DNA of 44,503 nucleotides from Sulfolobales archaeon. Its GTDB lineage: Archaea > Thermoproteota > Thermoprotei_A > Sulfolobales > NBVN01. Positions 1 through 44,503 of this stretch are shown here, piece by piece; position 1 is the first letter of the stretch; each line of letters begins with the position of its first letter. Where the stretch lies: NCBI GenBank assembly GCA_038841535.1, contig JAWBTQ010000009.1, forward strand, positions 1 through 44,503, read 5' to 3'. A program made the position numbers and the translations under genes. The notes below the pieces were generated by a model that was not told where the DNA came from, did no database searches, and worked only from the letters and a program-made list of their open reading frames with translations.

Positions 1-658
1 TCTCGATCCATATCCTGTGGGTTAGTATCTTTCTGAGTGGTGTCTTGAACCGCTTTAGCTTCAGCAACTCCCCACTTAGTGCGAAAACAGCTAGTGTAAC
101 GTTGTCGAAGTTAACGTCGATAGTCATAACGGTTCTAGTTCTCCTCGGTTTAACCGCTCTCCTGAAGTATACTGCTACGTAGACCTTGTCTTCAACTACC
201 TTCACAGCTATCTCGTAGTTACTCCACTCTTTGTATTTCTCTACTCTCTCAGTAGATGTCAGTAGTCTTAGCTTAACCTCTCTGTTTTCATGTATTTTTA
301 GAATAAGCGTCCTATTCTCTAGGTCCAGCTTGTAGTCGTACTTATCTACTCTAGCTGTTAGTCTTCTGAGAACCAATTTCTTTCCACCGTTCTGCTTACT
401 AGCTTTAACAACTGCTTTAGCGTACACGTAGATCTGCTTTACGTGGTGTGCTCTAAAGCCAAGTTCCTTAAGCTCTGAGTAGAACATTCTGTGTAGAGCT
501 TTAATTGAAGGTACCTCATTTAAACTCCACAACCTGTTTACTACTAGTTGAAGAGCATCACGGTAGAGCCTCAGAAACTCGAGTAGAGTAAGATAGTCAT
601 CGCTACTCTCGGGGAGAGCCCTCATCTTAGGAGCCTCGACGAGCTCTCCACCCCTCAC
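1..658 (-). CDS. tnpB: IS200/IS605-family TnpB RNA-guided nuclease, N-terminal part (runs off the window's left edge)
   Basis: Not in the ORF track because there is no stop in the window. My translation from GTG 658 (GGTGA RBS at 667-671; alternative ATG 625) gives MRGGELVEAPKMRALPE...FLRLYRDALQLVVNRLW...LHRMFYSELKELGFRAHH...VYVAVYFRR...VMTIDVNFDNVTLAV...LTHRIWIE, open to base 1. TIDVNFDN is the RuvC-I motif. Confidence 0.88.
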   Translation of the reverse strand, partial: MRGGELVEAPKMRALPESSDDYLTLLEFLRLYRDALQLVVNRLWSLNEVPSIKALHRMFYSELKELGFRAHHVKQIYVYAKAVVKASKQNGGKKLVLRRLTARVDKYDYKLDLENRTLILKIHENREVKLRLLTSTERVEKYKEWSNYEIAVKVVEDKVYVAVYFRRAVKPRRTRTVMTIDVNFDNVTLAVFALSGELLKLKRFKTPLRKILTHRIWIE

Positions 659-890
659 CGAGTAGCTCACCACATCCAAGATTCTAGAGTTTAGTTTATA
701 ATCTTTCTCTCCATTATCTGTATAGGTGGATATACATGGCTAGAGTTGAGATAGTTAGATGTAGCATCATTAAGTATAGGAGAGGGGACTACGTCCTCTA
801 CCCACTAGGAAGAGACAAAGAGAAGATAAAACACCTACACGGAAAAGAAGTCTACGTACTAATCGTAGCAGAAGAATAACATCACCTGAT

Positions 891-930
891 ACAAACCTAT
901 ATGAAACCCGAAACAGTTGCGATAGGCTTT
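891..930 (-). repeat. Dispersed ~40-bp repeat, probable IS200/IS605 left-end sequence
   Basis: ACAAACCTATATGAAACCCGAAACAGTTGCGATAGGCTTT here versus ACAAACCAATACGAACCCGAAACAGTTGCTTGAGGCTTT at 29689-29727, with an identical 16-mer at 905-920 and 29702-29717. Both lie upstream of tnpB sequence on the minus strand. Confidence 0.65.
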
Positions 931-1589
931 CAGTACCAGCTTTCCCCAGCTCTCTACAAAAGTCGCCGATCATAAGTTTTGAATTGGTCTTGTATTCCAT
1001 ATCACCTCAAGAACTATATATGTAGATCGATACCTTCCATCGTAAAGCCGTTATTCTCCTCCATTTAACATGCCGTCTCGTTAAAGTTCGGTTCCAGCCG
1101 AATTAAGCACTTGTAGAACAGGGATTTTATTCCTAGGTGTTAGGTGAGTAGGAGACTAGGAACCTAAATAACCCATTTCTCCAGCTCCTGTAGTAGTGAG
1201 GTGTCGAGCCTGACGAGGACCGCCCAGCTTGACATGTTCCCCAACTCGATTGGTAGGGCTAGCTCGAGGGCGTAGTCAGCGCTGAACGAGACCAGTGCCC
1301 CTAGCAGTAGGGCCTCAGTGTGGGAGTCTCCGCACCGTTTGTCTCTAGATATTTGTTTTTGTTTGTTTATGTCTGGGGACTTCCACTTCTTCCACACGGA
1401 CTTAGGTATCCGTGCGGGTTCGTGGGTGGCTGTCGAGCCAAACGGCACATGGCTCCCACCTAGCTCTGCCCCTGGCGGCTTGAAGCACTGCCCCACCACC
1501 GTCCAGGTTCACCACAAAAATAAACAGAAACAACTCTCACAAACATTTCCTCAAAACATCGAGAAGAAAACAGCCCCAAGCTAGGGCCT

Positions 1590-1994
1590 CTAGGAGCCTA
1601 GCGGTGCTCTCGAGAGCGCGGGTCCTAGCGGATAGGGGGACATGCGCCAGCATCGCGTACCTGCGGCGTCCCGGTATAGTGCGCTCAGGGAAAGTAGCTT
1701 GCCCACGGTGTCGTGTACACGTTTGACCACTAGGTACTCTAGGAACCTCCTCGGCAGCTCTGGGTCGATCGGTAGCCTCCCCACATCCACCCTGGTGGGT
1801 CGAGTAGCACCTGTTCTATGCTGACTGTAGGCTCGACCCGGCAGACCGAGCACCACCCACAGCTGAGAGCGGGCCTCTTGAACCCTACCGCTACCACGTC
1901 GAGCCAGGACCTCCTCGACGACGTCCGAGTAATTCAGGACGATATGATACGCGGGCTTGCCGCCCACAGCTCTACCGCAGAGCAAGCAGACGTA
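1590..1994 (-). pseudogene. Degenerate C2H2 zinc-finger protein fragment
   Basis: Extending ORF 1590..1985 upstream gives GGYVCLLCGRAVGGKPAYHIVLNYSDVVEEV, a CxxC...HxxxxH-like pattern with the second His position occupied by Tyr (TAC). Confidence 0.4.
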
Positions 1995-2030
1995 GCCTCC
2001 GCGGTCTTCACTACCACCGGGACTGGGGCT

Positions 2031-2255
2031 GTGAGGGCTTGAGAGAAGGTATTCACGTGCCTCACCTCTGACAGAATGGGAGAGGCGACGTTTACGGAGG
2101 TCGGGAGGGAGCTCGGGTCGCAGGTGTACTTCGCACTCAGGCAGGCCGCCATGCTCGGTCTGACGGTCGAGGAGGGGGGAAAGAGGGTGAAGCTCAGCGA
2201 GAAGGGTAGGGCTATAGCGGAGTGCCTAGTTAAGTGCTTCGAAAGTAGCTCCTGA
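2031..2255 (+). pseudogene. Small winged helix-turn-helix protein, interrupted by an in-frame TGA at codon 4 (or a 59-aa protein from ATG 2076)
   Basis: My translation: VRA*EKVFTCLTSDRMGEATFTEVGRELGSQVYFALRQAAMLGLTVEEGGKRVKLSEKGRAIAECLVKCFESSS*. It shows the wHTH pattern (TFTEV.RELG...LGL...VKLSEKG). Confidence 0.6.
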
Positions 2256-2499
2256 TGAAGGACGATACAGTTCTGTCCTCTATCCTCCTGAGTTAGATTC
2301 ACACTACGAACAGCACCTCCTCTCAGACCCCTATCGCTTCAAGAGTATGTTGGTTGCTATGTCACTGAATAAGAACACCTAAGTTGTACAGTTACAGACC
2401 CCGAATTGTGAAATGATGAGAGCTGGATATTTAGACTACACTTTTAGTAGATCAACTTTGTGTAGCTTATCAATAGTCAACTAAAGTTAACTAGAATAG

Positions 2500-3819
2500 T
2501 TAGTAGAACGGTCTTAGCTCTTGTGAGCCACCAAAGAGTGAAGCTACGTGAGCTCTCAGTTTGTCTAAGTGCTCGGAGTATTTCCTATGTAAATAGACGC
2601 GGAAGAAGTTTACTTCGTGTGGCATAATCCCGGCAATAGTCTCTCTTATAGGAGTTTTCACTATAGTTCCATCCGGTCTAAGTATGCTTATCTCCGTCTC
2701 TTCAAACATAGGGTTCGTCGGTAGTCTCGGGCTATCCACGAAGACGGCACTAGGGTCAGACAGACCTGTTAGCCTAATGAATGCCTCTCCTATGATGCTC
2801 TCGATCAGGTTTTTCCCAACTTTAATTAGAGCCGCCGATACTCTCTCTAGTGGCTGTATTATTTCATATACTAGTTTATAGGGGACTTCGCGTCGTAGCA
2901 CGTATTTAGTCTCCTCCAGCCTTCTGACCTCGGGATTAGATAAAACATAGTCATCATCTAGTTCAGTGTACAGTTCTGGGTTCTCTATGGCTTCAGGTAT
3001 CTTTAGAGAGTATTCGACCTTCTGCAGAATGCTTCCTAATATTTTGTCAAAGGCTCTAGAAGTTTTATGGTAGTAAACAGTCTTAAACATATACAACCTA
3101 GCAAGAAGTAAGTGGTCTAAAACGTCGCGAGCCTTGTATTCTAGCGCTATAGTGTCACCAATAACCTTTGAGTGATACGCGAGCCTAGCCCAATCTAGCC
3201 CCAATCCGTAGTTTGCTCCCGTGTAGTAGGAGTCTCTAAGGAGGTAGTCGATTATGTCGGCACTATACGGACCCTTAATGATGTAGTAGAGGGAGCTCTC
3301 ACTGTAATCACCTACCTTTGAGTGGAAAGGCCACGCTTCCAGAACCGGAGCCTCTATAGACCTCGAGAGCTGCTCCACCGTTACATTATACTCCTTCTCG
3401 ATGCACTTCTCGAAACATTTAACTATATCTGGGTGCTCTCTCACTATCTTGCCGCCAAGTACCTCATGATTTAATCCATAACGTAAGAGAACGTGATCTT
3501 CAAACGTGTGCGAAAAAGGTCCATGTCCTACGTCGTGGAGCAAGGCGAGCAGGCGAGATACAGCGTACAGCCTAGATACCTCAGATCTCTCTATTCCATC
3601 GGAGTATAAACTCTCAGCAAATACTCCAGCTACGTGCATCACGCCTAAGGAGTGAGCAAAGCGGGTATGTGTTGCCGAAGGATACACGTATTGAGACGTG
3701 GGAAGTTGCAGAACTCTTCTAAGCCTTTGGAATGGGGCTGTATCTATTAGGCATCTTTCATGCTCATAGACCTTAATGTAGTTATGGACAGGGTCTTTGA
3801 TTATCACTGAGTGCTTCAT
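2500..3819 (-). CDS. HD-superfamily phosphohydrolase (SAMHD1/dNTP triphosphohydrolase-like)
   Basis: Motifs IKDPVH, FQRLRR..QL, HTRFAHSLG, LLHDVGHGPFSH and DIIDYLLRD. Confidence 0.92.
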   Translation of the reverse strand: MKHSVIIKDPVHNYIKVYEHERCLIDTAPFQRLRRVLQLPTSQYVYPSATHTRFAHSLGVMHVAGVFAESLYSDGIERSEVSRLYAVSRLLALLHDVGHGPFSHTFEDHVLLRYGLNHEVLGGKIVREHPDIVKCFEKCIEKEYNVTVEQLSRSIEAPVLEAWPFHSKVGDYSESSLYYIIKGPYSADIIDYLLRDSYYTGANYGLGLDWARLAYHSKVIGDTIALEYKARDVLDHLLLARLYMFKTVYYHKTSRAFDKILGSILQKVEYSLKIPEAIENPELYTELDDDYVLSNPEVRRLEETKYVLRREVPYKLVYEIIQPLERVSAALIKVGKNLIESIIGEAFIRLTGLSDPSAVFVDSPRLPTNPMFEETEISILRPDGTIVKTPIRETIAGIMPHEVNFFRVYLHRKYSEHLDKLRAHVASLFGGSQELRPFY

Positions 3820-3842
3820 TTCTACATCAGTTAGTCGTTAGT

Positions 3843-5555
3843 CTAGAAGCTTAAAACTACCGATAACGTTAAAAGATTAACTAAGGCTATAGTCGCTAGC
3901 AGAGAGCGTAAAGTCTTCTTCCCAAGGTCTTCAATAAGTGATGTAAGCCTCCATATGTTGTATCCAGCTAATCCCACATCGTGAAATACGTGGTCGATTG
4001 TGACGTATCTAGCTTTAGCTTCATTTTCAGTGGCTCTCTCGACAGCCCTGACTATAGCCCCGTAGAGGCCTGGGCAATCAGAGACGACATAGTAGGGTTT
4101 CTCTTTAAATGAGGCAGCACAGCTATGATCATCTGGGGTAACAACGAGTGGTTCTTTATATCCCATCTGCTTCATTAAGTTTACGATGTTGCTTCTTGTT
4201 TGCAAGTCTACGTTATTACCGTACATGTATACTATAGAGTATCTCTCGCCATCGCTGAAACGAAATGTTATCGCTTTTACTTTATCATAGCATAGCTCAC
4301 GGCACCCAAAACCCACGGCTTCACCGTAGCCTACGTAAACATCTTCCTCAGAGCACTTATCTATATCCTTAAGCTTCTCTATCACGGTATAGAGCTCACC
4401 TCCATCCTTGACTGGCGGGCCTTTAGCGGCGTGAGAATCTACTACAGCTACTAAATTCAGTTTGTTGTTCACTCCAAGAACTTCTTCAACTTTTTCCCAG
4501 ATATTGTACGGTAGGTCATCATTGCCACGTAGCACGTTAGTTAAAAACAAAACTATAGCTGTCGGGCCTCTAAAGACGAATACTTCCCACTCTCCATCTC
4601 TTAAAACACTTGGTTTACATATGCCATAATCTGATAGCTGATTATAGTAGCTACTTATAGAAGAGGCAACGGCTTTAGCTATTTCGCGGCTTTCAGAAAA
4701 TGTTGTTATATTTCTCTCGTGAGACCCTGGTGTGTGGAATACGAAGGTTTCCATATTAGGTTCTAGGCTGTCTTCTAATACATATGGAAACCTGGAAGAC
4801 CCCACGTTCCTAAACGGACCGAAGTGAATATCGGGAAATACCAAAGCTATTGGTTCGCCTAGTTCCCTCTTTAAAACAAGGGCTCTAACTCTTACTCTAT
4901 CGGTTATCCCCAGATCACGAATTAATTCTTCGAGGTGTCCGTGATCTCCCGTAAGCCAGGTCTTCATAAAAGCTCTTGCGGAGCTAAGAGGAGATACTCC
5001 CCTACTTCTCCCAGAGTACTCGATCGAGTACAGAGCTAAGATCCCGATAACGAGGGATACTGTACTCATCGAGACTACCGAAATAAAGAACTCGTGTAGA
5101 CGATAGCCTAGTACTAATCCTCCAGCAACTAAGACTAAGGCGATCGGAAGTACTGAGAGCACGACCGCAGTGCCAAATTCATACAAACCGATAAATACAA
5201 AGACTAGTATGCCCGGGCTTACCGAGAGCCCCACACCTCTTAGTCCACCCAGTCTGCTTAAAATGACTTCGGCCGGTAGGACCATTAAGAGAACCGCTGA
5301 TATAAAGTTAACCATTCTTTTAAAGTTAAAGATCTTTGAACGCCTAAGAGGTAATAGCAAAAACATAAATAATAATGACTCCATAGAGTAGAGAAGGAAC
5401 CCTTCAGCATATTTCCAGAGGTCCCCTGCGGGAAAGGTAGCTGCAAACGTGTATACCGCCAAAACAGTTGCTAGCAGGAGGAGTGATGTAGTCTTTCTAC
5501 TAGGAGTTAGTGTAATTAACCGATAGTACTTGCTTACTACGCCCTCAGCGTCCAA
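3843..5555 (-). CDS. DUF2070-family membrane protein
   Basis: N-terminal TM helices, then the motifs HFGPFRNVGSS, HTPGSHE, VDSH and TPDDH, and a C-terminal TM helix. Confidence 0.8.
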   Translation of the reverse strand: MDAEGVVSKYYRLITLTPSRKTTSLLLLATVLAVYTFAATFPAGDLWKYAEGFLLYSMESLLFMFLLLPLRRSKIFNFKRMVNFISAVLLMVLPAEVILSRLGGLRGVGLSVSPGILVFVFIGLYEFGTAVVLSVLPIALVLVAGGLVLGYRLHEFFISVVSMSTVSLVIGILALYSIEYSGRSRGVSPLSSARAFMKTWLTGDHGHLEELIRDLGITDRVRVRALVLKRELGEPIALVFPDIHFGPFRNVGSSRFPYVLEDSLEPNMETFVFHTPGSHERNITTFSESREIAKAVASSISSYYNQLSDYGICKPSVLRDGEWEVFVFRGPTAIVLFLTNVLRGNDDLPYNIWEKVEEVLGVNNKLNLVAVVDSHAAKGPPVKDGGELYTVIEKLKDIDKCSEEDVYVGYGEAVGFGCRELCYDKVKAITFRFSDGERYSIVYMYGNNVDLQTRSNIVNLMKQMGYKEPLVVTPDDHSCAASFKEKPYYVVSDCPGLYGAIVRAVERATENEAKARYVTIDHVFHDVGLAGYNIWRLTSLIEDLGKKTLRSLLATIALVNLLTLSVVLSF

Positions 5556-5644
5556 CTGTAGGCACCCACCTACTACCTCTCTGTCTCTATGTACTAGAGA
5601 AAGCGGAGGTTTAAGCTTTTTGCTCCCGGGTTAGCCTGAGGTGC

Positions 5645-6886
5645 TCACTTCCAAGACTTTAAATACTCTAGCTGCTCCTCTGTCAATGAGTCTATCTCTA
5701 TGCCCATGGACCTTAGTTTTAGCCGAGCTATAGCGTTATCTATTTCCTCAGGTAGTCTATGGACTCTATTAGCTATCTTACCTCGGTTTTCTACCAGGTA
5801 TTTTATTGCGAGAGCTTGATTAGCAAAGCTTAGGTCCATGACCTCACTTGGGTGTCCTTCAGCAGCCACAAGGTTGACCAACCTGCCTTCAGCTAGTAGG
5901 TATACTTTCCTCCCGTTGGGTAGTAAGTACTCATCTACATTGCTCCTGATGGACCTTTTAGACACTGCAACATTCTCGATGCTTAGAACGCTTATCTCTA
6001 CGTTAAAATGTCCCGCGTTAGCGAGTATAGCGCCATCTTTCATAGTGAGGACATGCTCGACTCTAATAACGTCTATGTTACCAGTAGCTGTAATGAAGAT
6101 ATCACCCACTTTCGCTGCTTCAGACATAGGCATAACGTCAAACCCGTCCATAACAGCCTCAAGAGCCTTTACTGGGTCTACTTCAGTTATGATAACTCTC
6201 GCACCTAGACCTCTAGCACGTATAGCAATGCCCCTACCAACCCAGCCGTAACCCGCCACAACAACTATTTTTCCGGCGATCAGGACATTAGTAGCCCTCA
6301 TAATTCCGTCGAGTGTTGACTGACCCGTTCCGTATCTGTTGTCGAATAAATACTTGGTCTTAGAGTCATTTACAGCTATCACAGGGTACTTAAGCATTCC
6401 GGAGCTCTCGAGAGCTTTAAGCCTCAGAACCCCTGTAGTTGTTTCTTCTGTTCCTCCCAAGACTTTCTCGGCCATATCTGGGGCTTTTTCATGAAGAAAA
6501 ACATGTAGGTCTCCTCCATCATCTATCACAACATCGGGGTTAGAGCGCGCTATGCGCTCTATACACCAGAAATATTCGTCATCGCTTTCACCACGCCAAG
6601 CAAATACCCTAACACCCTCGGTAGCGAGAGCGGCAGCCACCTCATCTTGTGTTGATAGCGGGTTAGATGCAGCAAGCCAAACTTCAGCACCTCCTGCTAA
6701 AAGCGTTCTCGCAAGAACTGCAGTCTCTTTTGTTACGTGAAGAACGGCCCCAATCCTAACCCCACCTAGCGGTTTAGCCTCCTCAAACTCTCTCCTTATC
6801 CTCATGAGTACTGGCATGTTTCTTTCAGCCCACTCGATCATGTTCTTACCTTGCGAGGCAAGGTCTATGTTCTTCACTCTATGCAT
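5645..6886 (-). CDS. ahcY: Adenosylhomocysteinase (SAH hydrolase)
   Basis: Motifs [45 protein letters not shown] and [11 protein letters not shown]. Confidence 0.97.
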
Positions 6887-7022
6887 ACTTAACTACCCTT
6901 GCTACCTCTGAAATTAACCGTATAAATGTATAATGTGCCGAGTGAGATTGATATAGACTTAGTGCTTCATGCGTAGAAGAAACCTTTTAAGCTCTCATGG
7001 GTGTATATTCGAGGGATACCCC

Positions 7023-7208
7023 ATGGCACAGGTTGTAGGACCAGTTAAGGGAACGGTAACTGGATTCTGTGTAAAGTGCAGGGCCAAAAAAGACTTGAAA
7101 TCTCCTGAAGAGGTAATATTGAAGAACGGTAGGAGAGCTATTAGAGGTACCTGCCCAACCTGCGGTACTACCGTATACGTCTTTATGGGGAGTAAGAAGA
7201 AGAGCTAA
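7023..7208 (+). CDS. DUF5679-like small basic zinc-ribbon protein
   Basis: FCVKCRAKK...KNGRRAIRGTCPTCGT with two CxxC pairs. ATG 7023 is preferred over 6969. Confidence 0.78.
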   Translation: MAQVVGPVKGTVTGFCVKCRAKKDLKSPEEVILKNGRRAIRGTCPTCGTTVYVFMGSKKKS

Positions 7209-7350
7209 CAGCTGTAGTACACCGCTGGCTGTAAATCCACATTTTTCTTTTTCCTTTACATGCGATCTCCATATATGGCATTATGGTTTATAATTATAGT
7301 AAAGTGCAGAGTAAGTTAAAAACATGGGCTCTATATCTTGGTGAGGCACT

Positions 7351-8175
7351 ATGTGCAGGTTAATCTCTCTTGTAGGTAGGGATATATCAAGCTATATCGA
7401 GTATGTTGACTCTTTCGTAAAGGCAAGTAGGTGCGATCCTTTTCTCATGGAATTACTGGGGCGTACTGAGTGTGAAGGTCATAGTGACGGCTGGGGTTAT
7501 GCGATAGTAGGTGCTAGAGATGGTAAGTGGAGTTTGTCTTCTCACTATAGGACTACTTTACCCGTGTATTATGATTCGACCGGGATCAACAATCTAAAGA
7601 ACATAGTTTACGAGATCAGTGTTGGCGTTCTCATAGCTCATTCGAGGCGGCTGGCCGAGGGTTCAGCTAGAACAGGTAATACACACCCAATTCACTACAA
7701 CTGGAAGGGGTTTGAGATGTGGATAGCGCACAACGGCGTTATGGACTCTAGCGAATTGTCTAAAGAGCTGGGCATACCTAAGTTACTCGATACAACAGAT
7801 ACTTACTACCTGGGTGAATACCTATATAGACACTTAACTGGTGTTCGCGTGAGTGATCTCGTTGAAGCCTTAAGAAGAGCAGCTAAATATACAAAAACAG
7901 CTATGAACACTCTTATAATTCTCTATGATGACAGAAAACTGGTGCTCTCTATAACCTCGTATTTGACCGAAGACAGGCTGCGGAATCCTCTCACCGTAAA
8001 CTATTACAGAATCGTAGCAAGGACATCAAACAACTCCTCTGCTTTCTTCTCTTCTTCCATAGCTAGATACATCCATAGCCCGGACACAGCAGAAGTACCT
8101 CTACAGTCAGCAGTAGTAATGGAGCTAGACCCCGAGGCAGGTCGACTATCCAAGAGTACGTATAATTTGGATTAA
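7351..8175 (+). CDS. Class II glutamine amidotransferase (Ntn hydrolase; YafJ/EgtC-like)
   Basis: N-terminal MCR nucleophile; motifs HSDGWG, IAHSR, NTHP, AHNG and TDT. Confidence 0.9.
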   Translation: MCRLISLVGRDISSYIEYVDSFVKASRCDPFLMELLGRTECEGHSDGWGYAIVGARDGKWSLSSHYRTTLPVYYDSTGINNLKNIVYEISVGVLIAHSRRLAEGSARTGNTHPIHYNWKGFEMWIAHNGVMDSSELSKELGIPKLLDTTDTYYLGEYLYRHLTGVRVSDLVEALRRAAKYTKTAMNTLIILYDDRKLVLSITSYLTEDRLRNPLTVNYYRIVARTSNNSSAFFSSSIARYIHSPDTAEVPLQSAVVMELDPEAGRLSKSTYNLD

Positions 8176-8521
8176 CTTCTTTAGTGCGATGACTAAAGCC
8201 TGAGTGTGTCCCATTTTCGGACGTGTGGCAGCGACAACGCATAAGTTTAATAAAGTTAATCGAGCTATAAGCGGAATCCATAGACTTAAAAGTTTGAATA
8301 ATAGATACGCAAAACATACGTGGTTATCCGCGCTCATCAGCTAGCGCTAGCACTAACGAATAGAACGAAGACCCAAAGCGAGGAATAGATGGAAAGAATG
8401 TGAAGCAGTGAGGTCAGTCGATATAAGTTGGTGTGAGAGTTAAACTCCTATAGTAGCCGGGAACTCACAGTAGTGAAACTCAATAATTACTTAGCTAGTA
8501 ACTGTTTGATCGGTGTTGAAC

Positions 8522-8668
8522 ATGACTTTAGACGATTACAGCAGAACACACGTGGTTAAAGTATGCAGAGAGAAGTGCTCTGAGACAGGTTTTTCTGGCG
8601 AGGCTTTTCGCGAATGTGTGGAGCTCTGTGTAAGAGAGATTACGAGATCCTTATCGCAGATGACTTAG
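8522..8668 (+). CDS. Unannotated 48-aa protein with a twin CX3C motif
   Basis: Below the ORF-track cutoff. MTLDDYSRTHVVKVCREKCSETGFSGEAFRECVELCVREITRSLSQMT*, with GGTG upstream of the ATG, in an otherwise empty intergenic gap. Confidence 0.6.
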   Translation: MTLDDYSRTHVVKVCREKCSETGFSGEAFRECVELCVREITRSLSQMT

Positions 8669-8867
8669 TACTCACTCTAAGTGCTAGGCCTAAAGGAACC
8701 TCGAGGGTCCTTGAGTAGTGCTCGCATATCAATGTTTATTTAAAGTATTTGCGAATATGTTTAACGCATTACGATGACTACCGCAACTATAACTTAAGTT
8801 GCTAAGTGAAATGTGGTAACGATTTAAAGCTTTTAAGCATGACCCGAGTGATTCCATGGAGCTGTAA

Positions 8868-10487
8868 ATGGGGCTTAACCGTAGATTAGTCATACTAGCT
8901 GTGTTACTGGTTTTAGTAGTAAGTATAGTGGTTTTCACGACTCTGGGAAGGATAATGAGTCCTCAGGTTAAACTAATTGTTTATGCCTACAGAGATGCTA
9001 TAACTGGTATTGACCCAAGTGTGGAGTTCGATACCGGTATTGTAGTCTTAGGAGTTGTCTACGAACCCCTCATTTACTACAACCCTTTAACTAACCAGTT
9101 TACACCAGCGCTCGCTAAAAACTGGTTGAAGATCAACGAAACATTCTGGATCTTTAGGTTGAGGGAGAACGTTGTTTTTCACGATGGGACCCCTCTAACA
9201 GCTGATGCTGTAAGATTTAGTATACTTAGGACTAAGGCAATATACTATGAAAGCGGTTTAGGTCCAGGCTATATCTGGGACTCTGTTGAAGACGTAGTTG
9301 TTTTGAATAGCTCGGCTGTCGGGTTAAGACTTAAATACCCTGCTCCTATAGACTTGATAGCGTCGTCAGCTTATGGCGCGTACATCTATAGCCCCAGAGT
9401 ACTTGAGTATTCTGGAGCTAGAGACTTAACTAACGAATCTATCAGGTTTTGGTTTGAGAAGGGTAGAAGCCTGGGAAGCGGTCCTTACTACATCGACTAC
9501 TATGACCCCCTTAACGAGGTAAGACTAAAGAAGTTTGAGAAATGGTGGGGGTGGACTGAAGTTAATAACCCACGAGCCCCAGACCTCGTGGTCATAAAGA
9601 TCGTTAGCGACCCCATAACACAAGTGATGGGTTTAAGAGGTGGCAGCATCCATATAGCTATGTCAGTTCCAAGAGCAGAGATATCGTCCCTAATCAGAGA
9701 AGGCTTTAAACTGATAAAGCAACACACGTACTACAGCTATATCCTGATGTTTAACACGCAGAGGTGGCCTACCAATATAACGGAGTTTAGATTGGCGGTT
9801 CTCCACGCTATTCCATGGGAGAACCTGATCGATAAGGCTCTCCACGGGTATGGAATTCCGGGAAGCGGTATGATACCATACGGATACCCGGGTTACATGG
9901 ATAACCTAGTGTTTGAATATAATATAACAATAGCACGAGAACTGCTCAGGACGGCCGGTCTCGATGGGGTAGAGATCGAGATAGAAATAGTAATAACAAC
10001 CGGCTACGAAGAAGAGGAAATATTCGCGATGCTGTTAAAATCTGAGTTAGCAAAGCTAGGTATTAAGTTGTCTATACGTCACTATCCCTGGGAGTTAGTT
10101 AAGGAATATGGAGCGGCAGTGTGGAGAAACCCTGAAGAGGCACCACATCTAATAATAAATGATTGGTGGCCAACATATCCGACTCCGTATGACTACCTCT
10201 ATATACTGCACTGCAGTTCGAAGGAGTGGAACTGGGCTGGTTACTGCAACGAGGAACTAGACGAGCTTTTAGACCGGGCCTTCGAGCTCGAGGGAGAGGA
10301 CTACGAAGAGGCTCTCAAGCTTTATGAAGAGGCACAGCAGCTCTTGTTCAAAGAGGGAATCGCAATAGCTCTTTGGACTGTAATCCAGCCTTACGTCGTC
10401 AGACCGACTGTGGAGATTAGGAATAACGCGTTTAACCCTCTCTACATGTACGTAGTTTGGTTCCAGTACGTCGAAGTACTAAGCTAG
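8868..10487 (+). CDS. dppA: Peptide/nickel ABC transporter substrate-binding protein (family 5)
   Basis: N-terminal anchor; motifs DP, YEPL, PALA, FRLRENVVFHDGTPLTADAVRFS and GSGPY. Confidence 0.92.
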   Translation: MGLNRRLVILAVLLVLVVSIVVFTTLGRIMSPQVKLIVYAYRDAITGIDPSVEFDTGIVVLGVVYEPLIYYNPLTNQFTPALAKNWLKINETFWIFRLRENVVFHDGTPLTADAVRFSILRTKAIYYESGLGPGYIWDSVEDVVVLNSSAVGLRLKYPAPIDLIASSAYGAYIYSPRVLEYSGARDLTNESIRFWFEKGRSLGSGPYYIDYYDPLNEVRLKKFEKWWGWTEVNNPRAPDLVVIKIVSDPITQVMGLRGGSIHIAMSVPRAEISSLIREGFKLIKQHTYYSYILMFNTQRWPTNITEFRLAVLHAIPWENLIDKALHGYGIPGSGMIPYGYPGYMDNLVFEYNITIARELLRTAGLDGVEIEIEIVITTGYEEEEIFAMLLKSELAKLGIKLSIRHYPWELVKEYGAAVWRNPEEAPHLIINDWWPTYPTPYDYLYILHCSSKEWNWAGYCNEELDELLDRAFELEGEDYEEALKLYEEAQQLLFKEGIAIALWTVIQPYVVRPTVEIRNNAFNPLYMYVVWFQYVEVLS

Positions 10488-10499
10488 CGATGTTTAGCC

Positions 10500-11510
10500 A
10501 TGATTAGATATTACGTTAAAAGAGCTCTGATGGGGTCCGCACTCATTGTAGGCATACTTATGGTGACCTACCTACTAGTGTATATAGCCCCAGGAGACCC
10601 AGCACATGTTTGGGCAGGCAAGCCGAGAGGGCCTAGAGCAACAGAAGCAATAGAACTAGCCAGAAAAGAGTTGGGCTTAGACCAACCACTCCACATTCAG
10701 ATAGCGACGTTTATGGCTAGATTCTTAACAGGAGACTGGGGAGTTTCAATAGCGTTTAAGCAGCCGATCATAAATGTAATACTCAAGTCTTTTAAAGCTA
10801 CAGCAGAACTACTGCTTTTCTCTTACGCAATAGCTATACCCTTAGGGCTAGTTCTCGGCATCTTTATGGCACTAAGGCGTGGGAGTAAAGCGGATTTACT
10901 ATTAAAGCTTACATCATCGATGTTCATAAGCATTCCGAGGTTCTGGCTTGCTCTCATAGTGGTTCTTGTTTTTTACTTCATCGGTTTTCAGTCCTTGGGA
11001 AGACTAGACCCTCGATACTCTCTCGAGCTTAGAGAAGTAACCGGTTTTTACTTATTAGACTCCCTCTTAATTCTGAGACCAGACATCTTTTTGGATGTGT
11101 TAACCAGGCTCATCGCTCCATCCTTGATTATAGCTGTGTACCCTGTATTCTCTATAGCAAAGTACGTGAGGTATAATCTCTCCGAGCGTTTCTACGAGGA
11201 CTACGTTATTGAAGCCGTATCTCTCGGTATATCGAGGGGCTCTGTCTTAGCTAGGTATGCTCTAAGAGGGATCATTCCAGCAGTAGTTCAGTTAGCCGGC
11301 ATAAACTTCGTCTACAGCTTTGTAGAGACGACAATAGTCGAGCTCGTCTTTATGCGAGAAGGTGTAGGGAGGGTTTTAGTTGAGGGTATGTTGAGAAGCG
11401 ATTATCCCCTAATCATAGCGACGCTCTTCATAGTGTCGCTAATCCTGTTAGTGGTTAACACCGCCGCTGACATACTACAAAAAAGATTAGACCCTAGGGT
11501 GACGATATGA
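10500..11510 (+). CDS. dppB: Peptide ABC transporter permease
   Basis: Motifs APGDPA, LGLDQPL, GDWGVS, an EAA-like loop and RSDYP. Confidence 0.9.
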   Translation: MIRYYVKRALMGSALIVGILMVTYLLVYIAPGDPAHVWAGKPRGPRATEAIELARKELGLDQPLHIQIATFMARFLTGDWGVSIAFKQPIINVILKSFKATAELLLFSYAIAIPLGLVLGIFMALRRGSKADLLLKLTSSMFISIPRFWLALIVVLVFYFIGFQSLGRLDPRYSLELREVTGFYLLDSLLILRPDIFLDVLTRLIAPSLIIAVYPVFSIAKYVRYNLSERFYEDYVIEAVSLGISRGSVLARYALRGIIPAVVQLAGINFVYSFVETTIVELVFMREGVGRVLVEGMLRSDYPLIIATLFIVSLILLVVNTAADILQKRLDPRVTI

Positions 11511-12406
11511 GTTATAACCGCACCATCATTAAGAGTCGTACAACTCTCTGGCGTTGTCTGCGGAGAGCAGACTTCAAGGTCGGAGTAACTATTATAGTCG
11601 CTCTCATACTCATAGCCACCCTAAGTTCTGTAATAGCACCCTACCCAGATGAGGGAGCAGGTCTTATAACGGAAGCCGCTAAGCAGCGAGGCCCTCAACC
11701 ACCGTCCGCAGAGCATCCCTTCGGGACGGACATAGTCGGTCGAGATATGCTGAGTAGGGTTTTAATTGGTTCGTGCTATTCTCTAATTCAAACAATCTTA
11801 GTCATCTTCGGTAGTCTATCAATCGGGGTTATTCTAGGAGTTTTCGCTGGATATATTAGAGGTATAGTCGAAGCCGTTGTAAACTACGCTATTGAACTGT
11901 TTTTATTGTTGCCTTCCGTGATCGTAGCCGCAGCACTTTCAGTAATTATCGGACCGGGGATGCTTACTGTTGTTCTATCTCTCATACTAACTTGGTGGGC
12001 GTGGTATGCCAGAATAGCGTATGTTCAAAGCAGGCAGGTCCGAGAATTAGATTTTATTAAAGTAAGTGAAGCCCTAGGCTTTAGAAGAGTTTACATAGCT
12101 TTTCGGCATGTACTCCCCAATGTAGCTCCTCCAGTAGTAGTACAGTCTATGATCGATACGGCATCGGTGTTACTCGAGATAGCTACTATTAATTTTCTCA
12201 TAGGTAGCGTGTCAGCATCCCTTGACACTCCAGACTGGGGTATGATGATCGGTTACGGATTCCGGTATATAACCACCTACTGGTGGATGAGCTTTTTCCC
12301 AGGACTTTTTCTAGTGGTTACTGCCTTTGGGTTTATTCTAGTAGGGGATGCTGTTAGTGAGGAAAGCAGTCCGAACTTAAGGAGGAGGTGGAGGCAGTGG
12401 TTTTAA
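11507..12406 (+). CDS. dppC: Peptide ABC transporter permease
   Basis: Motifs PPSAEHPFGTDIVGRD, RHVLPN and PDWGMMI. Confidence 0.9.
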   Translation: MSYNRTIIKSRTTLWRCLRRADFKVGVTIIVALILIATLSSVIAPYPDEGAGLITEAAKQRGPQPPSAEHPFGTDIVGRDMLSRVLIGSCYSLIQTILVIFGSLSIGVILGVFAGYIRGIVEAVVNYAIELFLLLPSVIVAAALSVIIGPGMLTVVLSLILTWWAWYARIAYVQSRQVRELDFIKVSEALGFRRVYIAFRHVLPNVAPPVVVQSMIDTASVLLEIATINFLIGSVSASLDTPDWGMMIGYGFRYITTYWWMSFFPGLFLVVTAFGFILVGDAVSEESSPNLRRRWRQWF

Positions 12407-13338
12407 ATGTGAAAAACGAATTAGCCGTTCAAGCTGAAGCCCTTAGCTTAGGTTACGAAGACCTGGGATCGATCTTTTGGGCCGTGAGAGATGTTCACCT
12501 TGAGATAACAAAAGGCAGTTCTTTATGTATAGTAGGTGAGAGCGGTAGCGGTAAAACGACTTTAGGTAATGGTATAGCGGGACTTATACCACCTTACGTT
12601 CGTGTAGCTGGTAAACTCGTTGTTGAAGGAATAGAAGTGATTAAAAACTCCAAAGTAATCGGAGCTAATAAGATTAGGGGTAGGATAGTTACTAAGATAC
12701 CGCAGAACCCGGCAGCATCCCTCAATCCATACATTCGCATTGAGCAGACGTTTCACGACGTCCTTAGGGATGTTCGCGGTATTAGGGACAGGCATGTAGC
12801 GAGAGAAGAAACCTTAAGGCTTATTTCAGCAGTCGGTTTAGAGGAAGATGTCTTATACATGTATCCCCACGAGCTTAGCGGTGGCATGAGTCAGAGGGTA
12901 ACTATAGCTCTAGCTCTGGCTTCTAAGCCCTCCATTATAGTGGCTGACGAGCCTACTAGTAACTTAGATGCCTATTTAAGGGGTTACATAGTTCGGCTTA
13001 TAGGGGATCTAAGTAATAAATTCGGGATATCTTTAGTAGTTATAACTCACGATATCTCCATTGCTGAAGTAGTATGCGAAGACATGGTCGTAATGTTTCT
13101 TGGGGAGATAGTTGAGCGAGGTCGTGTAAGTGATGTAATCAAAGCCCCACTTCATCCCTATTCCAGCGAACTTATTGAAGCCGTTAACTTAGAGAGGGCT
13201 GGTCATAAACCTAGGAAGTACGTTGGTGGATGTGTGTATTATGTTCGCTGTCCATACGCTAGTAGTGAGTGTCTTAAACCCCCTCCACTGATTAAGCTGA
13301 GTAGTTGTAGAGAGGTAAGATGCTGGAGGCTAGCCTGA
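12388..13338 (+). CDS. dppD: Peptide ABC transporter ATP-binding protein
   Basis: Walker A GESGSGKT, YPHELSGGMSQR, ADEPTS, HPY and a Cys-rich C-terminus. Confidence 0.92.
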   Translation: MEAVVLNVKNELAVQAEALSLGYEDLGSIFWAVRDVHLEITKGSSLCIVGESGSGKTTLGNGIAGLIPPYVRVAGKLVVEGIEVIKNSKVIGANKIRGRIVTKIPQNPAASLNPYIRIEQTFHDVLRDVRGIRDRHVAREETLRLISAVGLEEDVLYMYPHELSGGMSQRVTIALALASKPSIIVADEPTSNLDAYLRGYIVRLIGDLSNKFGISLVVITHDISIAEVVCEDMVVMFLGEIVERGRVSDVIKAPLHPYSSELIEAVNLERAGHKPRKYVGGCVYYVRCPYASSECLKPPPLIKLSSCREVRCWRLA

Positions 13339-14261
13339 TGAAGCCTGTTCTTAACGTGCGGGAGGTTTGGGTAGAATTTCATCTCATTACGGGCCTCCTC
13401 GGAGTAAAGAAAAGGGTTTATGCATTGCGAGGGGTTAGTTTTAGCGTACTCGAGAGAGAGGTTTATGGAATAGTTGGAGCTAGTGGGAGCGGTAAGTCAA
13501 CTCTTCTCAAGGTCATCATGGGGTTCGTTAAACCCACGGCAGGGACTGTGGAGATCGACGGTATCGATGTGCTTAAGGTAGATCGAGAAACTAGGAAAAA
13601 CATTACTAAGCGAATAGGGTATGTTTCTCAAAATCCTTTAGTAGCAGTGAACCCGCGCTTTAAGGTGAAGGATATAATAGCAGAACCCCTTAGAGCCGTA
13701 GGTGTCCCAAAGAGAGAGATCGTTAAAATTCTGCCCACACTAGTCGAGGCAGTAGGTCTAGCACCTGAAGTAATGGAGCTTTTACCGTACGAGCTTAGCC
13801 TAGGTATGTTGCAGAGAGTAGTTATAGCTAGAGCTATTGCTGCGAAGCCAAGAATGCTTTTACTGGACGAGCCTACGTCAGCTTTAGACTCAGTTACGCA
13901 ATCTCATATCACGGCTTTATTAAGAGAGCTAAGAGAGCTCTTCGGTTATACAAGCATATTGGTTTCCCATGACCTTAGAGTTGTCTCTCGCTTAGCAGAT
14001 AAACTGGCGATAATGATGGCAGGTCTCATACTAGAAGAAGGTTCAGTAGCCGATGTTTTGGGTAAACCTCTTCATCCCTATACACAAGCACTTGTGGACT
14101 CCCTAAAGTTTAAGGAAATGAGGGAGGTCTTTGTAGCCGACCCAAGAGTGTGCCCATATTACACTAACTGCACTCAGAGACTAGAGGAGAAGTGCCGGAT
14201 ACTGCCACCCCTAGTGGAGCTTAGTAATATGAGAAAAATCAGGTGCTGGCTCTACACCTAA
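13338..14261 (+). CDS. dppF: Peptide ABC transporter ATP-binding protein
   Basis: GASGSGKS, ELSLGMLQR, LLDEPTS, HPYT and a Cys-rich tail. ATG 13338 overlaps the dppD stop (TGATG). Confidence 0.9.
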   Translation: MKPVLNVREVWVEFHLITGLLGVKKRVYALRGVSFSVLEREVYGIVGASGSGKSTLLKVIMGFVKPTAGTVEIDGIDVLKVDRETRKNITKRIGYVSQNPLVAVNPRFKVKDIIAEPLRAVGVPKREIVKILPTLVEAVGLAPEVMELLPYELSLGMLQRVVIARAIAAKPRMLLLDEPTSALDSVTQSHITALLRELRELFGYTSILVSHDLRVVSRLADKLAIMMAGLILEEGSVADVLGKPLHPYTQALVDSLKFKEMREVFVADPRVCPYYTNCTQRLEEKCRILPPLVELSNMRKIRCWLYT

Positions 14262-15071
14262 CTATTCTCTTGAAACTTTTTTGAAGGCTATAAAGATGGC
14301 GCCCAAAGTAATAGCAATCATAGTAGCCGGTATCCACAAGTTATCGATAAATCTAAGAGTAGTTCTTCCTTTTTCATGTCTTAACCTTAAGAAGCCTAGG
14401 TAAGTTAGATCGGACACCAGGTCGTAAGACGTTATGCACCTAGCTCCAACGGCACCCTCGCACAAATCTTCTCTGCAGTTAAGAGGCACCTCACTGGTTT
14501 CGCCTTCTCTATCACTGTATAGAAACTTAGCTTCAATAAATGAAGCTCCGATGGATCGGGCGCGAATAGATACGTTACAAAGCTGAGTAGTGAATATAAA
14601 GTACAATTCTAAGGGATAGTGAGACACGATGTAGTCTTCGGCCCGCCCAATCATGGACGTATTTATGTGAGGGGCAGGATACGTTACGTTGACGCGCTCG
14701 CCCAGGACAATTATGTTGGGTTGCACTATTTCCCTCTCCACTCTAACCAGTTTACTCATCCCAGGTTTTACTGCCTTACCGGCTTCTCCCCCAGGAATAA
14801 TGAAGTCGGTGCTCTCGCTACCTACTTGAAGCTTTATGGTAAAATTCCTGTTTTCGGACGAATCCACGTACGTCACCCTAAATAGGGTGGTATTTATCAC
14901 TCTTGTTCCGATTACAGAAAGTTCGAGAAATCTTCCCTCAATCTGGATGGAGACGTATACGGCAGTAATTAAGTAGAGTAGTGATAGAATGATACTTACT
15001 AAGAATAGTGTCCTCTTTAGTCTCCTTTTCGATCTTTTTCTCTGCCTTCCGTACTTTCTGTATTTACCCAC
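14262..15071 (-). CDS. Hypothetical membrane-anchored/surface protein
   Basis: Very basic N-terminus plus a TM helix, a beta-rich middle with NxT/S sequons, and a C-terminal TM helix with a basic tail. Confidence 0.65.
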   Translation of the reverse strand: MGKYRKYGRQRKRSKRRLKRTLFLVSIILSLLYLITAVYVSIQIEGRFLELSVIGTRVINTTLFRVTYVDSSENRNFTIKLQVGSESTDFIIPGGEAGKAVKPGMSKLVRVEREIVQPNIIVLGERVNVTYPAPHINTSMIGRAEDYIVSHYPLELYFIFTTQLCNVSIRARSIGASFIEAKFLYSDREGETSEVPLNCREDLCEGAVGARCITSYDLVSDLTYLGFLRLRHEKGRTTLRFIDNLWIPATMIAITLGAIFIAFKKVSRE

Positions 15072-15333
15072 CGCACCAACCCATAATTCAACAGCATTAA
15101 GGTGTTATTATTTATTATAACATTAAATTAGCTATCAACAACACCCCTGTTCTGCTATGAAGCACTTAAAGTCTTAGCAGATATTATCTTGAATTTCTCA
15201 TACCTACACAGGTATCTTTAGTCCTCGCTTAGGCAGTAAATACCCGCAAGTTTATGTCTGCTTCACGACATATTCTGCAGTCAACACTGGCTTCGTTCCC
15301 TTTTATACTTAAATATTCCGGCTATAATTACCT

Positions 15334-16695
15334 ATGGGACAAATAATTCAAAGTATGCGATGCATTGAGGGACTCCATTCATTAGCTCTCCTCTTGCTTC
15401 TCGCGATAATAGCCTGCGGAGTCTCTACTTATCTACACGTTCCTTCGAGTTTAGCACCCTTTAGTAACTTTGGGTTAAAGTATAGTGATATCGTCTTTGG
15501 CGTATTTTACCCAAGGTTTTCAGCAGACTACGAATCATCATCTAAGTATTGGTATAACGTAGAGATCTTGAAGCTGTTAATGGAAAGAAAAGTAGTTTGT
15601 CCAGTGCCCTACATTGACTATTCTTTTGAGTATCCTCCGCTTGTTGGCTTATTGTGGTACATTAGTACGTGTTTCTCTATAACAATAACACTCCGAAGTG
15701 AATCAACGTCGCCTTATGCGAGTTCCTATATTCATAGCATCGCGGAGCTACACTTTATCGTAAATGCTTTCTTTCTCTCGCTTTCCCTCCTTCTCTCAGT
15801 CTTCTTTCTGCATAGACTAGTAATAACATCAACTAAAAAGCCCAGTTTTCTGAGTATAGCCACCTGGCTCGTTTTACCATCGACTATACTCTATTCAATC
15901 TATAATTGGGACGTGATTTGTTTAGCTTTTGCCTTAAGTTCCCTCGTAGCGCTACATAGAAAAAAGTACTTTACTTCTGGGGCTTTAATTGGGGCATCTA
16001 TAGCAACAAAACTTATGACCGCATCAATAGCTTATACTATCTCTCTGTACCTGTTATTAAGGTCGCACAGAGGTGAAAAATTACGTAACTTTAGCTTGTT
16101 TCTTCTTGGTATATCGATCTTCGGTGCTACTCCGTACGTTACCTTACTAATGGTCTCACCTAGAGGTTTTTTTGATTTTGTAGCACATCACTCGGCTTGG
16201 TACTGCGAGAACTGTATTTACTTACTGTTTATTCACGACATATTTAGCTATCTCCATAGGACCCTAGCGATAGCTTTAGTAATCATCCTAGCAATTACTA
16301 TAGCACTCCTTATTTTTAATAGGAAAAGTATAGAAGACAGCTCGTGGCTCTATAAGCTATCAACTCTCTCCACGCTGGGAGCTGTACTGTTTAATTACGT
16401 GTTCTCACCACAAATGATACTTCTTTTTTCTCCTCTAGTTATGGTTTTCTTCGTCAAAATAAGTCGAATAGCGTATATAGCATCCGATACAGCAAACTCC
16501 CTCATAATGGTTCTCTTTTTCTACGATAGCGACATTAGGTATCTCCTCAATAGATCTGGCATTCCAGTGGAAGTAAGGTTCAGCCCTTGGACTATAGACT
16601 CACCAGTGCAGTGGCTTGCGGCAATAAGGAACATCCTTTTGCTACTGATATTCGTAGTCGAACTGGTGAGGCTCTCGAGGAGTAAGCCACTATAA
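15334..16695 (+). CDS. GT-C fold membrane glycosyltransferase (GT87/DUF2029-like)
   Basis: Polytopic; motifs YSDI, PYIDYSFEYPPL, NWD, K in helix (ATKL) and VFSPQ. Confidence 0.82.
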   Translation: MGQIIQSMRCIEGLHSLALLLLLAIIACGVSTYLHVPSSLAPFSNFGLKYSDIVFGVFYPRFSADYESSSKYWYNVEILKLLMERKVVCPVPYIDYSFEYPPLVGLLWYISTCFSITITLRSESTSPYASSYIHSIAELHFIVNAFFLSLSLLLSVFFLHRLVITSTKKPSFLSIATWLVLPSTILYSIYNWDVICLAFALSSLVALHRKKYFTSGALIGASIATKLMTASIAYTISLYLLLRSHRGEKLRNFSLFLLGISIFGATPYVTLLMVSPRGFFDFVAHHSAWYCENCIYLLFIHDIFSYLHRTLAIALVIILAITIALLIFNRKSIEDSSWLYKLSTLSTLGAVLFNYVFSPQMILLFSPLVMVFFVKISRIAYIASDTANSLIMVLFFYDSDIRYLLNRSGIPVEVRFSPWTIDSPVQWLAAIRNILLLLIFVVELVRLSRSKPL

Positions 16696-16937
16696 CCACT
16701 CATATTTTTCTAGACACTAACTCCTGTTAGTCCAAATAACAAGGAATTTCTGTACTACTTACTGTTTAAGGTCGTAGACCGCTGGCAAATCTAGTAGGTT
16801 GAAATCACTATTTACGCTTGTGGGCATACGCTGCGAATAGCTTTAGGCTAGTTCCTCCATTGTTCGGAATCTCTGAGTAACCTAACCTAGCACCGAAGCA
16901 CTGAGGTCACCGAATAAATTCTTGAGGCATCGGTAGG

Positions 16938-17279
16938 CTATTTACTAATGACGTCACCCCACTCTTGCTGCAGTTCCTCATCAGTAGCAGAGCTTTCAAT
17001 AAGTTGGCACTCAGAGTAAGCTGGCTTTATTTCCTCGGGTTTAAACTTCTTTACTACTAATTCAGTGGACCTCTTCTGGGGGTGAGTAATTATATTTACA
17101 TATGCTCTAGCTATAGCCGCAACAGTAGCTTCACTAAAAACTAGGACCTGGTCTGAGAGCTCTATGATCATGCGCACGTGCCTGTGCCCTCTAGGTATTA
17201 TTGCCACTACTCTCTCAACATCGCAGTTCCTATACCTTAATACCTTTTTACCAAATTTCTGTCCACTACGATCTCCCAA
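16938..17279 (-). CDS. Hypothetical protein (probably conserved in crenarchaea)
   Basis: 113-aa ORF with globular composition (PRGHRHVR...EATVAAIARAY...THP), co-oriented downstream of the SDR fusion. Confidence 0.7.
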   Translation of the reverse strand: MGDRSGQKFGKKVLRYRNCDVERVVAIIPRGHRHVRMIIELSDQVLVFSEATVAAIARAYVNIITHPQKRSTELVVKKFKPEEIKPAYSECQLIESSATDEELQQEWGDVISK

Positions 17280-17340
17280 CGCTCTCTACCTACAACTATT
17301 CAATACTAGGACCTTAACACCGCATCAAGAAAACAAATGT

Positions 17341-18309
17341 TTATGCTCTAGGCGATGATATTGTGAGCCCTAGGTCTATTGGTATGACTACACCGTTTAG
17401 AGCTTCATTTTCAACTATATGTCTTACAAGTCTAGCCACTTCCTCAGGTTCTATAAGCCTTGAAATGGGCGACCTCTTTAGGTAGTCCCTCAGTATAGAC
17501 TTCGGTACTGCTAGAGCCATCCTAGTTCTAACAAACCCTGGTGCTATAGCTACAACCCTTATACCATACGGAGCTAGCTCCTTTGCTAGAGTATACGTTA
17601 AGCCTATCAGACCCGACTTTGAGGCTGCATAGTTAGCCTGCCCCACGTTCCCGACTAGTCCGACTATGGAGGACACGTTCACGATAACGCCACCCCCAGT
17701 TCTTATCATGTGCTGTGAAACTGCTTTTGAGCAGTAAAATGCCCCAGTTAGGTTAACCCTTATAACAGCATCCCAGTCTTCAGCCGACATTCTCTGTAGG
17801 TACGAATCTCTAGTTATACCGGCGTTGTTGACTAGGACGTCTACTCTCCCAAGCTTACTTAAAACTTCGCTAACTCCTTTTTCGACAGATTCTCTATTTG
17901 AAACATCAATAGTTACAAAGACTGCCTCCATACCGGTCGATTTTACTGTCTCTAGAGTTTTCTCAGCTTCTTTATCGTAAGCTAAGTCTGCTATAGCAAT
18001 CGAGAAACCTGCTTTAGCTAGCTCTATAGCGATCGAAGAACCTATCCCCCTTGCTCCTCCTGTAATAAGGGCTACTCTAGGTACCTTAACTTCCTCTTTT
18101 GGTACAAATCTCTTTATAGTACCAAATACGGTCCACTCCTCGACTACATCTCCAAGCATACCGCTTCTCAACCTGCCGAAGTACTTGCGGTCTATTCTGA
18201 CAATCGCTTTATTACCACTCTCATCTTCAGCTACACCTATGGCATACGTCGACTTGTAGGGAGGTAGAGGAGTGTAGAGTTCTGTATAGGCAACTAGCTT
18301 CCAGACCAT
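17341..18309 (-). CDS. DUF35-type OB-fold domain fused to a FabG/PhaB-like 3-oxoacyl reductase (SDR)
   Basis: The N-terminal ~75 aa (KLVAYTELYTPLPPYKSTYAIGVAEDESG...LRSGMLGDV) resemble the DUF35 OB domain. The SDR follows with TGGARGIG, NNAG, S, YAASK and PGFVRT. ATG 18309 has a GGTGA RBS. Confidence 0.85.
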   Translation of the reverse strand: MVWKLVAYTELYTPLPPYKSTYAIGVAEDESGNKAIVRIDRKYFGRLRSGMLGDVVEEWTVFGTIKRFVPKEEVKVPRVALITGGARGIGSSIAIELAKAGFSIAIADLAYDKEAEKTLETVKSTGMEAVFVTIDVSNRESVEKGVSEVLSKLGRVDVLVNNAGITRDSYLQRMSAEDWDAVIRVNLTGAFYCSKAVSQHMIRTGGGVIVNVSSIVGLVGNVGQANYAASKSGLIGLTYTLAKELAPYGIRVVAIAPGFVRTRMALAVPKSILRDYLKRSPISRLIEPEEVARLVRHIVENEALNGVVIPIDLGLTISSPRA

Positions 18310-18313
18310 AAGA

Positions 18314-19465
18314 TCACCTAGCAAAAATCGCTACCGCCACGGTTCCCCCGGTACCTCCATGGTTTTCCATCAAGCCCTTCTCAGCGTCTTTAATCTGCCT
18401 ATCACCAGCTTCACCTCGCAGTTGCCAGAAGAGCTCTGTTACCATCCCGACCCCCGTAGCACCAATTGGATGTCCCTTCGACTTTAACCCACCGCTAGGA
18501 TTGACGGGCTTCTCTCCATCAAACATGGTGACTCCATCTCTCAAGATCTTAGCTCCCTCCCCCCTCCTTGCTAGCCCAAGCATTTCGTATGCTATCAACT
18601 CAGATATAGTGAATGCATCGTGAACTTCGAGGACATCCACATCTTTAATACCTAGGTTCGAGATCTTGAAAGCTTCTTCAGAGGCGAGCCGAATAGCCCT
18701 TAACTCCGTCATGTCTAGACGCTCGAATATCCCCGGGGTATCGTGGGCTAGTCCAACGCCTTCGATGTAAACCGGTGTATCTGTGTACTTCCTTGGTTCA
18801 CTACTGATTATGAAACCGGCTGCTCCATCAGTTATGAGAGAAGAATCATATAGCTTTAGTGGCCACGAAACGTACGGAGACCTCATTACATCCTCAATAG
18901 TTATCTTTCTACGCATAGCAGCTAGCGGATTTCTCAAACCGTTTTCATGGTTTTTAACTGCAACTAGAGCGAGATCCTCCTCGGTAGCACCGTATTTGTC
19001 CATGTAAGCCTTCGCTATGAGAGCATAGAGAGATATAAAAGGAGCCCCCGCAACTATTTCATCCGGGTGTCCAGCTGCCATTAGAACCTCATTAACTTCT
19101 GCGCTAGTGGGCTGATAGCTCATCTTTTCGTAACCAACTACTAAAACGTTCTTAGCTAAACCACTCCTCACTAGATTCCATGCTATATATAGAGCCGTCC
19201 CACCTGAAGCGCAAGCATTTTCCACTCTCAATCCCTTAGCATTCGACCGTCCCACTAGAGATATAGCGTATGGTGCCGTATGAAGAATCCCACCAAACCT
19301 ATCTGAAAAATTCGAAACAATTACAAAATCTATATCTTCACCACCGATCCCTCTATCAACGGAACTCAAAGTTCCTTGAACAGCTTCCTTTAAGAGATCC
19401 CATGCCTCCTTTTCAGACCTAAGTTCGTACTTGGTGCTATAAGCACCTACTACACCTACCCGCAA
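18314..19465 (-). CDS. Thiolase (SCP2-type/archaeal DUF35-partner acetyl-CoA acyltransferase)
   Basis: Catalytic Cys in ENACASG; EVHDAF, GHPIGATG and a C-terminal NHGG in place of CxGGG. Confidence 0.93.
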   Translation of the reverse strand: MRVGVVGAYSTKYELRSEKEAWDLLKEAVQGTLSSVDRGIGGEDIDFVIVSNFSDRFGGILHTAPYAISLVGRSNAKGLRVENACASGGTALYIAWNLVRSGLAKNVLVVGYEKMSYQPTSAEVNEVLMAAGHPDEIVAGAPFISLYALIAKAYMDKYGATEEDLALVAVKNHENGLRNPLAAMRRKITIEDVMRSPYVSWPLKLYDSSLITDGAAGFIISSEPRKYTDTPVYIEGVGLAHDTPGIFERLDMTELRAIRLASEEAFKISNLGIKDVDVLEVHDAFTISELIAYEMLGLARRGEGAKILRDGVTMFDGEKPVNPSGGLKSKGHPIGATGVGMVTELFWQLRGEAGDRQIKDAEKGLMENHGGTGGTVAVAIFAR

Positions 19466-19509
19466 GTTTCTCCCCTACTGTCTATTCATCCTAATTAAAC
19501 ATTCTTTGG

Positions 19510-19525
19510 GTTACCTGTGATTACC
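19510..19525. promoter_or_regulatory. Candidate operator/activator box upstream of the thiolase promoter
   Basis: GTTACC-TGTG-ATTACC, a degenerate match to GTWARC-N4-GYTWAC. A TATA-like TTTAAT lies on the minus strand at 19494-19499. Confidence 0.5.
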
Positions 19526-19542
19526 TCCACGCCAGAAAATTC

Positions 19543-20304
19543 TTACTGGTTCACTTGCTTAAGCTTAAACCTACCTCTTGTAGCGGAAGTACTTTCGAGA
19601 ACTCTCAAAACTAGGTTTATGGCGTTTTTCTCAGCTCTTCTGAGTGTTTTAGCTACGGCCACTCTTGAAATTCCGAAGTCTCTAGCTAGCGAGCTGATGT
19701 CTGTTCTTCTAGGCCACTCATAGTATCCTAGTGCTACGGCTGTAGTAAGTAGCTCTAGCTGTTTCTCAGTTAACCTACCCAAGCTTTCCTCAAGTAATGA
19801 GAGTAATCTGAAGTAGTCTAGCGTGAGCAAGTGTTCAGGTAGCTCCACAAGTTTATACTTCTCGATGTAATCGTATTCAGAAACTTTTCTCATGAATTCC
19901 CTTAAGTGCTTAGCTGTGTGAAATCCCAAAGTCCAGCGCTCGAATCCATTGAAGGCTACCCATGCCGCCAGAGGTGTAGCATCGTGATTGACTACAGCCT
20001 CCATAGTGTTGGTCTTGCTTATCAACATACCTGCCTTTATGTATTTCCTCTTTTTCTGTAAAACTTCATAGCTCTTAACGCTCCCTATAGAACTCACTTT
20101 CTTTAATACTTCATTAATAGTGCCATCATCTCCGAGGACAACAATGTAAATCTTTTCGTAACCTCTTCTAATCTCGGCTACGTTAGCACCTACAACCAGT
20201 ATACTGGAATCCTTAACGTGCTCGGTAAGCCAAACGACTGGACAATCATATTGAACTATATCAAATATTCCAACATACACTACTCCTAGCCCATATACAG
20301 TCAT
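19543..20304 (-). CDS. HTH-10 (bacterio-opsin activator-type) transcriptional regulator
   Basis: C-terminal LTEKQLELL..AVALGYYEWPRRTDISSLARDFGISRVAVAKTLRRAE; N-terminal DCP motif. Confidence 0.92.
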   Translation of the reverse strand: MTVYGLGVVYVGIFDIVQYDCPVVWLTEHVKDSSILVVGANVAEIRRGYEKIYIVVLGDDGTINEVLKKVSSIGSVKSYEVLQKKRKYIKAGMLISKTNTMEAVVNHDATPLAAWVAFNGFERWTLGFHTAKHLREFMRKVSEYDYIEKYKLVELPEHLLTLDYFRLLSLLEESLGRLTEKQLELLTTAVALGYYEWPRRTDISSLARDFGISRVAVAKTLRRAEKNAINLVLRVLESTSATRGRFKLKQVNQ

Positions 20305-20505
20305 TTAAAACGTAAATTAAGCTTTTAACTATACCTGCGCAGAAATTAAATAAATATCGTTGATAGGTAAAAACCGTTTAAAATATCGAATAAACACCGC
20401 ATTAACTTGGTGATAATATGAAGAATCTTCTATTCAAATATTAGCGTATGATGTTTGGATGCTTCTTCTAACACACGGTGCTTGCATCCACCTCTTCTAC
20501 TAGCT

Positions 20506-21333
20506 TTAAGCTGTTTTACCTATGGGATTACTGTATATGAAGCCGGCGAGTAAGTAATTAATAACGCTAGGTTTCTCCAGGATGACGGCGTGTCCTGACT
20601 CTCTAACTTCTACATATGTTGAGTTGGGGATTTCACTAGCTATTATCCTGGAGTATTTAGGTGGTTTTACCCGGTCTTCCTCCGCAGAAACCACTAGTGT
20701 TGGTGCTTGAATATTTCTTAGTAGTGCTGTTAAAGGTGAATCCACAAGCTTCAGGAATGACCTGATAAGATGAGCTGCTGAAGTTAAGCTAAAGCCTCTC
20801 GAGAATGCGTCAACTAGTCTATCAAATAATCCTCTTCCTTGTTGAGCTATAAACCTCTCTGAGTATACGTCGCTAATCCAAGACAATACGAATTTTCTTA
20901 CATCTAGGGAAAGAGCTCCCTCAAGCCATCGCATTGCCGTAATCCTAAGATCCTCTCGAATCTCACTCACTGAAGCTATCACGGTTAAATCGTTGACATA
21001 CTCTGGGTACCTAATCGTGAAAAGCATGGCTACTTCACCTCCGTACGAGGTTCCAACGATATGCACTTTCTTTAAACCAAGGTGGTCCAGTAGGTTTCTC
21101 AGGTCCTCTGCGTGAATTTCTAGACTGTACTGGCTTCCATCATCTGGCTTATCGGAGTTCCACTGTCCTCTCATGTCGTGCAACACTACTTTATAGTTTA
21201 ACCTAACTAAATGGCTTCTCTGAAATATCCAGCTAGCCGTACTCATGAATATTCCATTTAAGAATACCACTGGCTCCCCATCTCCATATACTTCGTAGTA
21301 TAACTTAATACCTCCTACGTTTACTGTAGGCAT
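20506..21333 (-). CDS. Alpha/beta hydrolase (esterase/lactonase, PcaD-like)
   Basis: DMRGQWNS, nucleophile elbow GTSYGG, EED acid and SGHA His. Confidence 0.9.
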   Translation of the reverse strand: MPTVNVGGIKLYYEVYGDGEPVVFLNGIFMSTASWIFQRSHLVRLNYKVVLHDMRGQWNSDKPDDGSQYSLEIHAEDLRNLLDHLGLKKVHIVGTSYGGEVAMLFTIRYPEYVNDLTVIASVSEIREDLRITAMRWLEGALSLDVRKFVLSWISDVYSERFIAQQGRGLFDRLVDAFSRGFSLTSAAHLIRSFLKLVDSPLTALLRNIQAPTLVVSAEEDRVKPPKYSRIIASEIPNSTYVEVRESGHAVILEKPSVINYLLAGFIYSNPIGKTA

Positions 21334-21338
21334 ACTCT

Positions 21339-22628
21339 CTACCTACAGCAAACTACATTATCTAGCAACAGTTTTTCTATATCGCTTTCCGAATAGTCAA
21401 GAAGCTTTGACAAAACGACCGTAGCATCCTGACCGAGTACAGGAGAGCCTCTCCATATCTTCGGCTCATCCCTCATTAAGAACTTAGGAACGATCCCCCA
21501 TCCATTTATTCTATCTCCTAAAGTTTCATCTACCCACTCAATAAAGTCTCCTCTAGCCCTGTAGTGAGGGTCTTCGAGAGCGTCCTTAAGGCTGTATACC
21601 TTAAAGCAGGGAACATTATAGCTCCTCAGTATTCTCAGAACTTCTTCGGCCGTCCTCTGCTTTACCCACGACCTCAAGATGTCGTCGAATCGTTTTCCCT
21701 TATCTGTATGCATGCCTGGAGCGTAGTGAACATCCTTCCATTCTTCAAAGTCTGCTTGTATAGCATCACATAACCTCCTAAAGACGTCGTAGCCTAATGC
21801 TCCAACAAACACGTACTGTCCGTCCTTAGTCTCGAAGATGTCGTAGGGCTGGAAGTATATGTCTTTATTTCCTCGCCTAACTGGAACATCCTTGAGCTCG
21901 GCCGTCTGGATCCACAAGCCTCCGAAGACGTTCGCTATACATTCGAATTGGGCTACATCTATTGTGACCCCTACCCCAGTTTTTTTAGAGTGTATATAGC
22001 CCGCAAGAGCAGCAGATAGAGCGTGTAGAGCTGTTAGATAGTCTCCAGTGTACGGATAGGGCTTATACGGAGGTGACTCAGGAAAGCCGTTTATACTCAT
22101 CCACCCACTATAAGCAGCAGCTATAGCATCGTACGCTGGTAGCCCGAGGTAGTTGGGGTCTCCGAAGTGCCCAAAACCGGATATGTGGACTATAACTATC
22201 TCAGGGTTTACTCTCCGGATGACTTCATCCGTTATACCGAGCTTTTGGTAAGTTCCTGGCATTGAGCTCTCCATCCATATATCGGCATGCCTGAGCAACC
22301 CCAAGAACACTTCCTTACCTTTATCTTTCTTAAGGTCGACAACAATTGACAACATGTTTCTCCTCTCTTGAGCCCACCAAGTGTTAACTCTGCCTTTACC
22401 TTTCTCGATGAACGGTGGAGAGTACCTGTACGTATCACCCCCAGGTCTCTCCACGTGAATGACTTCAGCTCCCCATAGAGCTGCCAAATAAGCAGCGAAA
22501 GGCTGAGCTATGAGAATTCCCGAAGATACTATTCTTAACCCAGATAATGGCCCGGATGCCTCAGTAGCTAAAAGAGGGGCTCTTTTCTTGGGTCCGCTGG
22601 AGATCTTAGATACTAAGTCCTCGAACAT
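21339..22628 (-). CDS. Family III CoA-transferase (CaiB/BaiF type)
   Basis: Motifs GPLSGLRIV, IAQPFAA..WGAEVIHVE, PAYDAIA and PYTGDY (catalytic Asp). ATG 22628 is preferred because a TATA box and operator fall within the ORF-track 5' extension. Confidence 0.92.
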   Translation of the reverse strand: MFEDLVSKISSGPKKRAPLLATEASGPLSGLRIVSSGILIAQPFAAYLAALWGAEVIHVERPGGDTYRYSPPFIEKGKGRVNTWWAQERRNMLSIVVDLKKDKGKEVFLGLLRHADIWMESSMPGTYQKLGITDEVIRRVNPEIVIVHISGFGHFGDPNYLGLPAYDAIAAAYSGWMSINGFPESPPYKPYPYTGDYLTALHALSAALAGYIHSKKTGVGVTIDVAQFECIANVFGGLWIQTAELKDVPVRRGNKDIYFQPYDIFETKDGQYVFVGALGYDVFRRLCDAIQADFEEWKDVHYAPGMHTDKGKRFDDILRSWVKQRTAEEVLRILRSYNVPCFKVYSLKDALEDPHYRARGDFIEWVDETLGDRINGWGIVPKFLMRDEPKIWRGSPVLGQDATVVLSKLLDYSESDIEKLLLDNVVCCR

Positions 22629-22677
22629 ATTGGATTTCCAAAGGTCGTATGTACTGTAGTGCCTTATAGATACCAAA

Positions 22678-22693
22678 TTTAGCTTTTGTTAAC
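22678..22693. promoter_or_regulatory. Candidate operator/activator box upstream of the CoA-transferase promoter
   Basis: TTTAGC-TTTT-GTTAAC. A TATA-like CTATAA lies on the minus strand at 22664-22669. Confidence 0.6.
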
Positions 22694-22714
22694 AACTAAG
22701 CACTCGCTGTTCTG

Positions 22715-23707
22715 CTAACTTATCCACTTAAAAGCTATCGCACCCTGCTGGTACCCAACTCCTGAAGCCACTAGTATGACGACCTTATCTTTTTCAACTT
22801 TACCTTGTTCTATAGCGTCGTGGAGCGCCATGTAGATGCAGGCTGAACCAGTGTACCCATACTTATCCATAACCCAATGGGTTTTTGTCTCAGGTAGGCC
22901 AAGGTTTTTCATGACATCGAGTATCGTTTTCAGGCGTACCTGAGTAAATATTACCTGGGCTATCTCGTCCAAGCTTATGTTGGCCTGACTGATCACGTCC
23001 TTTATGAGAACTGGCCAGTACTGGTCGTTGACCGGTGGGTACGCCTTTCTTAGGTCGAGGAAAGGCAGATTCTCGTCTGTTACCTGCTCAGCAACCGGCT
23101 TCCAAGCACCCAAGAATATTCCCCAGTAGTCCCAGAACGAACCATCAGCACGCAGTTTTCCTGCTAAATAGCCAGGTGCGTCTGAAGCAGATAACACTAC
23201 AGCTCCAGCACCATCAGAGAATATCCACTCCCACATGAACTTCCATCTAAGGAACCTAGTCATAGCGTAGACTCCTATTACTAAGATATTTCGATACTTC
23301 GGTTTTCCAGCTATTATGGATGATGCTACCTCAAGCATATATACTGGGTTAGCGCAGGAAGCGTTTATGTCAAAAGCGGGAATCTCATAAGGGCCTCCCC
23401 CTAGAAGACTTTGGACTTTAGGTGCCGTCGGTGGAGATATAGCCTCGGGAGTATCTGTACCTACTATTATCATGTCTACATCCTTTATTGTCAACCCAGC
23501 CCTATCGAGAGCCATTTTAGCAGCTTTAGCAGCCATAGTCGCCGGAGTCTCCTCTGGAGGAGCTATCCTCTTTATTTTCAACCCGGTTCGCTCTATAAAC
23601 AGCGGATCTACTTTAATTCCGGTTTTCCCCTCAAAATCCTCTGGAGTCATTATAATCTGGGGTATGTATACCCCAGTAGATGCTATATATGCAAATCGTC
23701 TGGACAT
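22715..23707 (-). CDS. KAS III (FabH)-like enzyme with a non-canonical active site
   Basis: AFDINASC (Cys retained) and FSDGAGA, but IFTQVR replaces PHQAN and YGYTGSAC replaces GNTSAAS. Confidence 0.9.
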   Translation of the reverse strand: MSRRFAYIASTGVYIPQIIMTPEDFEGKTGIKVDPLFIERTGLKIKRIAPPEETPATMAAKAAKMALDRAGLTIKDVDMIIVGTDTPEAISPPTAPKVQSLLGGGPYEIPAFDINASCANPVYMLEVASSIIAGKPKYRNILVIGVYAMTRFLRWKFMWEWIFSDGAGAVVLSASDAPGYLAGKLRADGSFWDYWGIFLGAWKPVAEQVTDENLPFLDLRKAYPPVNDQYWPVLIKDVISQANISLDEIAQVIFTQVRLKTILDVMKNLGLPETKTHWVMDKYGYTGSACIYMALHDAIEQGKVEKDKVVILVASGVGYQQGAIAFKWIS

Positions 23708-23741
23708 TTCAGCCCTAGATATAGCTCGGTATAAACCTTAA

Positions 23742-23757
23742 GTAAGCTGATGTTTAC
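23742..23757. promoter_or_regulatory. Candidate operator/activator box upstream of the KAS III-like gene
   Basis: GTAAGC-TGAT-GTTTAC palindrome, 6 bp from TTTATA (23730-23735, minus strand), which is about 23 nt before the ATG. Confidence 0.68.
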
Positions 23758-23800
23758 ATATGATGCTATGACTTCTTTACACCTCACTGTCGCGTATGGT

Positions 23801-24508
23801 CTACAACGCTCCCAAGTAGTATTCTTTAAGTATCTCGGGCTTGATTATCTCATGAGTTTTACCGCTTCTGACTATAGTTCCCATTTCAATAACGTGAACC
23901 GTTTCTGCCGTCTCTAGTACTATAGTCGGGTCTTGTTCGGCCACGATCAATGATATCCCAAACTCGTCTTTGATTCGTTTCAGAATTTCAACAACTCTTT
24001 TTCTCATAATGGGTGCTAGTCCAGCCGAAGGTTCGTCTAGTATCATAAGCTTACCCGCCATCAGTAAGGCTATAGCTATAGATAGCATTTTTTGCTCACC
24101 ACCACTCAAAGTACCAGCTATCTGAGTTTTCCTTTCTTCAATGATCTTGAACAGCCTGGTCACTTCTCTGAATCTGTCTCCACAGTACTTAGACATACTC
24201 GCAGCCAGCTCTATGTTTTCACGTACTGTCAGGGTCCTCAGGACACCCCCTCTTTCTGGCACGTAACCTATACCGAGTCTGACCATTTTATGAGTTGGAA
24301 GCCCAGTGATGTCGTTTCCCTCATACAAAATCCTACCTCTCCAAGGCTTTAGGTATCCCAGTATCGTTTTAATCAGTGTAGTTTTTCCGGCACCGTTAGG
24401 CCCTATTAAGCCAACAACTTCCCCTAAGTTTACGGTAAAACTAACTCCGTTTATCACCACGGTCTTCCCGTATCCGACTACGAGGTCTGCTACTTCAAGT
24501 ATCCTCAC
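23801..24508 (-). CDS. livF: Liv-type (HAAT) ABC transporter ATP-binding protein
   Basis: Motifs GPNGAGKT, YVPE, AGTLSGGEQKM, LDEPSAGLAP and AEQ. Confidence 0.92.
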   Translation of the reverse strand: MRILEVADLVVGYGKTVVINGVSFTVNLGEVVGLIGPNGAGKTTLIKTILGYLKPWRGRILYEGNDITGLPTHKMVRLGIGYVPERGGVLRTLTVRENIELAASMSKYCGDRFREVTRLFKIIEERKTQIAGTLSGGEQKMLSIAIALLMAGKLMILDEPSAGLAPIMRKRVVEILKRIKDEFGISLIVAEQDPTIVLETAETVHVIEMGTIVRSGKTHEIIKPEILKEYYLGAL

Positions 24509-25224
24509 TATATCACCCCAAGGTAAACCTTAGCAACCTCCTCGTTGCTCACTGCCTCACCAGGCTTTCCTTCAAAAATCTTTTTGCCCTCGTTTAGTAC
24601 GACTACTCTTTTAATTAACTTCATTAGGTACCTTAGTTTATGCTCTACTATAACAAACGTCAACTCTTTTTCATTAAGCTTCTTTATTATCTCAATAGTC
24701 TCATCGATCTCACCTGGAGAAAGCCCTGCGAATGGTTCATCTAGGAGTACCAGCTTCGGACTAGTGACTAAAGCTCTCGCTAGTTCAACCATTCTTAGCT
24801 TGTATGGAGTTAAGTTGACGGGGAGTTCTCCGGCTTCAGCCAAGAGTTTTGTGATAGTTAATGCCCAAGTAGTTTTAGCTCTAGCAAGTCTCGTGTCTTT
24901 ATACACGGATCGAGCAGATAGGCTCACGTTATAGTAAACCGGGAGGTAAGGGTATACTCTCATACCCTGAAATATGCGTGAGATCCCCAACACTACTCTC
25001 TTATGGGGCTTAAGTCTTGTAATATCCTTACCTTCAAATACCACTCTACCCTCATCAGGTGTGAGTACCCCCGTGATTACGTTTACGAGGGTAGTTTTTC
25101 CAGAACCATTGGGACCTATTAAACCTAAGAGCTCGCCCCTATAGACTTCCACTGAGACCTTATCGAGAGCTACAATACCTCCAAACTTTTTAGTTACGTT
25201 ATCACAAACTAACAATTTCTCCAC
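24508..25224 (-). CDS. livG: Liv-type ABC transporter ATP-binding protein
   Basis: Motifs KKFGG..AL, GPNGSGKT, LLDEPFAGL, VEH and VYLG. Confidence 0.92.
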   Translation of the reverse strand: MEKLLVCDNVTKKFGGIVALDKVSVEVYRGELLGLIGPNGSGKTTLVNVITGVLTPDEGRVVFEGKDITRLKPHKRVVLGISRIFQGMRVYPYLPVYYNVSLSARSVYKDTRLARAKTTWALTITKLLAEAGELPVNLTPYKLRMVELARALVTSPKLVLLDEPFAGLSPGEIDETIEIIKKLNEKELTFVIVEHKLRYLMKLIKRVVVLNEGKKIFEGKPGEAVSNEEVAKVYLGVI

Positions 25225-25226
25225 TG

Positions 25227-26264
25227 TTACTCACCCGCTACTAGCTCAGCCAGCTTCGACGAAATTATGTGCTTTAGTCTCATGTATAGGTAGTAGACTA
25301 TCCCCTGTGGTCTAAGTAGGACTAATACGATAAGAAGACACATATAAAGTATCACTCTCCATCTTCCTAGGACGTCCCAAAGAACTTCATAAACTAAGAG
25401 TATGAAATAGTTGGCTAAAGCAGGACCCACAATCGTTCCCATACCACCCAGAATAACCGCAGTCAACGGTGGGACTAGAGTGTTCGCTGGGATAAACACA
25501 TCCACAGTCATCGGAGGCCTCATTGCAGCATATATAGCACCGGCAAACGACGCTAGAGATGATGATATGAGGAACCCAACTAGTTTAACTCTGAGGGTAT
25601 TTATTCCAGAAGCTTCCGCTAGAAGCTCGTCTTGACCTACGGATCTCATCATAAAGCCGAAGTCCGAGTAAGCCACTTTGTAGCTAACTATAAAGGCGAT
25701 TATAGCAGCAATAGATGATATGTAGAAGTAAGTTGACTGCAAGAAGAAGGCTCTCTCTCTAACTGGAAGACCTCTAGCATACGAGAAAAGTAGGGGGGAG
25801 TAAGTAATACCGCCCTCGCCCCCTAAGTATAATGAGAAAGGCTGTGACGTTACTATTCCGGCCATAACAATGGGCAGTAGCAGCGACATTATAGAGAAGT
25901 AGGCTCCTCTCACTCTTAAACTAGGAAGAAATATTACTAGACTGAGGACTAAAGATATAGCAGCTGATGGTAAAATGGCGTACTCAACCGACACCCCCAG
26001 ATATCTATTTAAGAGAGCTACTGAGTAAGCAGCACATCCTACAGTGAACGGTACTCCAAGGTTGAGGTAAAACGTTGTTCCTGAGTATAGGTCTAGCGAG
26101 AGAGTTATTAAAAGAAAAATGTTTACTCTAGTTAGAACATCGAGCCAGAAGCCCCTTAACCCAATTACAGGTAACAGCATGTAAATAGTAGCACTCGCGA
26201 GGATAGGTAGGGTTCTCTTCACCCTCTTTAACCTAGAGGGTCTAGCGAATGCCAGTCTACTCAC
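25227..26264 (-). CDS. livM: Liv-type ABC transporter permease
   Basis: Motifs LRVRGAYFSI, DELLAEASGIN, ILGGMGTIVGP and RPQGI. Confidence 0.9.
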   Translation of the reverse strand: MSRLAFARPSRLKRVKRTLPILASATIYMLLPVIGLRGFWLDVLTRVNIFLLITLSLDLYSGTTFYLNLGVPFTVGCAAYSVALLNRYLGVSVEYAILPSAAISLVLSLVIFLPSLRVRGAYFSIMSLLLPIVMAGIVTSQPFSLYLGGEGGITYSPLLFSYARGLPVRERAFFLQSTYFYISSIAAIIAFIVSYKVAYSDFGFMMRSVGQDELLAEASGINTLRVKLVGFLISSSLASFAGAIYAAMRPPMTVDVFIPANTLVPPLTAVILGGMGTIVGPALANYFILLVYEVLWDVLGRWRVILYMCLLIVLVLLRPQGIVYYLYMRLKHIISSKLAELVAGE

Positions 26265-27111
26265 CCCTACCGAAGAGTCCGTGGGGTCTAAAGATTAGCA
26301 CTAAGAGTATTAAAACTAGGGGGGCTACACGTGCTATACCTCCTCCTAGAGCGTATACCATGAATTGTTCAATAAAGCCGTAAATTAGTGATGCGACAAC
26401 AGTTCCTAGAATATTACCGATGCCTCCCATGACTACTATCGCAAAAGCGGCAAATAGAGGTGACCACCCGGCAGTCGGTGTTAAAGCCTTTAATGGAGCT
26501 AGCAGAATACCTGTGAAGGCAGCATAAACTCCAGATACCAGGAAGGTAGTCCTTAAAACCTTTAAGGGGTTTACACCTAACCTCATCGATTCCTCCCAGC
26601 TCTCTGCAACTGCTCTAATCGCTTTTCCAACACTAGTTCTGTAGAGAAAAACGAGAAGCGCTAAGACCATAACTAAACAGGCGGCTGTAACAAGCAGCCA
26701 GTGATTGCTTACTGGAACACCTAATACCGTGGTTGTCCCAGGGTATAGGGGGAGGGTTGCTGGCCTGAGTCCCATTTGAATCCTAAATAGCTCCTCAAAT
26801 ATGTAGGCTACCGCCATCGTGGTTATAAAGACGCTGACTGGGAACTTAATAGCTGGCTTAATAATTGACTCACCTATAGCAAGGCTGACAGCAGCGGTTA
26901 ACAGAATCGAGGCAGGTACTGCTAAGTATAGAGGGGCGTTCAAGTAGTTTAGAAAAACGTACGTAGAGTAACCCGTGAGTACATATAGAGCTCCATAAGA
27001 GAGATTAGGTAACCGAGCAACACCAAAAACTAAAGAAAAACCCAGTGAGAAAACAAGGTACGTCAATGAGTGAAATAACCCAAAAATGAGTATGTACCTT
27101 AGTTCTTCCAA
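26257..27111 (-). CDS. livH: Liv-type ABC transporter permease
   Basis: Motifs LGFSLVFGV..NLSYG, GKAIRAVAE, VVMGGIGNILG and RPHGLFG. Confidence 0.9.
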   Translation of the reverse strand: MEELRYILIFGLFHSLTYLVFSLGFSLVFGVARLPNLSYGALYVLTGYSTYVFLNYLNAPLYLAVPASILLTAAVSLAIGESIIKPAIKFPVSVFITTMAVAYIFEELFRIQMGLRPATLPLYPGTTTVLGVPVSNHWLLVTAACLVMVLALLVFLYRTSVGKAIRAVAESWEESMRLGVNPLKVLRTTFLVSGVYAAFTGILLAPLKALTPTAGWSPLFAAFAIVVMGGIGNILGTVVASLIYGFIEQFMVYALGGGIARVAPLVLILLVLIFRPHGLFGRGE

Positions 27112-27121
27112 CCTTAGTTCC

Positions 27122-28510
27122 CTATGGCCAGGGTATCTCTACCCAGACTCTAGTACCGTCTACAGACTTAGGAAGCAGTAACCTTGTTCCTTGTTCCACT
27201 ACTCTAAACGGCCAAACTACTACTCTTCTGCCCTGCTGCCACTGGAAGTATATTGGGTATATTCTATCCGGAGCTAACTTAGCAGTATGGCTTCTGGTGA
27301 ATTCATAAATACCAGCAGTCCCCACGAAGGTCGAGGTCTCTAAAGCTTTGATGACTTTATCTGTTTCAAACGTTCCAGCCTTTTTAACTGCTTCAGCCCA
27401 CACGTATACTGAGTCGTAAGCATACCATGTCGTAAATAGAGGTTCAGTTCCCAATAGCTTGCTATACTTTTCGTAGAACTCCATCGTCCTAGGTGTAATG
27501 GGGGCTGGGAACCCCCAAGAAATGCATATCAATCCTTCGGCAGCCCCCATAGTCTGGTTGTAGAATATGTTGAGCATAGCATATGTCCCACCTCCTACAG
27601 CTAATAGAGGGACCTGACCTAAGAAGTAGTCCCTCGCATAGACGTAGTCTTCTGTGCCAGAGAACTGCCAAGTTATGTACTGAGCACCAGAAGCCATGAC
27701 TCTGGCAAAGACGTCAGTGAAGGAGGTTATGTCTGCGGGTACCCCAATTGCTGTTACGACCTCTATGCCTTCCTTCTTAGACCTCTCCTGACCGTATAGA
27801 GCGTGTGGGATAACCCATGGTAAGTCCTCATAGATCCACGCGACTTTAGTCCAGCCAAACCTTCTTGAGAGGTACGCCAGCAGGTCCCATGTAGCTGCTG
27901 CCTGAGATGTTGCGTTGACGTATGCTCTAAACCAGTATTTATAATATTCATAGTTCTCCAGTACTTTAGCGTCGATAGCATCACTAACAGCACCAGAAGC
28001 TATAATTAAGACCTCGTAAAGAGGTAGAAGGTCCATTATTGCTAGGGCTTCGTGTGAGCCAAAGACTCCAAATATTACTTTAACCCCATCTTCAGCCAGC
28101 TTCCTATAGCCTTCAGCGGCCTTATCTCCACTCCACTGCGTATCGTAGGGCACTAGCTCGACCTTGTGGTTTAGGACTCCTCCAGCAGCGTTTATTTCCT
28201 CTATAGCAAGCTGTATTGCTGCCAGCATCATTGTTCCTATAGGTAAGTTGAGAGGAAGGAGAGCCCCAACCTTTACAGTTCCAACAAACTGTGGGGGTGT
28301 GGTAGTAGGGGGTGTTACCGGAGTGGTTAGCACGATCGTTGTAGTAGGTCCGGGCAGTGTTAAGGTTTCTCTAAGAGTAATAGTCATATATCTTGTGATC
28401 TCGACTCCAGGGACAGTCGGGGTAGCTACTTGCTGACCTACGAAGTAGCCAACTATTCCAGCTACGACTATGAGTACTATCAGTACTGCCTGAATTATTT
28501 GAGGCTTCAT
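27122..28510 (-). CDS. livK: Liv-type ABC transporter substrate-binding protein
   Basis: N-terminal TM anchor, Thr/Pro-rich linker, VKVGALLPL, AIEEINAAGGV, AYD and FQWQ. Confidence 0.9.
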   Translation of the reverse strand: MKPQIIQAVLIVLIVVAGIVGYFVGQQVATPTVPGVEITRYMTITLRETLTLPGPTTTIVLTTPVTPPTTTPPQFVGTVKVGALLPLNLPIGTMMLAAIQLAIEEINAAGGVLNHKVELVPYDTQWSGDKAAEGYRKLAEDGVKVIFGVFGSHEALAIMDLLPLYEVLIIASGAVSDAIDAKVLENYEYYKYWFRAYVNATSQAAATWDLLAYLSRRFGWTKVAWIYEDLPWVIPHALYGQERSKKEGIEVVTAIGVPADITSFTDVFARVMASGAQYITWQFSGTEDYVYARDYFLGQVPLLAVGGGTYAMLNIFYNQTMGAAEGLICISWGFPAPITPRTMEFYEKYSKLLGTEPLFTTWYAYDSVYVWAEAVKKAGTFETDKVIKALETSTFVGTAGIYEFTRSHTAKLAPDRIYPIYFQWQQGRRVVVWPFRVVEQGTRLLLPKSVDGTRVWVEIPWP

Positions 28511-28554
28511 ATAGTCACCGATCCCTTAGTGGAATGAAGAGTTAAAAACCTCAA

Positions 28555-28570
28555 GTTAACAGACGCTAAT
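28555..28570. promoter_or_regulatory. Candidate operator/activator box upstream of the substrate-binding protein gene
   Basis: GTTAAC-AGAC-GCTAAT, 6 bp from TTTTTA (28543-28548, minus strand). The spacer TTGAGG resembles TTAAGG at the KAS III promoter. Confidence 0.65.
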
Positions 28571-28584
28571 CTGAGTTTCACAGC

Positions 28585-29304
28585 CTACAGTATATTTCTC
28601 TCTTTCAAGAATTTCGACAGCAAATTCACAACAGTACTTTCCATTCCTGATAGCGTGTGAGTCCCACCCTCTACTAAGTGGAATTCCACATCGTATTTTA
28701 GCTCTTTAAGCTTTCTATACAGAGCTTCAGACTGAGACACGGGCACCATAGAGTCTTCCGAACCATGAATTAGCAGCACGCTTCCCGAAATCTTATCTAC
28801 GTAGGTTATTGGGCTAGCTAGCTCGTAAAGCTCCCTGTTTTCGTCGGGTTCTCCGAGAGTAGACCTGACTAAGTCTGCTATGTACTTCTGCGGGCTTCCA
28901 TGGGGAAACTTTGATAGAAATCTATAGAGGTCTGCTAAATCAACCCACCCACCTACACTCACAACAAACCTCACTCTTTCTTGTGTTGATGCTAGCAAAC
29001 TTACAGTTCCACCTAGAGATATCCCTAGGAGCCCGAGCCTCTCAGGGTCAACTCCGCTTAGAACTTTAAGCTTTCTTATAGCTCTTATGGCGACAGCAAC
29101 TCCATCACTGGCGTCAGTATATCGTGGAGCAAAAGCCACCATCCCCAGAGTGGCAAGTTCTTTAGAATAGTACTCGACATCCTCAGGTTTTTGATTGAAA
29201 GCGTGAAGAACAACTGTAGCGGGTTTCTGCTCCGCCAGAGATGAGTAGTAGAGATAACCAGGTACGTCCTGGGTCTTCACCTTTGAGATGCTCATAGTTA
29301 GCAC
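28585..29304 (-). CDS. Alpha/beta hydrolase (S9/dienelactone-hydrolase-like esterase)
   Basis: VDPERLGLLGISLGG (Ser), IHGSEDSMVP (Asp) and GGTH (His). Confidence 0.88.
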   Translation of the reverse strand: MLTMSISKVKTQDVPGYLYYSSLAEQKPATVVLHAFNQKPEDVEYYSKELATLGMVAFAPRYTDASDGVAVAIRAIRKLKVLSGVDPERLGLLGISLGGTVSLLASTQERVRFVVSVGGWVDLADLYRFLSKFPHGSPQKYIADLVRSTLGEPDENRELYELASPITYVDKISGSVLLIHGSEDSMVPVSQSEALYRKLKELKYDVEFHLVEGGTHTLSGMESTVVNLLSKFLKERNIL

Positions 29305-29440
29305 CGTGAGAGGAGATCGCTAGATAGCTATTAAAATGCTGAGCGGGATCTTTAACTACTTAACAAGACTAAGTATGCTCGACATTGTACGCTACAACAC
29401 CCCCGGGAAATGCAGGAATAGGGAAGCCAGACGCAGTTCC

Positions 29441-29727
29441 GCGAGGGGTTCAGCTCTCGTGTTGGTTTATATGGGTTGACTTCATTGCCCCATCTCTTTC
29501 CCCGCATTCTTCTCGGGTTCTCATCAGGCTTGGGGGCGTTCGAGGTGACCTCGGGCACCCCACATCTTGAGTAACTCGGGGAGAGCCCGCACCTCATCTA
29601 CGTGGCTCTCGATCCCTTATCGGGCAGCCTCTACACATCAATCAAACAGAAACACTCGTAAGCGTTTCCGCAGCGTCTATAGAGCAACACAAACCAATAC
29701 GAACCCGAAACAGTTGCTTGAGGCTTT
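29441..29727 (-). mobile_element. Non-autonomous IS200/IS605 mini-element (internally deleted tnpB)
   Basis: Left-end-like repeat at 29689-29727. The tnpB 5' 14-mer at 29575-29588 is identical to 608-621 and joins directly to a tnpB C-terminal tail (YSRCGVP...NAPKPDENP). The end motif GCTGAACCCCTC is shared with 40666-40677. Confidence 0.75.
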
Positions 29728-29969
29728 ATCGCTCCATGACTCCATCTTATTGGAGCCTAGTCCGGGTCTTCACTAACTTTAGGTGGTCTAGTCCGTGTCT
29801 TCTTTCACTGAAATCTCTTATCGGTGGCCACAGAGAGTCTCTGCTTCTTGAGCAAGTCTCTATGGTCGGTTATTGATAATAACCTTTATAGAGCTCAAAA
29901 CAGTTCCTCGGGGCTCCATTTAATCTAACTCTTATATTCCTAGTTTTTCTATATCCAAAGGTGTAGTGA

Positions 29970-30251
29970 ATGAGCTCTTTAGTCAAGGAGGGAGTGCTGG
30001 GAATAGTGTTAGGATATAGAAAGGGTTTGAATAGGCAGTACGTTAGCCAAGTCTACATAAAGGTACTGACACAAATCGAAAATGTTCATTCTCTCATCGG
30101 TCGTAAGGTAAAGGTTAGTGATAGCTATGGAAATATCTACTTGGGAAGAGTAGTCAAAGTCCATGGTTCCGGAAAGAATGGTGTTGTTATAGCTGTGTTT
30201 AGCAGGAACCTACCGGGGCAGCTGATAGGCTTTGAGGTAGCTATTCTCTAA
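29970..30251 (+). CDS. rpl35ae: 50S ribosomal protein L35Ae
   Basis: GIVLGYRKG..RQY..QVYIK, IGRKV, GRVVKVHG..GVV.A.F.RNLPGQLIG. Confidence 0.92.
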   Translation: MSSLVKEGVLGIVLGYRKGLNRQYVSQVYIKVLTQIENVHSLIGRKVKVSDSYGNIYLGRVVKVHGSGKNGVVIAVFSRNLPGQLIGFEVAIL

Positions 30252-30976
30252 CATGAGTATAGGATTGCTCGAACGGCTACTTCTAGTAGTTCGCTGCTAT
30301 AACCAGCAAATAATATTGACTTGGAGTATGGGACTTCAAAGAGAATAGCATATTCATTTAAGTAAGCCAAGGGTTTAACGTAGTACTTCAGGACCGTCTT
30401 CTCGGTGTTTGCTATAGTTAACACAATCTTACTGTTAAAGTTAAGCCCGTAAAGTACTGGGTGACTAGGCCATCGCGGGCTTATGAAACCCTCTGCGCTT
30501 ACTATATCAGCATCGCTCAGAGTACTCAAGTCGGATACCAAAGGATTAAATAGAGTTTTAACTATTTCGCTAACTCTACCTTCGCACGATACATAACATC
30601 TCCCCCCCTCACTTAAGTCACCAAGAACTCTCTCGAGAGACTCTATCAACAGGCACTGACTCCCAGTTTTAGAAATACTCCCGGTCTCAGGAACAGGTTT
30701 TCCATCTATCCACGTATCTTCGGAGACTTCATAATCTGCTTGTTCGATATTGCAGGACTCGCAGATTTCAGGGTCTAAAGCTAGTGATGAAGGAGGAACT
30801 ACTATGTGGTAAGTCTTTTTGCGACCTAACCAAACGGGTACTACAGAGGGTTTTGTTATAAAGATCGCTCCATTAGTTCCTCCACACTTAAAAAGTTCTC
30901 TCACTATGTTAAGAAATACTGCTCCATGCCTTGCTAGATACAGTAAGTAGCCTGAGCGTAACCTCAGCTCCGTCAC
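30248..30976 (-). CDS. Hypothetical protein
   Basis: 242-aa ORF with normal composition and no recognised motif. Confidence 0.6.
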   Translation of the reverse strand: MTELRLRSGYLLYLARHGAVFLNIVRELFKCGGTNGAIFITKPSVVPVWLGRKKTYHIVVPPSSLALDPEICESCNIEQADYEVSEDTWIDGKPVPETGSISKTGSQCLLIESLERVLGDLSEGGRCYVSCEGRVSEIVKTLFNPLVSDLSTLSDADIVSAEGFISPRWPSHPVLYGLNFNSKIVLTIANTEKTVLKYYVKPLAYLNEYAILFEVPYSKSILFAGYSSELLEVAVRAILYSC

Positions 30977-31297
30977 CCAAGAAAACTAGAAGATTAAACA
31001 ATTATCCTTAAGATGAGAGGATTTAAAGTACTTCAACTTAGGTGGGTTCCCACCTTTAATAGAGAGTAATGATAGAAAGGCGTTCTTTCTCTCAATGTTG
31101 TGAGCAGAGATCGGCTGGTACGGGGCGCTCGTGTTGTTTTAGGTTTAAGCGCTGCCGCAACCCCGGATAGCGATGAGATCGAACTCTAAGTGTTGATGAG
31201 CACTAACGAACAGGACGAGCACTTAAATTAACTGTACCGTTTCACAAATAGATACTGCCTAAAGTATAGGCACAACGTTAAATAAGTTGAGCTTTCA

Positions 31298-31717
31298 CTA
31301 TCTGACTACGAAAACCGAAACTGGCACGTTCACGATTACTGAGAGCGCGACTGAGCCTATGATCAGATCGGGGTTTACTGTTCTCCCTCTTGCCGATATC
31401 ACGATAAGGTCGTAGCCTCCTCTAAGAACTTCCTCAATTATGGATGTGGCTATCGAACTAGTTGGACTAAGCTTAACAGCTTTAGTTTCTACGTTTATAC
31501 TAGACTTTTTGGAAACTGATGCTATAGTTTCCGATACTCTCTCTAGTGGTCCTATAGTACCATCGTCTATTATGAGCGCTACAATCACTGAGCCATATCT
31601 CTTTGCGAAGTCTATAGCAACATTTAGTGCCTTAATACTGTGTGAAGAGCCATCTACAGGGACCAGGATCCTCTTAAACATGTAGCTTACTTCGTATGTA
31701 GGTTCTCGAACGTACAT
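31298..31717 (-). CDS. Universal stress protein (UspA family)
   Basis: MFKRILVPVDGS.HS.KAL, YDLIVISARG, IGSVA and PVSVFVVR. The start may be ATG 31681. Confidence 0.93.
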   Translation of the reverse strand: MYVREPTYEVSYMFKRILVPVDGSSHSIKALNVAIDFAKRYGSVIVALIIDDGTIGPLERVSETIASVSKKSSINVETKAVKLSPTSSIATSIIEEVLRGGYDLIVISARGRTVNPDLIIGSVALSVIVNVPVSVFVVR

Positions 31718-31863
31718 ATTGCCTACCCAATTTAATCAGTTTTAAAAGACAATATAAAGGATGGTAAAGAGCTAGTGTCTCAACACTAGAGTAGCTCAAG
31801 GATGGGGTATGATGGAATGAGGAGGTGATCAACCACGGTAGTTAGTTAGAATAATGTTAGGGC

Positions 31864-32406
31864 TTAATCACGGCGTAAAAAGTCGTTGAAATAGCTTTTA
31901 CCTACTTCAAGAATTTTAGTGAGTAAAAGACACATGTTGTCAGACGGAGTTATTTTACAGAAACTTGATGAGAGGTCAAAGAAATCTTCGGTTATTACCA
32001 ACCTGATGTTAGGGATGTTTACACTATCACCCTGTACTATGAGGTATAGAGAACCTGATGGAATAGCTTTGCTAATGGACACAGATTTCACATAAGAGCC
32101 GTATTTCTCTAAGACCTCGAAGACCTCAGGCAGTCCTACCTCTTTCAGAGCACTCAATAACCTACCTGAGACATACATTTCCGCAACTGCAGGACTTATC
32201 CTCAGATCAAGTAGTACCTCGTTCTCTAGCTGAATACTAACATAAGTAGTCGAATCAGACGAAGAAAAAGTAACTACAGAACCAGAAATCTTGCTGGAGA
32301 TCGATTCAAACACGTCCCTTATTTTCTCTTGAACTACAGGTAACCCTCTAAACACCTCTCTCAAAGATCTCACCACCTTTACCTTTCCACATTTACTAAT
32401 ATCCAC
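31864..32406 (-). CDS. Hypothetical protein
   Basis: 180-aa ORF with no recognised motif. Confidence 0.6.
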   Translation of the reverse strand: MDISKCGKVKVVRSLREVFRGLPVVQEKIRDVFESISSKISGSVVTFSSSDSTTYVSIQLENEVLLDLRISPAVAEMYVSGRLLSALKEVGLPEVFEVLEKYGSYVKSVSISKAIPSGSLYLIVQGDSVNIPNIRLVITEDFFDLSSSFCKITPSDNMCLLLTKILEVGKSYFNDFLRRD

Positions 32407-32576
32407 ATCCTGTGGGTAATTCTAGGCGAGTTTCTTGGTATGTGTTCAGTATCGCATTACAAGCTTTTATGGAGTTACTGCGGTACTGAGCTTCATCGAG
32501 ACAGTTGAAAGCGGATGGTGGAGGTTGAGCATAGAAGAACTTTAAGGTCGTAATCCACTATCTGTAAGAAACAGTG

Positions 32577-32780
32577 TCAGTAGTGTCTTCTTTCAATGAC
32601 TAGAACTACGAAGTCCTCCTTCTCGTAAGCATCTATAACAGAGAGCTTCTGCTTTATAGCTTCGTTTACCGCGAACTCGAGGATGTCTTCTGAGACTTCT
32701 ATAGTAACCAGCTCACCCCTCTTAAGTCTTCTTCCCACATCTTCCAGGGTTCTTCTTACTTCATCCTCTTTTTTCAGCAT
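32577..32780 (-). CDS. Small hypothetical protein, possibly TusA/SirA-like fold without CPxP
   Basis: The LKRGELVTIEVS...EKEDFVVLVIERR pattern resembles the TusA alpha/beta layout. The protein has no Cys. Confidence 0.55.
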   Translation of the reverse strand: MLKKEDEVRRTLEDVGRRLKRGELVTIEVSEDILEFAVNEAIKQKLSVIDAYEKEDFVVLVIERRHY

Positions 32781-32852
32781 GTTCGCGGTCCTTTAAACGT
32801 GTTTGCTTCTAGCCTAATAAAGCACTCAAGAACTAGTCTTTAGATTTGTGCT

Positions 32853-33131
32853 CCATACGCTGTTTGGGTTTCGTGGCGGTTTATATGGATAGATGTTGTT
32901 TAATCCACTCTTCCACCGCTACTGTAAGTCCTAGCTCTATTAAGCTATGCCCCCGATGAGCCTTACTCTCAGTAGTTTGAGTAGTGGTATTAGGTGGGAG
33001 TATTGGGGTGTGTGGGTAGGCTAGCCCAGGTAGCATCTCTTAAGTAATTCTATATATCTCATCGAGTACTCACTAAATCCTCTAGGTAAGCGTTAGCAGA
33101 GCCCCCGTTTTCAGAGCGGGGAGATAGTCAG
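32853..33131 (+). mobile_element. IS200/IS605 remnant (left-end-like motif plus right-end hairpin)
   Basis: GCTGTTTGGGTTTCGTGGCGGTTTAT (32859-32884) resembles the reverse complement of the 891-930 repeat. GCCCCCGTTTTCAGAGCGGGGAGATAGTCAG (33101-33131) is a hairpin followed by a GTCAG right-end pattern. Confidence 0.55.
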
Positions 33132-33146
33132 ATGCGTCACGTACTC

Positions 33147-33740
33147 CTAGTGGTTTACAGTAAGACTGAGGACGCTGTTAACTACGGCTTCATCACTTAA
33201 CCAATCAATAAAGACTCTACACGATCTTCTGCCTGTTACTATCTCGATAACCTCCTTAGATACGTCCTCCACGCTCTTGCCAGTAACGTCAACTTCGCAC
33301 ACCTTATTAGGTGGGTGCTCAAGTAGAGCGTTACTGGTGCAGACACCTAAAAGCTCTGCTTCAACGTTCTCAAGTACCTTCTTCGGAGGCCAACCCCTCT
33401 TGCTGAGTCTTTCAGCTAACTCTACAGGGTTTATCCTTAAAATTATTATTTTGTCGAGTACGTCATCGTCTATAATCTCACTATAGTGCCCGATTACTAG
33501 AACTCTACCTCGCTCTGCTATGAGCCTTCTTAGATGCTCTCGCAGTTTATGTTCGTCAATAACAAAACTCAGTCTCTCGTCGTCGTAACTGACGACCAGC
33601 TTGTTTTCAAGTACGAAATCGCTTAACTCCACTAACCCGATATCAAGCGACCTGGAGACTAGTGTTCCAACAACCGACTTTCCTGTTCCAGGGGTGCCAC
33701 TAATAGCTATGGCCTTTCCGGAGCCGTAGTCCTCAGTCAT
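33147..33740 (-). CDS. Atypical adenylate kinase / ATPase (AK6/Fap7 family)
   Basis: Motifs GTPGTGKS, IGHY, L.ERLSKRGW..KKV.EN.EAE and EVDVTGKS. Confidence 0.9.
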   Translation of the reverse strand: MTEDYGSGKAIAISGTPGTGKSVVGTLVSRSLDIGLVELSDFVLENKLVVSYDDERLSFVIDEHKLREHLRRLIAERGRVLVIGHYSEIIDDDVLDKIIILRINPVELAERLSKRGWPPKKVLENVEAELLGVCTSNALLEHPPNKVCEVDVTGKSVEDVSKEVIEIVTGRRSCRVFIDWLSDEAVVNSVLSLTVNH

Positions 33741-33826
33741 TTACGCTACCAAGGTTGCACTAATACGTGGAAATTATAGCGTCACTTACTCCCACCTTAT
33801 TAGCTACGACAAGTAAATGCACTCAG

Positions 33827-34978
33827 GTGCCCTCGCTGGGGTTCTGCGAACTATGTGGAGTTAGTTCTAAAACCGTAAGCAACACTATAGGTGTTTGTGT
33901 AAGTTGCTTAAGAAGAGCTGGTGAAGAAGCTTTAAAGATTGCGCGCAGAGTTCATAAAGAATACAGGCAGAACTTAGGACTACCTCCAGACGTACCTAAA
34001 AGTGGAAAATTGAGATGCGGTATCTGTGTGAATGAGTGCCACATACCAGAAAATTCGTGTGGTTTCTGCGGTTTCTGGGTCAATAGAGGTGGTACCCTAA
34101 GTCCTCTTACAGCCAACCCTAGTGCTGGAATTGTTATGTGGTATTTTGACCCACACCCTACAAACTGCGTTGCCGGACCCGTTTGCGCTGCTAATACTTC
34201 GAGGGGATATCCAAATTACACAAAAATCAGAGGGGTTGAGGTAGGTTACTACAACTTAGCAGTTTTCTATATTGCCTGCAATCTTAACTGTCTTTTCTGT
34301 CAGAACTGGGAGCATAAGACCATATTATCTAATGATAAATTAAGAGCTAAATACATGAAGACAGTTGATGAACTAGTACGTGAAGCTTTAAACGATAGAG
34401 TTACCTGCATCTGCTACTTCGGGGGGGACCCCGGACCCCAAGTACCGCACGCTATTGCTGCTTCTAGAAGGCTGTTCGCAGCAAAAAGGCTGGATTCTAT
34501 AAAGAGAATATGTTGGGAAACCAATGGATTAGAAAACTCCATGATCATGAAGCAGATGGCGGAGCTCAGTCTAGTCTCAGGTGGAGTAGTAAAAATCGAC
34601 TGGAAAGCTTGGACGCCAGAGGTCTACGAGGCACTAACAGGTGTAAATGGCTTTAAAGCTATAGAGAGACTAAAGACCAACGTAAAGATAGTCTCAGAAA
34701 TGGGGATAGAACGCAGTGAGCCTCCACTGCTAGTAGTAAGCACCCTTTTAGTACCTGGATATGTCGATGAACAGGAAGTCAGAAAAATAGCTGAATATTT
34801 AGCCGAGGTAGACAGCAGAATTCCCTATGTGCTTCTCGCGTTTCATCCGGACAACATCTTGAGGGACCTCCCCCCAACAAGTAAGAGGCATGCTGAAGCA
34901 GCTAGAAGAGAGGCCTTAAGAGCTGGACTTAAAGAAGTCTATATAGGTAATGCGTGGCTGCTAGGAAACTACTACTAG
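33827..34978 (+). CDS. Radical SAM protein (PflA/AmmeMemoRadiSam-like)
   Basis: CNLNCLFCQNW, extra Cys clusters at the N-terminus, FGGDPGP, WETNG and AFHP. GTG 33827 is preferred to 33767 because TTATTA lies about 25 nt upstream. Confidence 0.9.
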   Translation: MPSLGFCELCGVSSKTVSNTIGVCVSCLRRAGEEALKIARRVHKEYRQNLGLPPDVPKSGKLRCGICVNECHIPENSCGFCGFWVNRGGTLSPLTANPSAGIVMWYFDPHPTNCVAGPVCAANTSRGYPNYTKIRGVEVGYYNLAVFYIACNLNCLFCQNWEHKTILSNDKLRAKYMKTVDELVREALNDRVTCICYFGGDPGPQVPHAIAASRRLFAAKRLDSIKRICWETNGLENSMIMKQMAELSLVSGGVVKIDWKAWTPEVYEALTGVNGFKAIERLKTNVKIVSEMGIERSEPPLLVVSTLLVPGYVDEQEVRKIAEYLAEVDSRIPYVLLAFHPDNILRDLPPTSKRHAEAARREALRAGLKEVYIGNAWLLGNYY

Positions 34979-34992
34979 CCTAGAACAACCAC

Positions 34993-35709
34993 TCAGCTCT
35001 TATCTCGTTGACCCACTCTCCTCACCACTCCTCCTATTACCTCCTCAACTGAAACCGAAGGGTCTAACGCTACTTTAAAGAATAAACCAGTTCTACCGAC
35101 TTCATCTCTTCGTTGTAGCACTTCCACTCTCTCCCTTACCGTATCTATACTAATCCCAAGAAGCTTAGCCACATAGTACTCGTAGCCTACTACTGGTGAC
35201 TCTCGGTGACCTCTTTCTGTTGGGATAACCAGTACCAAGGACTTAGTTACCCCGGGCGTTCTAACGTCTTTAACCAACTCTTCGTAGGATATATTACCGC
35301 CAAACTTATAGAACTCGAGTTCGCTGGAACTGAATCTCTCTAGCGGAAAAGAAACTGTAACATCACCACTCGGTGTTAGCTCGTAGAAGACCTTGAGAGC
35401 GGACTTTGGTGTTGCTCTTACCAAAGTCTTTTTATATATTCTTAAATCCCCCCTATCTAGGCATGCTTCAATAACTGCAGGAGCGATAGCATACGGTATG
35501 ACAACATCGACATCGCTACCTTGATCGACATCGCCCCTAGCAACAGAGCCGTGCACTATCGGAGAGTAGCCGCACTGAACTAAGATCTTCATCACTTTAG
35601 CTGCGACCTCCCTCAGTCTCCTTAAGAGAATCCACCTATCGCTCCCATATACCACATCCTTGAATTCTGGGACTCTAACTACTTTATGTCTTGGGCTCTT
35701 ACGAGACAT
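34993..35709 (-). CDS. Pol-beta-superfamily nucleotidyltransferase (conserved archaeal type)
   Basis: Motifs HGSVARGDV..GSDVDV, EFYKFGG and RRDEVGRTG. Confidence 0.87.
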   Translation of the reverse strand: MSRKSPRHKVVRVPEFKDVVYGSDRWILLRRLREVAAKVMKILVQCGYSPIVHGSVARGDVDQGSDVDVVIPYAIAPAVIEACLDRGDLRIYKKTLVRATPKSALKVFYELTPSGDVTVSFPLERFSSSELEFYKFGGNISYEELVKDVRTPGVTKSLVLVIPTERGHRESPVVGYEYYVAKLLGISIDTVRERVEVLQRRDEVGRTGLFFKVALDPSVSVEEVIGGVVRRVGQRDKS

Positions 35710-35773
35710 GCTTCTCTAATTTACTATGACTTACAGCCGTTATTAAAAGGCATTAATAACAATTACAGCAAAA

Positions 35774-35919
35774 CCGCAACCCCGAGCCTCGCGGTATGCG
35801 GGGTATGGGTAACGCCCGGTCTTGGGCGCAGGGCTAAACCCTCCAAGAGGAGGGGAATGTAGTCCTAAATCTCTCCATCCGAGAGGGACCCTCGCACTTT
35901 AGGGTAGGGAGGAGGTCAG
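35774..35919 (+). mobile_element. IS200/IS605 3'-end remnant (tnpB tail/omegaRNA-like region and right end)
   Basis: GC-rich tail ending GGGACCCTCGCACTTTAGGGTAGGGAGGAGGTCAG (35885-35919), the crenarchaeal IS605-type right-end pattern. It overlaps the last codons of the MocA-like gene. Confidence 0.7.
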
Positions 35920-36537
35920 AAGCTTCTCTGCTCTCTGAATATCTTCCGGGTTGTCGATATCCAGTATTATACTCGGGTCGTCTACGTCTAAGTAGTGTAC
36001 GTACTCTTTATACCTAGATATTAGTCCCTTAAGACCCCTCTCCTCCTCTTTAATACTCAGTGCTTCTCTAATCATGTTTCCTACTAACAATATTGGGTGT
36101 CCACCTATCCCTTGATACCTAGGAATCAGTATGCAATTGCTCTTACACATCGTTAGTAATGAGCTAACTAAATACCCTAGAGTACGCATCTTTATAAACG
36201 GCACATCTGATGGATGCACTGCTACAAGCCTCGAGTACTTGGCTACTCTCTTAATACCCGCAACGACGGATGATGACATTCCGAGAGAGTAACTCGGGTT
36301 GTAGACAAACTTGACATCTAGGTCTGCAAGTATCTCAATTATTTTACTATACTCGAACCCTACAACAACAACTATTTCATCAAAAACTCCAGCTTCGAGG
36401 AACTTCCTGGTCGTTATCCTAACCATGTGATCTTCTCCCAGTTCGCTATCTCGGATTCTGTAGAGTAGCTTATTCTTGTCGAATCTTCTAGATGCACCAG
36501 CCGCCAGCAGTACGGCTACTCTCATAGATTCAGCCAC
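35899..36537 (-). CDS. mocA: Molybdenum cofactor cytidylyltransferase-like NTP transferase
   Basis: Motifs LLAAGASRRF..NKLL, NPSYSLGMSSS, SDVP, GHP and DIDNPED. Lies in an operon with a molybdenum hydroxylase. Confidence 0.82.
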   Translation of the reverse strand: MAESMRVAVLLAAGASRRFDKNKLLYRIRDSELGEDHMVRITTRKFLEAGVFDEIVVVVGFEYSKIIEILADLDVKFVYNPSYSLGMSSSVVAGIKRVAKYSRLVAVHPSDVPFIKMRTLGYLVSSLLTMCKSNCILIPRYQGIGGHPILLVGNMIREALSIKEEERGLKGLISRYKEYVHYLDVDDPSIILDIDNPEDIQRAEKLLTSSLP

Positions 36538-37015
36538 AATCGCTTATTCTTCTCTCGAGAACCTCCATAACAGCTCTTATGACCCTTGGATAAGTTCCAC
36601 ATCGACACAGGTTTCCCTCAATAGCCTTAATCACATCTTCTTTAGTGGGCTTTAGAAGCTTCCTAATAGCTTTATTCAAGAAGGCATATGTGGTTAGCAA
36701 CATAGCTGGAGTACAGTAACCGCACTGAACAGCGAAGTTCTTACTGAATTCCTCCACTAACTCCCTAAATAGATCATCAGAATATAGCCCCTCTACAGTT
36801 ATTATCTCACTTCCATCGATTTGTACCGTCAGCAGTAAGCAGGAGACAGCTGGTTTGCCGTTAACTAGCACAGTACAAACTCCGCACTCACCCCTCTCGC
36901 AACCTCTTTTTACGCTCTTCACACCTAACCTAAGCCTCAAGGTATCTAAGAGTATCTCATTTGGCTCGACGTCTACTTCGACTCTATTTCCATTTAAGGT
37001 GAAGTTAACGCGCAC
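36530..37015 (-). CDS. Xanthine dehydrogenase-family small subunit (2x[2Fe-2S])
   Basis: Motifs GCERGECGVCTV...SC, QCGYCTP and GNLCRCGTY. Confidence 0.95.
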   Translation of the reverse strand: MRVNFTLNGNRVEVDVEPNEILLDTLRLRLGVKSVKRGCERGECGVCTVLVNGKPAVSCLLLTVQIDGSEIITVEGLYSDDLFRELVEEFSKNFAVQCGYCTPAMLLTTYAFLNKAIRKLLKPTKEDVIKAIEGNLCRCGTYPRVIRAVMEVLERRISDCG

Positions 37016-37878
37016 TACGCAACACCTAAAGCCCTAGCTAGTGCGTCTATGGCTAACCGGTAGCTCATTTCTCTTCTGTACCAAGAAGTTGACCTAACAT
37101 CGTCGATTGGTGTGACTTCACTCGCAACAGTTTTGGCAGCCTCCTCTATTAAGCCCCAATTAACTCTTCTACCTCTAATGACCTCTTCGGCTCTGTATAC
37201 CCTTATAGGTGTTGGAGCGACAGAGTTTAAAGCTATTCTAACATCGTAAACTACGTTGTCGACTACTTTAGCAAGTACTGCTATCGCTACTACAGATAGA
37301 GTGAAACCATTCCTCCTTCCAAGCTTTATGTAGGACCAGCCGCTCCACTCAGATTTCCTGATAAGTATCTCCTTGAGTATCTCGCGAGAGTTTAAAGCAG
37401 TTTTTCTATATCCAACGAAGAACTTTGTAGATGGTATAGTTCTTAAACCTTCCGAGCCAGCGATAACTAGCTCAGCATCATAAGCTAGAAGAGGTGGTGC
37501 TGTATCGGCTGCTGGTGATGCATTACACAGGTTCCCACCTATGGTGGCCATGTTCCTTATTTGCAACGAACCCATAGACTCTACTGCGGCTTTTAAGAGA
37601 GGGAGGCTCTGAGACACTGCGCGTGACTCTATCAACTCTTGCAACTTAGTAGCAGCTCCTATTCTAATGGTTTCACTTAAGTCTTCGACTCCCAATAGCT
37701 CGGATATCGAACTAATGTCTACTAAGGCCCGCACTCTAACCCTAGAAGTCTTCATATCCACTAAGAGATCGGTTCCTCCAGCAATAACCTTCGAATTCTC
37801 AACTTCCCTTAATAGCTTAATGGCCTCATCGAGAGTCTTAGGGCGATAGTAATCTACCGTCGGGAGTTTGTAGTACAA
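37015..37878 (-). CDS. Xanthine dehydrogenase-family medium subunit (FAD)
   Basis: Motifs IAGGTDL, QIRNMATIGGNLCNASPAAD and PIDDVRSTSWYR. Confidence 0.95.
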   Translation of the reverse strand: MYYKLPTVDYYRPKTLDEAIKLLREVENSKVIAGGTDLLVDMKTSRVRVRALVDISSISELLGVEDLSETIRIGAATKLQELIESRAVSQSLPLLKAAVESMGSLQIRNMATIGGNLCNASPAADTAPPLLAYDAELVIAGSEGLRTIPSTKFFVGYRKTALNSREILKEILIRKSEWSGWSYIKLGRRNGFTLSVVAIAVLAKVVDNVVYDVRIALNSVAPTPIRVYRAEEVIRGRRVNWGLIEEAAKTVASEVTPIDDVRSTSWYRREMSYRLAIDALARALGVA

Positions 37879-37884
37879 TGTACA

Positions 37885-40218
37885 TTACCCCACTTTCTGC
37901 TTTGCTAAGGAGTAAACTTTCTCTAGTGTCAATGGTAGCTCAGTAATCCTTACACCTAGTGCGTGACTTACGGCATTAGCTATAGCAGCAGGCATCGGTA
38001 TAAACGCCATTTCCCCTACCCCCTTCGCCCCGAAGGGACCGTAATCCCATACGTCCTCGACAAATATGGCGTCTCTTATTACTGGAGTCTCATGAGACGT
38101 CGGAATAACGTAATCCGTCAGATTGTCATTAACTATCCTCCCATCATTGGAGAAAACTAGTTTCTCCATTAAAGCGTACCCTATTCCCTGTATAATCGCC
38201 CCCTCTACTTGAGTTTTAACGGCATCAGGATTAATAACTCTACCAACGGCGAGAGCAGGATGTACCTCAAGCACCCGTACTCTCCCGGTGAACATGTCTA
38301 CTTCAACCTCAGCAACTACAGCGATAAAGCTGAAGGCTGGGTAGGCAAATCCGCGCCCAACATCGTCATCAAACGCCCCCTTAGGTAGAAAGAAGTAACC
38401 TGTCGCAGAGAGGTCTACTCCCTTACTGTAGGCTAAAGATACAAGCTCCTCCCAACTCATCTTGATCTTATCACTCACGATAACAGCTCCTCCCAATATT
38501 TTGATCTCTTCTCTCTGAACATTGTAGTACTCAGACAGAAAGCTCTCCAGCCTACTTCTGATCTTACCAGCAGCAACGAGTATCCCGATAGCACCCACAC
38601 TAGTACCTCTTGAGGCGTGAGTAGCTCCAGTATCTGGGGCATCAGTCGTACCGAAAACCACCTTAACTTTATCGATTGGGCAGCCCAGTACCTCAGAAAC
38701 AAGCTGCCTGTGTGAACTTGAGGGCGACCCCTGGCCCATCTCAACGATTCCTGTGTAAACGTTAACAGAGCCGTCACGGGATATGTGTATGTAGGAGTTG
38801 GACCAATCCGGTACAGCTCTACTAGTACTATTTCCATGCCAGGCTACAGCAACTCCTATTCCTCTCCTAGTGCGCCCCGTTTTATGTTCTCCGTACTCTA
38901 GTCTCTTAGCCTTCCAGTCACTAATTACAGACAGTTTCTTTAGGGCTTCATGGATCCCTATAGATGACGTCAGCACTTGACCAGTTATTGTATCTCTACC
39001 TACTCTAAGCATGTTGTTTAACCTAAATTCTACTGGGTCCAATCCTAGCTTCTCAGCAAGCTGGTCCATCTGTGACTCGGCAGCGAACTGAACTGAGGGA
39101 TTCCCGAACCCGCGGAACGAACCCTGGGGAACTTTGTTGGTGTATACACAGTAACCGTCGACCTTAGCATTGGGTACGTAGTAAGGACCTGACGCATGCA
39201 TCGTGGCTCTCCATAGTATGAAGGGACCTCTGTTAGCGTAGGCCCCCGAGTCATGTATGATTGTAACTTCGATTGCGGTTAGCTTTCCATCTTTCGAGGC
39301 CCCAGACTTATACTTTATTACGGTTGCCTCTCTTTTGGGGTGTGTCTGTATAGAGTCCTCCCTTGTATAATAAAGTAGCACGGGCTTCTTGAGGTGGTAT
39401 GCTGCGAGTGCCGCTCTCGCAGCAACTAGAGGTCCCTCATCATCTTTTCCACCGAAGCCTCCGCCAACATAAGGAGCTATAACTTTAATATAACCGGACG
39501 GCAGACCCAAAACTTTCGACACTATCTTTTGACCTAAGTGCGGATACTGTATCGTAGCTATAACCGTTATTCTGTTCTCGAGATCGGGTATAGCAAGAGC
39601 TGCCTCCGGCTCTAAATACACGTGTTCTTGGTGGTGGGTTCTATAAGTATTCTCTACTACCACGTCTGCCTTACTAAATCCATCAACTACATCACCTTTT
39701 CTAACTCTAGTTCTAAACGCTATGTTGCTTCCGAGAGATTCGTGGATAAGAATGTCGCTCCTTTCCATGACCTCTAAAGGGTCAAAGAGAGTGGGCAGAG
39801 GCTCTATCTCGAGGACCACATTTTCTACGGCATTATTTACAGAATCGGGGTCCTTACCTACTACGACAGCGATCGCCTCACCATAGTACCTAACTTTCTC
39901 CTCAGCTAGTAGAGGTTGATCTGGAATAGCATAACCAACTTGGTTCTCACCTGGGATATCGCGGTAAGTGAGGACACGAAAGACCTTAGAGTCTTCTAGA
40001 GCTCTAGAGTAGTCGATCTTCTTTATTCTCGCATGGGGCACTTTAGCCAGAGCTAGTCTAGCAACAAGATACCCTTCTTCAAGAAAATCTTCAACAAATT
40101 TCGCTCTTCCTAAGGCCTTCTCTAGAGAGTCCGATCTCTCAATGCTCTTACCGACGACGACGCATGATTCCGCAGAAAGCCACCTTCTAATAAGAGTTCT
40201 CGGGTCTTCAACCATCAT
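37885..40218 (-). CDS. Xanthine dehydrogenase-family large subunit (molybdopterin)
   Basis: Motifs HVYLEPE, VGGGFGGK, SFRGFG, EMGQG, THASR, QVEGA and GAKGVGE. The start is ATG 40218 or 40215 rather than 40365. Confidence 0.95.
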   Translation of the reverse strand: MMVEDPRTLIRRWLSAESCVVVGKSIERSDSLEKALGRAKFVEDFLEEGYLVARLALAKVPHARIKKIDYSRALEDSKVFRVLTYRDIPGENQVGYAIPDQPLLAEEKVRYYGEAIAVVVGKDPDSVNNAVENVVLEIEPLPTLFDPLEVMERSDILIHESLGSNIAFRTRVRKGDVVDGFSKADVVVENTYRTHHQEHVYLEPEAALAIPDLENRITVIATIQYPHLGQKIVSKVLGLPSGYIKVIAPYVGGGFGGKDDEGPLVAARAALAAYHLKKPVLLYYTREDSIQTHPKREATVIKYKSGASKDGKLTAIEVTIIHDSGAYANRGPFILWRATMHASGPYYVPNAKVDGYCVYTNKVPQGSFRGFGNPSVQFAAESQMDQLAEKLGLDPVEFRLNNMLRVGRDTITGQVLTSSIGIHEALKKLSVISDWKAKRLEYGEHKTGRTRRGIGVAVAWHGNSTSRAVPDWSNSYIHISRDGSVNVYTGIVEMGQGSPSSSHRQLVSEVLGCPIDKVKVVFGTTDAPDTGATHASRGTSVGAIGILVAAGKIRSRLESFLSEYYNVQREEIKILGGAVIVSDKIKMSWEELVSLAYSKGVDLSATGYFFLPKGAFDDDVGRGFAYPAFSFIAVVAEVEVDMFTGRVRVLEVHPALAVGRVINPDAVKTQVEGAIIQGIGYALMEKLVFSNDGRIVNDNLTDYVIPTSHETPVIRDAIFVEDVWDYGPFGAKGVGEMAFIPMPAAIANAVSHALGVRITELPLTLEKVYSLAKQKVG

Positions 40219-40430
40219 CAATACCCAATAGTAGGGGTAAGTATATCGAATATATAAGCTTAGCCTTTGTCCCCAATGTTCGCTTTTGTTAGCCTTTGTT
40301 GGTGTTCTTTTATGATTAGGGACTCCTATCTCGACATAGAGACCTAGGTATCTCTGCGAGTTCATAGTCGATGTCGAGACCCAAACCTATTTACCCCATC
40401 TACGCCCATCTACGTCAAGCCTCAGTGGGC

Positions 40431-40661
40431 TCAGAGTATCGCTCTCACCATTTCCCCAGGCCTTGAGGAGTATGTTAAGATGTTCAGCTGCGCATCTATC
40501 CCAATCTCACAGACAGCTGCGCATACTTCCATCCTTAAGCCGTTGAATCCGTTTTCAGCTTTATGTACTGCGTGCGGCCTATACATATTCTTCGGGTCTA
40601 CGAAGACTATCGGTAATCCATGTCCCCTGGCTTTCCATCCGATAACATTCTGAATACCCAC
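40431..40661 (-). pseudogene. tnpB: Highly degraded tnpB C-terminal fragment
   Basis: IQNVIGWKARGHGLPIVFVDPKN...ENG...LNIL matches the TnpB region around the zinc finger, with the Cys residues lost. Confidence 0.65.
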
Positions 40662-40663
40662 GA

Positions 40664-41058
40664 GTGAGGGGTTCAGCTTGATATAAGTTCATTTTTGATG
40701 ATTTCACTGTCCAATCTTTGTTCATCCGCATTCCGTTCGGGTTCTCATCAATCTTGGAGGCGTTCGAGGGCGCCCCTAGACCTCCACATCTTGCGTATCT
40801 TATGAACAGGTTTATACACGCTATGACGTCTCTATCTCCTATGAAGCCGCATTTAGGGCATCGTAGCACTCTACTACCGCTATCTTTGAGCTTACCTTCA
40901 CACCTAGGGCACGTGGATGAGGTCTTTCTTGGGTTGACGTACCTAGTCTCCAGCCCTACCTCAAGGGACTCGTAGCTAACTGTGAACTGTATCCTCCTGT
41001 AGAACCACAGAGATAACCTCTTATTGAAAACACCGTTCTCGTTAGTTCTGCTCTTGAG
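40664..41058 (-). pseudogene. tnpB: tnpB C-terminal fragment with right end
   Basis: The frame is open from 41058: LKSRTNE...LSLWFYRRIQFTVSYE...VNPRKTSSTCPRC...LRCPKCGFIGDRDVIACINL...RCG...DENP. The element ends GCTGAACCCCTCAC at 40664. Confidence 0.88.
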
Positions 41059-41078
41059 CTAGATTGTGTGATAAGTGA

Positions 41079-41366
41079 AAACACGGAGTGTTAGTCATTG
41101 AGGTATATCCAAAAGAAACATCAACAACATACACCATCTGTGTTGGTAGATTCAAGGAAAATGATTACAGCGGGTGATGCGTCTAGCATGTAGCTTCTAG
41201 GAAGTTAGAGATTGGGCAGCTGTATTGAACATATTTAGGAGGGCAGCACTCAAGATAGGGAAAGTTCTGGCCGCCCGACCGACTAGCAGGTAAAAGACGC
41301 ATCTCTAGATGGACATAGAAAACCAAAGAATTGCCCAGAAAAACTATAGGGTAGGGAGTATGCTAG
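41079..41366 (+). pseudogene. tnpB: Degraded tnpB C-terminal fragment with decayed right end
   Basis: KHGVLVIEVYPKETSTTYTICVGRFKENDY, then a frameshift to RVMRLACSF*EVRDWAAVLNIFRRA. TAGGGTAGGGAG (41347-41358) is identical to 35900-35911. Confidence 0.68.
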
Positions 41367-41369
41367 CTC

Positions 41370-42797
41370 TCATTCTTTAGGTCTTTCTAAGTAGACTCTT
41401 ACTAGCTTCCCCACTAAAGTGAACATAACAAGGTTGTAAGCAAGTATTAATACGGCTCCTATTACATTAGTATATGACTCTACTAGTTTAACGTAGCTGT
41501 AGTACTTTTCTCCTAAGCTAATAAGGTTCTGCACCGTCTCGTTTATGGGAGTATCTAAGGACTTATATATGAAGGTTCTCGCAGGGAGAAGCTCCCCGGT
41601 CTCCTCGATTACAACAACGTTGTTTACTAGAGCCGGAATTAACATGTAGAGACCTCCCCACAAGGTAGCTAACACTGCTGCTACGTTGTAAGTTAATAAC
41701 GTGCTTCTAAGTTTAAGCCTATAGCTAAAGGCCAAGTGAACAATGAGTGGATAAGCCCAGAGAAGATAGTTCGGATTTACTACTTTGTTGAAAACGAGCA
41801 CTAGAGATAGAAGAATTAAGGTTGCTAGAATTACTTCATCTTTATTATCGATCTTAATTCTCTTTTTCAGTAGCAGGAATGCTCCTACTATGACCGCTAG
41901 CATTACGGGTAACCACACGGCATTTATTAATCTTATAACCTCAGAGTTTCTCCCGGAGAGTAGAACGAAGATATTCCAAAGTGAAACATATTGAGGCGCT
42001 CTCCCGCTATGGAATAAGACTACATTGTATATAAACGCATATGGGTTAGCTAAAAAGAATGGGAGTACGAGCAAGAGAACTACTATTGAAGCTACAGTTA
42101 TGTACTGAACTAAGCCCCTGATCTTCGTTTTTCTATATATATAGTAGATAAGTGGTACGAGTGATACCGCTGCTAAGGGCTTTGTCAAGACTACGAGTGC
42201 AGTAGATATGGAACTTAGGTATATACCTACACGAGGTACCTCCAATACTATTATCGCTAAATAAAGAAAGAACGCTACTAGCGGATCGAACTGGTAGTTA
42301 GCTAAGGTAACAAGAGTGGGTACTCCAATAACAACCCAGTAGAAAGCTTCAGAGCCAAATTTCCTCCACAACAAGATAGCGAGAGCTACAGTGAATATGA
42401 GCAGTGGTAACTTCATGACTCCTCTAACAAGGTGGTCTGCTACCATTAGTAGTGTTTGTCCAATGCTGGGCATAGACTTACTAACCGAATTTAAGGCACT
42501 TATAAAGGCATCCACTAACCAATGAGTCCCTATGTATATAAGGGGTGGGATAGGTGGGTAGACTACTCTATAGCTTATGTTACCTAAAGATAAAGGAATC
42601 TCGTAAATCTTATATAGACTGGCATACTTTGAGACTCTAACCCAGTTTTCAAAGATGCTTATGTCGTACCAGTTCCACATAGACAGACTGAAGATCGTGA
42701 GGATCATGATCAGTAGCACGACCTTCAGCTTGTCTTTTTTCAGTATGTTGGGCACGGTCAACATACCCACGTCTCTATATAATATTACGTCAAACAC
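41370..42797 (-). CDS. GT-C fold membrane glycosyltransferase (GT87/PIG-M-like)
   Basis: Polytopic; motifs WYD, VYPP, KLP, QFD, TKP and NKVVNPNYLLW. Confidence 0.8.
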   Translation of the reverse strand: MFDVILYRDVGMLTVPNILKKDKLKVVLLIMILTIFSLSMWNWYDISIFENWVRVSKYASLYKIYEIPLSLGNISYRVVYPPIPPLIYIGTHWLVDAFISALNSVSKSMPSIGQTLLMVADHLVRGVMKLPLLIFTVALAILLWRKFGSEAFYWVVIGVPTLVTLANYQFDPLVAFFLYLAIIVLEVPRVGIYLSSISTALVVLTKPLAAVSLVPLIYYIYRKTKIRGLVQYITVASIVVLLLVLPFFLANPYAFIYNVVLFHSGRAPQYVSLWNIFVLLSGRNSEVIRLINAVWLPVMLAVIVGAFLLLKKRIKIDNKDEVILATLILLSLVLVFNKVVNPNYLLWAYPLIVHLAFSYRLKLRSTLLTYNVAAVLATLWGGLYMLIPALVNNVVVIEETGELLPARTFIYKSLDTPINETVQNLISLGEKYYSYVKLVESYTNVIGAVLILAYNLVMFTLVGKLVRVYLERPKE

Positions 42798-42913
42798 TTA
42801 TATGTTGAATTACTACGAGTTTCTCTAAGCATAACTATAGAAAGAGTCTTGCTATAAAACTCTTAAGGTATGGTGATCTCTCGTAAGGGGAAAGCTACCT
42901 GAGCAGTTGGCTA

Positions 42914-43498
42914 ATGAAAACTACTGAAGGTAAAATTACACTCATGTACGGTAACGCTGGAAGCGGTAAGACTAATATCTGTTTGTGGATGCTATCGAAG
43001 AGCTCCGGACCCAGTCTCTATATTAGTACAGAGGGGCCCATACCTATAGCCCTTTTAGATAGATATTCTCTTTATGACAAAGAGCTCTACTTTAGGGAAA
43101 TCTTTAGTCTCGAAGATCTCTCCATTCAAATGATCAACATGTATGTTGATGGATTACTTAAAGAGTTTAGAAGCATATGCGTTGACTCTATTAATGCTCA
43201 CTATAGGTACGAAGTTATTGAAAGACATGAAGCAAATAGGTTGCTCAATGCTTCGTTAGCGGTTCTCTCGTATGTAACAATTCAGTTCGGAGCCAGAGTT
43301 TTACTCGTGGCTCAAGTAAGGGAGGAAGAGGGAGAGGCAGTTCCCAGCGGGTTTGAGATCCTGAGCTTCTGGTCTGACATAATCGCAGAGGTTAAAAGAA
43401 GTGGAGATAAGAGAGAGTTAATTATGGTAAAGCCTGAGGAGCTTAAAGGTCGCAAAATAGGGTTTAAGATTAGTGACCAAGGTGTGGAATTTGAGTAA
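42914..43498 (+). CDS. radB: RadB-like RecA-superfamily ATPase
   Basis: Motifs YGNAGSGKT, YISTEG, VDSI and AQVRE; no N-terminal RadA domain. Confidence 0.72.
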   Translation: MKTTEGKITLMYGNAGSGKTNICLWMLSKSSGPSLYISTEGPIPIALLDRYSLYDKELYFREIFSLEDLSIQMINMYVDGLLKEFRSICVDSINAHYRYEVIERHEANRLLNASLAVLSYVTIQFGARVLLVAQVREEEGEAVPSGFEILSFWSDIIAEVKRSGDKRELIMVKPEELKGRKIGFKISDQGVEFE

Positions 43499-44030
43499 CT
43501 ACTTCGAACTTGCTTATAAAGCGTTATTTTTAGCACCATCCTTTGCTGCCAACGCTTCTCCTCTAATAGTAAAAGGCTTCTTGAAAAATAGGCATCCAGT
43601 AGACTTCGGTAAGAACTTTACAGATGGTAGAAGAATATTTGGAGAGAATAAAAGCTGGGAGGGAGTTATTGCTGGCGTATTAGTTGGTACGGTAGTTGGA
43701 ATTGCTTTAGTTCCTCTCTATGGGTGCACTCTAGTCAAACTAGCTGTCGCCGGATTTGTGCAGGGAATAGGCTCTATGGTTGGAGACCTAGCAAACTCTT
43801 TCTTAAAGAGGAGGCTTGGCATAAAACCGGGAGAACCGTTACCATTTCTTGACCAAACATCTTTTATAGTAGTGTCGTTAATGATCGTGCGATTAGCAGG
43901 AGTCGACCAGCTTGTCGGTGTAGGGCTAGGACTGGTCGACATGGCGATAGTTATCGGTATAGCCCTAGTGCTTCATCCTTTAACGAACTACATAGCGTAC
44001 CTACTCAAGTTAAAGGAGGTCCCATACTAA
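43491..44030 (+). CDS. carS: CDP-archaeol synthase
   Basis: Motifs ANASP, PVDFGK.F.DGRRIFG.NKSWEG, GDL..SFLKRRLG and LDQ. TTG 43491 follows a GGTG RBS. Confidence 0.93.
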   Translation: MSNYFELAYKALFLAPSFAANASPLIVKGFLKNRHPVDFGKNFTDGRRIFGENKSWEGVIAGVLVGTVVGIALVPLYGCTLVKLAVAGFVQGIGSMVGDLANSFLKRRLGIKPGEPLPFLDQTSFIVVSLMIVRLAGVDQLVGVGLGLVDMAIVIGIALVLHPLTNYIAYLLKLKEVPY

Positions 44031-44263
44031 AAGAGTATTTGGTTGTCTCATGTTTTGTGTTTTCCTAGAACTCTTTACGTGCTTGTAGCAATCAAGACTG
44101 AAACTCGTGGACCATGGTCTAGACCATAGCCGGTCTTATGCCTATCGATGGTCGGGTTTCGGGGTCTGAGTGTACGTAGTTAAGACTTGGGAAGATGCGG
44201 TAGACCACCCGGGGTCAATATATGACAGTGCACCGTGGGGCGGTTCTCTAAGTGTGTCTATCA

Positions 44264-44503
44264 CTACGGCGTCTCAAACGTACTTAGGTTATAGGTCAAA
44301 AACCTTCCCAGGTTAGTCACAAAGATATTCGTGAGGCTATAGCTAAGTAGCGATGATATTATGAAGGGCCCTAGATATGAAGCCAATATGTACGTGAGTA
44401 TTCTCTTTCTATAAAATATTTTAAACTCAGAAGCTAAGCCCACACCTATTATCGATGAGAACATAACAAGTGATATGACTATGGGTATGCCCAAGCGGTT
44501 AGC
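44264..44503 (-). CDS. Inorganic phosphate transporter (PiT) family, C-terminal part (starts beyond the window)
   Basis: ANRLGIPIVISLVMFSSIIGVGL resembles the PiT signature LGIPVS...IIGVG. Confidence 0.65.
   Translation of the reverse strand, partial: ANRLGIPIVISLVMFSSIIGVGLASEFKIFYRKRILTYILASYLGPFIISSLLSYSLTNIFVTNLGRFLTYNLSTFETP

Follow-up and report, generated by a model that had tools for sequence, protein, structure and literature searches.

A three-module locus of a Sulfolobales archaeon with a possible role in the catabolism of imported esters, lactones or hydroxy acids

A cluster of twelve genes in a 44,503-nucleotide stretch of DNA from a hot-spring archaeon (the whole of which we call the window) is mosaic in make-up, with three modules that are separable from one another. 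The first comprises the hydrolase gene est1 and a Liv/Urt-type ABC importer; the second, a local version of a widespread operon, contains a KAS III-like gene, a CoA-transferase and a second hydrolase (abh2); and the third holds an HTH_10 regulator, a thiolase and a fused OB::SDR protein. Our preferred reading of these sequences, to which we assign a probability a little under one half (roughly 0.45), is that the three modules together form a catabolic assembly, whose substrate would be a carboxylic ester, lactone or hydroxy/keto acid brought in by the importer. The analysis establishes the gene families, their residue patterns, synteny and co-occurrence, the homology of the OB fold and a predicted docking of that fold on the thiolase.

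Gene content of the locus and its host genome

The ORF listing of the window contains 12 consecutive minus-strand ORFs between 17341 and 29304, in agreement with the co-oriented genes of an earlier sequence-only reading, and the Pfam and NCBIfam profile matches on which the assignments below are based bear out the families which that reading had named. The minus strand also holds the neighbouring ORFs, from 16938 to 33740, so the co-orientation of the 12 genes is not special by itself.

28585..29304, minus strand: est1, cytoplasmic serine alpha/beta hydrolase (S9/BD-FAE/dienelactone-hydrolase-like), GISLG nucleophile motif
27122..28510, minus strand: substrate-binding protein of a HAAT (Liv/Urt-type) ABC importer (Peripla_BP_6, 149.9 bits)
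26257..27111, minus strand: ABC permease, LivH/UrtB-like (BPD_transp_2, 131.7 bits)
25227..26264, minus strand: ABC permease, LivM/UrtC-like (BPD_transp_2, 106.2 bits)
24508..25224, minus strand: ABC ATPase, LivG/UrtD-like (ABC_tran and BCA_ABC_TP_C)
23801..24508, minus strand: ABC ATPase, LivF/UrtE-like (ABC_tran, 116.5 bits)
22715..23707, minus strand: KAS III-like protein of a Cys118/Thr255/Tyr285 subfamily (ACP_syn_III and ACP_syn_III_C)
21339..22628, minus strand: probable gene, within ORF 21339-22676, for a family III (CaiB-like) CoA-transferase (PF02515, 308.8 bits)
20506..21333, minus strand: abh2, serine alpha/beta hydrolase (carboxylesterase/enol-lactonase-like; Abhydrolase_1, 109.2 bits), GTSYG motif
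19543..20304, minus strand: HTH_10 transcription regulator (HTH_10, 66.4 bits)
18314..19465, minus strand: archaeal/SCP2-type thiolase (Thiolase_C_1, 139.9 bits)
17341-18324, minus strand: OB::SDR fusion ORF with an N-terminal extension of about 76 residues
18082..18309, minus strand: N-terminal OB-fold domain of the fusion protein, DUF35 (OB_ChsH2_C-like; by hhalign)
17341..18081, minus strand: SDR domain of the fusion protein, FabG/(3R)-hydroxyacyl-CoA-dehydrogenase-like (adh_short, 208 bits)
16938..17279, minus strand: orf113, conserved 113-aa ORF, 61 nt downstream of the SDR

Alignment with orthologs places the probable start of the fusion protein at the ATG at 18309 (giving 322 aa) and that of the CoA-transferase at 22628, residue 17 of the ORF (429 aa). 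The small orf113, which has no match among the Pfam and NCBIfam profiles, is found at the same position in 5 congener loci (60-84% identity) and is not beside the thiolase and OB::SDR pair in three genomes (G003, G019 and G035); it is a possible thirteenth gene of the locus, seen only within the genus.

As the sequence-only reading had stated, the cluster contains no acyl-CoA dehydrogenase, enoyl-CoA hydratase, AMP-ligase or ACP. Its contrast with beta-oxidation was misplaced in emphasis, since genes of that type lie elsewhere in the genome: an hbd-crt-bcd-etfB-etfA group is on another contig, and the single acyl-CoA dehydrogenase and single crotonase of the genome are both outside the locus. 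A housekeeping operon of HMGS-like, thiolase and DUF35 genes is on another contig. The MaoC and PP-binding (ACP) families have no match in this 84%-complete genome.

The thiolase and its OB::SDR partner

The thiolase contains Cys85, His332 and an HDAF motif, scores 395.2 bits on the PRK06064 model (cut-off 420) and has 7yvy, 4yzo, 6esq_A and BbsB (7pxp_C) as solved relatives. It is the only non-mevalonate enzyme of the two thiolases found in the genome. Orthologs of at least 65% identity are present in all 10 genomes of the genus (the source genome, G000, included) and in G019 and G035. Together with OB::SDR it makes up the only invariant unit among the genomes compared, and G003 and G035 retain this pair alone of the locus, so the pair has some role that does not depend on the other modules.

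The SDR domain scores 262.4 bits on the FabG model TIGR01830 (cut-off 297.75), falls below the cut-offs of the 3-hydroxybutyrate dehydrogenase and PhaB models, and finds its best solved match in the (3R)-hydroxyacyl-CoA dehydrogenase 2et6 (226 bits). At the end of strand beta-2 it has Asp108, which is invariant in the fused SDRs (17/17), and an Asp occupies this position in 8/8 module SDRs, five of them unfused. In the SDR classification such an Asp marks a preference for NAD(H). By this signature the cofactor would be of the NAD type, which fits the oxidative direction that had been proposed for the enzyme.

The OB domain in the window has no Pfam match at E<=10. Compared by hhalign with 30 DUF35 proteins of relatives it gave a probability of 93.7% (E 1.9e-7), against 1.0% for a reversed alignment and no more than 4.7% for 20 column shuffles, and PF01796 matches 6/12 of the orthologous OB domains (best E 4e-4). 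In the AF2 model the domain folds into five strands (mean pLDDT 85.8), and Foldseek ranks the DUF35 chains 6esq_F, 6ok1_B, 6esq_E and 6esq_G first to fourth, with a best E of 3.4e-3 and none at E<=0.001. The description as a DUF35-SDR fusion therefore stands for the OB half, by hhalign, but not for the zinc ribbon, which is absent. In complex prediction, the thiolase with residues 1-76 of the fusion scored 0.85 (best of three controls, 0.00) and passed a mark reached by 116/157 solved complexes and 2/215 mismatched pairs; three runs shared at least 95% of contacts, with a partner pLDDT of at least 85. The OB domain is thus predicted to dock on the thiolase, although the pair resembles solved thiolase/DUF35 complexes (6esq, 7pxp and 5m3k), so that the pass may mirror this likeness rather than binding.

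The pair is a fused form of an already described thiolase/DUF35/reductase assembly. The fatty-acid synthase complex of S. acidocaldarius combines KT Saci_1121/DUF35 Saci_1120 with the SDR reductase Saci_1104 and a MaoC dehydratase, and the efficiency reported there is 60-fold higher for forming acetoacetyl-CoA (Schmerling et al., bioRxiv 10.1101/2024.07.05.601840). Both systems join an archaeal-type thiolase to a FabG-like SDR through DUF35-type OB docking, with CoA-bound chains and no ACP. They differ in that the OB fold here is fused to the SDR and has lost the zinc ribbon, and the pair has a CoA-transferase, esterases and an importer beside it in the locus; the main text of the preprint uses the word 'fusion' five times, in no case for a DUF35-SDR protein.

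That complex, the closest characterised system, is biosynthetic, with assembly mediated by DUF35, and the archaeal thiolase/DUF35 assemblies characterised so far favour condensation. The locus might accordingly serve acyl-chain synthesis, as is also suggested by the predicted docking, the lack of a detectable ACP in the genome, the stand-alone pair in two genomes and the hbd-crt-bcd-etf genes, with which a cycle of reverse beta-oxidation could be closed. We nevertheless regard this as unlikely. The NAD-type Asp is found in every SDR of both sets, whereas the reductase of the known complex is described as strictly NADPH-dependent; MaoC was not found in the genome and an enoyl reductase is absent from the locus; and a recurrent importer, acyl-activating enzymes, esterases and TetR repressors are the usual make-up of catabolic operons. 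The NAD-type signature, the importer and the activating enzyme together favour catabolism over chain synthesis.

A thiolase/HMG-CoA synthase/DUF35 complex is known from Methanothermococcus thermolithotrophicus (6esq), with PhlABC/MucABC (5m3k, 9vbt) as relatives (PMC12960953). There, too, the thiolase is encoded alongside a KAS III/HMGS-fold partner and a DUF35 OB protein, and the DUF35 chains of that complex are the best structural matches of our OB model. However, the KAS III-like protein of the locus has Cys/Thr/Tyr rather than the HMGS residues, and the source genome has its separate housekeeping operon.

Benzylsuccinate beta-oxidation (Bbs) employs a family III CoA-transferase (BbsEF), an SDR dehydrogenase (BbsCD) and a thiolase with a DUF35 subunit (BbsAB), and the related PDB entries 7pxp and 9fn0 appear among our structure matches. 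The four shared families carry out CoA transfer, SDR oxidation of a 3-hydroxyacyl-CoA and thiolysis with a DUF35 partner, in what is there a catabolic route, and the HDAF motif is common to BbsB and the locus thiolase. Against this, the thiolase scores only 184.5 bits on the BbsB model (cut-off 750), the transferase is closer to CaiB than to BbsEF, the locus is without acyl-CoA dehydrogenase or hydratase, and its DUF35 domain is fused to the SDR whereas that of Bbs is free.

The KAS III-like operon within and beyond the genus

The KAS III-like protein falls below the cut-offs of the FabH models (184.8 vs 249 and 178.6 vs 292.1 bits). When aligned to the FabH structures 2ebd, 4ryb and 9ka2 it retains Cys118 but has Thr255 at the catalytic His position and Tyr285 at the catalytic Asn position, a triad present in 10/10 orthologs and in 121/121 best homologs; the earlier label of an atypical KAS III was apt. 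Such a Cys/Thr/Tyr enzyme is predicted to be non-decarboxylating, catalysing acyl transfer or a thiolase-like Claisen/retro-Claisen reaction.

Same-strand neighbours within 6 kb were counted at 75 distant metagenome KAS III-like loci (<=56% identity; not phylogenetically independent) and, as a control, at 73 loci centred on bacterial CoA-transferase homologs. The commonest neighbour is an alpha/beta hydrolase (46/75 vs 1/73, est1 being pooled with the other hydrolase queries; 31/44 where the flank is at least 4 kb), which directly adjoins the KAS III-like gene in 37/75. AMP-ligases follow at 40/75 (0/73 in controls; 30/44 with the longer flank), then Liv-type permeases (16/75 vs 0/73), SDRs (15/75 vs 6/73), binding proteins (9/75 vs 0/73) and TetR (6/75 vs 0/73). 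The recurring orders are abh-KAS3-LIG-abh and SDR-KAS3-LIG, compared with KAS3-CoAT-abh in the window. Thermotogae-like loci (L154, L158 and L159) hold KAS3, TetR, ABC genes and a hydrolase, with no ligase or SDR within the contig stretch examined, so activation and oxidation are not universal parts. The system had been presented as archaeal, an emphasis that does not hold: the core gene set is widespread in bacteria, where it is apparently undescribed.

The whole locus recurs in congeners, and the complete 12-gene arrangement is limited to this one genus, at which level it is a mosaic. The flanking genes orf113, orf453, orf269, orf242 and usp are equally collinear among congeners, so conserved gene order at genus level is not peculiar to the cluster; and G019, G004, G003 and G035 have the modules separated or in another arrangement. 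Both observations would be expected if three unrelated modules with no common function were adjacent through collinearity among close relatives, but this we judge highly improbable, as the families co-occur far beyond the genus, in the 75 loci relative to the 73 controls and in individual contigs that join different modules. A diverged archaeal contig (L165, 42-63% identity) has the thiolase, OB::SDR, HTH_10, a ligase, two hydrolases, ABC genes and KAS3; L151 has, in order, thiolase, a free 118-aa DUF35, SDR, KAS3 and hydrolase; and the families also co-occur in L191 and L196. The neighbourhood search proposed by the sequence-only reading thus found the genes co-conserved in congeners, in L165 and in many distant loci.

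The CoA-transferase occupies the slot filled by an AMP-ligase in related operons, which suits the ATP-free activating step assigned to it. It scores 260.9 bits on the CaiB model (cut-off 413), has CaiB as its closest solved relative (E 7e-60) and is the sole, single-copy family III member found in the genome. The AMP-binding family has no match in the 84%-complete source genome or in the genomes of 5 relatives, including three at 97-99% completeness. One congener locus (G005) is otherwise intact but lacks the transferase, a pseudogene of which is elsewhere in the same genome, and in another (G001) its frame contains one TGA, so the enzyme is dispensable or replaceable.

OleABCD systems consist of a KAS III-like OleA, an alpha/beta-hydrolase OleB, an AMP-ligase-like OleC and an SDR, OleD; OleA retains Cys/His/Asn, the OleB nucleophile is Asp and OleD is 3-beta-HSD-like. 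The same four superfamilies are clustered here, and OleA is likewise a non-decarboxylating KAS III-fold Claisen enzyme. By contrast, the hydrolases of the present operon are of the GxSxG type and its SDR is FabG-like, and the operon carries an importer and TetR. OleABCD and beta-lactone clusters are treated in PMC8180931.

Hydrolases, importer and the proposed pathway

est1 gives Pfam scores of 62.8 (Peptidase_S9), 59.1 (BD-FAE) and 41.4 bits (DLH). It travels with the ABC genes, adjoining the binding-protein gene in 7 congener loci; counted separately it is present only in 4 close relatives, with no same-strand match of at least half the query length in the 75 distant loci. For abh2, the closest solved relatives are the metagenomic esterases 5egn, 4q3l and 6eb3, and the best curated model, for its bacterial counterparts as well, is the enol-lactonase PcaD (110.7 and 164.9 bits, respectively, under the cut-off of 255.85). 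PcaD belongs to the lower beta-ketoadipate pathway, with the CoA-transferase PcaIJ and the thiolase PcaF. The conserved core shares the chemical scheme of that pathway, in which hydrolytic opening of a lactone or ester is followed by CoA activation of the acid and the action of a thiolase-superfamily enzyme, but the activating enzyme is of family III or an AMP-ligase, not of family I, and the thiolase-superfamily member has the KAS III fold.

The sequence-only reading had taken the substrates to be (R)-3-hydroxyacyl esters such as PHB/PHA oligomers, with hydrolysis, CoA transfer to 3-hydroxybutyrate, oxidation to acetoacetyl-CoA and thiolysis. Its general enzyme logic is shared with our catabolic explanation, the SDR resembles (3R)-hydroxyacyl-CoA dehydrogenase and PhaB/FabG types, and CaiB-type transferases act on carnitine, itself a 3-hydroxy acid. 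An intracellular short-chain-length PHA depolymerase model is, moreover, the best or a high NCBIfam match of abh2 (73.7 bits) and of a 355-aa hydrolase that adjoins the thiolase and OB::SDR pair in G019 (101.7 bits). These matches, however, span the N-terminal half only and are far under the 300-bit cut-off, PcaD outscores the depolymerase for abh2 and its bacterial partners, the SDR is likewise far below the cut-offs of its PHA-related models, and the genome yielded no PHA synthase. Chain length, stereochemistry and ester type are fixed by nothing in the sequences, and we consider this substrate assignment distinctly unlikely.

The binding protein carries an N-terminal membrane anchor and a Thr/Pro-rich linker. 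Its closest solved relative, the amino-acid binder 3ip5, is distant (E 2.4e-14), and its UrtA (59.5 bits) and LivJ-type (41.6 bits) scores are far under the cut-offs. An oligopeptide ABC system is nearby in the window. A further reading holds that the transporter imports branched-chain amino acids, that the SDR and thiolase oxidise isoleucine-type 2-methyl-branched acyl-CoAs, with acyl-CoA dehydrogenase and hydratase supplied from another contig, and that the remaining genes are bystanders. The HAAT family of the components, the amino-acid binder, the oligopeptide system and the single dehydrogenase and crotonase of the genome can be counted in its favour, as can the existence of SDR-type 2-methyl-3-hydroxybutyryl-CoA dehydrogenases. 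It is nonetheless improbable: a ligase or CoA-transferase, unneeded for amino-acid-derived acyl-CoAs, recurs in the module, the transporter genes are closer to urea-type than Liv-type models, all below cut-off (UrtB 130 bits vs 250; UrtD 168.7; UrtE 185.9), and no neighbours are more constant than the esterases and the KAS III-like gene, which are thus not bystanders.

For the catabolic assembly we infer a direction, an order of steps, a substrate class and a mode of regulation as follows. The compound would enter through the binding-protein-dependent HAAT importer, and the two cytoplasmic serine hydrolases, est1 and abh2, would release the free acid. This would be activated by the CaiB-like transferase at the expense of another acyl-CoA, an enzyme that presumably took over from the AMP-ligase of the ancestral operon, no such ligase having been found in this lineage. 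Anchored to the thiolase through its DUF35-type OB domain, the NAD-type SDR would convert 3-hydroxyacyl-CoA to 3-oxoacyl-CoA, which the thiolase would cleave to acetyl-CoA and a shorter acyl-CoA. Conjecturally, the KAS III-fold enzyme uses Cys118 for another thiolase-like cleavage or to transfer an acyl group.

The HTH_10 protein, whose N-terminal domain of about 170 aa has no assigned family, probably regulates at least the thiolase-SDR unit. Its gene is preceded by a 201-nt intergenic region and remains beside the pair in G019, G005 and L165. Control of all units, as implied by the earlier term regulon, is not supported: only a weak, non-specific shared motif was found. In one library of one study, which may include DNA carry-over, metatranscriptomic contigs partly cover abh2, the transferase, KAS3, a permease and the binding protein, and span the KAS3/transferase and binding-protein/permease junctions.

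Gene content and conservation of the locus

The genome to which the window belongs (1.56 Mb in 40 contigs, 84% complete; the window is the entire contig C9) carries the locus as a run of 12 consecutive co-oriented genes, in agreement with the sequence-only reading, the minus-strand ORFs from 17341 to 29304 all being listed in the window.

Genes of the locus in order of transcription, with family assignments from Pfam and NCBIfam
28585..29304, minus strand: est1, a serine hydrolase, S9/BD-FAE/DLH-like
23801..28510, minus strand: five genes of a HAAT (Liv/Urt-type) ABC importer, with a membrane-anchored Peripla_BP_6 binding protein
22715..23707, minus strand: KAS III-like protein (KAS3)
21339..22628, minus strand: family III CoA-transferase
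20506..21333, minus strand: abh2, a second serine hydrolase
19543..20304, minus strand: HTH_10 regulator
18314..19465, minus strand: archaeal/SCP2-type thiolase
17341..18309, minus strand: SDR extended at its N-terminus by a domain of about 76 residues (OB::SDR)

Judging by the gaps between genes (74, 93, 38, 5, 201 and 77 nt), the locus may comprise four or five transcription units. Because scores against NCBIfam equivalog and subfamily models fall below the curated cut-offs, only superfamily membership is established for these proteins; the sole exception is the SDR, which passes the FabG subfamily model PRK12826.1-2 (236.7 against a cut-off of 222). The reported lack of an acyl-CoA dehydrogenase, hydratase, ligase and ACP extends to the remainder of the window. 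Across the 84%-complete genome there is no match to MaoC (PF01575), to the AMP-binding family or to PP-binding/ACP domains, and no class III PHA synthase was found; AMP-binding enzymes were likewise found in none of five related genomes, three of which are 97–99% complete, and Pfam finds no MDR-type NADPH enoyl-CoA reductase in the locus. A separate operon on contig C1 encodes an HMG-CoA-synthase-like protein, a thiolase and a DUF35 protein, and the window's thiolase is therefore not that of the mevalonate pathway.

Elsewhere in the genome (contig C2, about 90000–100000; locus L058, 2843–11696) lies an hbd-crt-bcd-etfB-etfA cluster resembling the clostridial butyryl-CoA operon without its thiolase, with a 554-aa family I CoA-transferase and a pair of aldehyde:ferredoxin oxidoreductases alongside. 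Members of the hbd family occur in 10/10 genomes of the genus and 0/15 from the family's other genera, and also in G035, a genome from another family.

The full gene order is retained in five congeners (G002, G007, G006, G008 and G001). A sixth contig (G009) ends after seven of the 12 genes, in G004 the block of est1 and ABC genes is inverted and about 3.6 kb away, G005 keeps 11 genes, the transferase being absent and the KAS III-like gene and abh2 immediate neighbours, and G003 has the thiolase and OB::SDR only, in 20 kb. Such synteny within the genus proves little, because the flanking genes are likewise collinear. Outside the genus, the set is divided in G019 between two contigs, the first with HTH_10, thiolase, OB::SDR and a 355-aa hydrolase, the second with KAS3, transferase and abh2; G035 has just the pair of thiolase and OB::SDR, with identities of 65% and 51%. 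A conserved 113-aa ORF without a known family (16938–17279, minus strand) follows immediately after the SDR and occupies the same position in five congeners at 60–84% identity.

The KAS III-like family and the operon around it

The KAS III fold is evident in the 22715..23707 product (ACP_syn_III 57.3 and ACP_syn_III_C 80.3 bits, both above the Pfam cut-off), which nonetheless misses the curated FabH models (PRK09352, 184.8 against 249; TIGR00747, 178.6 against 292.1). Alignment with three solved FabHs shows that Cys118 is retained, while the His of H-Q-A-N is replaced by Thr255 and the Asn of G-N-T by Tyr285, so that the protein does not keep the Cys-His-Asn triad of decarboxylative condensation. 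The FabH His and Asn have an established role in decarboxylative condensation and, because both are replaced, the KAS III-like protein is predicted to be an enzyme that cannot condense decarboxylatively. No PP-binding match that could supply an ACP partner was found in its 84%-complete genome. The Cys/Thr/Tyr combination is invariant in 10/10 orthologs and in all 121 sequences made up of the query and its 120 best homologs, whose named sources include Thermotogaceae, Fervidobacterium, Pseudothermotoga, Caldilinea and Thermofilaceae; judged from these alignments, the Cys/Thr/Tyr proteins are a distinct and broad subfamily. Databases label the family 'ketoacyl-ACP synthase III', and the Protein Atlas holds only generic clusters of that name. 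This label is at odds with the predicted chemistry; the neighbours are esterases and enzymes of acyl activation, along with an NAD-type SDR and an importer with a binding protein. The analysis makes a testable gene-family problem of what was a curiosity of one genome.

A scan of metagenome contigs with the Cys/Thr/Tyr family alignment gave 80 loci, of which the five closest (at least 75% identity) were left out and 75 counted. To count, a neighbour had to share the strand, be no more than 6 kb away and align by tblastn over at least half of the query; 73 bacterial transferase loci, scored by these rules, served as controls. The loci are phylogenetically non-independent and for this reason no P value is given.

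Neighbours of the Cys/Thr/Tyr gene: all 75 loci; the 44 loci with at least 4 kb of flank; the 73 control loci
Alpha/beta hydrolase: 46/75 (37 directly adjacent); 31/44; 1/73
AMP-ligase: 40/75; 30/44; 0/73
SDR: 15/75; 10/44; 6/73
Liv-type ATPases: 16/75; 16/44; 11/73
Liv-type permeases: 16/75; 16/44; 0/73
Binding protein: 9/75; 9/44; 0/73
TetR: 6/75; 6/44; 0/73
Thiolase: 3/75; 2/44; 0/73
DUF35: 2/75; 1/44; 0/73
Family III transferase: 0/75; 0/44; the anchor gene itself in controls

Pfam annotation of 94 ORFs from 15 loci confirmed the neighbour families and revealed recurrent gene orders, with crotonase, MaoC, an MFS transporter or a beta-propeller protein as occasional extras. The operon ligases score as generic fatty/aryl-acid CoA ligases, and for the hydrolases the top-scoring model is PcaD enol-lactonase, in every case below cut-off. 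One diverged archaeal contig (L165) unites thiolase, OB::SDR, HTH_10, ligase, two hydrolases, ABC genes and a KAS III-like gene. That the window's genes are merely unrelated neighbours would sit well with the collinear flanks and the split or rearranged modules of some relatives, and poorly with the return of the same families in these loci; we give this view very little weight. Four bacterial loci (L180, L206, L210 and L191) hold two Cys/Thr/Tyr copies and two AMP-ligases each, as tandem sub-modules. No description of the operon or of the OB::SDR fusion was found by full-text searches that covered few subscription journals and, for the bioRxiv preprint, the main text, and the widespread operon behind the locus is apparently undescribed.

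The core of KAS III-like protein, hydrolase and activating enzyme is alike in logic to the lower beta-ketoadipate pathway, and alike in families to OleABCD, but does not qualify as a member of either.

The CoA-transferase matches PF02515 at 308.8 bits over profile positions 1–365 of 366, and Asp183 of its A-Y-D motif, the putative catalytic Asp, is invariant in 16/16 aligned homologs; on the CaiB equivalog NF002914 it reaches 260.9 bits, below the cut-off of 413. A search of the 84%-complete genome turned up no second family III member. The transferase's orthologs fall into 18 clusters (≥68% identity), and the next relatives are bacterial, at no more than 46%. The neighbourhoods of the nearest bacterial homologs (about 45% identity) were dropped as a clue to function, the 73 loci being unlike the window's: a separate count gave KAS3 in 0, thiolase in 0, abh2 in 3 and SDR in 10. 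The window's order KAS3-transferase-abh2 mirrors the KAS3-ligase-abh of the wider operon, and from these matching orders we infer a non-orthologous displacement of the AMP-ligase by the CoA-transferase. In a lineage in which no AMP-ligase was found, the swap would be an energy-saving one. Two transferase copies are damaged or doubtful: the G005 gene (contig C13, about 33100–34700; L022, 9129–10697), a pseudogene interrupted by five stops or more, lies apart from that genome's otherwise intact locus, and the G001 frame (contig C11, 368916–370241) holds a single TGA.

The N-terminal domain of the SDR and its predicted thiolase partner

Although the N-terminus of the window's own SDR has no Pfam match at E≤10, comparison of a profile of 14 orthologs with one of 30 DUF35 proteins from related genomes gave an hhalign probability of 93.7% (E 1.9e-7, 52 columns), against 1.0% for a reversed profile and at most 4.7% for 20 column-shuffled profiles. 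The match is confined to the OB half, residues 58–111 of a 137-aa DUF35. Of 12 orthologous domains, six are hit by PF01796 (best E 4e-4), which has no match in the window's own domain and matches the G019 ortholog at 19.8 bits in a genome scan. AlphaFold2 models the domain alone as a five-stranded barrel (mean pLDDT 85.8), with the same strands in the whole-protein model. A Foldseek search with this model returned no match at E≤0.001; ranks 1–4 are all DUF35 chains (6esq_F, with E 3.4e-3 and TM 0.72, then 6ok1_B, 6esq_E and 6esq_G; TM 0.72–0.73) and further DUF35 chains stand at ranks 6, 11, 12, 13, 24, 26 and 28. The N-terminus is, on profile and model comparison, assigned to the C-terminal OB fold of DUF35 (PF01796 type) without the zinc ribbon. 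The DUF35-SDR fusion proposed earlier holds for the OB half, by hhalign, the orthologs' PF01796 matches and the predicted fold, and does not extend to the rubredoxin-like zinc ribbon, for which PF12172 finds no match in this domain.

Independent support for the DUF35 nature of the domain comes from the gene order of metagenome contig L151: thiolase, a free 118-aa DUF35 with zinc ribbon, SDR, KAS III-like protein and hydrolase. Free DUF35 genes are single in 9/10 genomes of the genus and number two or more in 14/15 from the family's other genera, which fits the loss of a second free copy through fusion. In complex prediction, the thiolase with residues 1–76 scored 0.85, a mark attained by 116/157 solved complexes and 2/215 mismatched pairs, against 0.00 for the best of three controls; three runs share at least 95% of contacts, with partner pLDDT of at least 85. 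Since thiolase/DUF35 complexes have been solved, this score may reflect likeness to them rather than binding by this particular copy. How DUF35 scaffolds bring partners to thiolases could be studied simply through this fusion, which also bears on whether DUF35 assemblies serve degradation besides the fatty-acid synthesis recently claimed for archaea.

Substrate, direction and expression

Where strand beta-2 ends, all 17/17 fused SDRs have an Asp, and so do 8/8 module SDRs, five of which are unfused and come from other loci; by the classical SDR cofactor rule, we take it here as a mark of NAD(H) preference. Among solved structures, the SDR matches best with a (3R)-hydroxyacyl-CoA dehydrogenase, and the family content of thiolase plus OB::SDR parallels that of the catabolic Bbs enzymes. 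As an indicator of direction the thiolase HDCF/HDAF motif was rejected, its pattern being mixed (HDAF in the window's thiolase, L165, BbsB and 7yvy; HDCF in 6esq, L151, L190 and L191; HDSY in the housekeeping copy).

A biosynthetic role would draw on the likeness of the pair to the thiolase/DUF35/reductase assembly of S. acidocaldarius, of which it appears to be a fused, ribbon-less variant (bioRxiv 10.1101/2024.07.05.601840). The reductase of that synthase is reported to be strictly NADPH-specific, whereas the window's SDR is FabG-like with an NAD-type Asp, and the synthase includes a MaoC dehydratase, whereas none was found in the window's 84%-complete genome. The NAD-type SDR together with an importer, an activating enzyme, esterases and TetR repressors tilts the balance toward a catabolic rather than synthetic direction, although the same features would also be compatible with NADH-driven reduction; we regard biosynthesis as unlikely.

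Of the substrates originally proposed, PHB oligomers fare less well than the catabolic direction proposed with them, which we favour. The (3R)-specific relative of the SDR would suit them, but all hydrolase and dehydrogenase models for PHA or 3-hydroxybutyrate catabolism score below their curated cut-offs: on the PHA depolymerase model NF050089 (cut-off 300) abh2 reaches 73.7 bits, est1-type proteins at most 20 and the G019 355-aa hydrolase 101.7, and the SDR scores 181.5 against 307 on 3-hydroxybutyrate dehydrogenase TIGR01963 and 172.1 against 436 on PhaB NF042966. We consider PHB oligomers distinctly unlikely. Hydrolases of 352–374 aa beside the pair in G019 and bacterial loci were also considered as PHA synthases and rejected, having class III PhaC length but a Ser box: four of five carry GxSxG and the fifth AWSLG, with Ser rather than Cys, and a 406-aa hydrolase in L156 has GxSxG.

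A role in the uptake of branched-chain amino acids would draw on the importer's place in the HAAT family. Every Liv model falls below its cut-off, for the LivJ-type binding protein (41.6 against 477), the permeases (LivH, 66 against 379; LivM, 75.6 against 366) and the ATPases (LivG, 154.3 against 362; LivF, 162.5 against 441), and this role seems decidedly improbable. For the importer, these profile comparisons show membership of the HAAT superfamily only; solved structures were rejected as a guide to the ligand, the relatives of the binding protein being too remote.

The reading we prefer, at somewhat less than even odds (about 45%), is catabolic, the pathway breaking down an ester, lactone or hydroxy/keto acid taken up by the cell; the small remaining share is left to something else. 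A bolder version, rather unlikely to hold in all its parts jointly, would see in the Cys/Thr/Tyr KAS III-fold proteins an uncharacterised class of enzymes, widespread and non-decarboxylating, either thiolase-like or ester-to-CoA acyltransferases. They would mark out a catabolic pathway, common to archaea and bacteria, whose substrates are esters, lactones or beta-hydroxy/beta-keto acids brought in by import. The hot-spring archaeal form would have been rebuilt to run free of ATP, with CoA-transferase in place of ligase, and its last two steps would be hard-wired, an NAD-dependent dehydrogenase being seated on the thiolase through its fused DUF35 OB scaffold; the KAS III-like enzyme might join them as a third partner, as in the HMG-CoA synthase complex.

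Near-identical DNA occurs in hot-spring metagenome runs from six studies, with three entries flagged as possible sources. In one metatranscriptomic library, contigs 95–100% alike cover parts of abh2, transferase, KAS III-like, permease and binding-protein genes and span the KAS3/transferase and binding-protein/permease junctions; DNA carry-over is possible, and neither strand nor ends nor level can be read from contigs of this kind. In RNA library X13, no contig falls on some bins of the locus and its flanks, which has no bearing on silence. GT(A/T)A(A/C)C elements lie 7–10 nt upstream of TATA-like boxes at 28511–28584, 23708–23800 and 19466–19542, and are conserved across congeners as phylogenetic footprints before the binding-protein, KAS3 and thiolase genes. 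As evidence for a shared operator or regulon the element was rejected: TGTWAAC is mildly over-represented in the window (20 observed, 11.3 expected; 1 of 100 shuffles reached 20) and most copies are intragenic.

Rfam and tRNA scans of 16500–30400 gave no match. Upstream of est1, a gap of about 940 nt (29305–30247) holds no convincing gene, tRNA or Rfam match, and an 81-aa ORF inside it looks spurious. Contigs from one DNA run are joined across this gap so as to omit 229 and 103 nt (29472/29598 to 29702), and loose contig ends there carry a short palindrome; the joints and loose ends suggest strain-level structural variation. On either side of the locus, the window also encodes a complete Opp/Dpp-type oligopeptide ABC importer (8868–14261, plus strand; SBP_bac_5, two permeases and two ATPases with oligo_HPY tails) and a xanthine/CO-dehydrogenase-type molybdopterin hydroxylase (35899–40365, minus strand), consisting of an 826-aa MoCo subunit with FAD and 2Fe-2S subunits and followed by a MobA-like nucleotidyltransferase.

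Follow-up and report, generated by a model that had tools for sequence, protein, structure and literature searches.

The window analysed here is a stretch of 44,503 nucleotides from a Sulfolobales archaeon, and it contains a row of genes around a KAS III (FabH)-fold gene (Table 1). The row combines an importer, two hydrolases, a CoA-transferase, a short-chain dehydrogenase/reductase (SDR), a thiolase and a regulator.

Table 1. Genes of the row and codons of the residues discussed, with positions in the window
Feature	Position	Strand	Evidence
Second esterase-like hydrolase (Peptidase_S9 / BD-FAE / DLH type), head of the row	28585..29304	-	Profile match
ABC importer of branched-chain-amino-acid type, immediately upstream of the KAS gene, with two ATPases, two permeases and, at 27122-28510, a Peripla_BP_6 binding protein	23801..28510	-	Profile matches
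KAS III (FabH)-fold protein of the Cys-Thr-Tyr clade, 330 aa	22715..23707	-	ORF with ATG start, Pfam, model, trees
Cys118 codon, conserved nucleophile, E. coli FabH Cys112	23354-23356	-	HMMER alignment, 121/121, checked by translation
Asn227 to Trp231 codons; Asn227 and Trp231 family-specific and invariant, aligned with FabH tunnel residues Ala216 and Leu220	23015..23029	-	Alignment
Thr255 codon, at the place of FabH His244	22943-22945	-	HMMER alignment, 121/121, checked by translation
Tyr285 codon, at the place of FabH Asn274	22853-22855	-	HMMER alignment, 121/121, checked by translation
Family III CoA-transferase with CaiB as closest relative, next gene downstream of the KAS gene	21339..22676	-	Profile matches
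Alpha/beta-hydrolase, triad Ser96-Asp220-His248	20506..21333	-	Closest solved relatives esterases and PcaD enol-lactonase
HTH_10 transcription regulator inside the gene row	19543..20304	-	Profile match
SCP-x-type thiolase	18314..19465	-	Profile match
FabG/PhaB-like SDR with an N-terminal extension of ~75 aa	17341..18324	-	Profile match

Orthologues of the alpha/beta-hydrolase encoded next to the CoA-transferase flank the KAS gene in other phyla. The closest solved relatives of this hydrolase were esterases (1.4e-77) and PcaD (2xua), and PcaD was also its best NCBIfam match (138.7 and 110.7 bits, both below the cut-off of 255.85). A link of the hydrolases to PHB was discarded, since PHA-depolymerase models gave weak matches that covered only the N-terminus and the Esterase_PHB family was not found in the archaeon's own genome, which is 83.8% complete. 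The solved relatives of the operon binding proteins were of the generic Leu/Ile/Val type, with no informative one for the binding protein of the window. The N-terminal extension of the SDR had no Pfam match even at E values up to 1. A sigma-70 promoter and terminator scan of the window, of a kind that does not apply to archaea, gave nothing above shuffled sequence, and no tRNA genes were found in the window.

The 330-aa protein matched ACP_syn_III (1.5e-15) and ACP_syn_III_C (1.2e-22) in Pfam; Thiolase_N gave a partial match (residues 54-151, 29.6 bits), the full set of Thiolase_N and Thiolase_C being absent. It fell under the cut-off of every NCBIfam model, with 178.6 bits against 292.1 for TIGR00747 (fabH) and 184.8 against 249 for NF006829. 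Its AlphaFold2 model (mean pLDDT 89.8, with residues 201-230 at 51-76) superposed on FabH structures such as 2ebd, 4ryb, 1hn9 and 6x7r with TM scores of 0.87-0.90, at 28-32% identity to FabHs. Relatives in the ESM Atlas carried generic FabH names only, and database names of relatives were ketoacyl-ACP synthase III or FabH. The expectation of the earlier note that automated annotation would mislabel the protein was thus borne out for the fabH label; the HMG-CoA synthase label it also predicted was not seen.

Active-site and tunnel residues

Residue equivalences were taken from HMMER alignments to solved FabHs and are given in E. coli FabH numbering. The numbering agreed with PMC6897290 at Met207, Gly209, Asn210, Val212, Phe213, Ala216, Leu220, His244, Ala246, Asn247, Ile250, Asn274 and Phe304; the same source lists Ala216, Leu220, Ala246, Ile250 and Phe304 among the residues lining the tunnel. 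In these alignments, Cys118 of the INASC motif fell on the FabH nucleophile, FTQ on PHQ, and GYTGSA on GNTSAA. The Cys-Thr-Tyr combination was carried by all 121 sequences of a set made up of the query and its best 120 homologues, with identity down to 42%. The change is more than chance and no one-off, and the reading from motifs alone, in which the nucleophile is kept while Thr and Tyr take the places of His and Asn, holds throughout this set.

The replacements extend beyond the triad. Compared with FabH, the clade shows His244 replaced by Thr, Asn274 by Tyr, Phe304 by Ser, Phe87 by Ser or Thr, Ala216 by Asn, Leu220 by Trp, and the Glu/Asp of the GAE motif by Tyr, all invariant or nearly so within the clade. 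Aligned to E. coli FabH, the second-substrate side of the tunnel has turned polar (Tyr147, Asn227, Trp231, Thr261, Ser315, and Ser or Thr at position 91), and Tyr147, Asn227, Trp231 and Ser315 appear to have been rebuilt in step with the triad. The other half of the site has been retained: Lys or Arg stood in all 121 sequences at the position of FabH Arg151, which we take to be the residue stacking on the CoA adenine, and the Gly-rich loop with Gly316 and Gly318 is present. Because Cys118, the basic residue and the loop are conserved, the machinery for the acyl-Cys half-reaction has been kept.

His and Asn of FabH are required for malonyl decarboxylation. The earlier note had raised the point of another His/Asn pair in the active site, and by alignment the two residues fared differently. 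No family-specific His was found in the clade alignment; His277 was rejected as a replacement, as the same column holds His in 16 of 110 canonical rows, while 3 of 121 members and several distant representatives of the clade have no His there. A relocated Asn may sit in the pocket, since the invariant, family-specific Asn227 aligns with the tunnel-lining Ala216.

Spread of the Cys-Thr-Tyr clade and its relation to FabH

A search of 1.84 billion proteins, with rows below 290 aa dropped, gave 134 full-length rows, among which 18 carried Cys-Thr-Tyr (query included), 1 Cys-Asn-Tyr, 1 Cys-Thr-Glu and 110 Cys-His-Asn. In a FastTree tree of 133 rows, the 20 rows of Cys-Thr-Tyr type made up one side of a branch with a support of 99, and the same branch had an SH-aLRT value of 99 in an IQ-TREE tree of 55 rows. 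The Cys-Thr-Tyr proteins therefore form one well-supported branch of single origin, apart from the canonical Cys-His-Asn FabHs. The window protein belongs to it by tree placement and by all of the residues that mark the clade (Cys118, Thr255, Tyr285, Asn227, Trp231, Tyr147 and Ser315). A collection with one genome per species contained at least 584 confirmed matching stretches, and the 80 loci examined for phylum labels covered 14 phyla, both bacterial and archaeal. Culturable carriers include Chondrinema litorale, with the gene on plasmid NZ_CP111049, as well as Fervidobacterium and Caldilinea. A search of the literature outside subscription journals found no paper that describes a KAS III family with Cys-Thr-Tyr, and "Cys-Thr-Tyr" combined with "ketoacyl" returned 0 papers. 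The terms "FabH", "KAS" and "synthase III" were absent from the available part of a preprint on archaeal fatty-acid synthase (10.1101/2024.07.05.601840).

Characterised KAS III homologues with altered triads are, so far as is known, acyltransferases, and those of CerJ (3s3l), DpsC (4xs7) and ChlB3 (7eqi) type share the KAS III fold with the window protein and use it for acyl transfer without condensation. They retain His and are altered at the Asn position, whereas the window protein lacks the His; they also belong to antibiotic biosynthetic clusters and are distant in sequence. In HMMER comparisons with solved proteins, true FabHs scored 5e-41, CerJ 8e-12, ChlB3 1.5e-8, DpsC 2e-6 and OleA 3e-5, and the Cys-Thr-Tyr clade branched from FabH independently of CerJ, DpsC and ChlB3. 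An enzyme of their kind, in which acyl-CoA made by the ligase would load Cys118 and a polar acceptor would take over the acyl group at a hydroxyl or amine in biosynthesis or remodelling, would suit the polar second-substrate site and the tight pairing of the KAS gene with a ligase described below. We nevertheless regard it as improbable, given the sequence distance, the replacement of the ligase by CoA-transferases in some loci, and a context of importers, TonB receptors, symporters and esterases instead of biosynthetic genes.

OleABCD and beta-lactone pathways likewise place a KAS III-like protein, an alpha/beta-hydrolase, an AMP-binding enzyme and a dehydrogenase side by side. OleA keeps Cys-His-Asn. 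A pathway of this olefin or beta-lactone type was rejected: the match to OleA was distant, CoA-transferases can replace the AMP enzyme in the clade, the SDR is FabG-like, and importers dominate the context.

Genomic context and the fatty-acid initiation question

In 61 of 81 loci, a CoA-activating gene lay on the same strand within 3 kb of the KAS gene, and in 43 it was directly downstream. Three unrelated families fill this slot: an AMP-forming acyl-CoA ligase, which had no relative among solved proteins at 1e-40; a family III CoA-transferase, found in the window and in loci L001 and L002; and an AcetylCoA_hydro transferase, found in L055 and L084. The recurrence of a CoA-activating gene nearby, from three unrelated families, indicates a CoA thioester as substrate or product of the KAS-like enzyme. 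Within the same distance of 3 kb, 47 of the 81 loci had an alpha/beta hydrolase and 40 had an importer, and the importing neighbours included binding-protein-dependent systems, TonB receptors and symporters. The flanking hydrolase has retained its Ser-Asp-His triad, the second hydrolase of Acidobacteriota has a signal-peptide-like N-terminus, and a single locus (L018), the only case of a fused form, contains a natural ORF that joins hydrolase and KAS. Ester catabolism with uptake is indicated by these importers and by hydrolases with esterase relatives beside the KAS gene. The window follows the clade pattern, with its CoA-transferase and hydrolase genes next to the KAS gene. The context of the KAS gene is one of uptake and catabolism and is neither biosynthetic nor that of fatty-acid synthesis.

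No match to PF00550 (PP-binding/ACP) was found in the archaeon's own genome (83.8% complete), and no conserved ACP or ACP-sized small ORF in the 81 loci, where every conserved cluster of 55-125-aa ORFs proved to be a shadow frame of a known gene. Four of the five bacterial carriers tested had a separate hit above the fabH cut-off that read as Cys-His-Asn. FabH (EC 2.3.1.180) and the window protein share the fold, both ACP_syn_III domains and a nucleophilic Cys at the same helix N-terminus; the window protein differs in lacking an ACP or FAS II context, in its separate branch and in its scores below the NCBIfam cut-offs. That the protein is not a fatty-acid initiation enzyme, as had been proposed from the sequence, is thus well supported by the profile scores, by the true FabH present in four of the five bacterial carriers and by the catabolic context, with no ACP found in the 83.8% complete genome or in the 81 loci. 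The likely work of the family is the cleavage or transfer of acyl groups bound to CoA, and not the start of fatty-acid synthesis.

The opposite reading, a decarboxylating condensing enzyme after all (a CoA-based FabH or a PKS starter enzyme) with Asn227, Thr255 and Tyr285 as a substitute oxyanion hole, appears very improbable. The invariant Asn227 at tunnel position Ala216, the true FabHs as nearest characterised relatives, and SDR and hotdog-fold neighbours that recall the FabG, FabZ order can be cited for it. These are set against the absence of a family-specific His, the searches that found no ACP in the 83.8% complete genome or in the cassettes, the lack of an enoyl reductase among the genes seen, the importers and esterases of the cassettes, and the canonical FabH that most of the bacterial carriers already possess.

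The downstream enzymes of the cassettes varied. Among 80 loci, 24 had only a FabG-like SDR, 18 only a MaoC hydratase, 1 both and 37 neither (Fisher p = 0.004, a near-exclusivity confounded by lineage, since the loci are kin). Because SDR and MaoC are near-exclusive alternatives, (R)-3-hydroxyacyl-CoA looks like the common intermediate. No family among the clustered neighbour genes was recognised, by clustering alone, as an acyl-CoA dehydrogenase.

The MaoC cassettes recall the thiolase-superfamily aldolases Ltp2 and Sal, which lack the classical nucleophilic Cys and which have the SCP-x thiolase fold, a DUF35 partner and steroid substrates, unlike the clade. According to the abstract of PMC12329534, the residues employed are Tyr302 and Cys304 in Sal and a pair of Tyr residues in Ltp2, and each enzyme partners a hydratase, which is an earlier example of a thiolase-superfamily active site remodelled around Tyr (and Cys) next to a MaoC-type hydratase. 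A retro-aldolase acting on 3-hydroxyacyl-CoA, with Tyr (and Cys) as acid/base, would fit this precedent and the MaoC genes found within 8 kb in 18 of 81 loci. It is nonetheless quite improbable: the nucleophilic Cys is invariant in the clade, just 1 of 81 loci has MaoC as an immediate neighbour, the cassettes with an SDR would remain without explanation, and no aldehyde-handling enzyme was seen in the cassettes.

Candidate reactions and their meaning

The reading we prefer, although only tentatively, is that the Cys-Thr-Tyr enzyme is a non-decarboxylating, CoA-dependent thiolytic enzyme that cuts the ester of a CoA-activated O-acyl-3-hydroxy acid through acyl-Cys118. An ester-containing acid would be taken up by the importer and trimmed by the esterases, and its free carboxyl would be activated by the CoA-transferase in the window, or by a ligase at other loci, before the KAS-like enzyme splits the molecule. 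The CoA-activated O-acyl-(R)-3-hydroxy acid might be a dimer of 3-hydroxyalkanoates, although a substrate of this type is a guess, and its ester carbonyl would be attacked by Cys118. Going by the alignment, Tyr285 would protonate the leaving 3-hydroxyl with the help of Thr255, Asn227 and Ser315, and free CoA would release the acyl group from Cys118, each half of the molecule ending as acyl-CoA. The (R)-3-hydroxyacyl-CoA would then enter central metabolism through the FabG-like SDR and thiolase in the window, or through the MaoC hydratase elsewhere.

Ester thiolysis would therefore give each window gene its own role, as transferase, KAS, SDR or thiolase. The closest relative of the window transferase is CaiB, an enzyme acting on a 3-hydroxy acid, which we counted in favour. 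On the other side, to our knowledge every characterised KAS III-like acyltransferase keeps His as general base, and the Cys-Thr-Tyr proteins have no His in this role. The thiolysis of oxo-esters by CoA is slightly unfavourable in energy, and the step would be superfluous if the operon's own esterases could hydrolyse every ester bond.

C-C cleavage of the thiolase kind is almost as probable as ester thiolysis, and equally no more than possible. In this alternative the enzyme would substitute for a thiolase in a retro-Claisen reaction: Cys118 would attack C3 of a polar 3-oxoacyl-CoA, Thr255, Tyr285 and Asn227 would bind the acetyl-CoA enolate as it leaves and give it a proton, and CoA would free the acyl-Cys. 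To run the FabH Claisen reaction backwards, it would suffice that a proton donor stood where FabH has its decarboxylation residues. Hydrolase, CoA activation and KAS would form three consecutive steps, mirroring PcaD, PcaIJ and PcaF of the lower beta-ketoadipate pathway with a KAS III fold as the thiolase, and PcaD is both the best NCBIfam match of the hydrolase, below the cut-off, and one of its solved relatives. The degradative thiolase of that pathway has in common with the window protein the superfamily, the Cys nucleophile and the gene logic of hydrolase, CoA-transferase and thiolytic enzyme; the window protein is of another subfamily and lacks its His or second-Cys acid/base pair, Ser315 presumably standing in the loop of the second Cys. 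Of the 81 loci, only 3 had a canonical thiolase at a distance of up to 3 kb and 7 at up to 8 kb, so that most cassettes have no other thiolytic enzyme, and 18 had an SDR immediately beside the KAS gene.

Several points weigh against C-C cleavage. We know of no KAS III-fold thiolase, and none was found in the literature searched. The MaoC-only cassettes (18 of 80) would supply no 3-oxoacyl-CoA unless the imported acid were already a 3-oxo acid; the role would be redundant in the window and in L084, since a thiolase is present in both; and the polarity of the pocket is not accounted for if plain acetyl-CoA is the leaving group. A trio of thiolase, DUF35 protein and KAS, as in complexes of HMG-CoA synthase or PhlABC type, was also considered and rejected, given the few loci with a thiolase within 8 kb and the SDR extension devoid of a Pfam match.

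If ester thiolysis applies, the clade might constitute a new enzyme class, an "ester thiolase" that would convert oxo-esters of CoA-tagged hydroxy-acid dimers or oligomers to CoA thioesters via acyl-Cys, a proposal that we make with still greater reserve. Two acyl-CoAs would then be gained from a single activation, which would amount to an undescribed way of scavenging fragments of polyesters, of PHA or similar type, at a saving of energy. Conversion of either ester or beta-keto bonds to CoA thioesters on a KAS III scaffold would be a new reaction type for the thiolase superfamily, and would offer a thermostable catalyst for acyl-CoA production from esters.

Hundreds of genomes carry a gene of this clade that pipelines name FabH, although all residues known to drive decarboxylative condensation have been replaced. 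Inferences on lipid synthesis that rest on this label are wrong, and the mislabel weighs most in archaea, where a "FabH" would matter to discussions of how fatty-acid membranes arose. The Cys-Thr-Tyr clade probably marks a widespread catabolic step instead.

The KAS-like protein and its active site

The KAS-like protein has a FabH fold in which the nucleophile site is intact and the site for the second substrate is rebuilt. It matched the Pfam families ACP_syn_III (E = 1.5e-15) and ACP_syn_III_C (1.2e-22), and its best solved relatives were true FabHs (2ebd, 5.4e-41; 4ryb, 7.9e-41; E. coli 1hn9, 6.9e-36), with CerJ (7.9e-12), ChlB3 (1.5e-8), an archaeal HMG-CoA synthase (3.5e-7), DpsC (about 2e-6), and OleA (about 3e-5) far weaker. 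None of the curated NCBIfam cut-offs was reached, the scores being 178.6 bits for fabH TIGR00747 (cut-off, 292.1) and 184.8 bits for PRK09352 (cut-off, 249). An AlphaFold2 model built from an input alignment of 16 sequences had a mean pLDDT of 89.8 and a pTM of 0.90 and gave TM scores of 0.87 to 0.90 against FabH structures. HMMER alignments to solved FabHs placed INASC Cys118 at the nucleophile position, Thr255 (FTQ, aligned with PHQ) in place of His244, and Tyr285 (GYTGSA, aligned with GNTSAA) in place of Asn274; with codon coordinates confirmed by translation, they bear out the Cys-Thr-Tyr active site read by the earlier note. The numbering of Met207, Gly209, Asn210, Val212, Phe213, Ala216, Leu220, His244, Ala246, Asn247, Ile250, Asn274, and Phe304 was reproduced in the alignment to 9ka2; a docking paper (PMC6897290) names these residues for the E. 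coli FabH tunnel.

The Cys-Thr-Tyr replacement is the mark of a clade and not of one mutant. It was present in all 121 sequences compared (the 120 matches listed plus the query), from 93% down to 42% identity, and sources among the listed matches included Sulfolobales, Thermofilaceae, Thermotogaceae, Fervidobacterium, Caldilinea, Pyrinomonadaceae, and Polyangiaceae. An exhaustive search of 1.84 billion representatives returned 147 proteins at E <= 1e-30, and removal of rows shorter than 290 aa left 134 including the query: 18 Cys-Thr-Tyr (CTY), 1 CNY, 1 CTE, 110 canonical Cys-His-Asn, and 4 single variants (SHN, CQN, FHN, and CHD). CTY-type rows held the top ranks, and canonical rows started near E = 1e-44. 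After omission of the apparently frame-shifted CHD row (database protein P0254), FastTree separated the 20 CTY-type rows from the rest of the 133 rows at a branch of support 99, and the same split was recovered by IQ-TREE (LG+C20+F+G4; SH-aLRT, 99) from these 20 and 35 randomly picked Cys-His-Asn rows. Public sources call the clade ketoacyl-ACP synthase III, the fabH-type mislabeling that the earlier note had predicted of automated annotation, and no report of a Cys-Thr-Tyr KAS III was found in literature coverage that excluded subscription journals.

The surrounding pocket is also changed. Invariant in the 121 members were Tyr147 (Glu or Asp of GAE in 109 of 110 canonical rows), Pro224, Asn227 (canonically Ala216; Ala in 91 of 110), Trp231 (Leu220), Met280, and Gly287; nearly so were Ser315 (118 members; Phe304), Cys290 (117; Ser279), Thr or Ser261 (117; Ile250), and Ser or Thr91 (116; Phe87). 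The position of FabH Arg151, which contacts the CoA adenine, was Lys or Arg in all 121. Given this retention and the pocket changes, the acyl-Cys half-site looks preserved and the second-substrate side looks polar, as judged from the alignments. Asn227 may serve as a carboxamide relocated within the pocket; the least confident stretch of the model is residues 201 to 230 (block means, 51 to 76). His277 (118 of 121 members) was rejected as a family-specific residue, since His also occupies this column in 16 of 110 canonical rows and is missing in several distant members.

Fatty-acid initiation and known acyltransferases

The KAS-like protein shares the FabH scaffold but lacks the His and the Asn, scores below the model cut-offs, and lies outside a FAS gene neighborhood; an ACP context also seems to be missing. 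No PP-binding or ACP match was found in the source genome (1.56 Mb in 40 contigs, 83.8% complete) by a search whose control was positive in 11 of 14 known genomes, and no conserved ACP-sized ORF was present across 81 loci (the window and the best 80 related loci). The sole further KAS-like match in the source genome had 24% identity. Four of five bacterial genomes with a clade member had a separate match above the fabH cut-off (361 to 408 bits), and the one such FabH checked in each was Cys-His-Asn in all four; in the fifth, a 1.6-Mb Thermotogae genome, the best match was 200 bits. The missing ACP match and the true FabHs support the claim that this is not a fatty-acid initiation enzyme, and a residual condensing enzyme is the least probable of the readings weighed. 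CerJ, DpsC, and ChlB3 are acyltransferases that retain His; membership in their group was rejected, the KAS-like protein being without that His, distant in sequence, and set in another gene context. A biosynthetic acyltransferase is improbable.

The gene cassette in the window and in related loci

The KAS-like gene lies in an uptake and ester-catabolism cassette beside CoA activation, the minus-strand order in the window being esterase, importer, KAS-like gene, CoA-transferase, hydrolase, HTH_10 regulator, thiolase, and SDR.

Coordinates of features in the window and in related loci
Locus	Feature	Position	Strand	Remarks
Window	Peptide/nickel-type ABC importer row, separate	8868-14261	+	SBP_bac_5 binding protein, BPD_transp_1 first permease (Pfam)
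Window	ORF	14262-15071	-	269 aa
Window	ORF	15334-16695	+	453 aa
Window	FabG/PhaB-like SDR	17341-18324	-	
Window	SCP-x thiolase	18314-19465	-	
Window	HTH_10 regulator	19543-20304	-	
Window	Alpha/beta-hydrolase	20506-21333	-	
Window	CaiB-like CoA-transferase	21339-22676	-	1xk6, 7.3e-60
Window	KAS-like gene	22715-23707	-	ATG start, 330 aa, both KAS III Pfam domains
Window	Importer	23801-28510	-	Binding protein, two permeases, two ATPases
Window	Esterase	28585-29304	-	
Window	ORF	30248-30976	-	242 aa
L001	SDR with N-terminal extension	7112-8029		
L012	Second hydrolase	9535-10407		Acidobacteriota
L018	Hydrolase and KAS in one frame	5810-8017	+	Anaerolineae MAG
L022	Second hydrolase	9618-10487		Acidobacteriota
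L023	Second hydrolase	9628-10497		Acidobacteriota
L046	Second hydrolase	4611-5498		Acidobacteriota
L063	Second hydrolase	3435-4292		Acidobacteriota
L068	Second hydrolase	3030-3887		Acidobacteriota
L076	Second hydrolase	9603-10460		Acidobacteriota

The three ORFs without a named family had no Pfam match at E <= 1e-5 and weak matches or none at E up to 1, and Esterase_PHB was not found in the 83.8%-complete source genome. The window SDR is extended at its N-terminus by about 75 aa, as is the SDR of related locus L001, and relaxing the Pfam threshold to E = 1 gave no match for the extension. The SDR ORF and the end of the thiolase gene share 11 nt. By eye, the extension may resemble the OB-fold half of DUF35 proteins. 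In Sulfolobus, a DUF35 protein is reported to keep thiolase, ketoreductase, and dehydratase together (preprint 10.1101/2024.07.05.601840).

A pattern scan with one genome per species confirmed at least 584 relatives among at least 599 matched stretches. By record title, the best 80 loci comprised Chloroflexota (28), Acidobacteriota (17), Thermotogota (8), Gemmatimonadota (7), Myxococcota (6), Thermoproteota (3), and ten further labels with 1 or 2 loci each. Crude ORF calls were clustered, named via Pfam and NCBIfam, and mapped to the 81 loci by tblastn. The neighbor tabulation proposed in the earlier note, limited to same-strand genes no more than 3 kb from the KAS gene, gave a CoA-activating enzyme in 61 of 81 loci (AMP ligase, 58; family III CoA-transferase, 3), an alpha/beta-hydrolase in 47, a transporter in 40, an SDR or MaoC in 33, and a thiolase in 3 (7 within 8 kb), with none of these in 5 loci; many loci end at contig ends, and 3 kb was present on both sides in only 47. 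The transporters included ABC importers with a Peripla_BP_6 binding protein, TonB-dependent receptors, and MFS and SSS carriers. On a cultured Bacteroidota plasmid, the order was FabG, KAS, SSS, AMP ligase, hydrolase, and TonB receptor.

In 43 of 81 loci the CoA-activating gene immediately follows the KAS gene, and in locus L055 and the Chloroflexota plasmid L084 an AcetylCoA_hydro-family CoA-transferase lay downstream. The best argument that the KAS-like protein acts on an imported acid in the form of its CoA thioester is this single slot, filled by three unrelated CoA-activating enzymes. Nine loci, mainly Chloroflexota (L014, L019, L036, L043, L050, L061, L070, L073, and L075), contain two or three paralogues of the Cys-Thr-Tyr KAS; most copies are followed by their own AMP ligase, which suggests parallel modules for related substrates.

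At E <= 1e-40, 8 of the 9 further genomes examined from the same genus had the gene, and no match came from 9 other genera of the family or from 12 other families of the order. This patchy spread suits an accessory operon. Among the matches listed by the pattern scan, the closest relatives outside the archaea were from Thermotogota (50 to 55% identity), a hint that the operon moved between hot-spring lineages.

The adjoining hydrolase keeps a Ser-Asp-His triad, and its profile matched the esterases 6eb3 Est1 (1.4e-77), 5egn, and 4uhc and the PcaD enol-lactonase 2xua (2e-50). A second hydrolase, located after the ligase in Acidobacteriota and flanked by a TonB-dependent receptor and an MFS carrier, begins with a signal-peptide-like segment, suggesting periplasmic esterase action ahead of uptake. 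In L018, the hydrolase and the Cys-Thr-Tyr KAS form one open frame (deposited as the 624-aa protein P0271), which could reflect either a natural gene fusion or an error of assembly.

Candidate reactions

Among 80 loci, 24 had an SDR only, 18 a MaoC only, 1 both, and 37 neither (Fisher p = 0.004, which overstates the case because the loci are kin). The split mostly followed phylum, with MaoC in Acidobacteriota and Gemmatimonadota and SDR in Chloroflexota and Thermotogota. The only intermediate common to FabG-like reductases and MaoC hydratases is (R)-3-hydroxyacyl-CoA. Clustering of the neighboring genes yielded no family identified as an acyl-CoA dehydrogenase.

The main rival, a thiolase-like C-C cleavage of 3-oxoacyl-CoA with the KAS III fold as the thiolase of a PcaD/PcaIJ/PcaF-like module, is possible but doubtful, though hardly less probable than the leading reading: it would make hydrolase, CoA activation, and KAS three consecutive steps and account for the thiolase missing from most cassettes, but it fits MaoC-only and thiolase-containing cassettes more poorly. 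Something else altogether is unlikely, and a retro-aldolase is highly improbable.

The leading reading, which we infer tentatively, is that the KAS-like protein is an ester thiolysis enzyme. Within the imported acid, an ester linked to an (R)-3-hydroxyl would persist, and the free carboxyl of the acid would be converted to a CoA ester. Cys118 would then accept the distal acyl group while Tyr285 gave a proton to the departing hydroxyl, and CoA would release the acyl group from acyl-Cys. Both products would be (R)-3-hydroxyacyl-CoA-type thioesters, which the SDR and thiolase, or a MaoC hydratase, would channel onward. Ester thiolysis would give every window gene its own role and account both for the polarity of the pocket and for the use of SDR and MaoC as alternatives.
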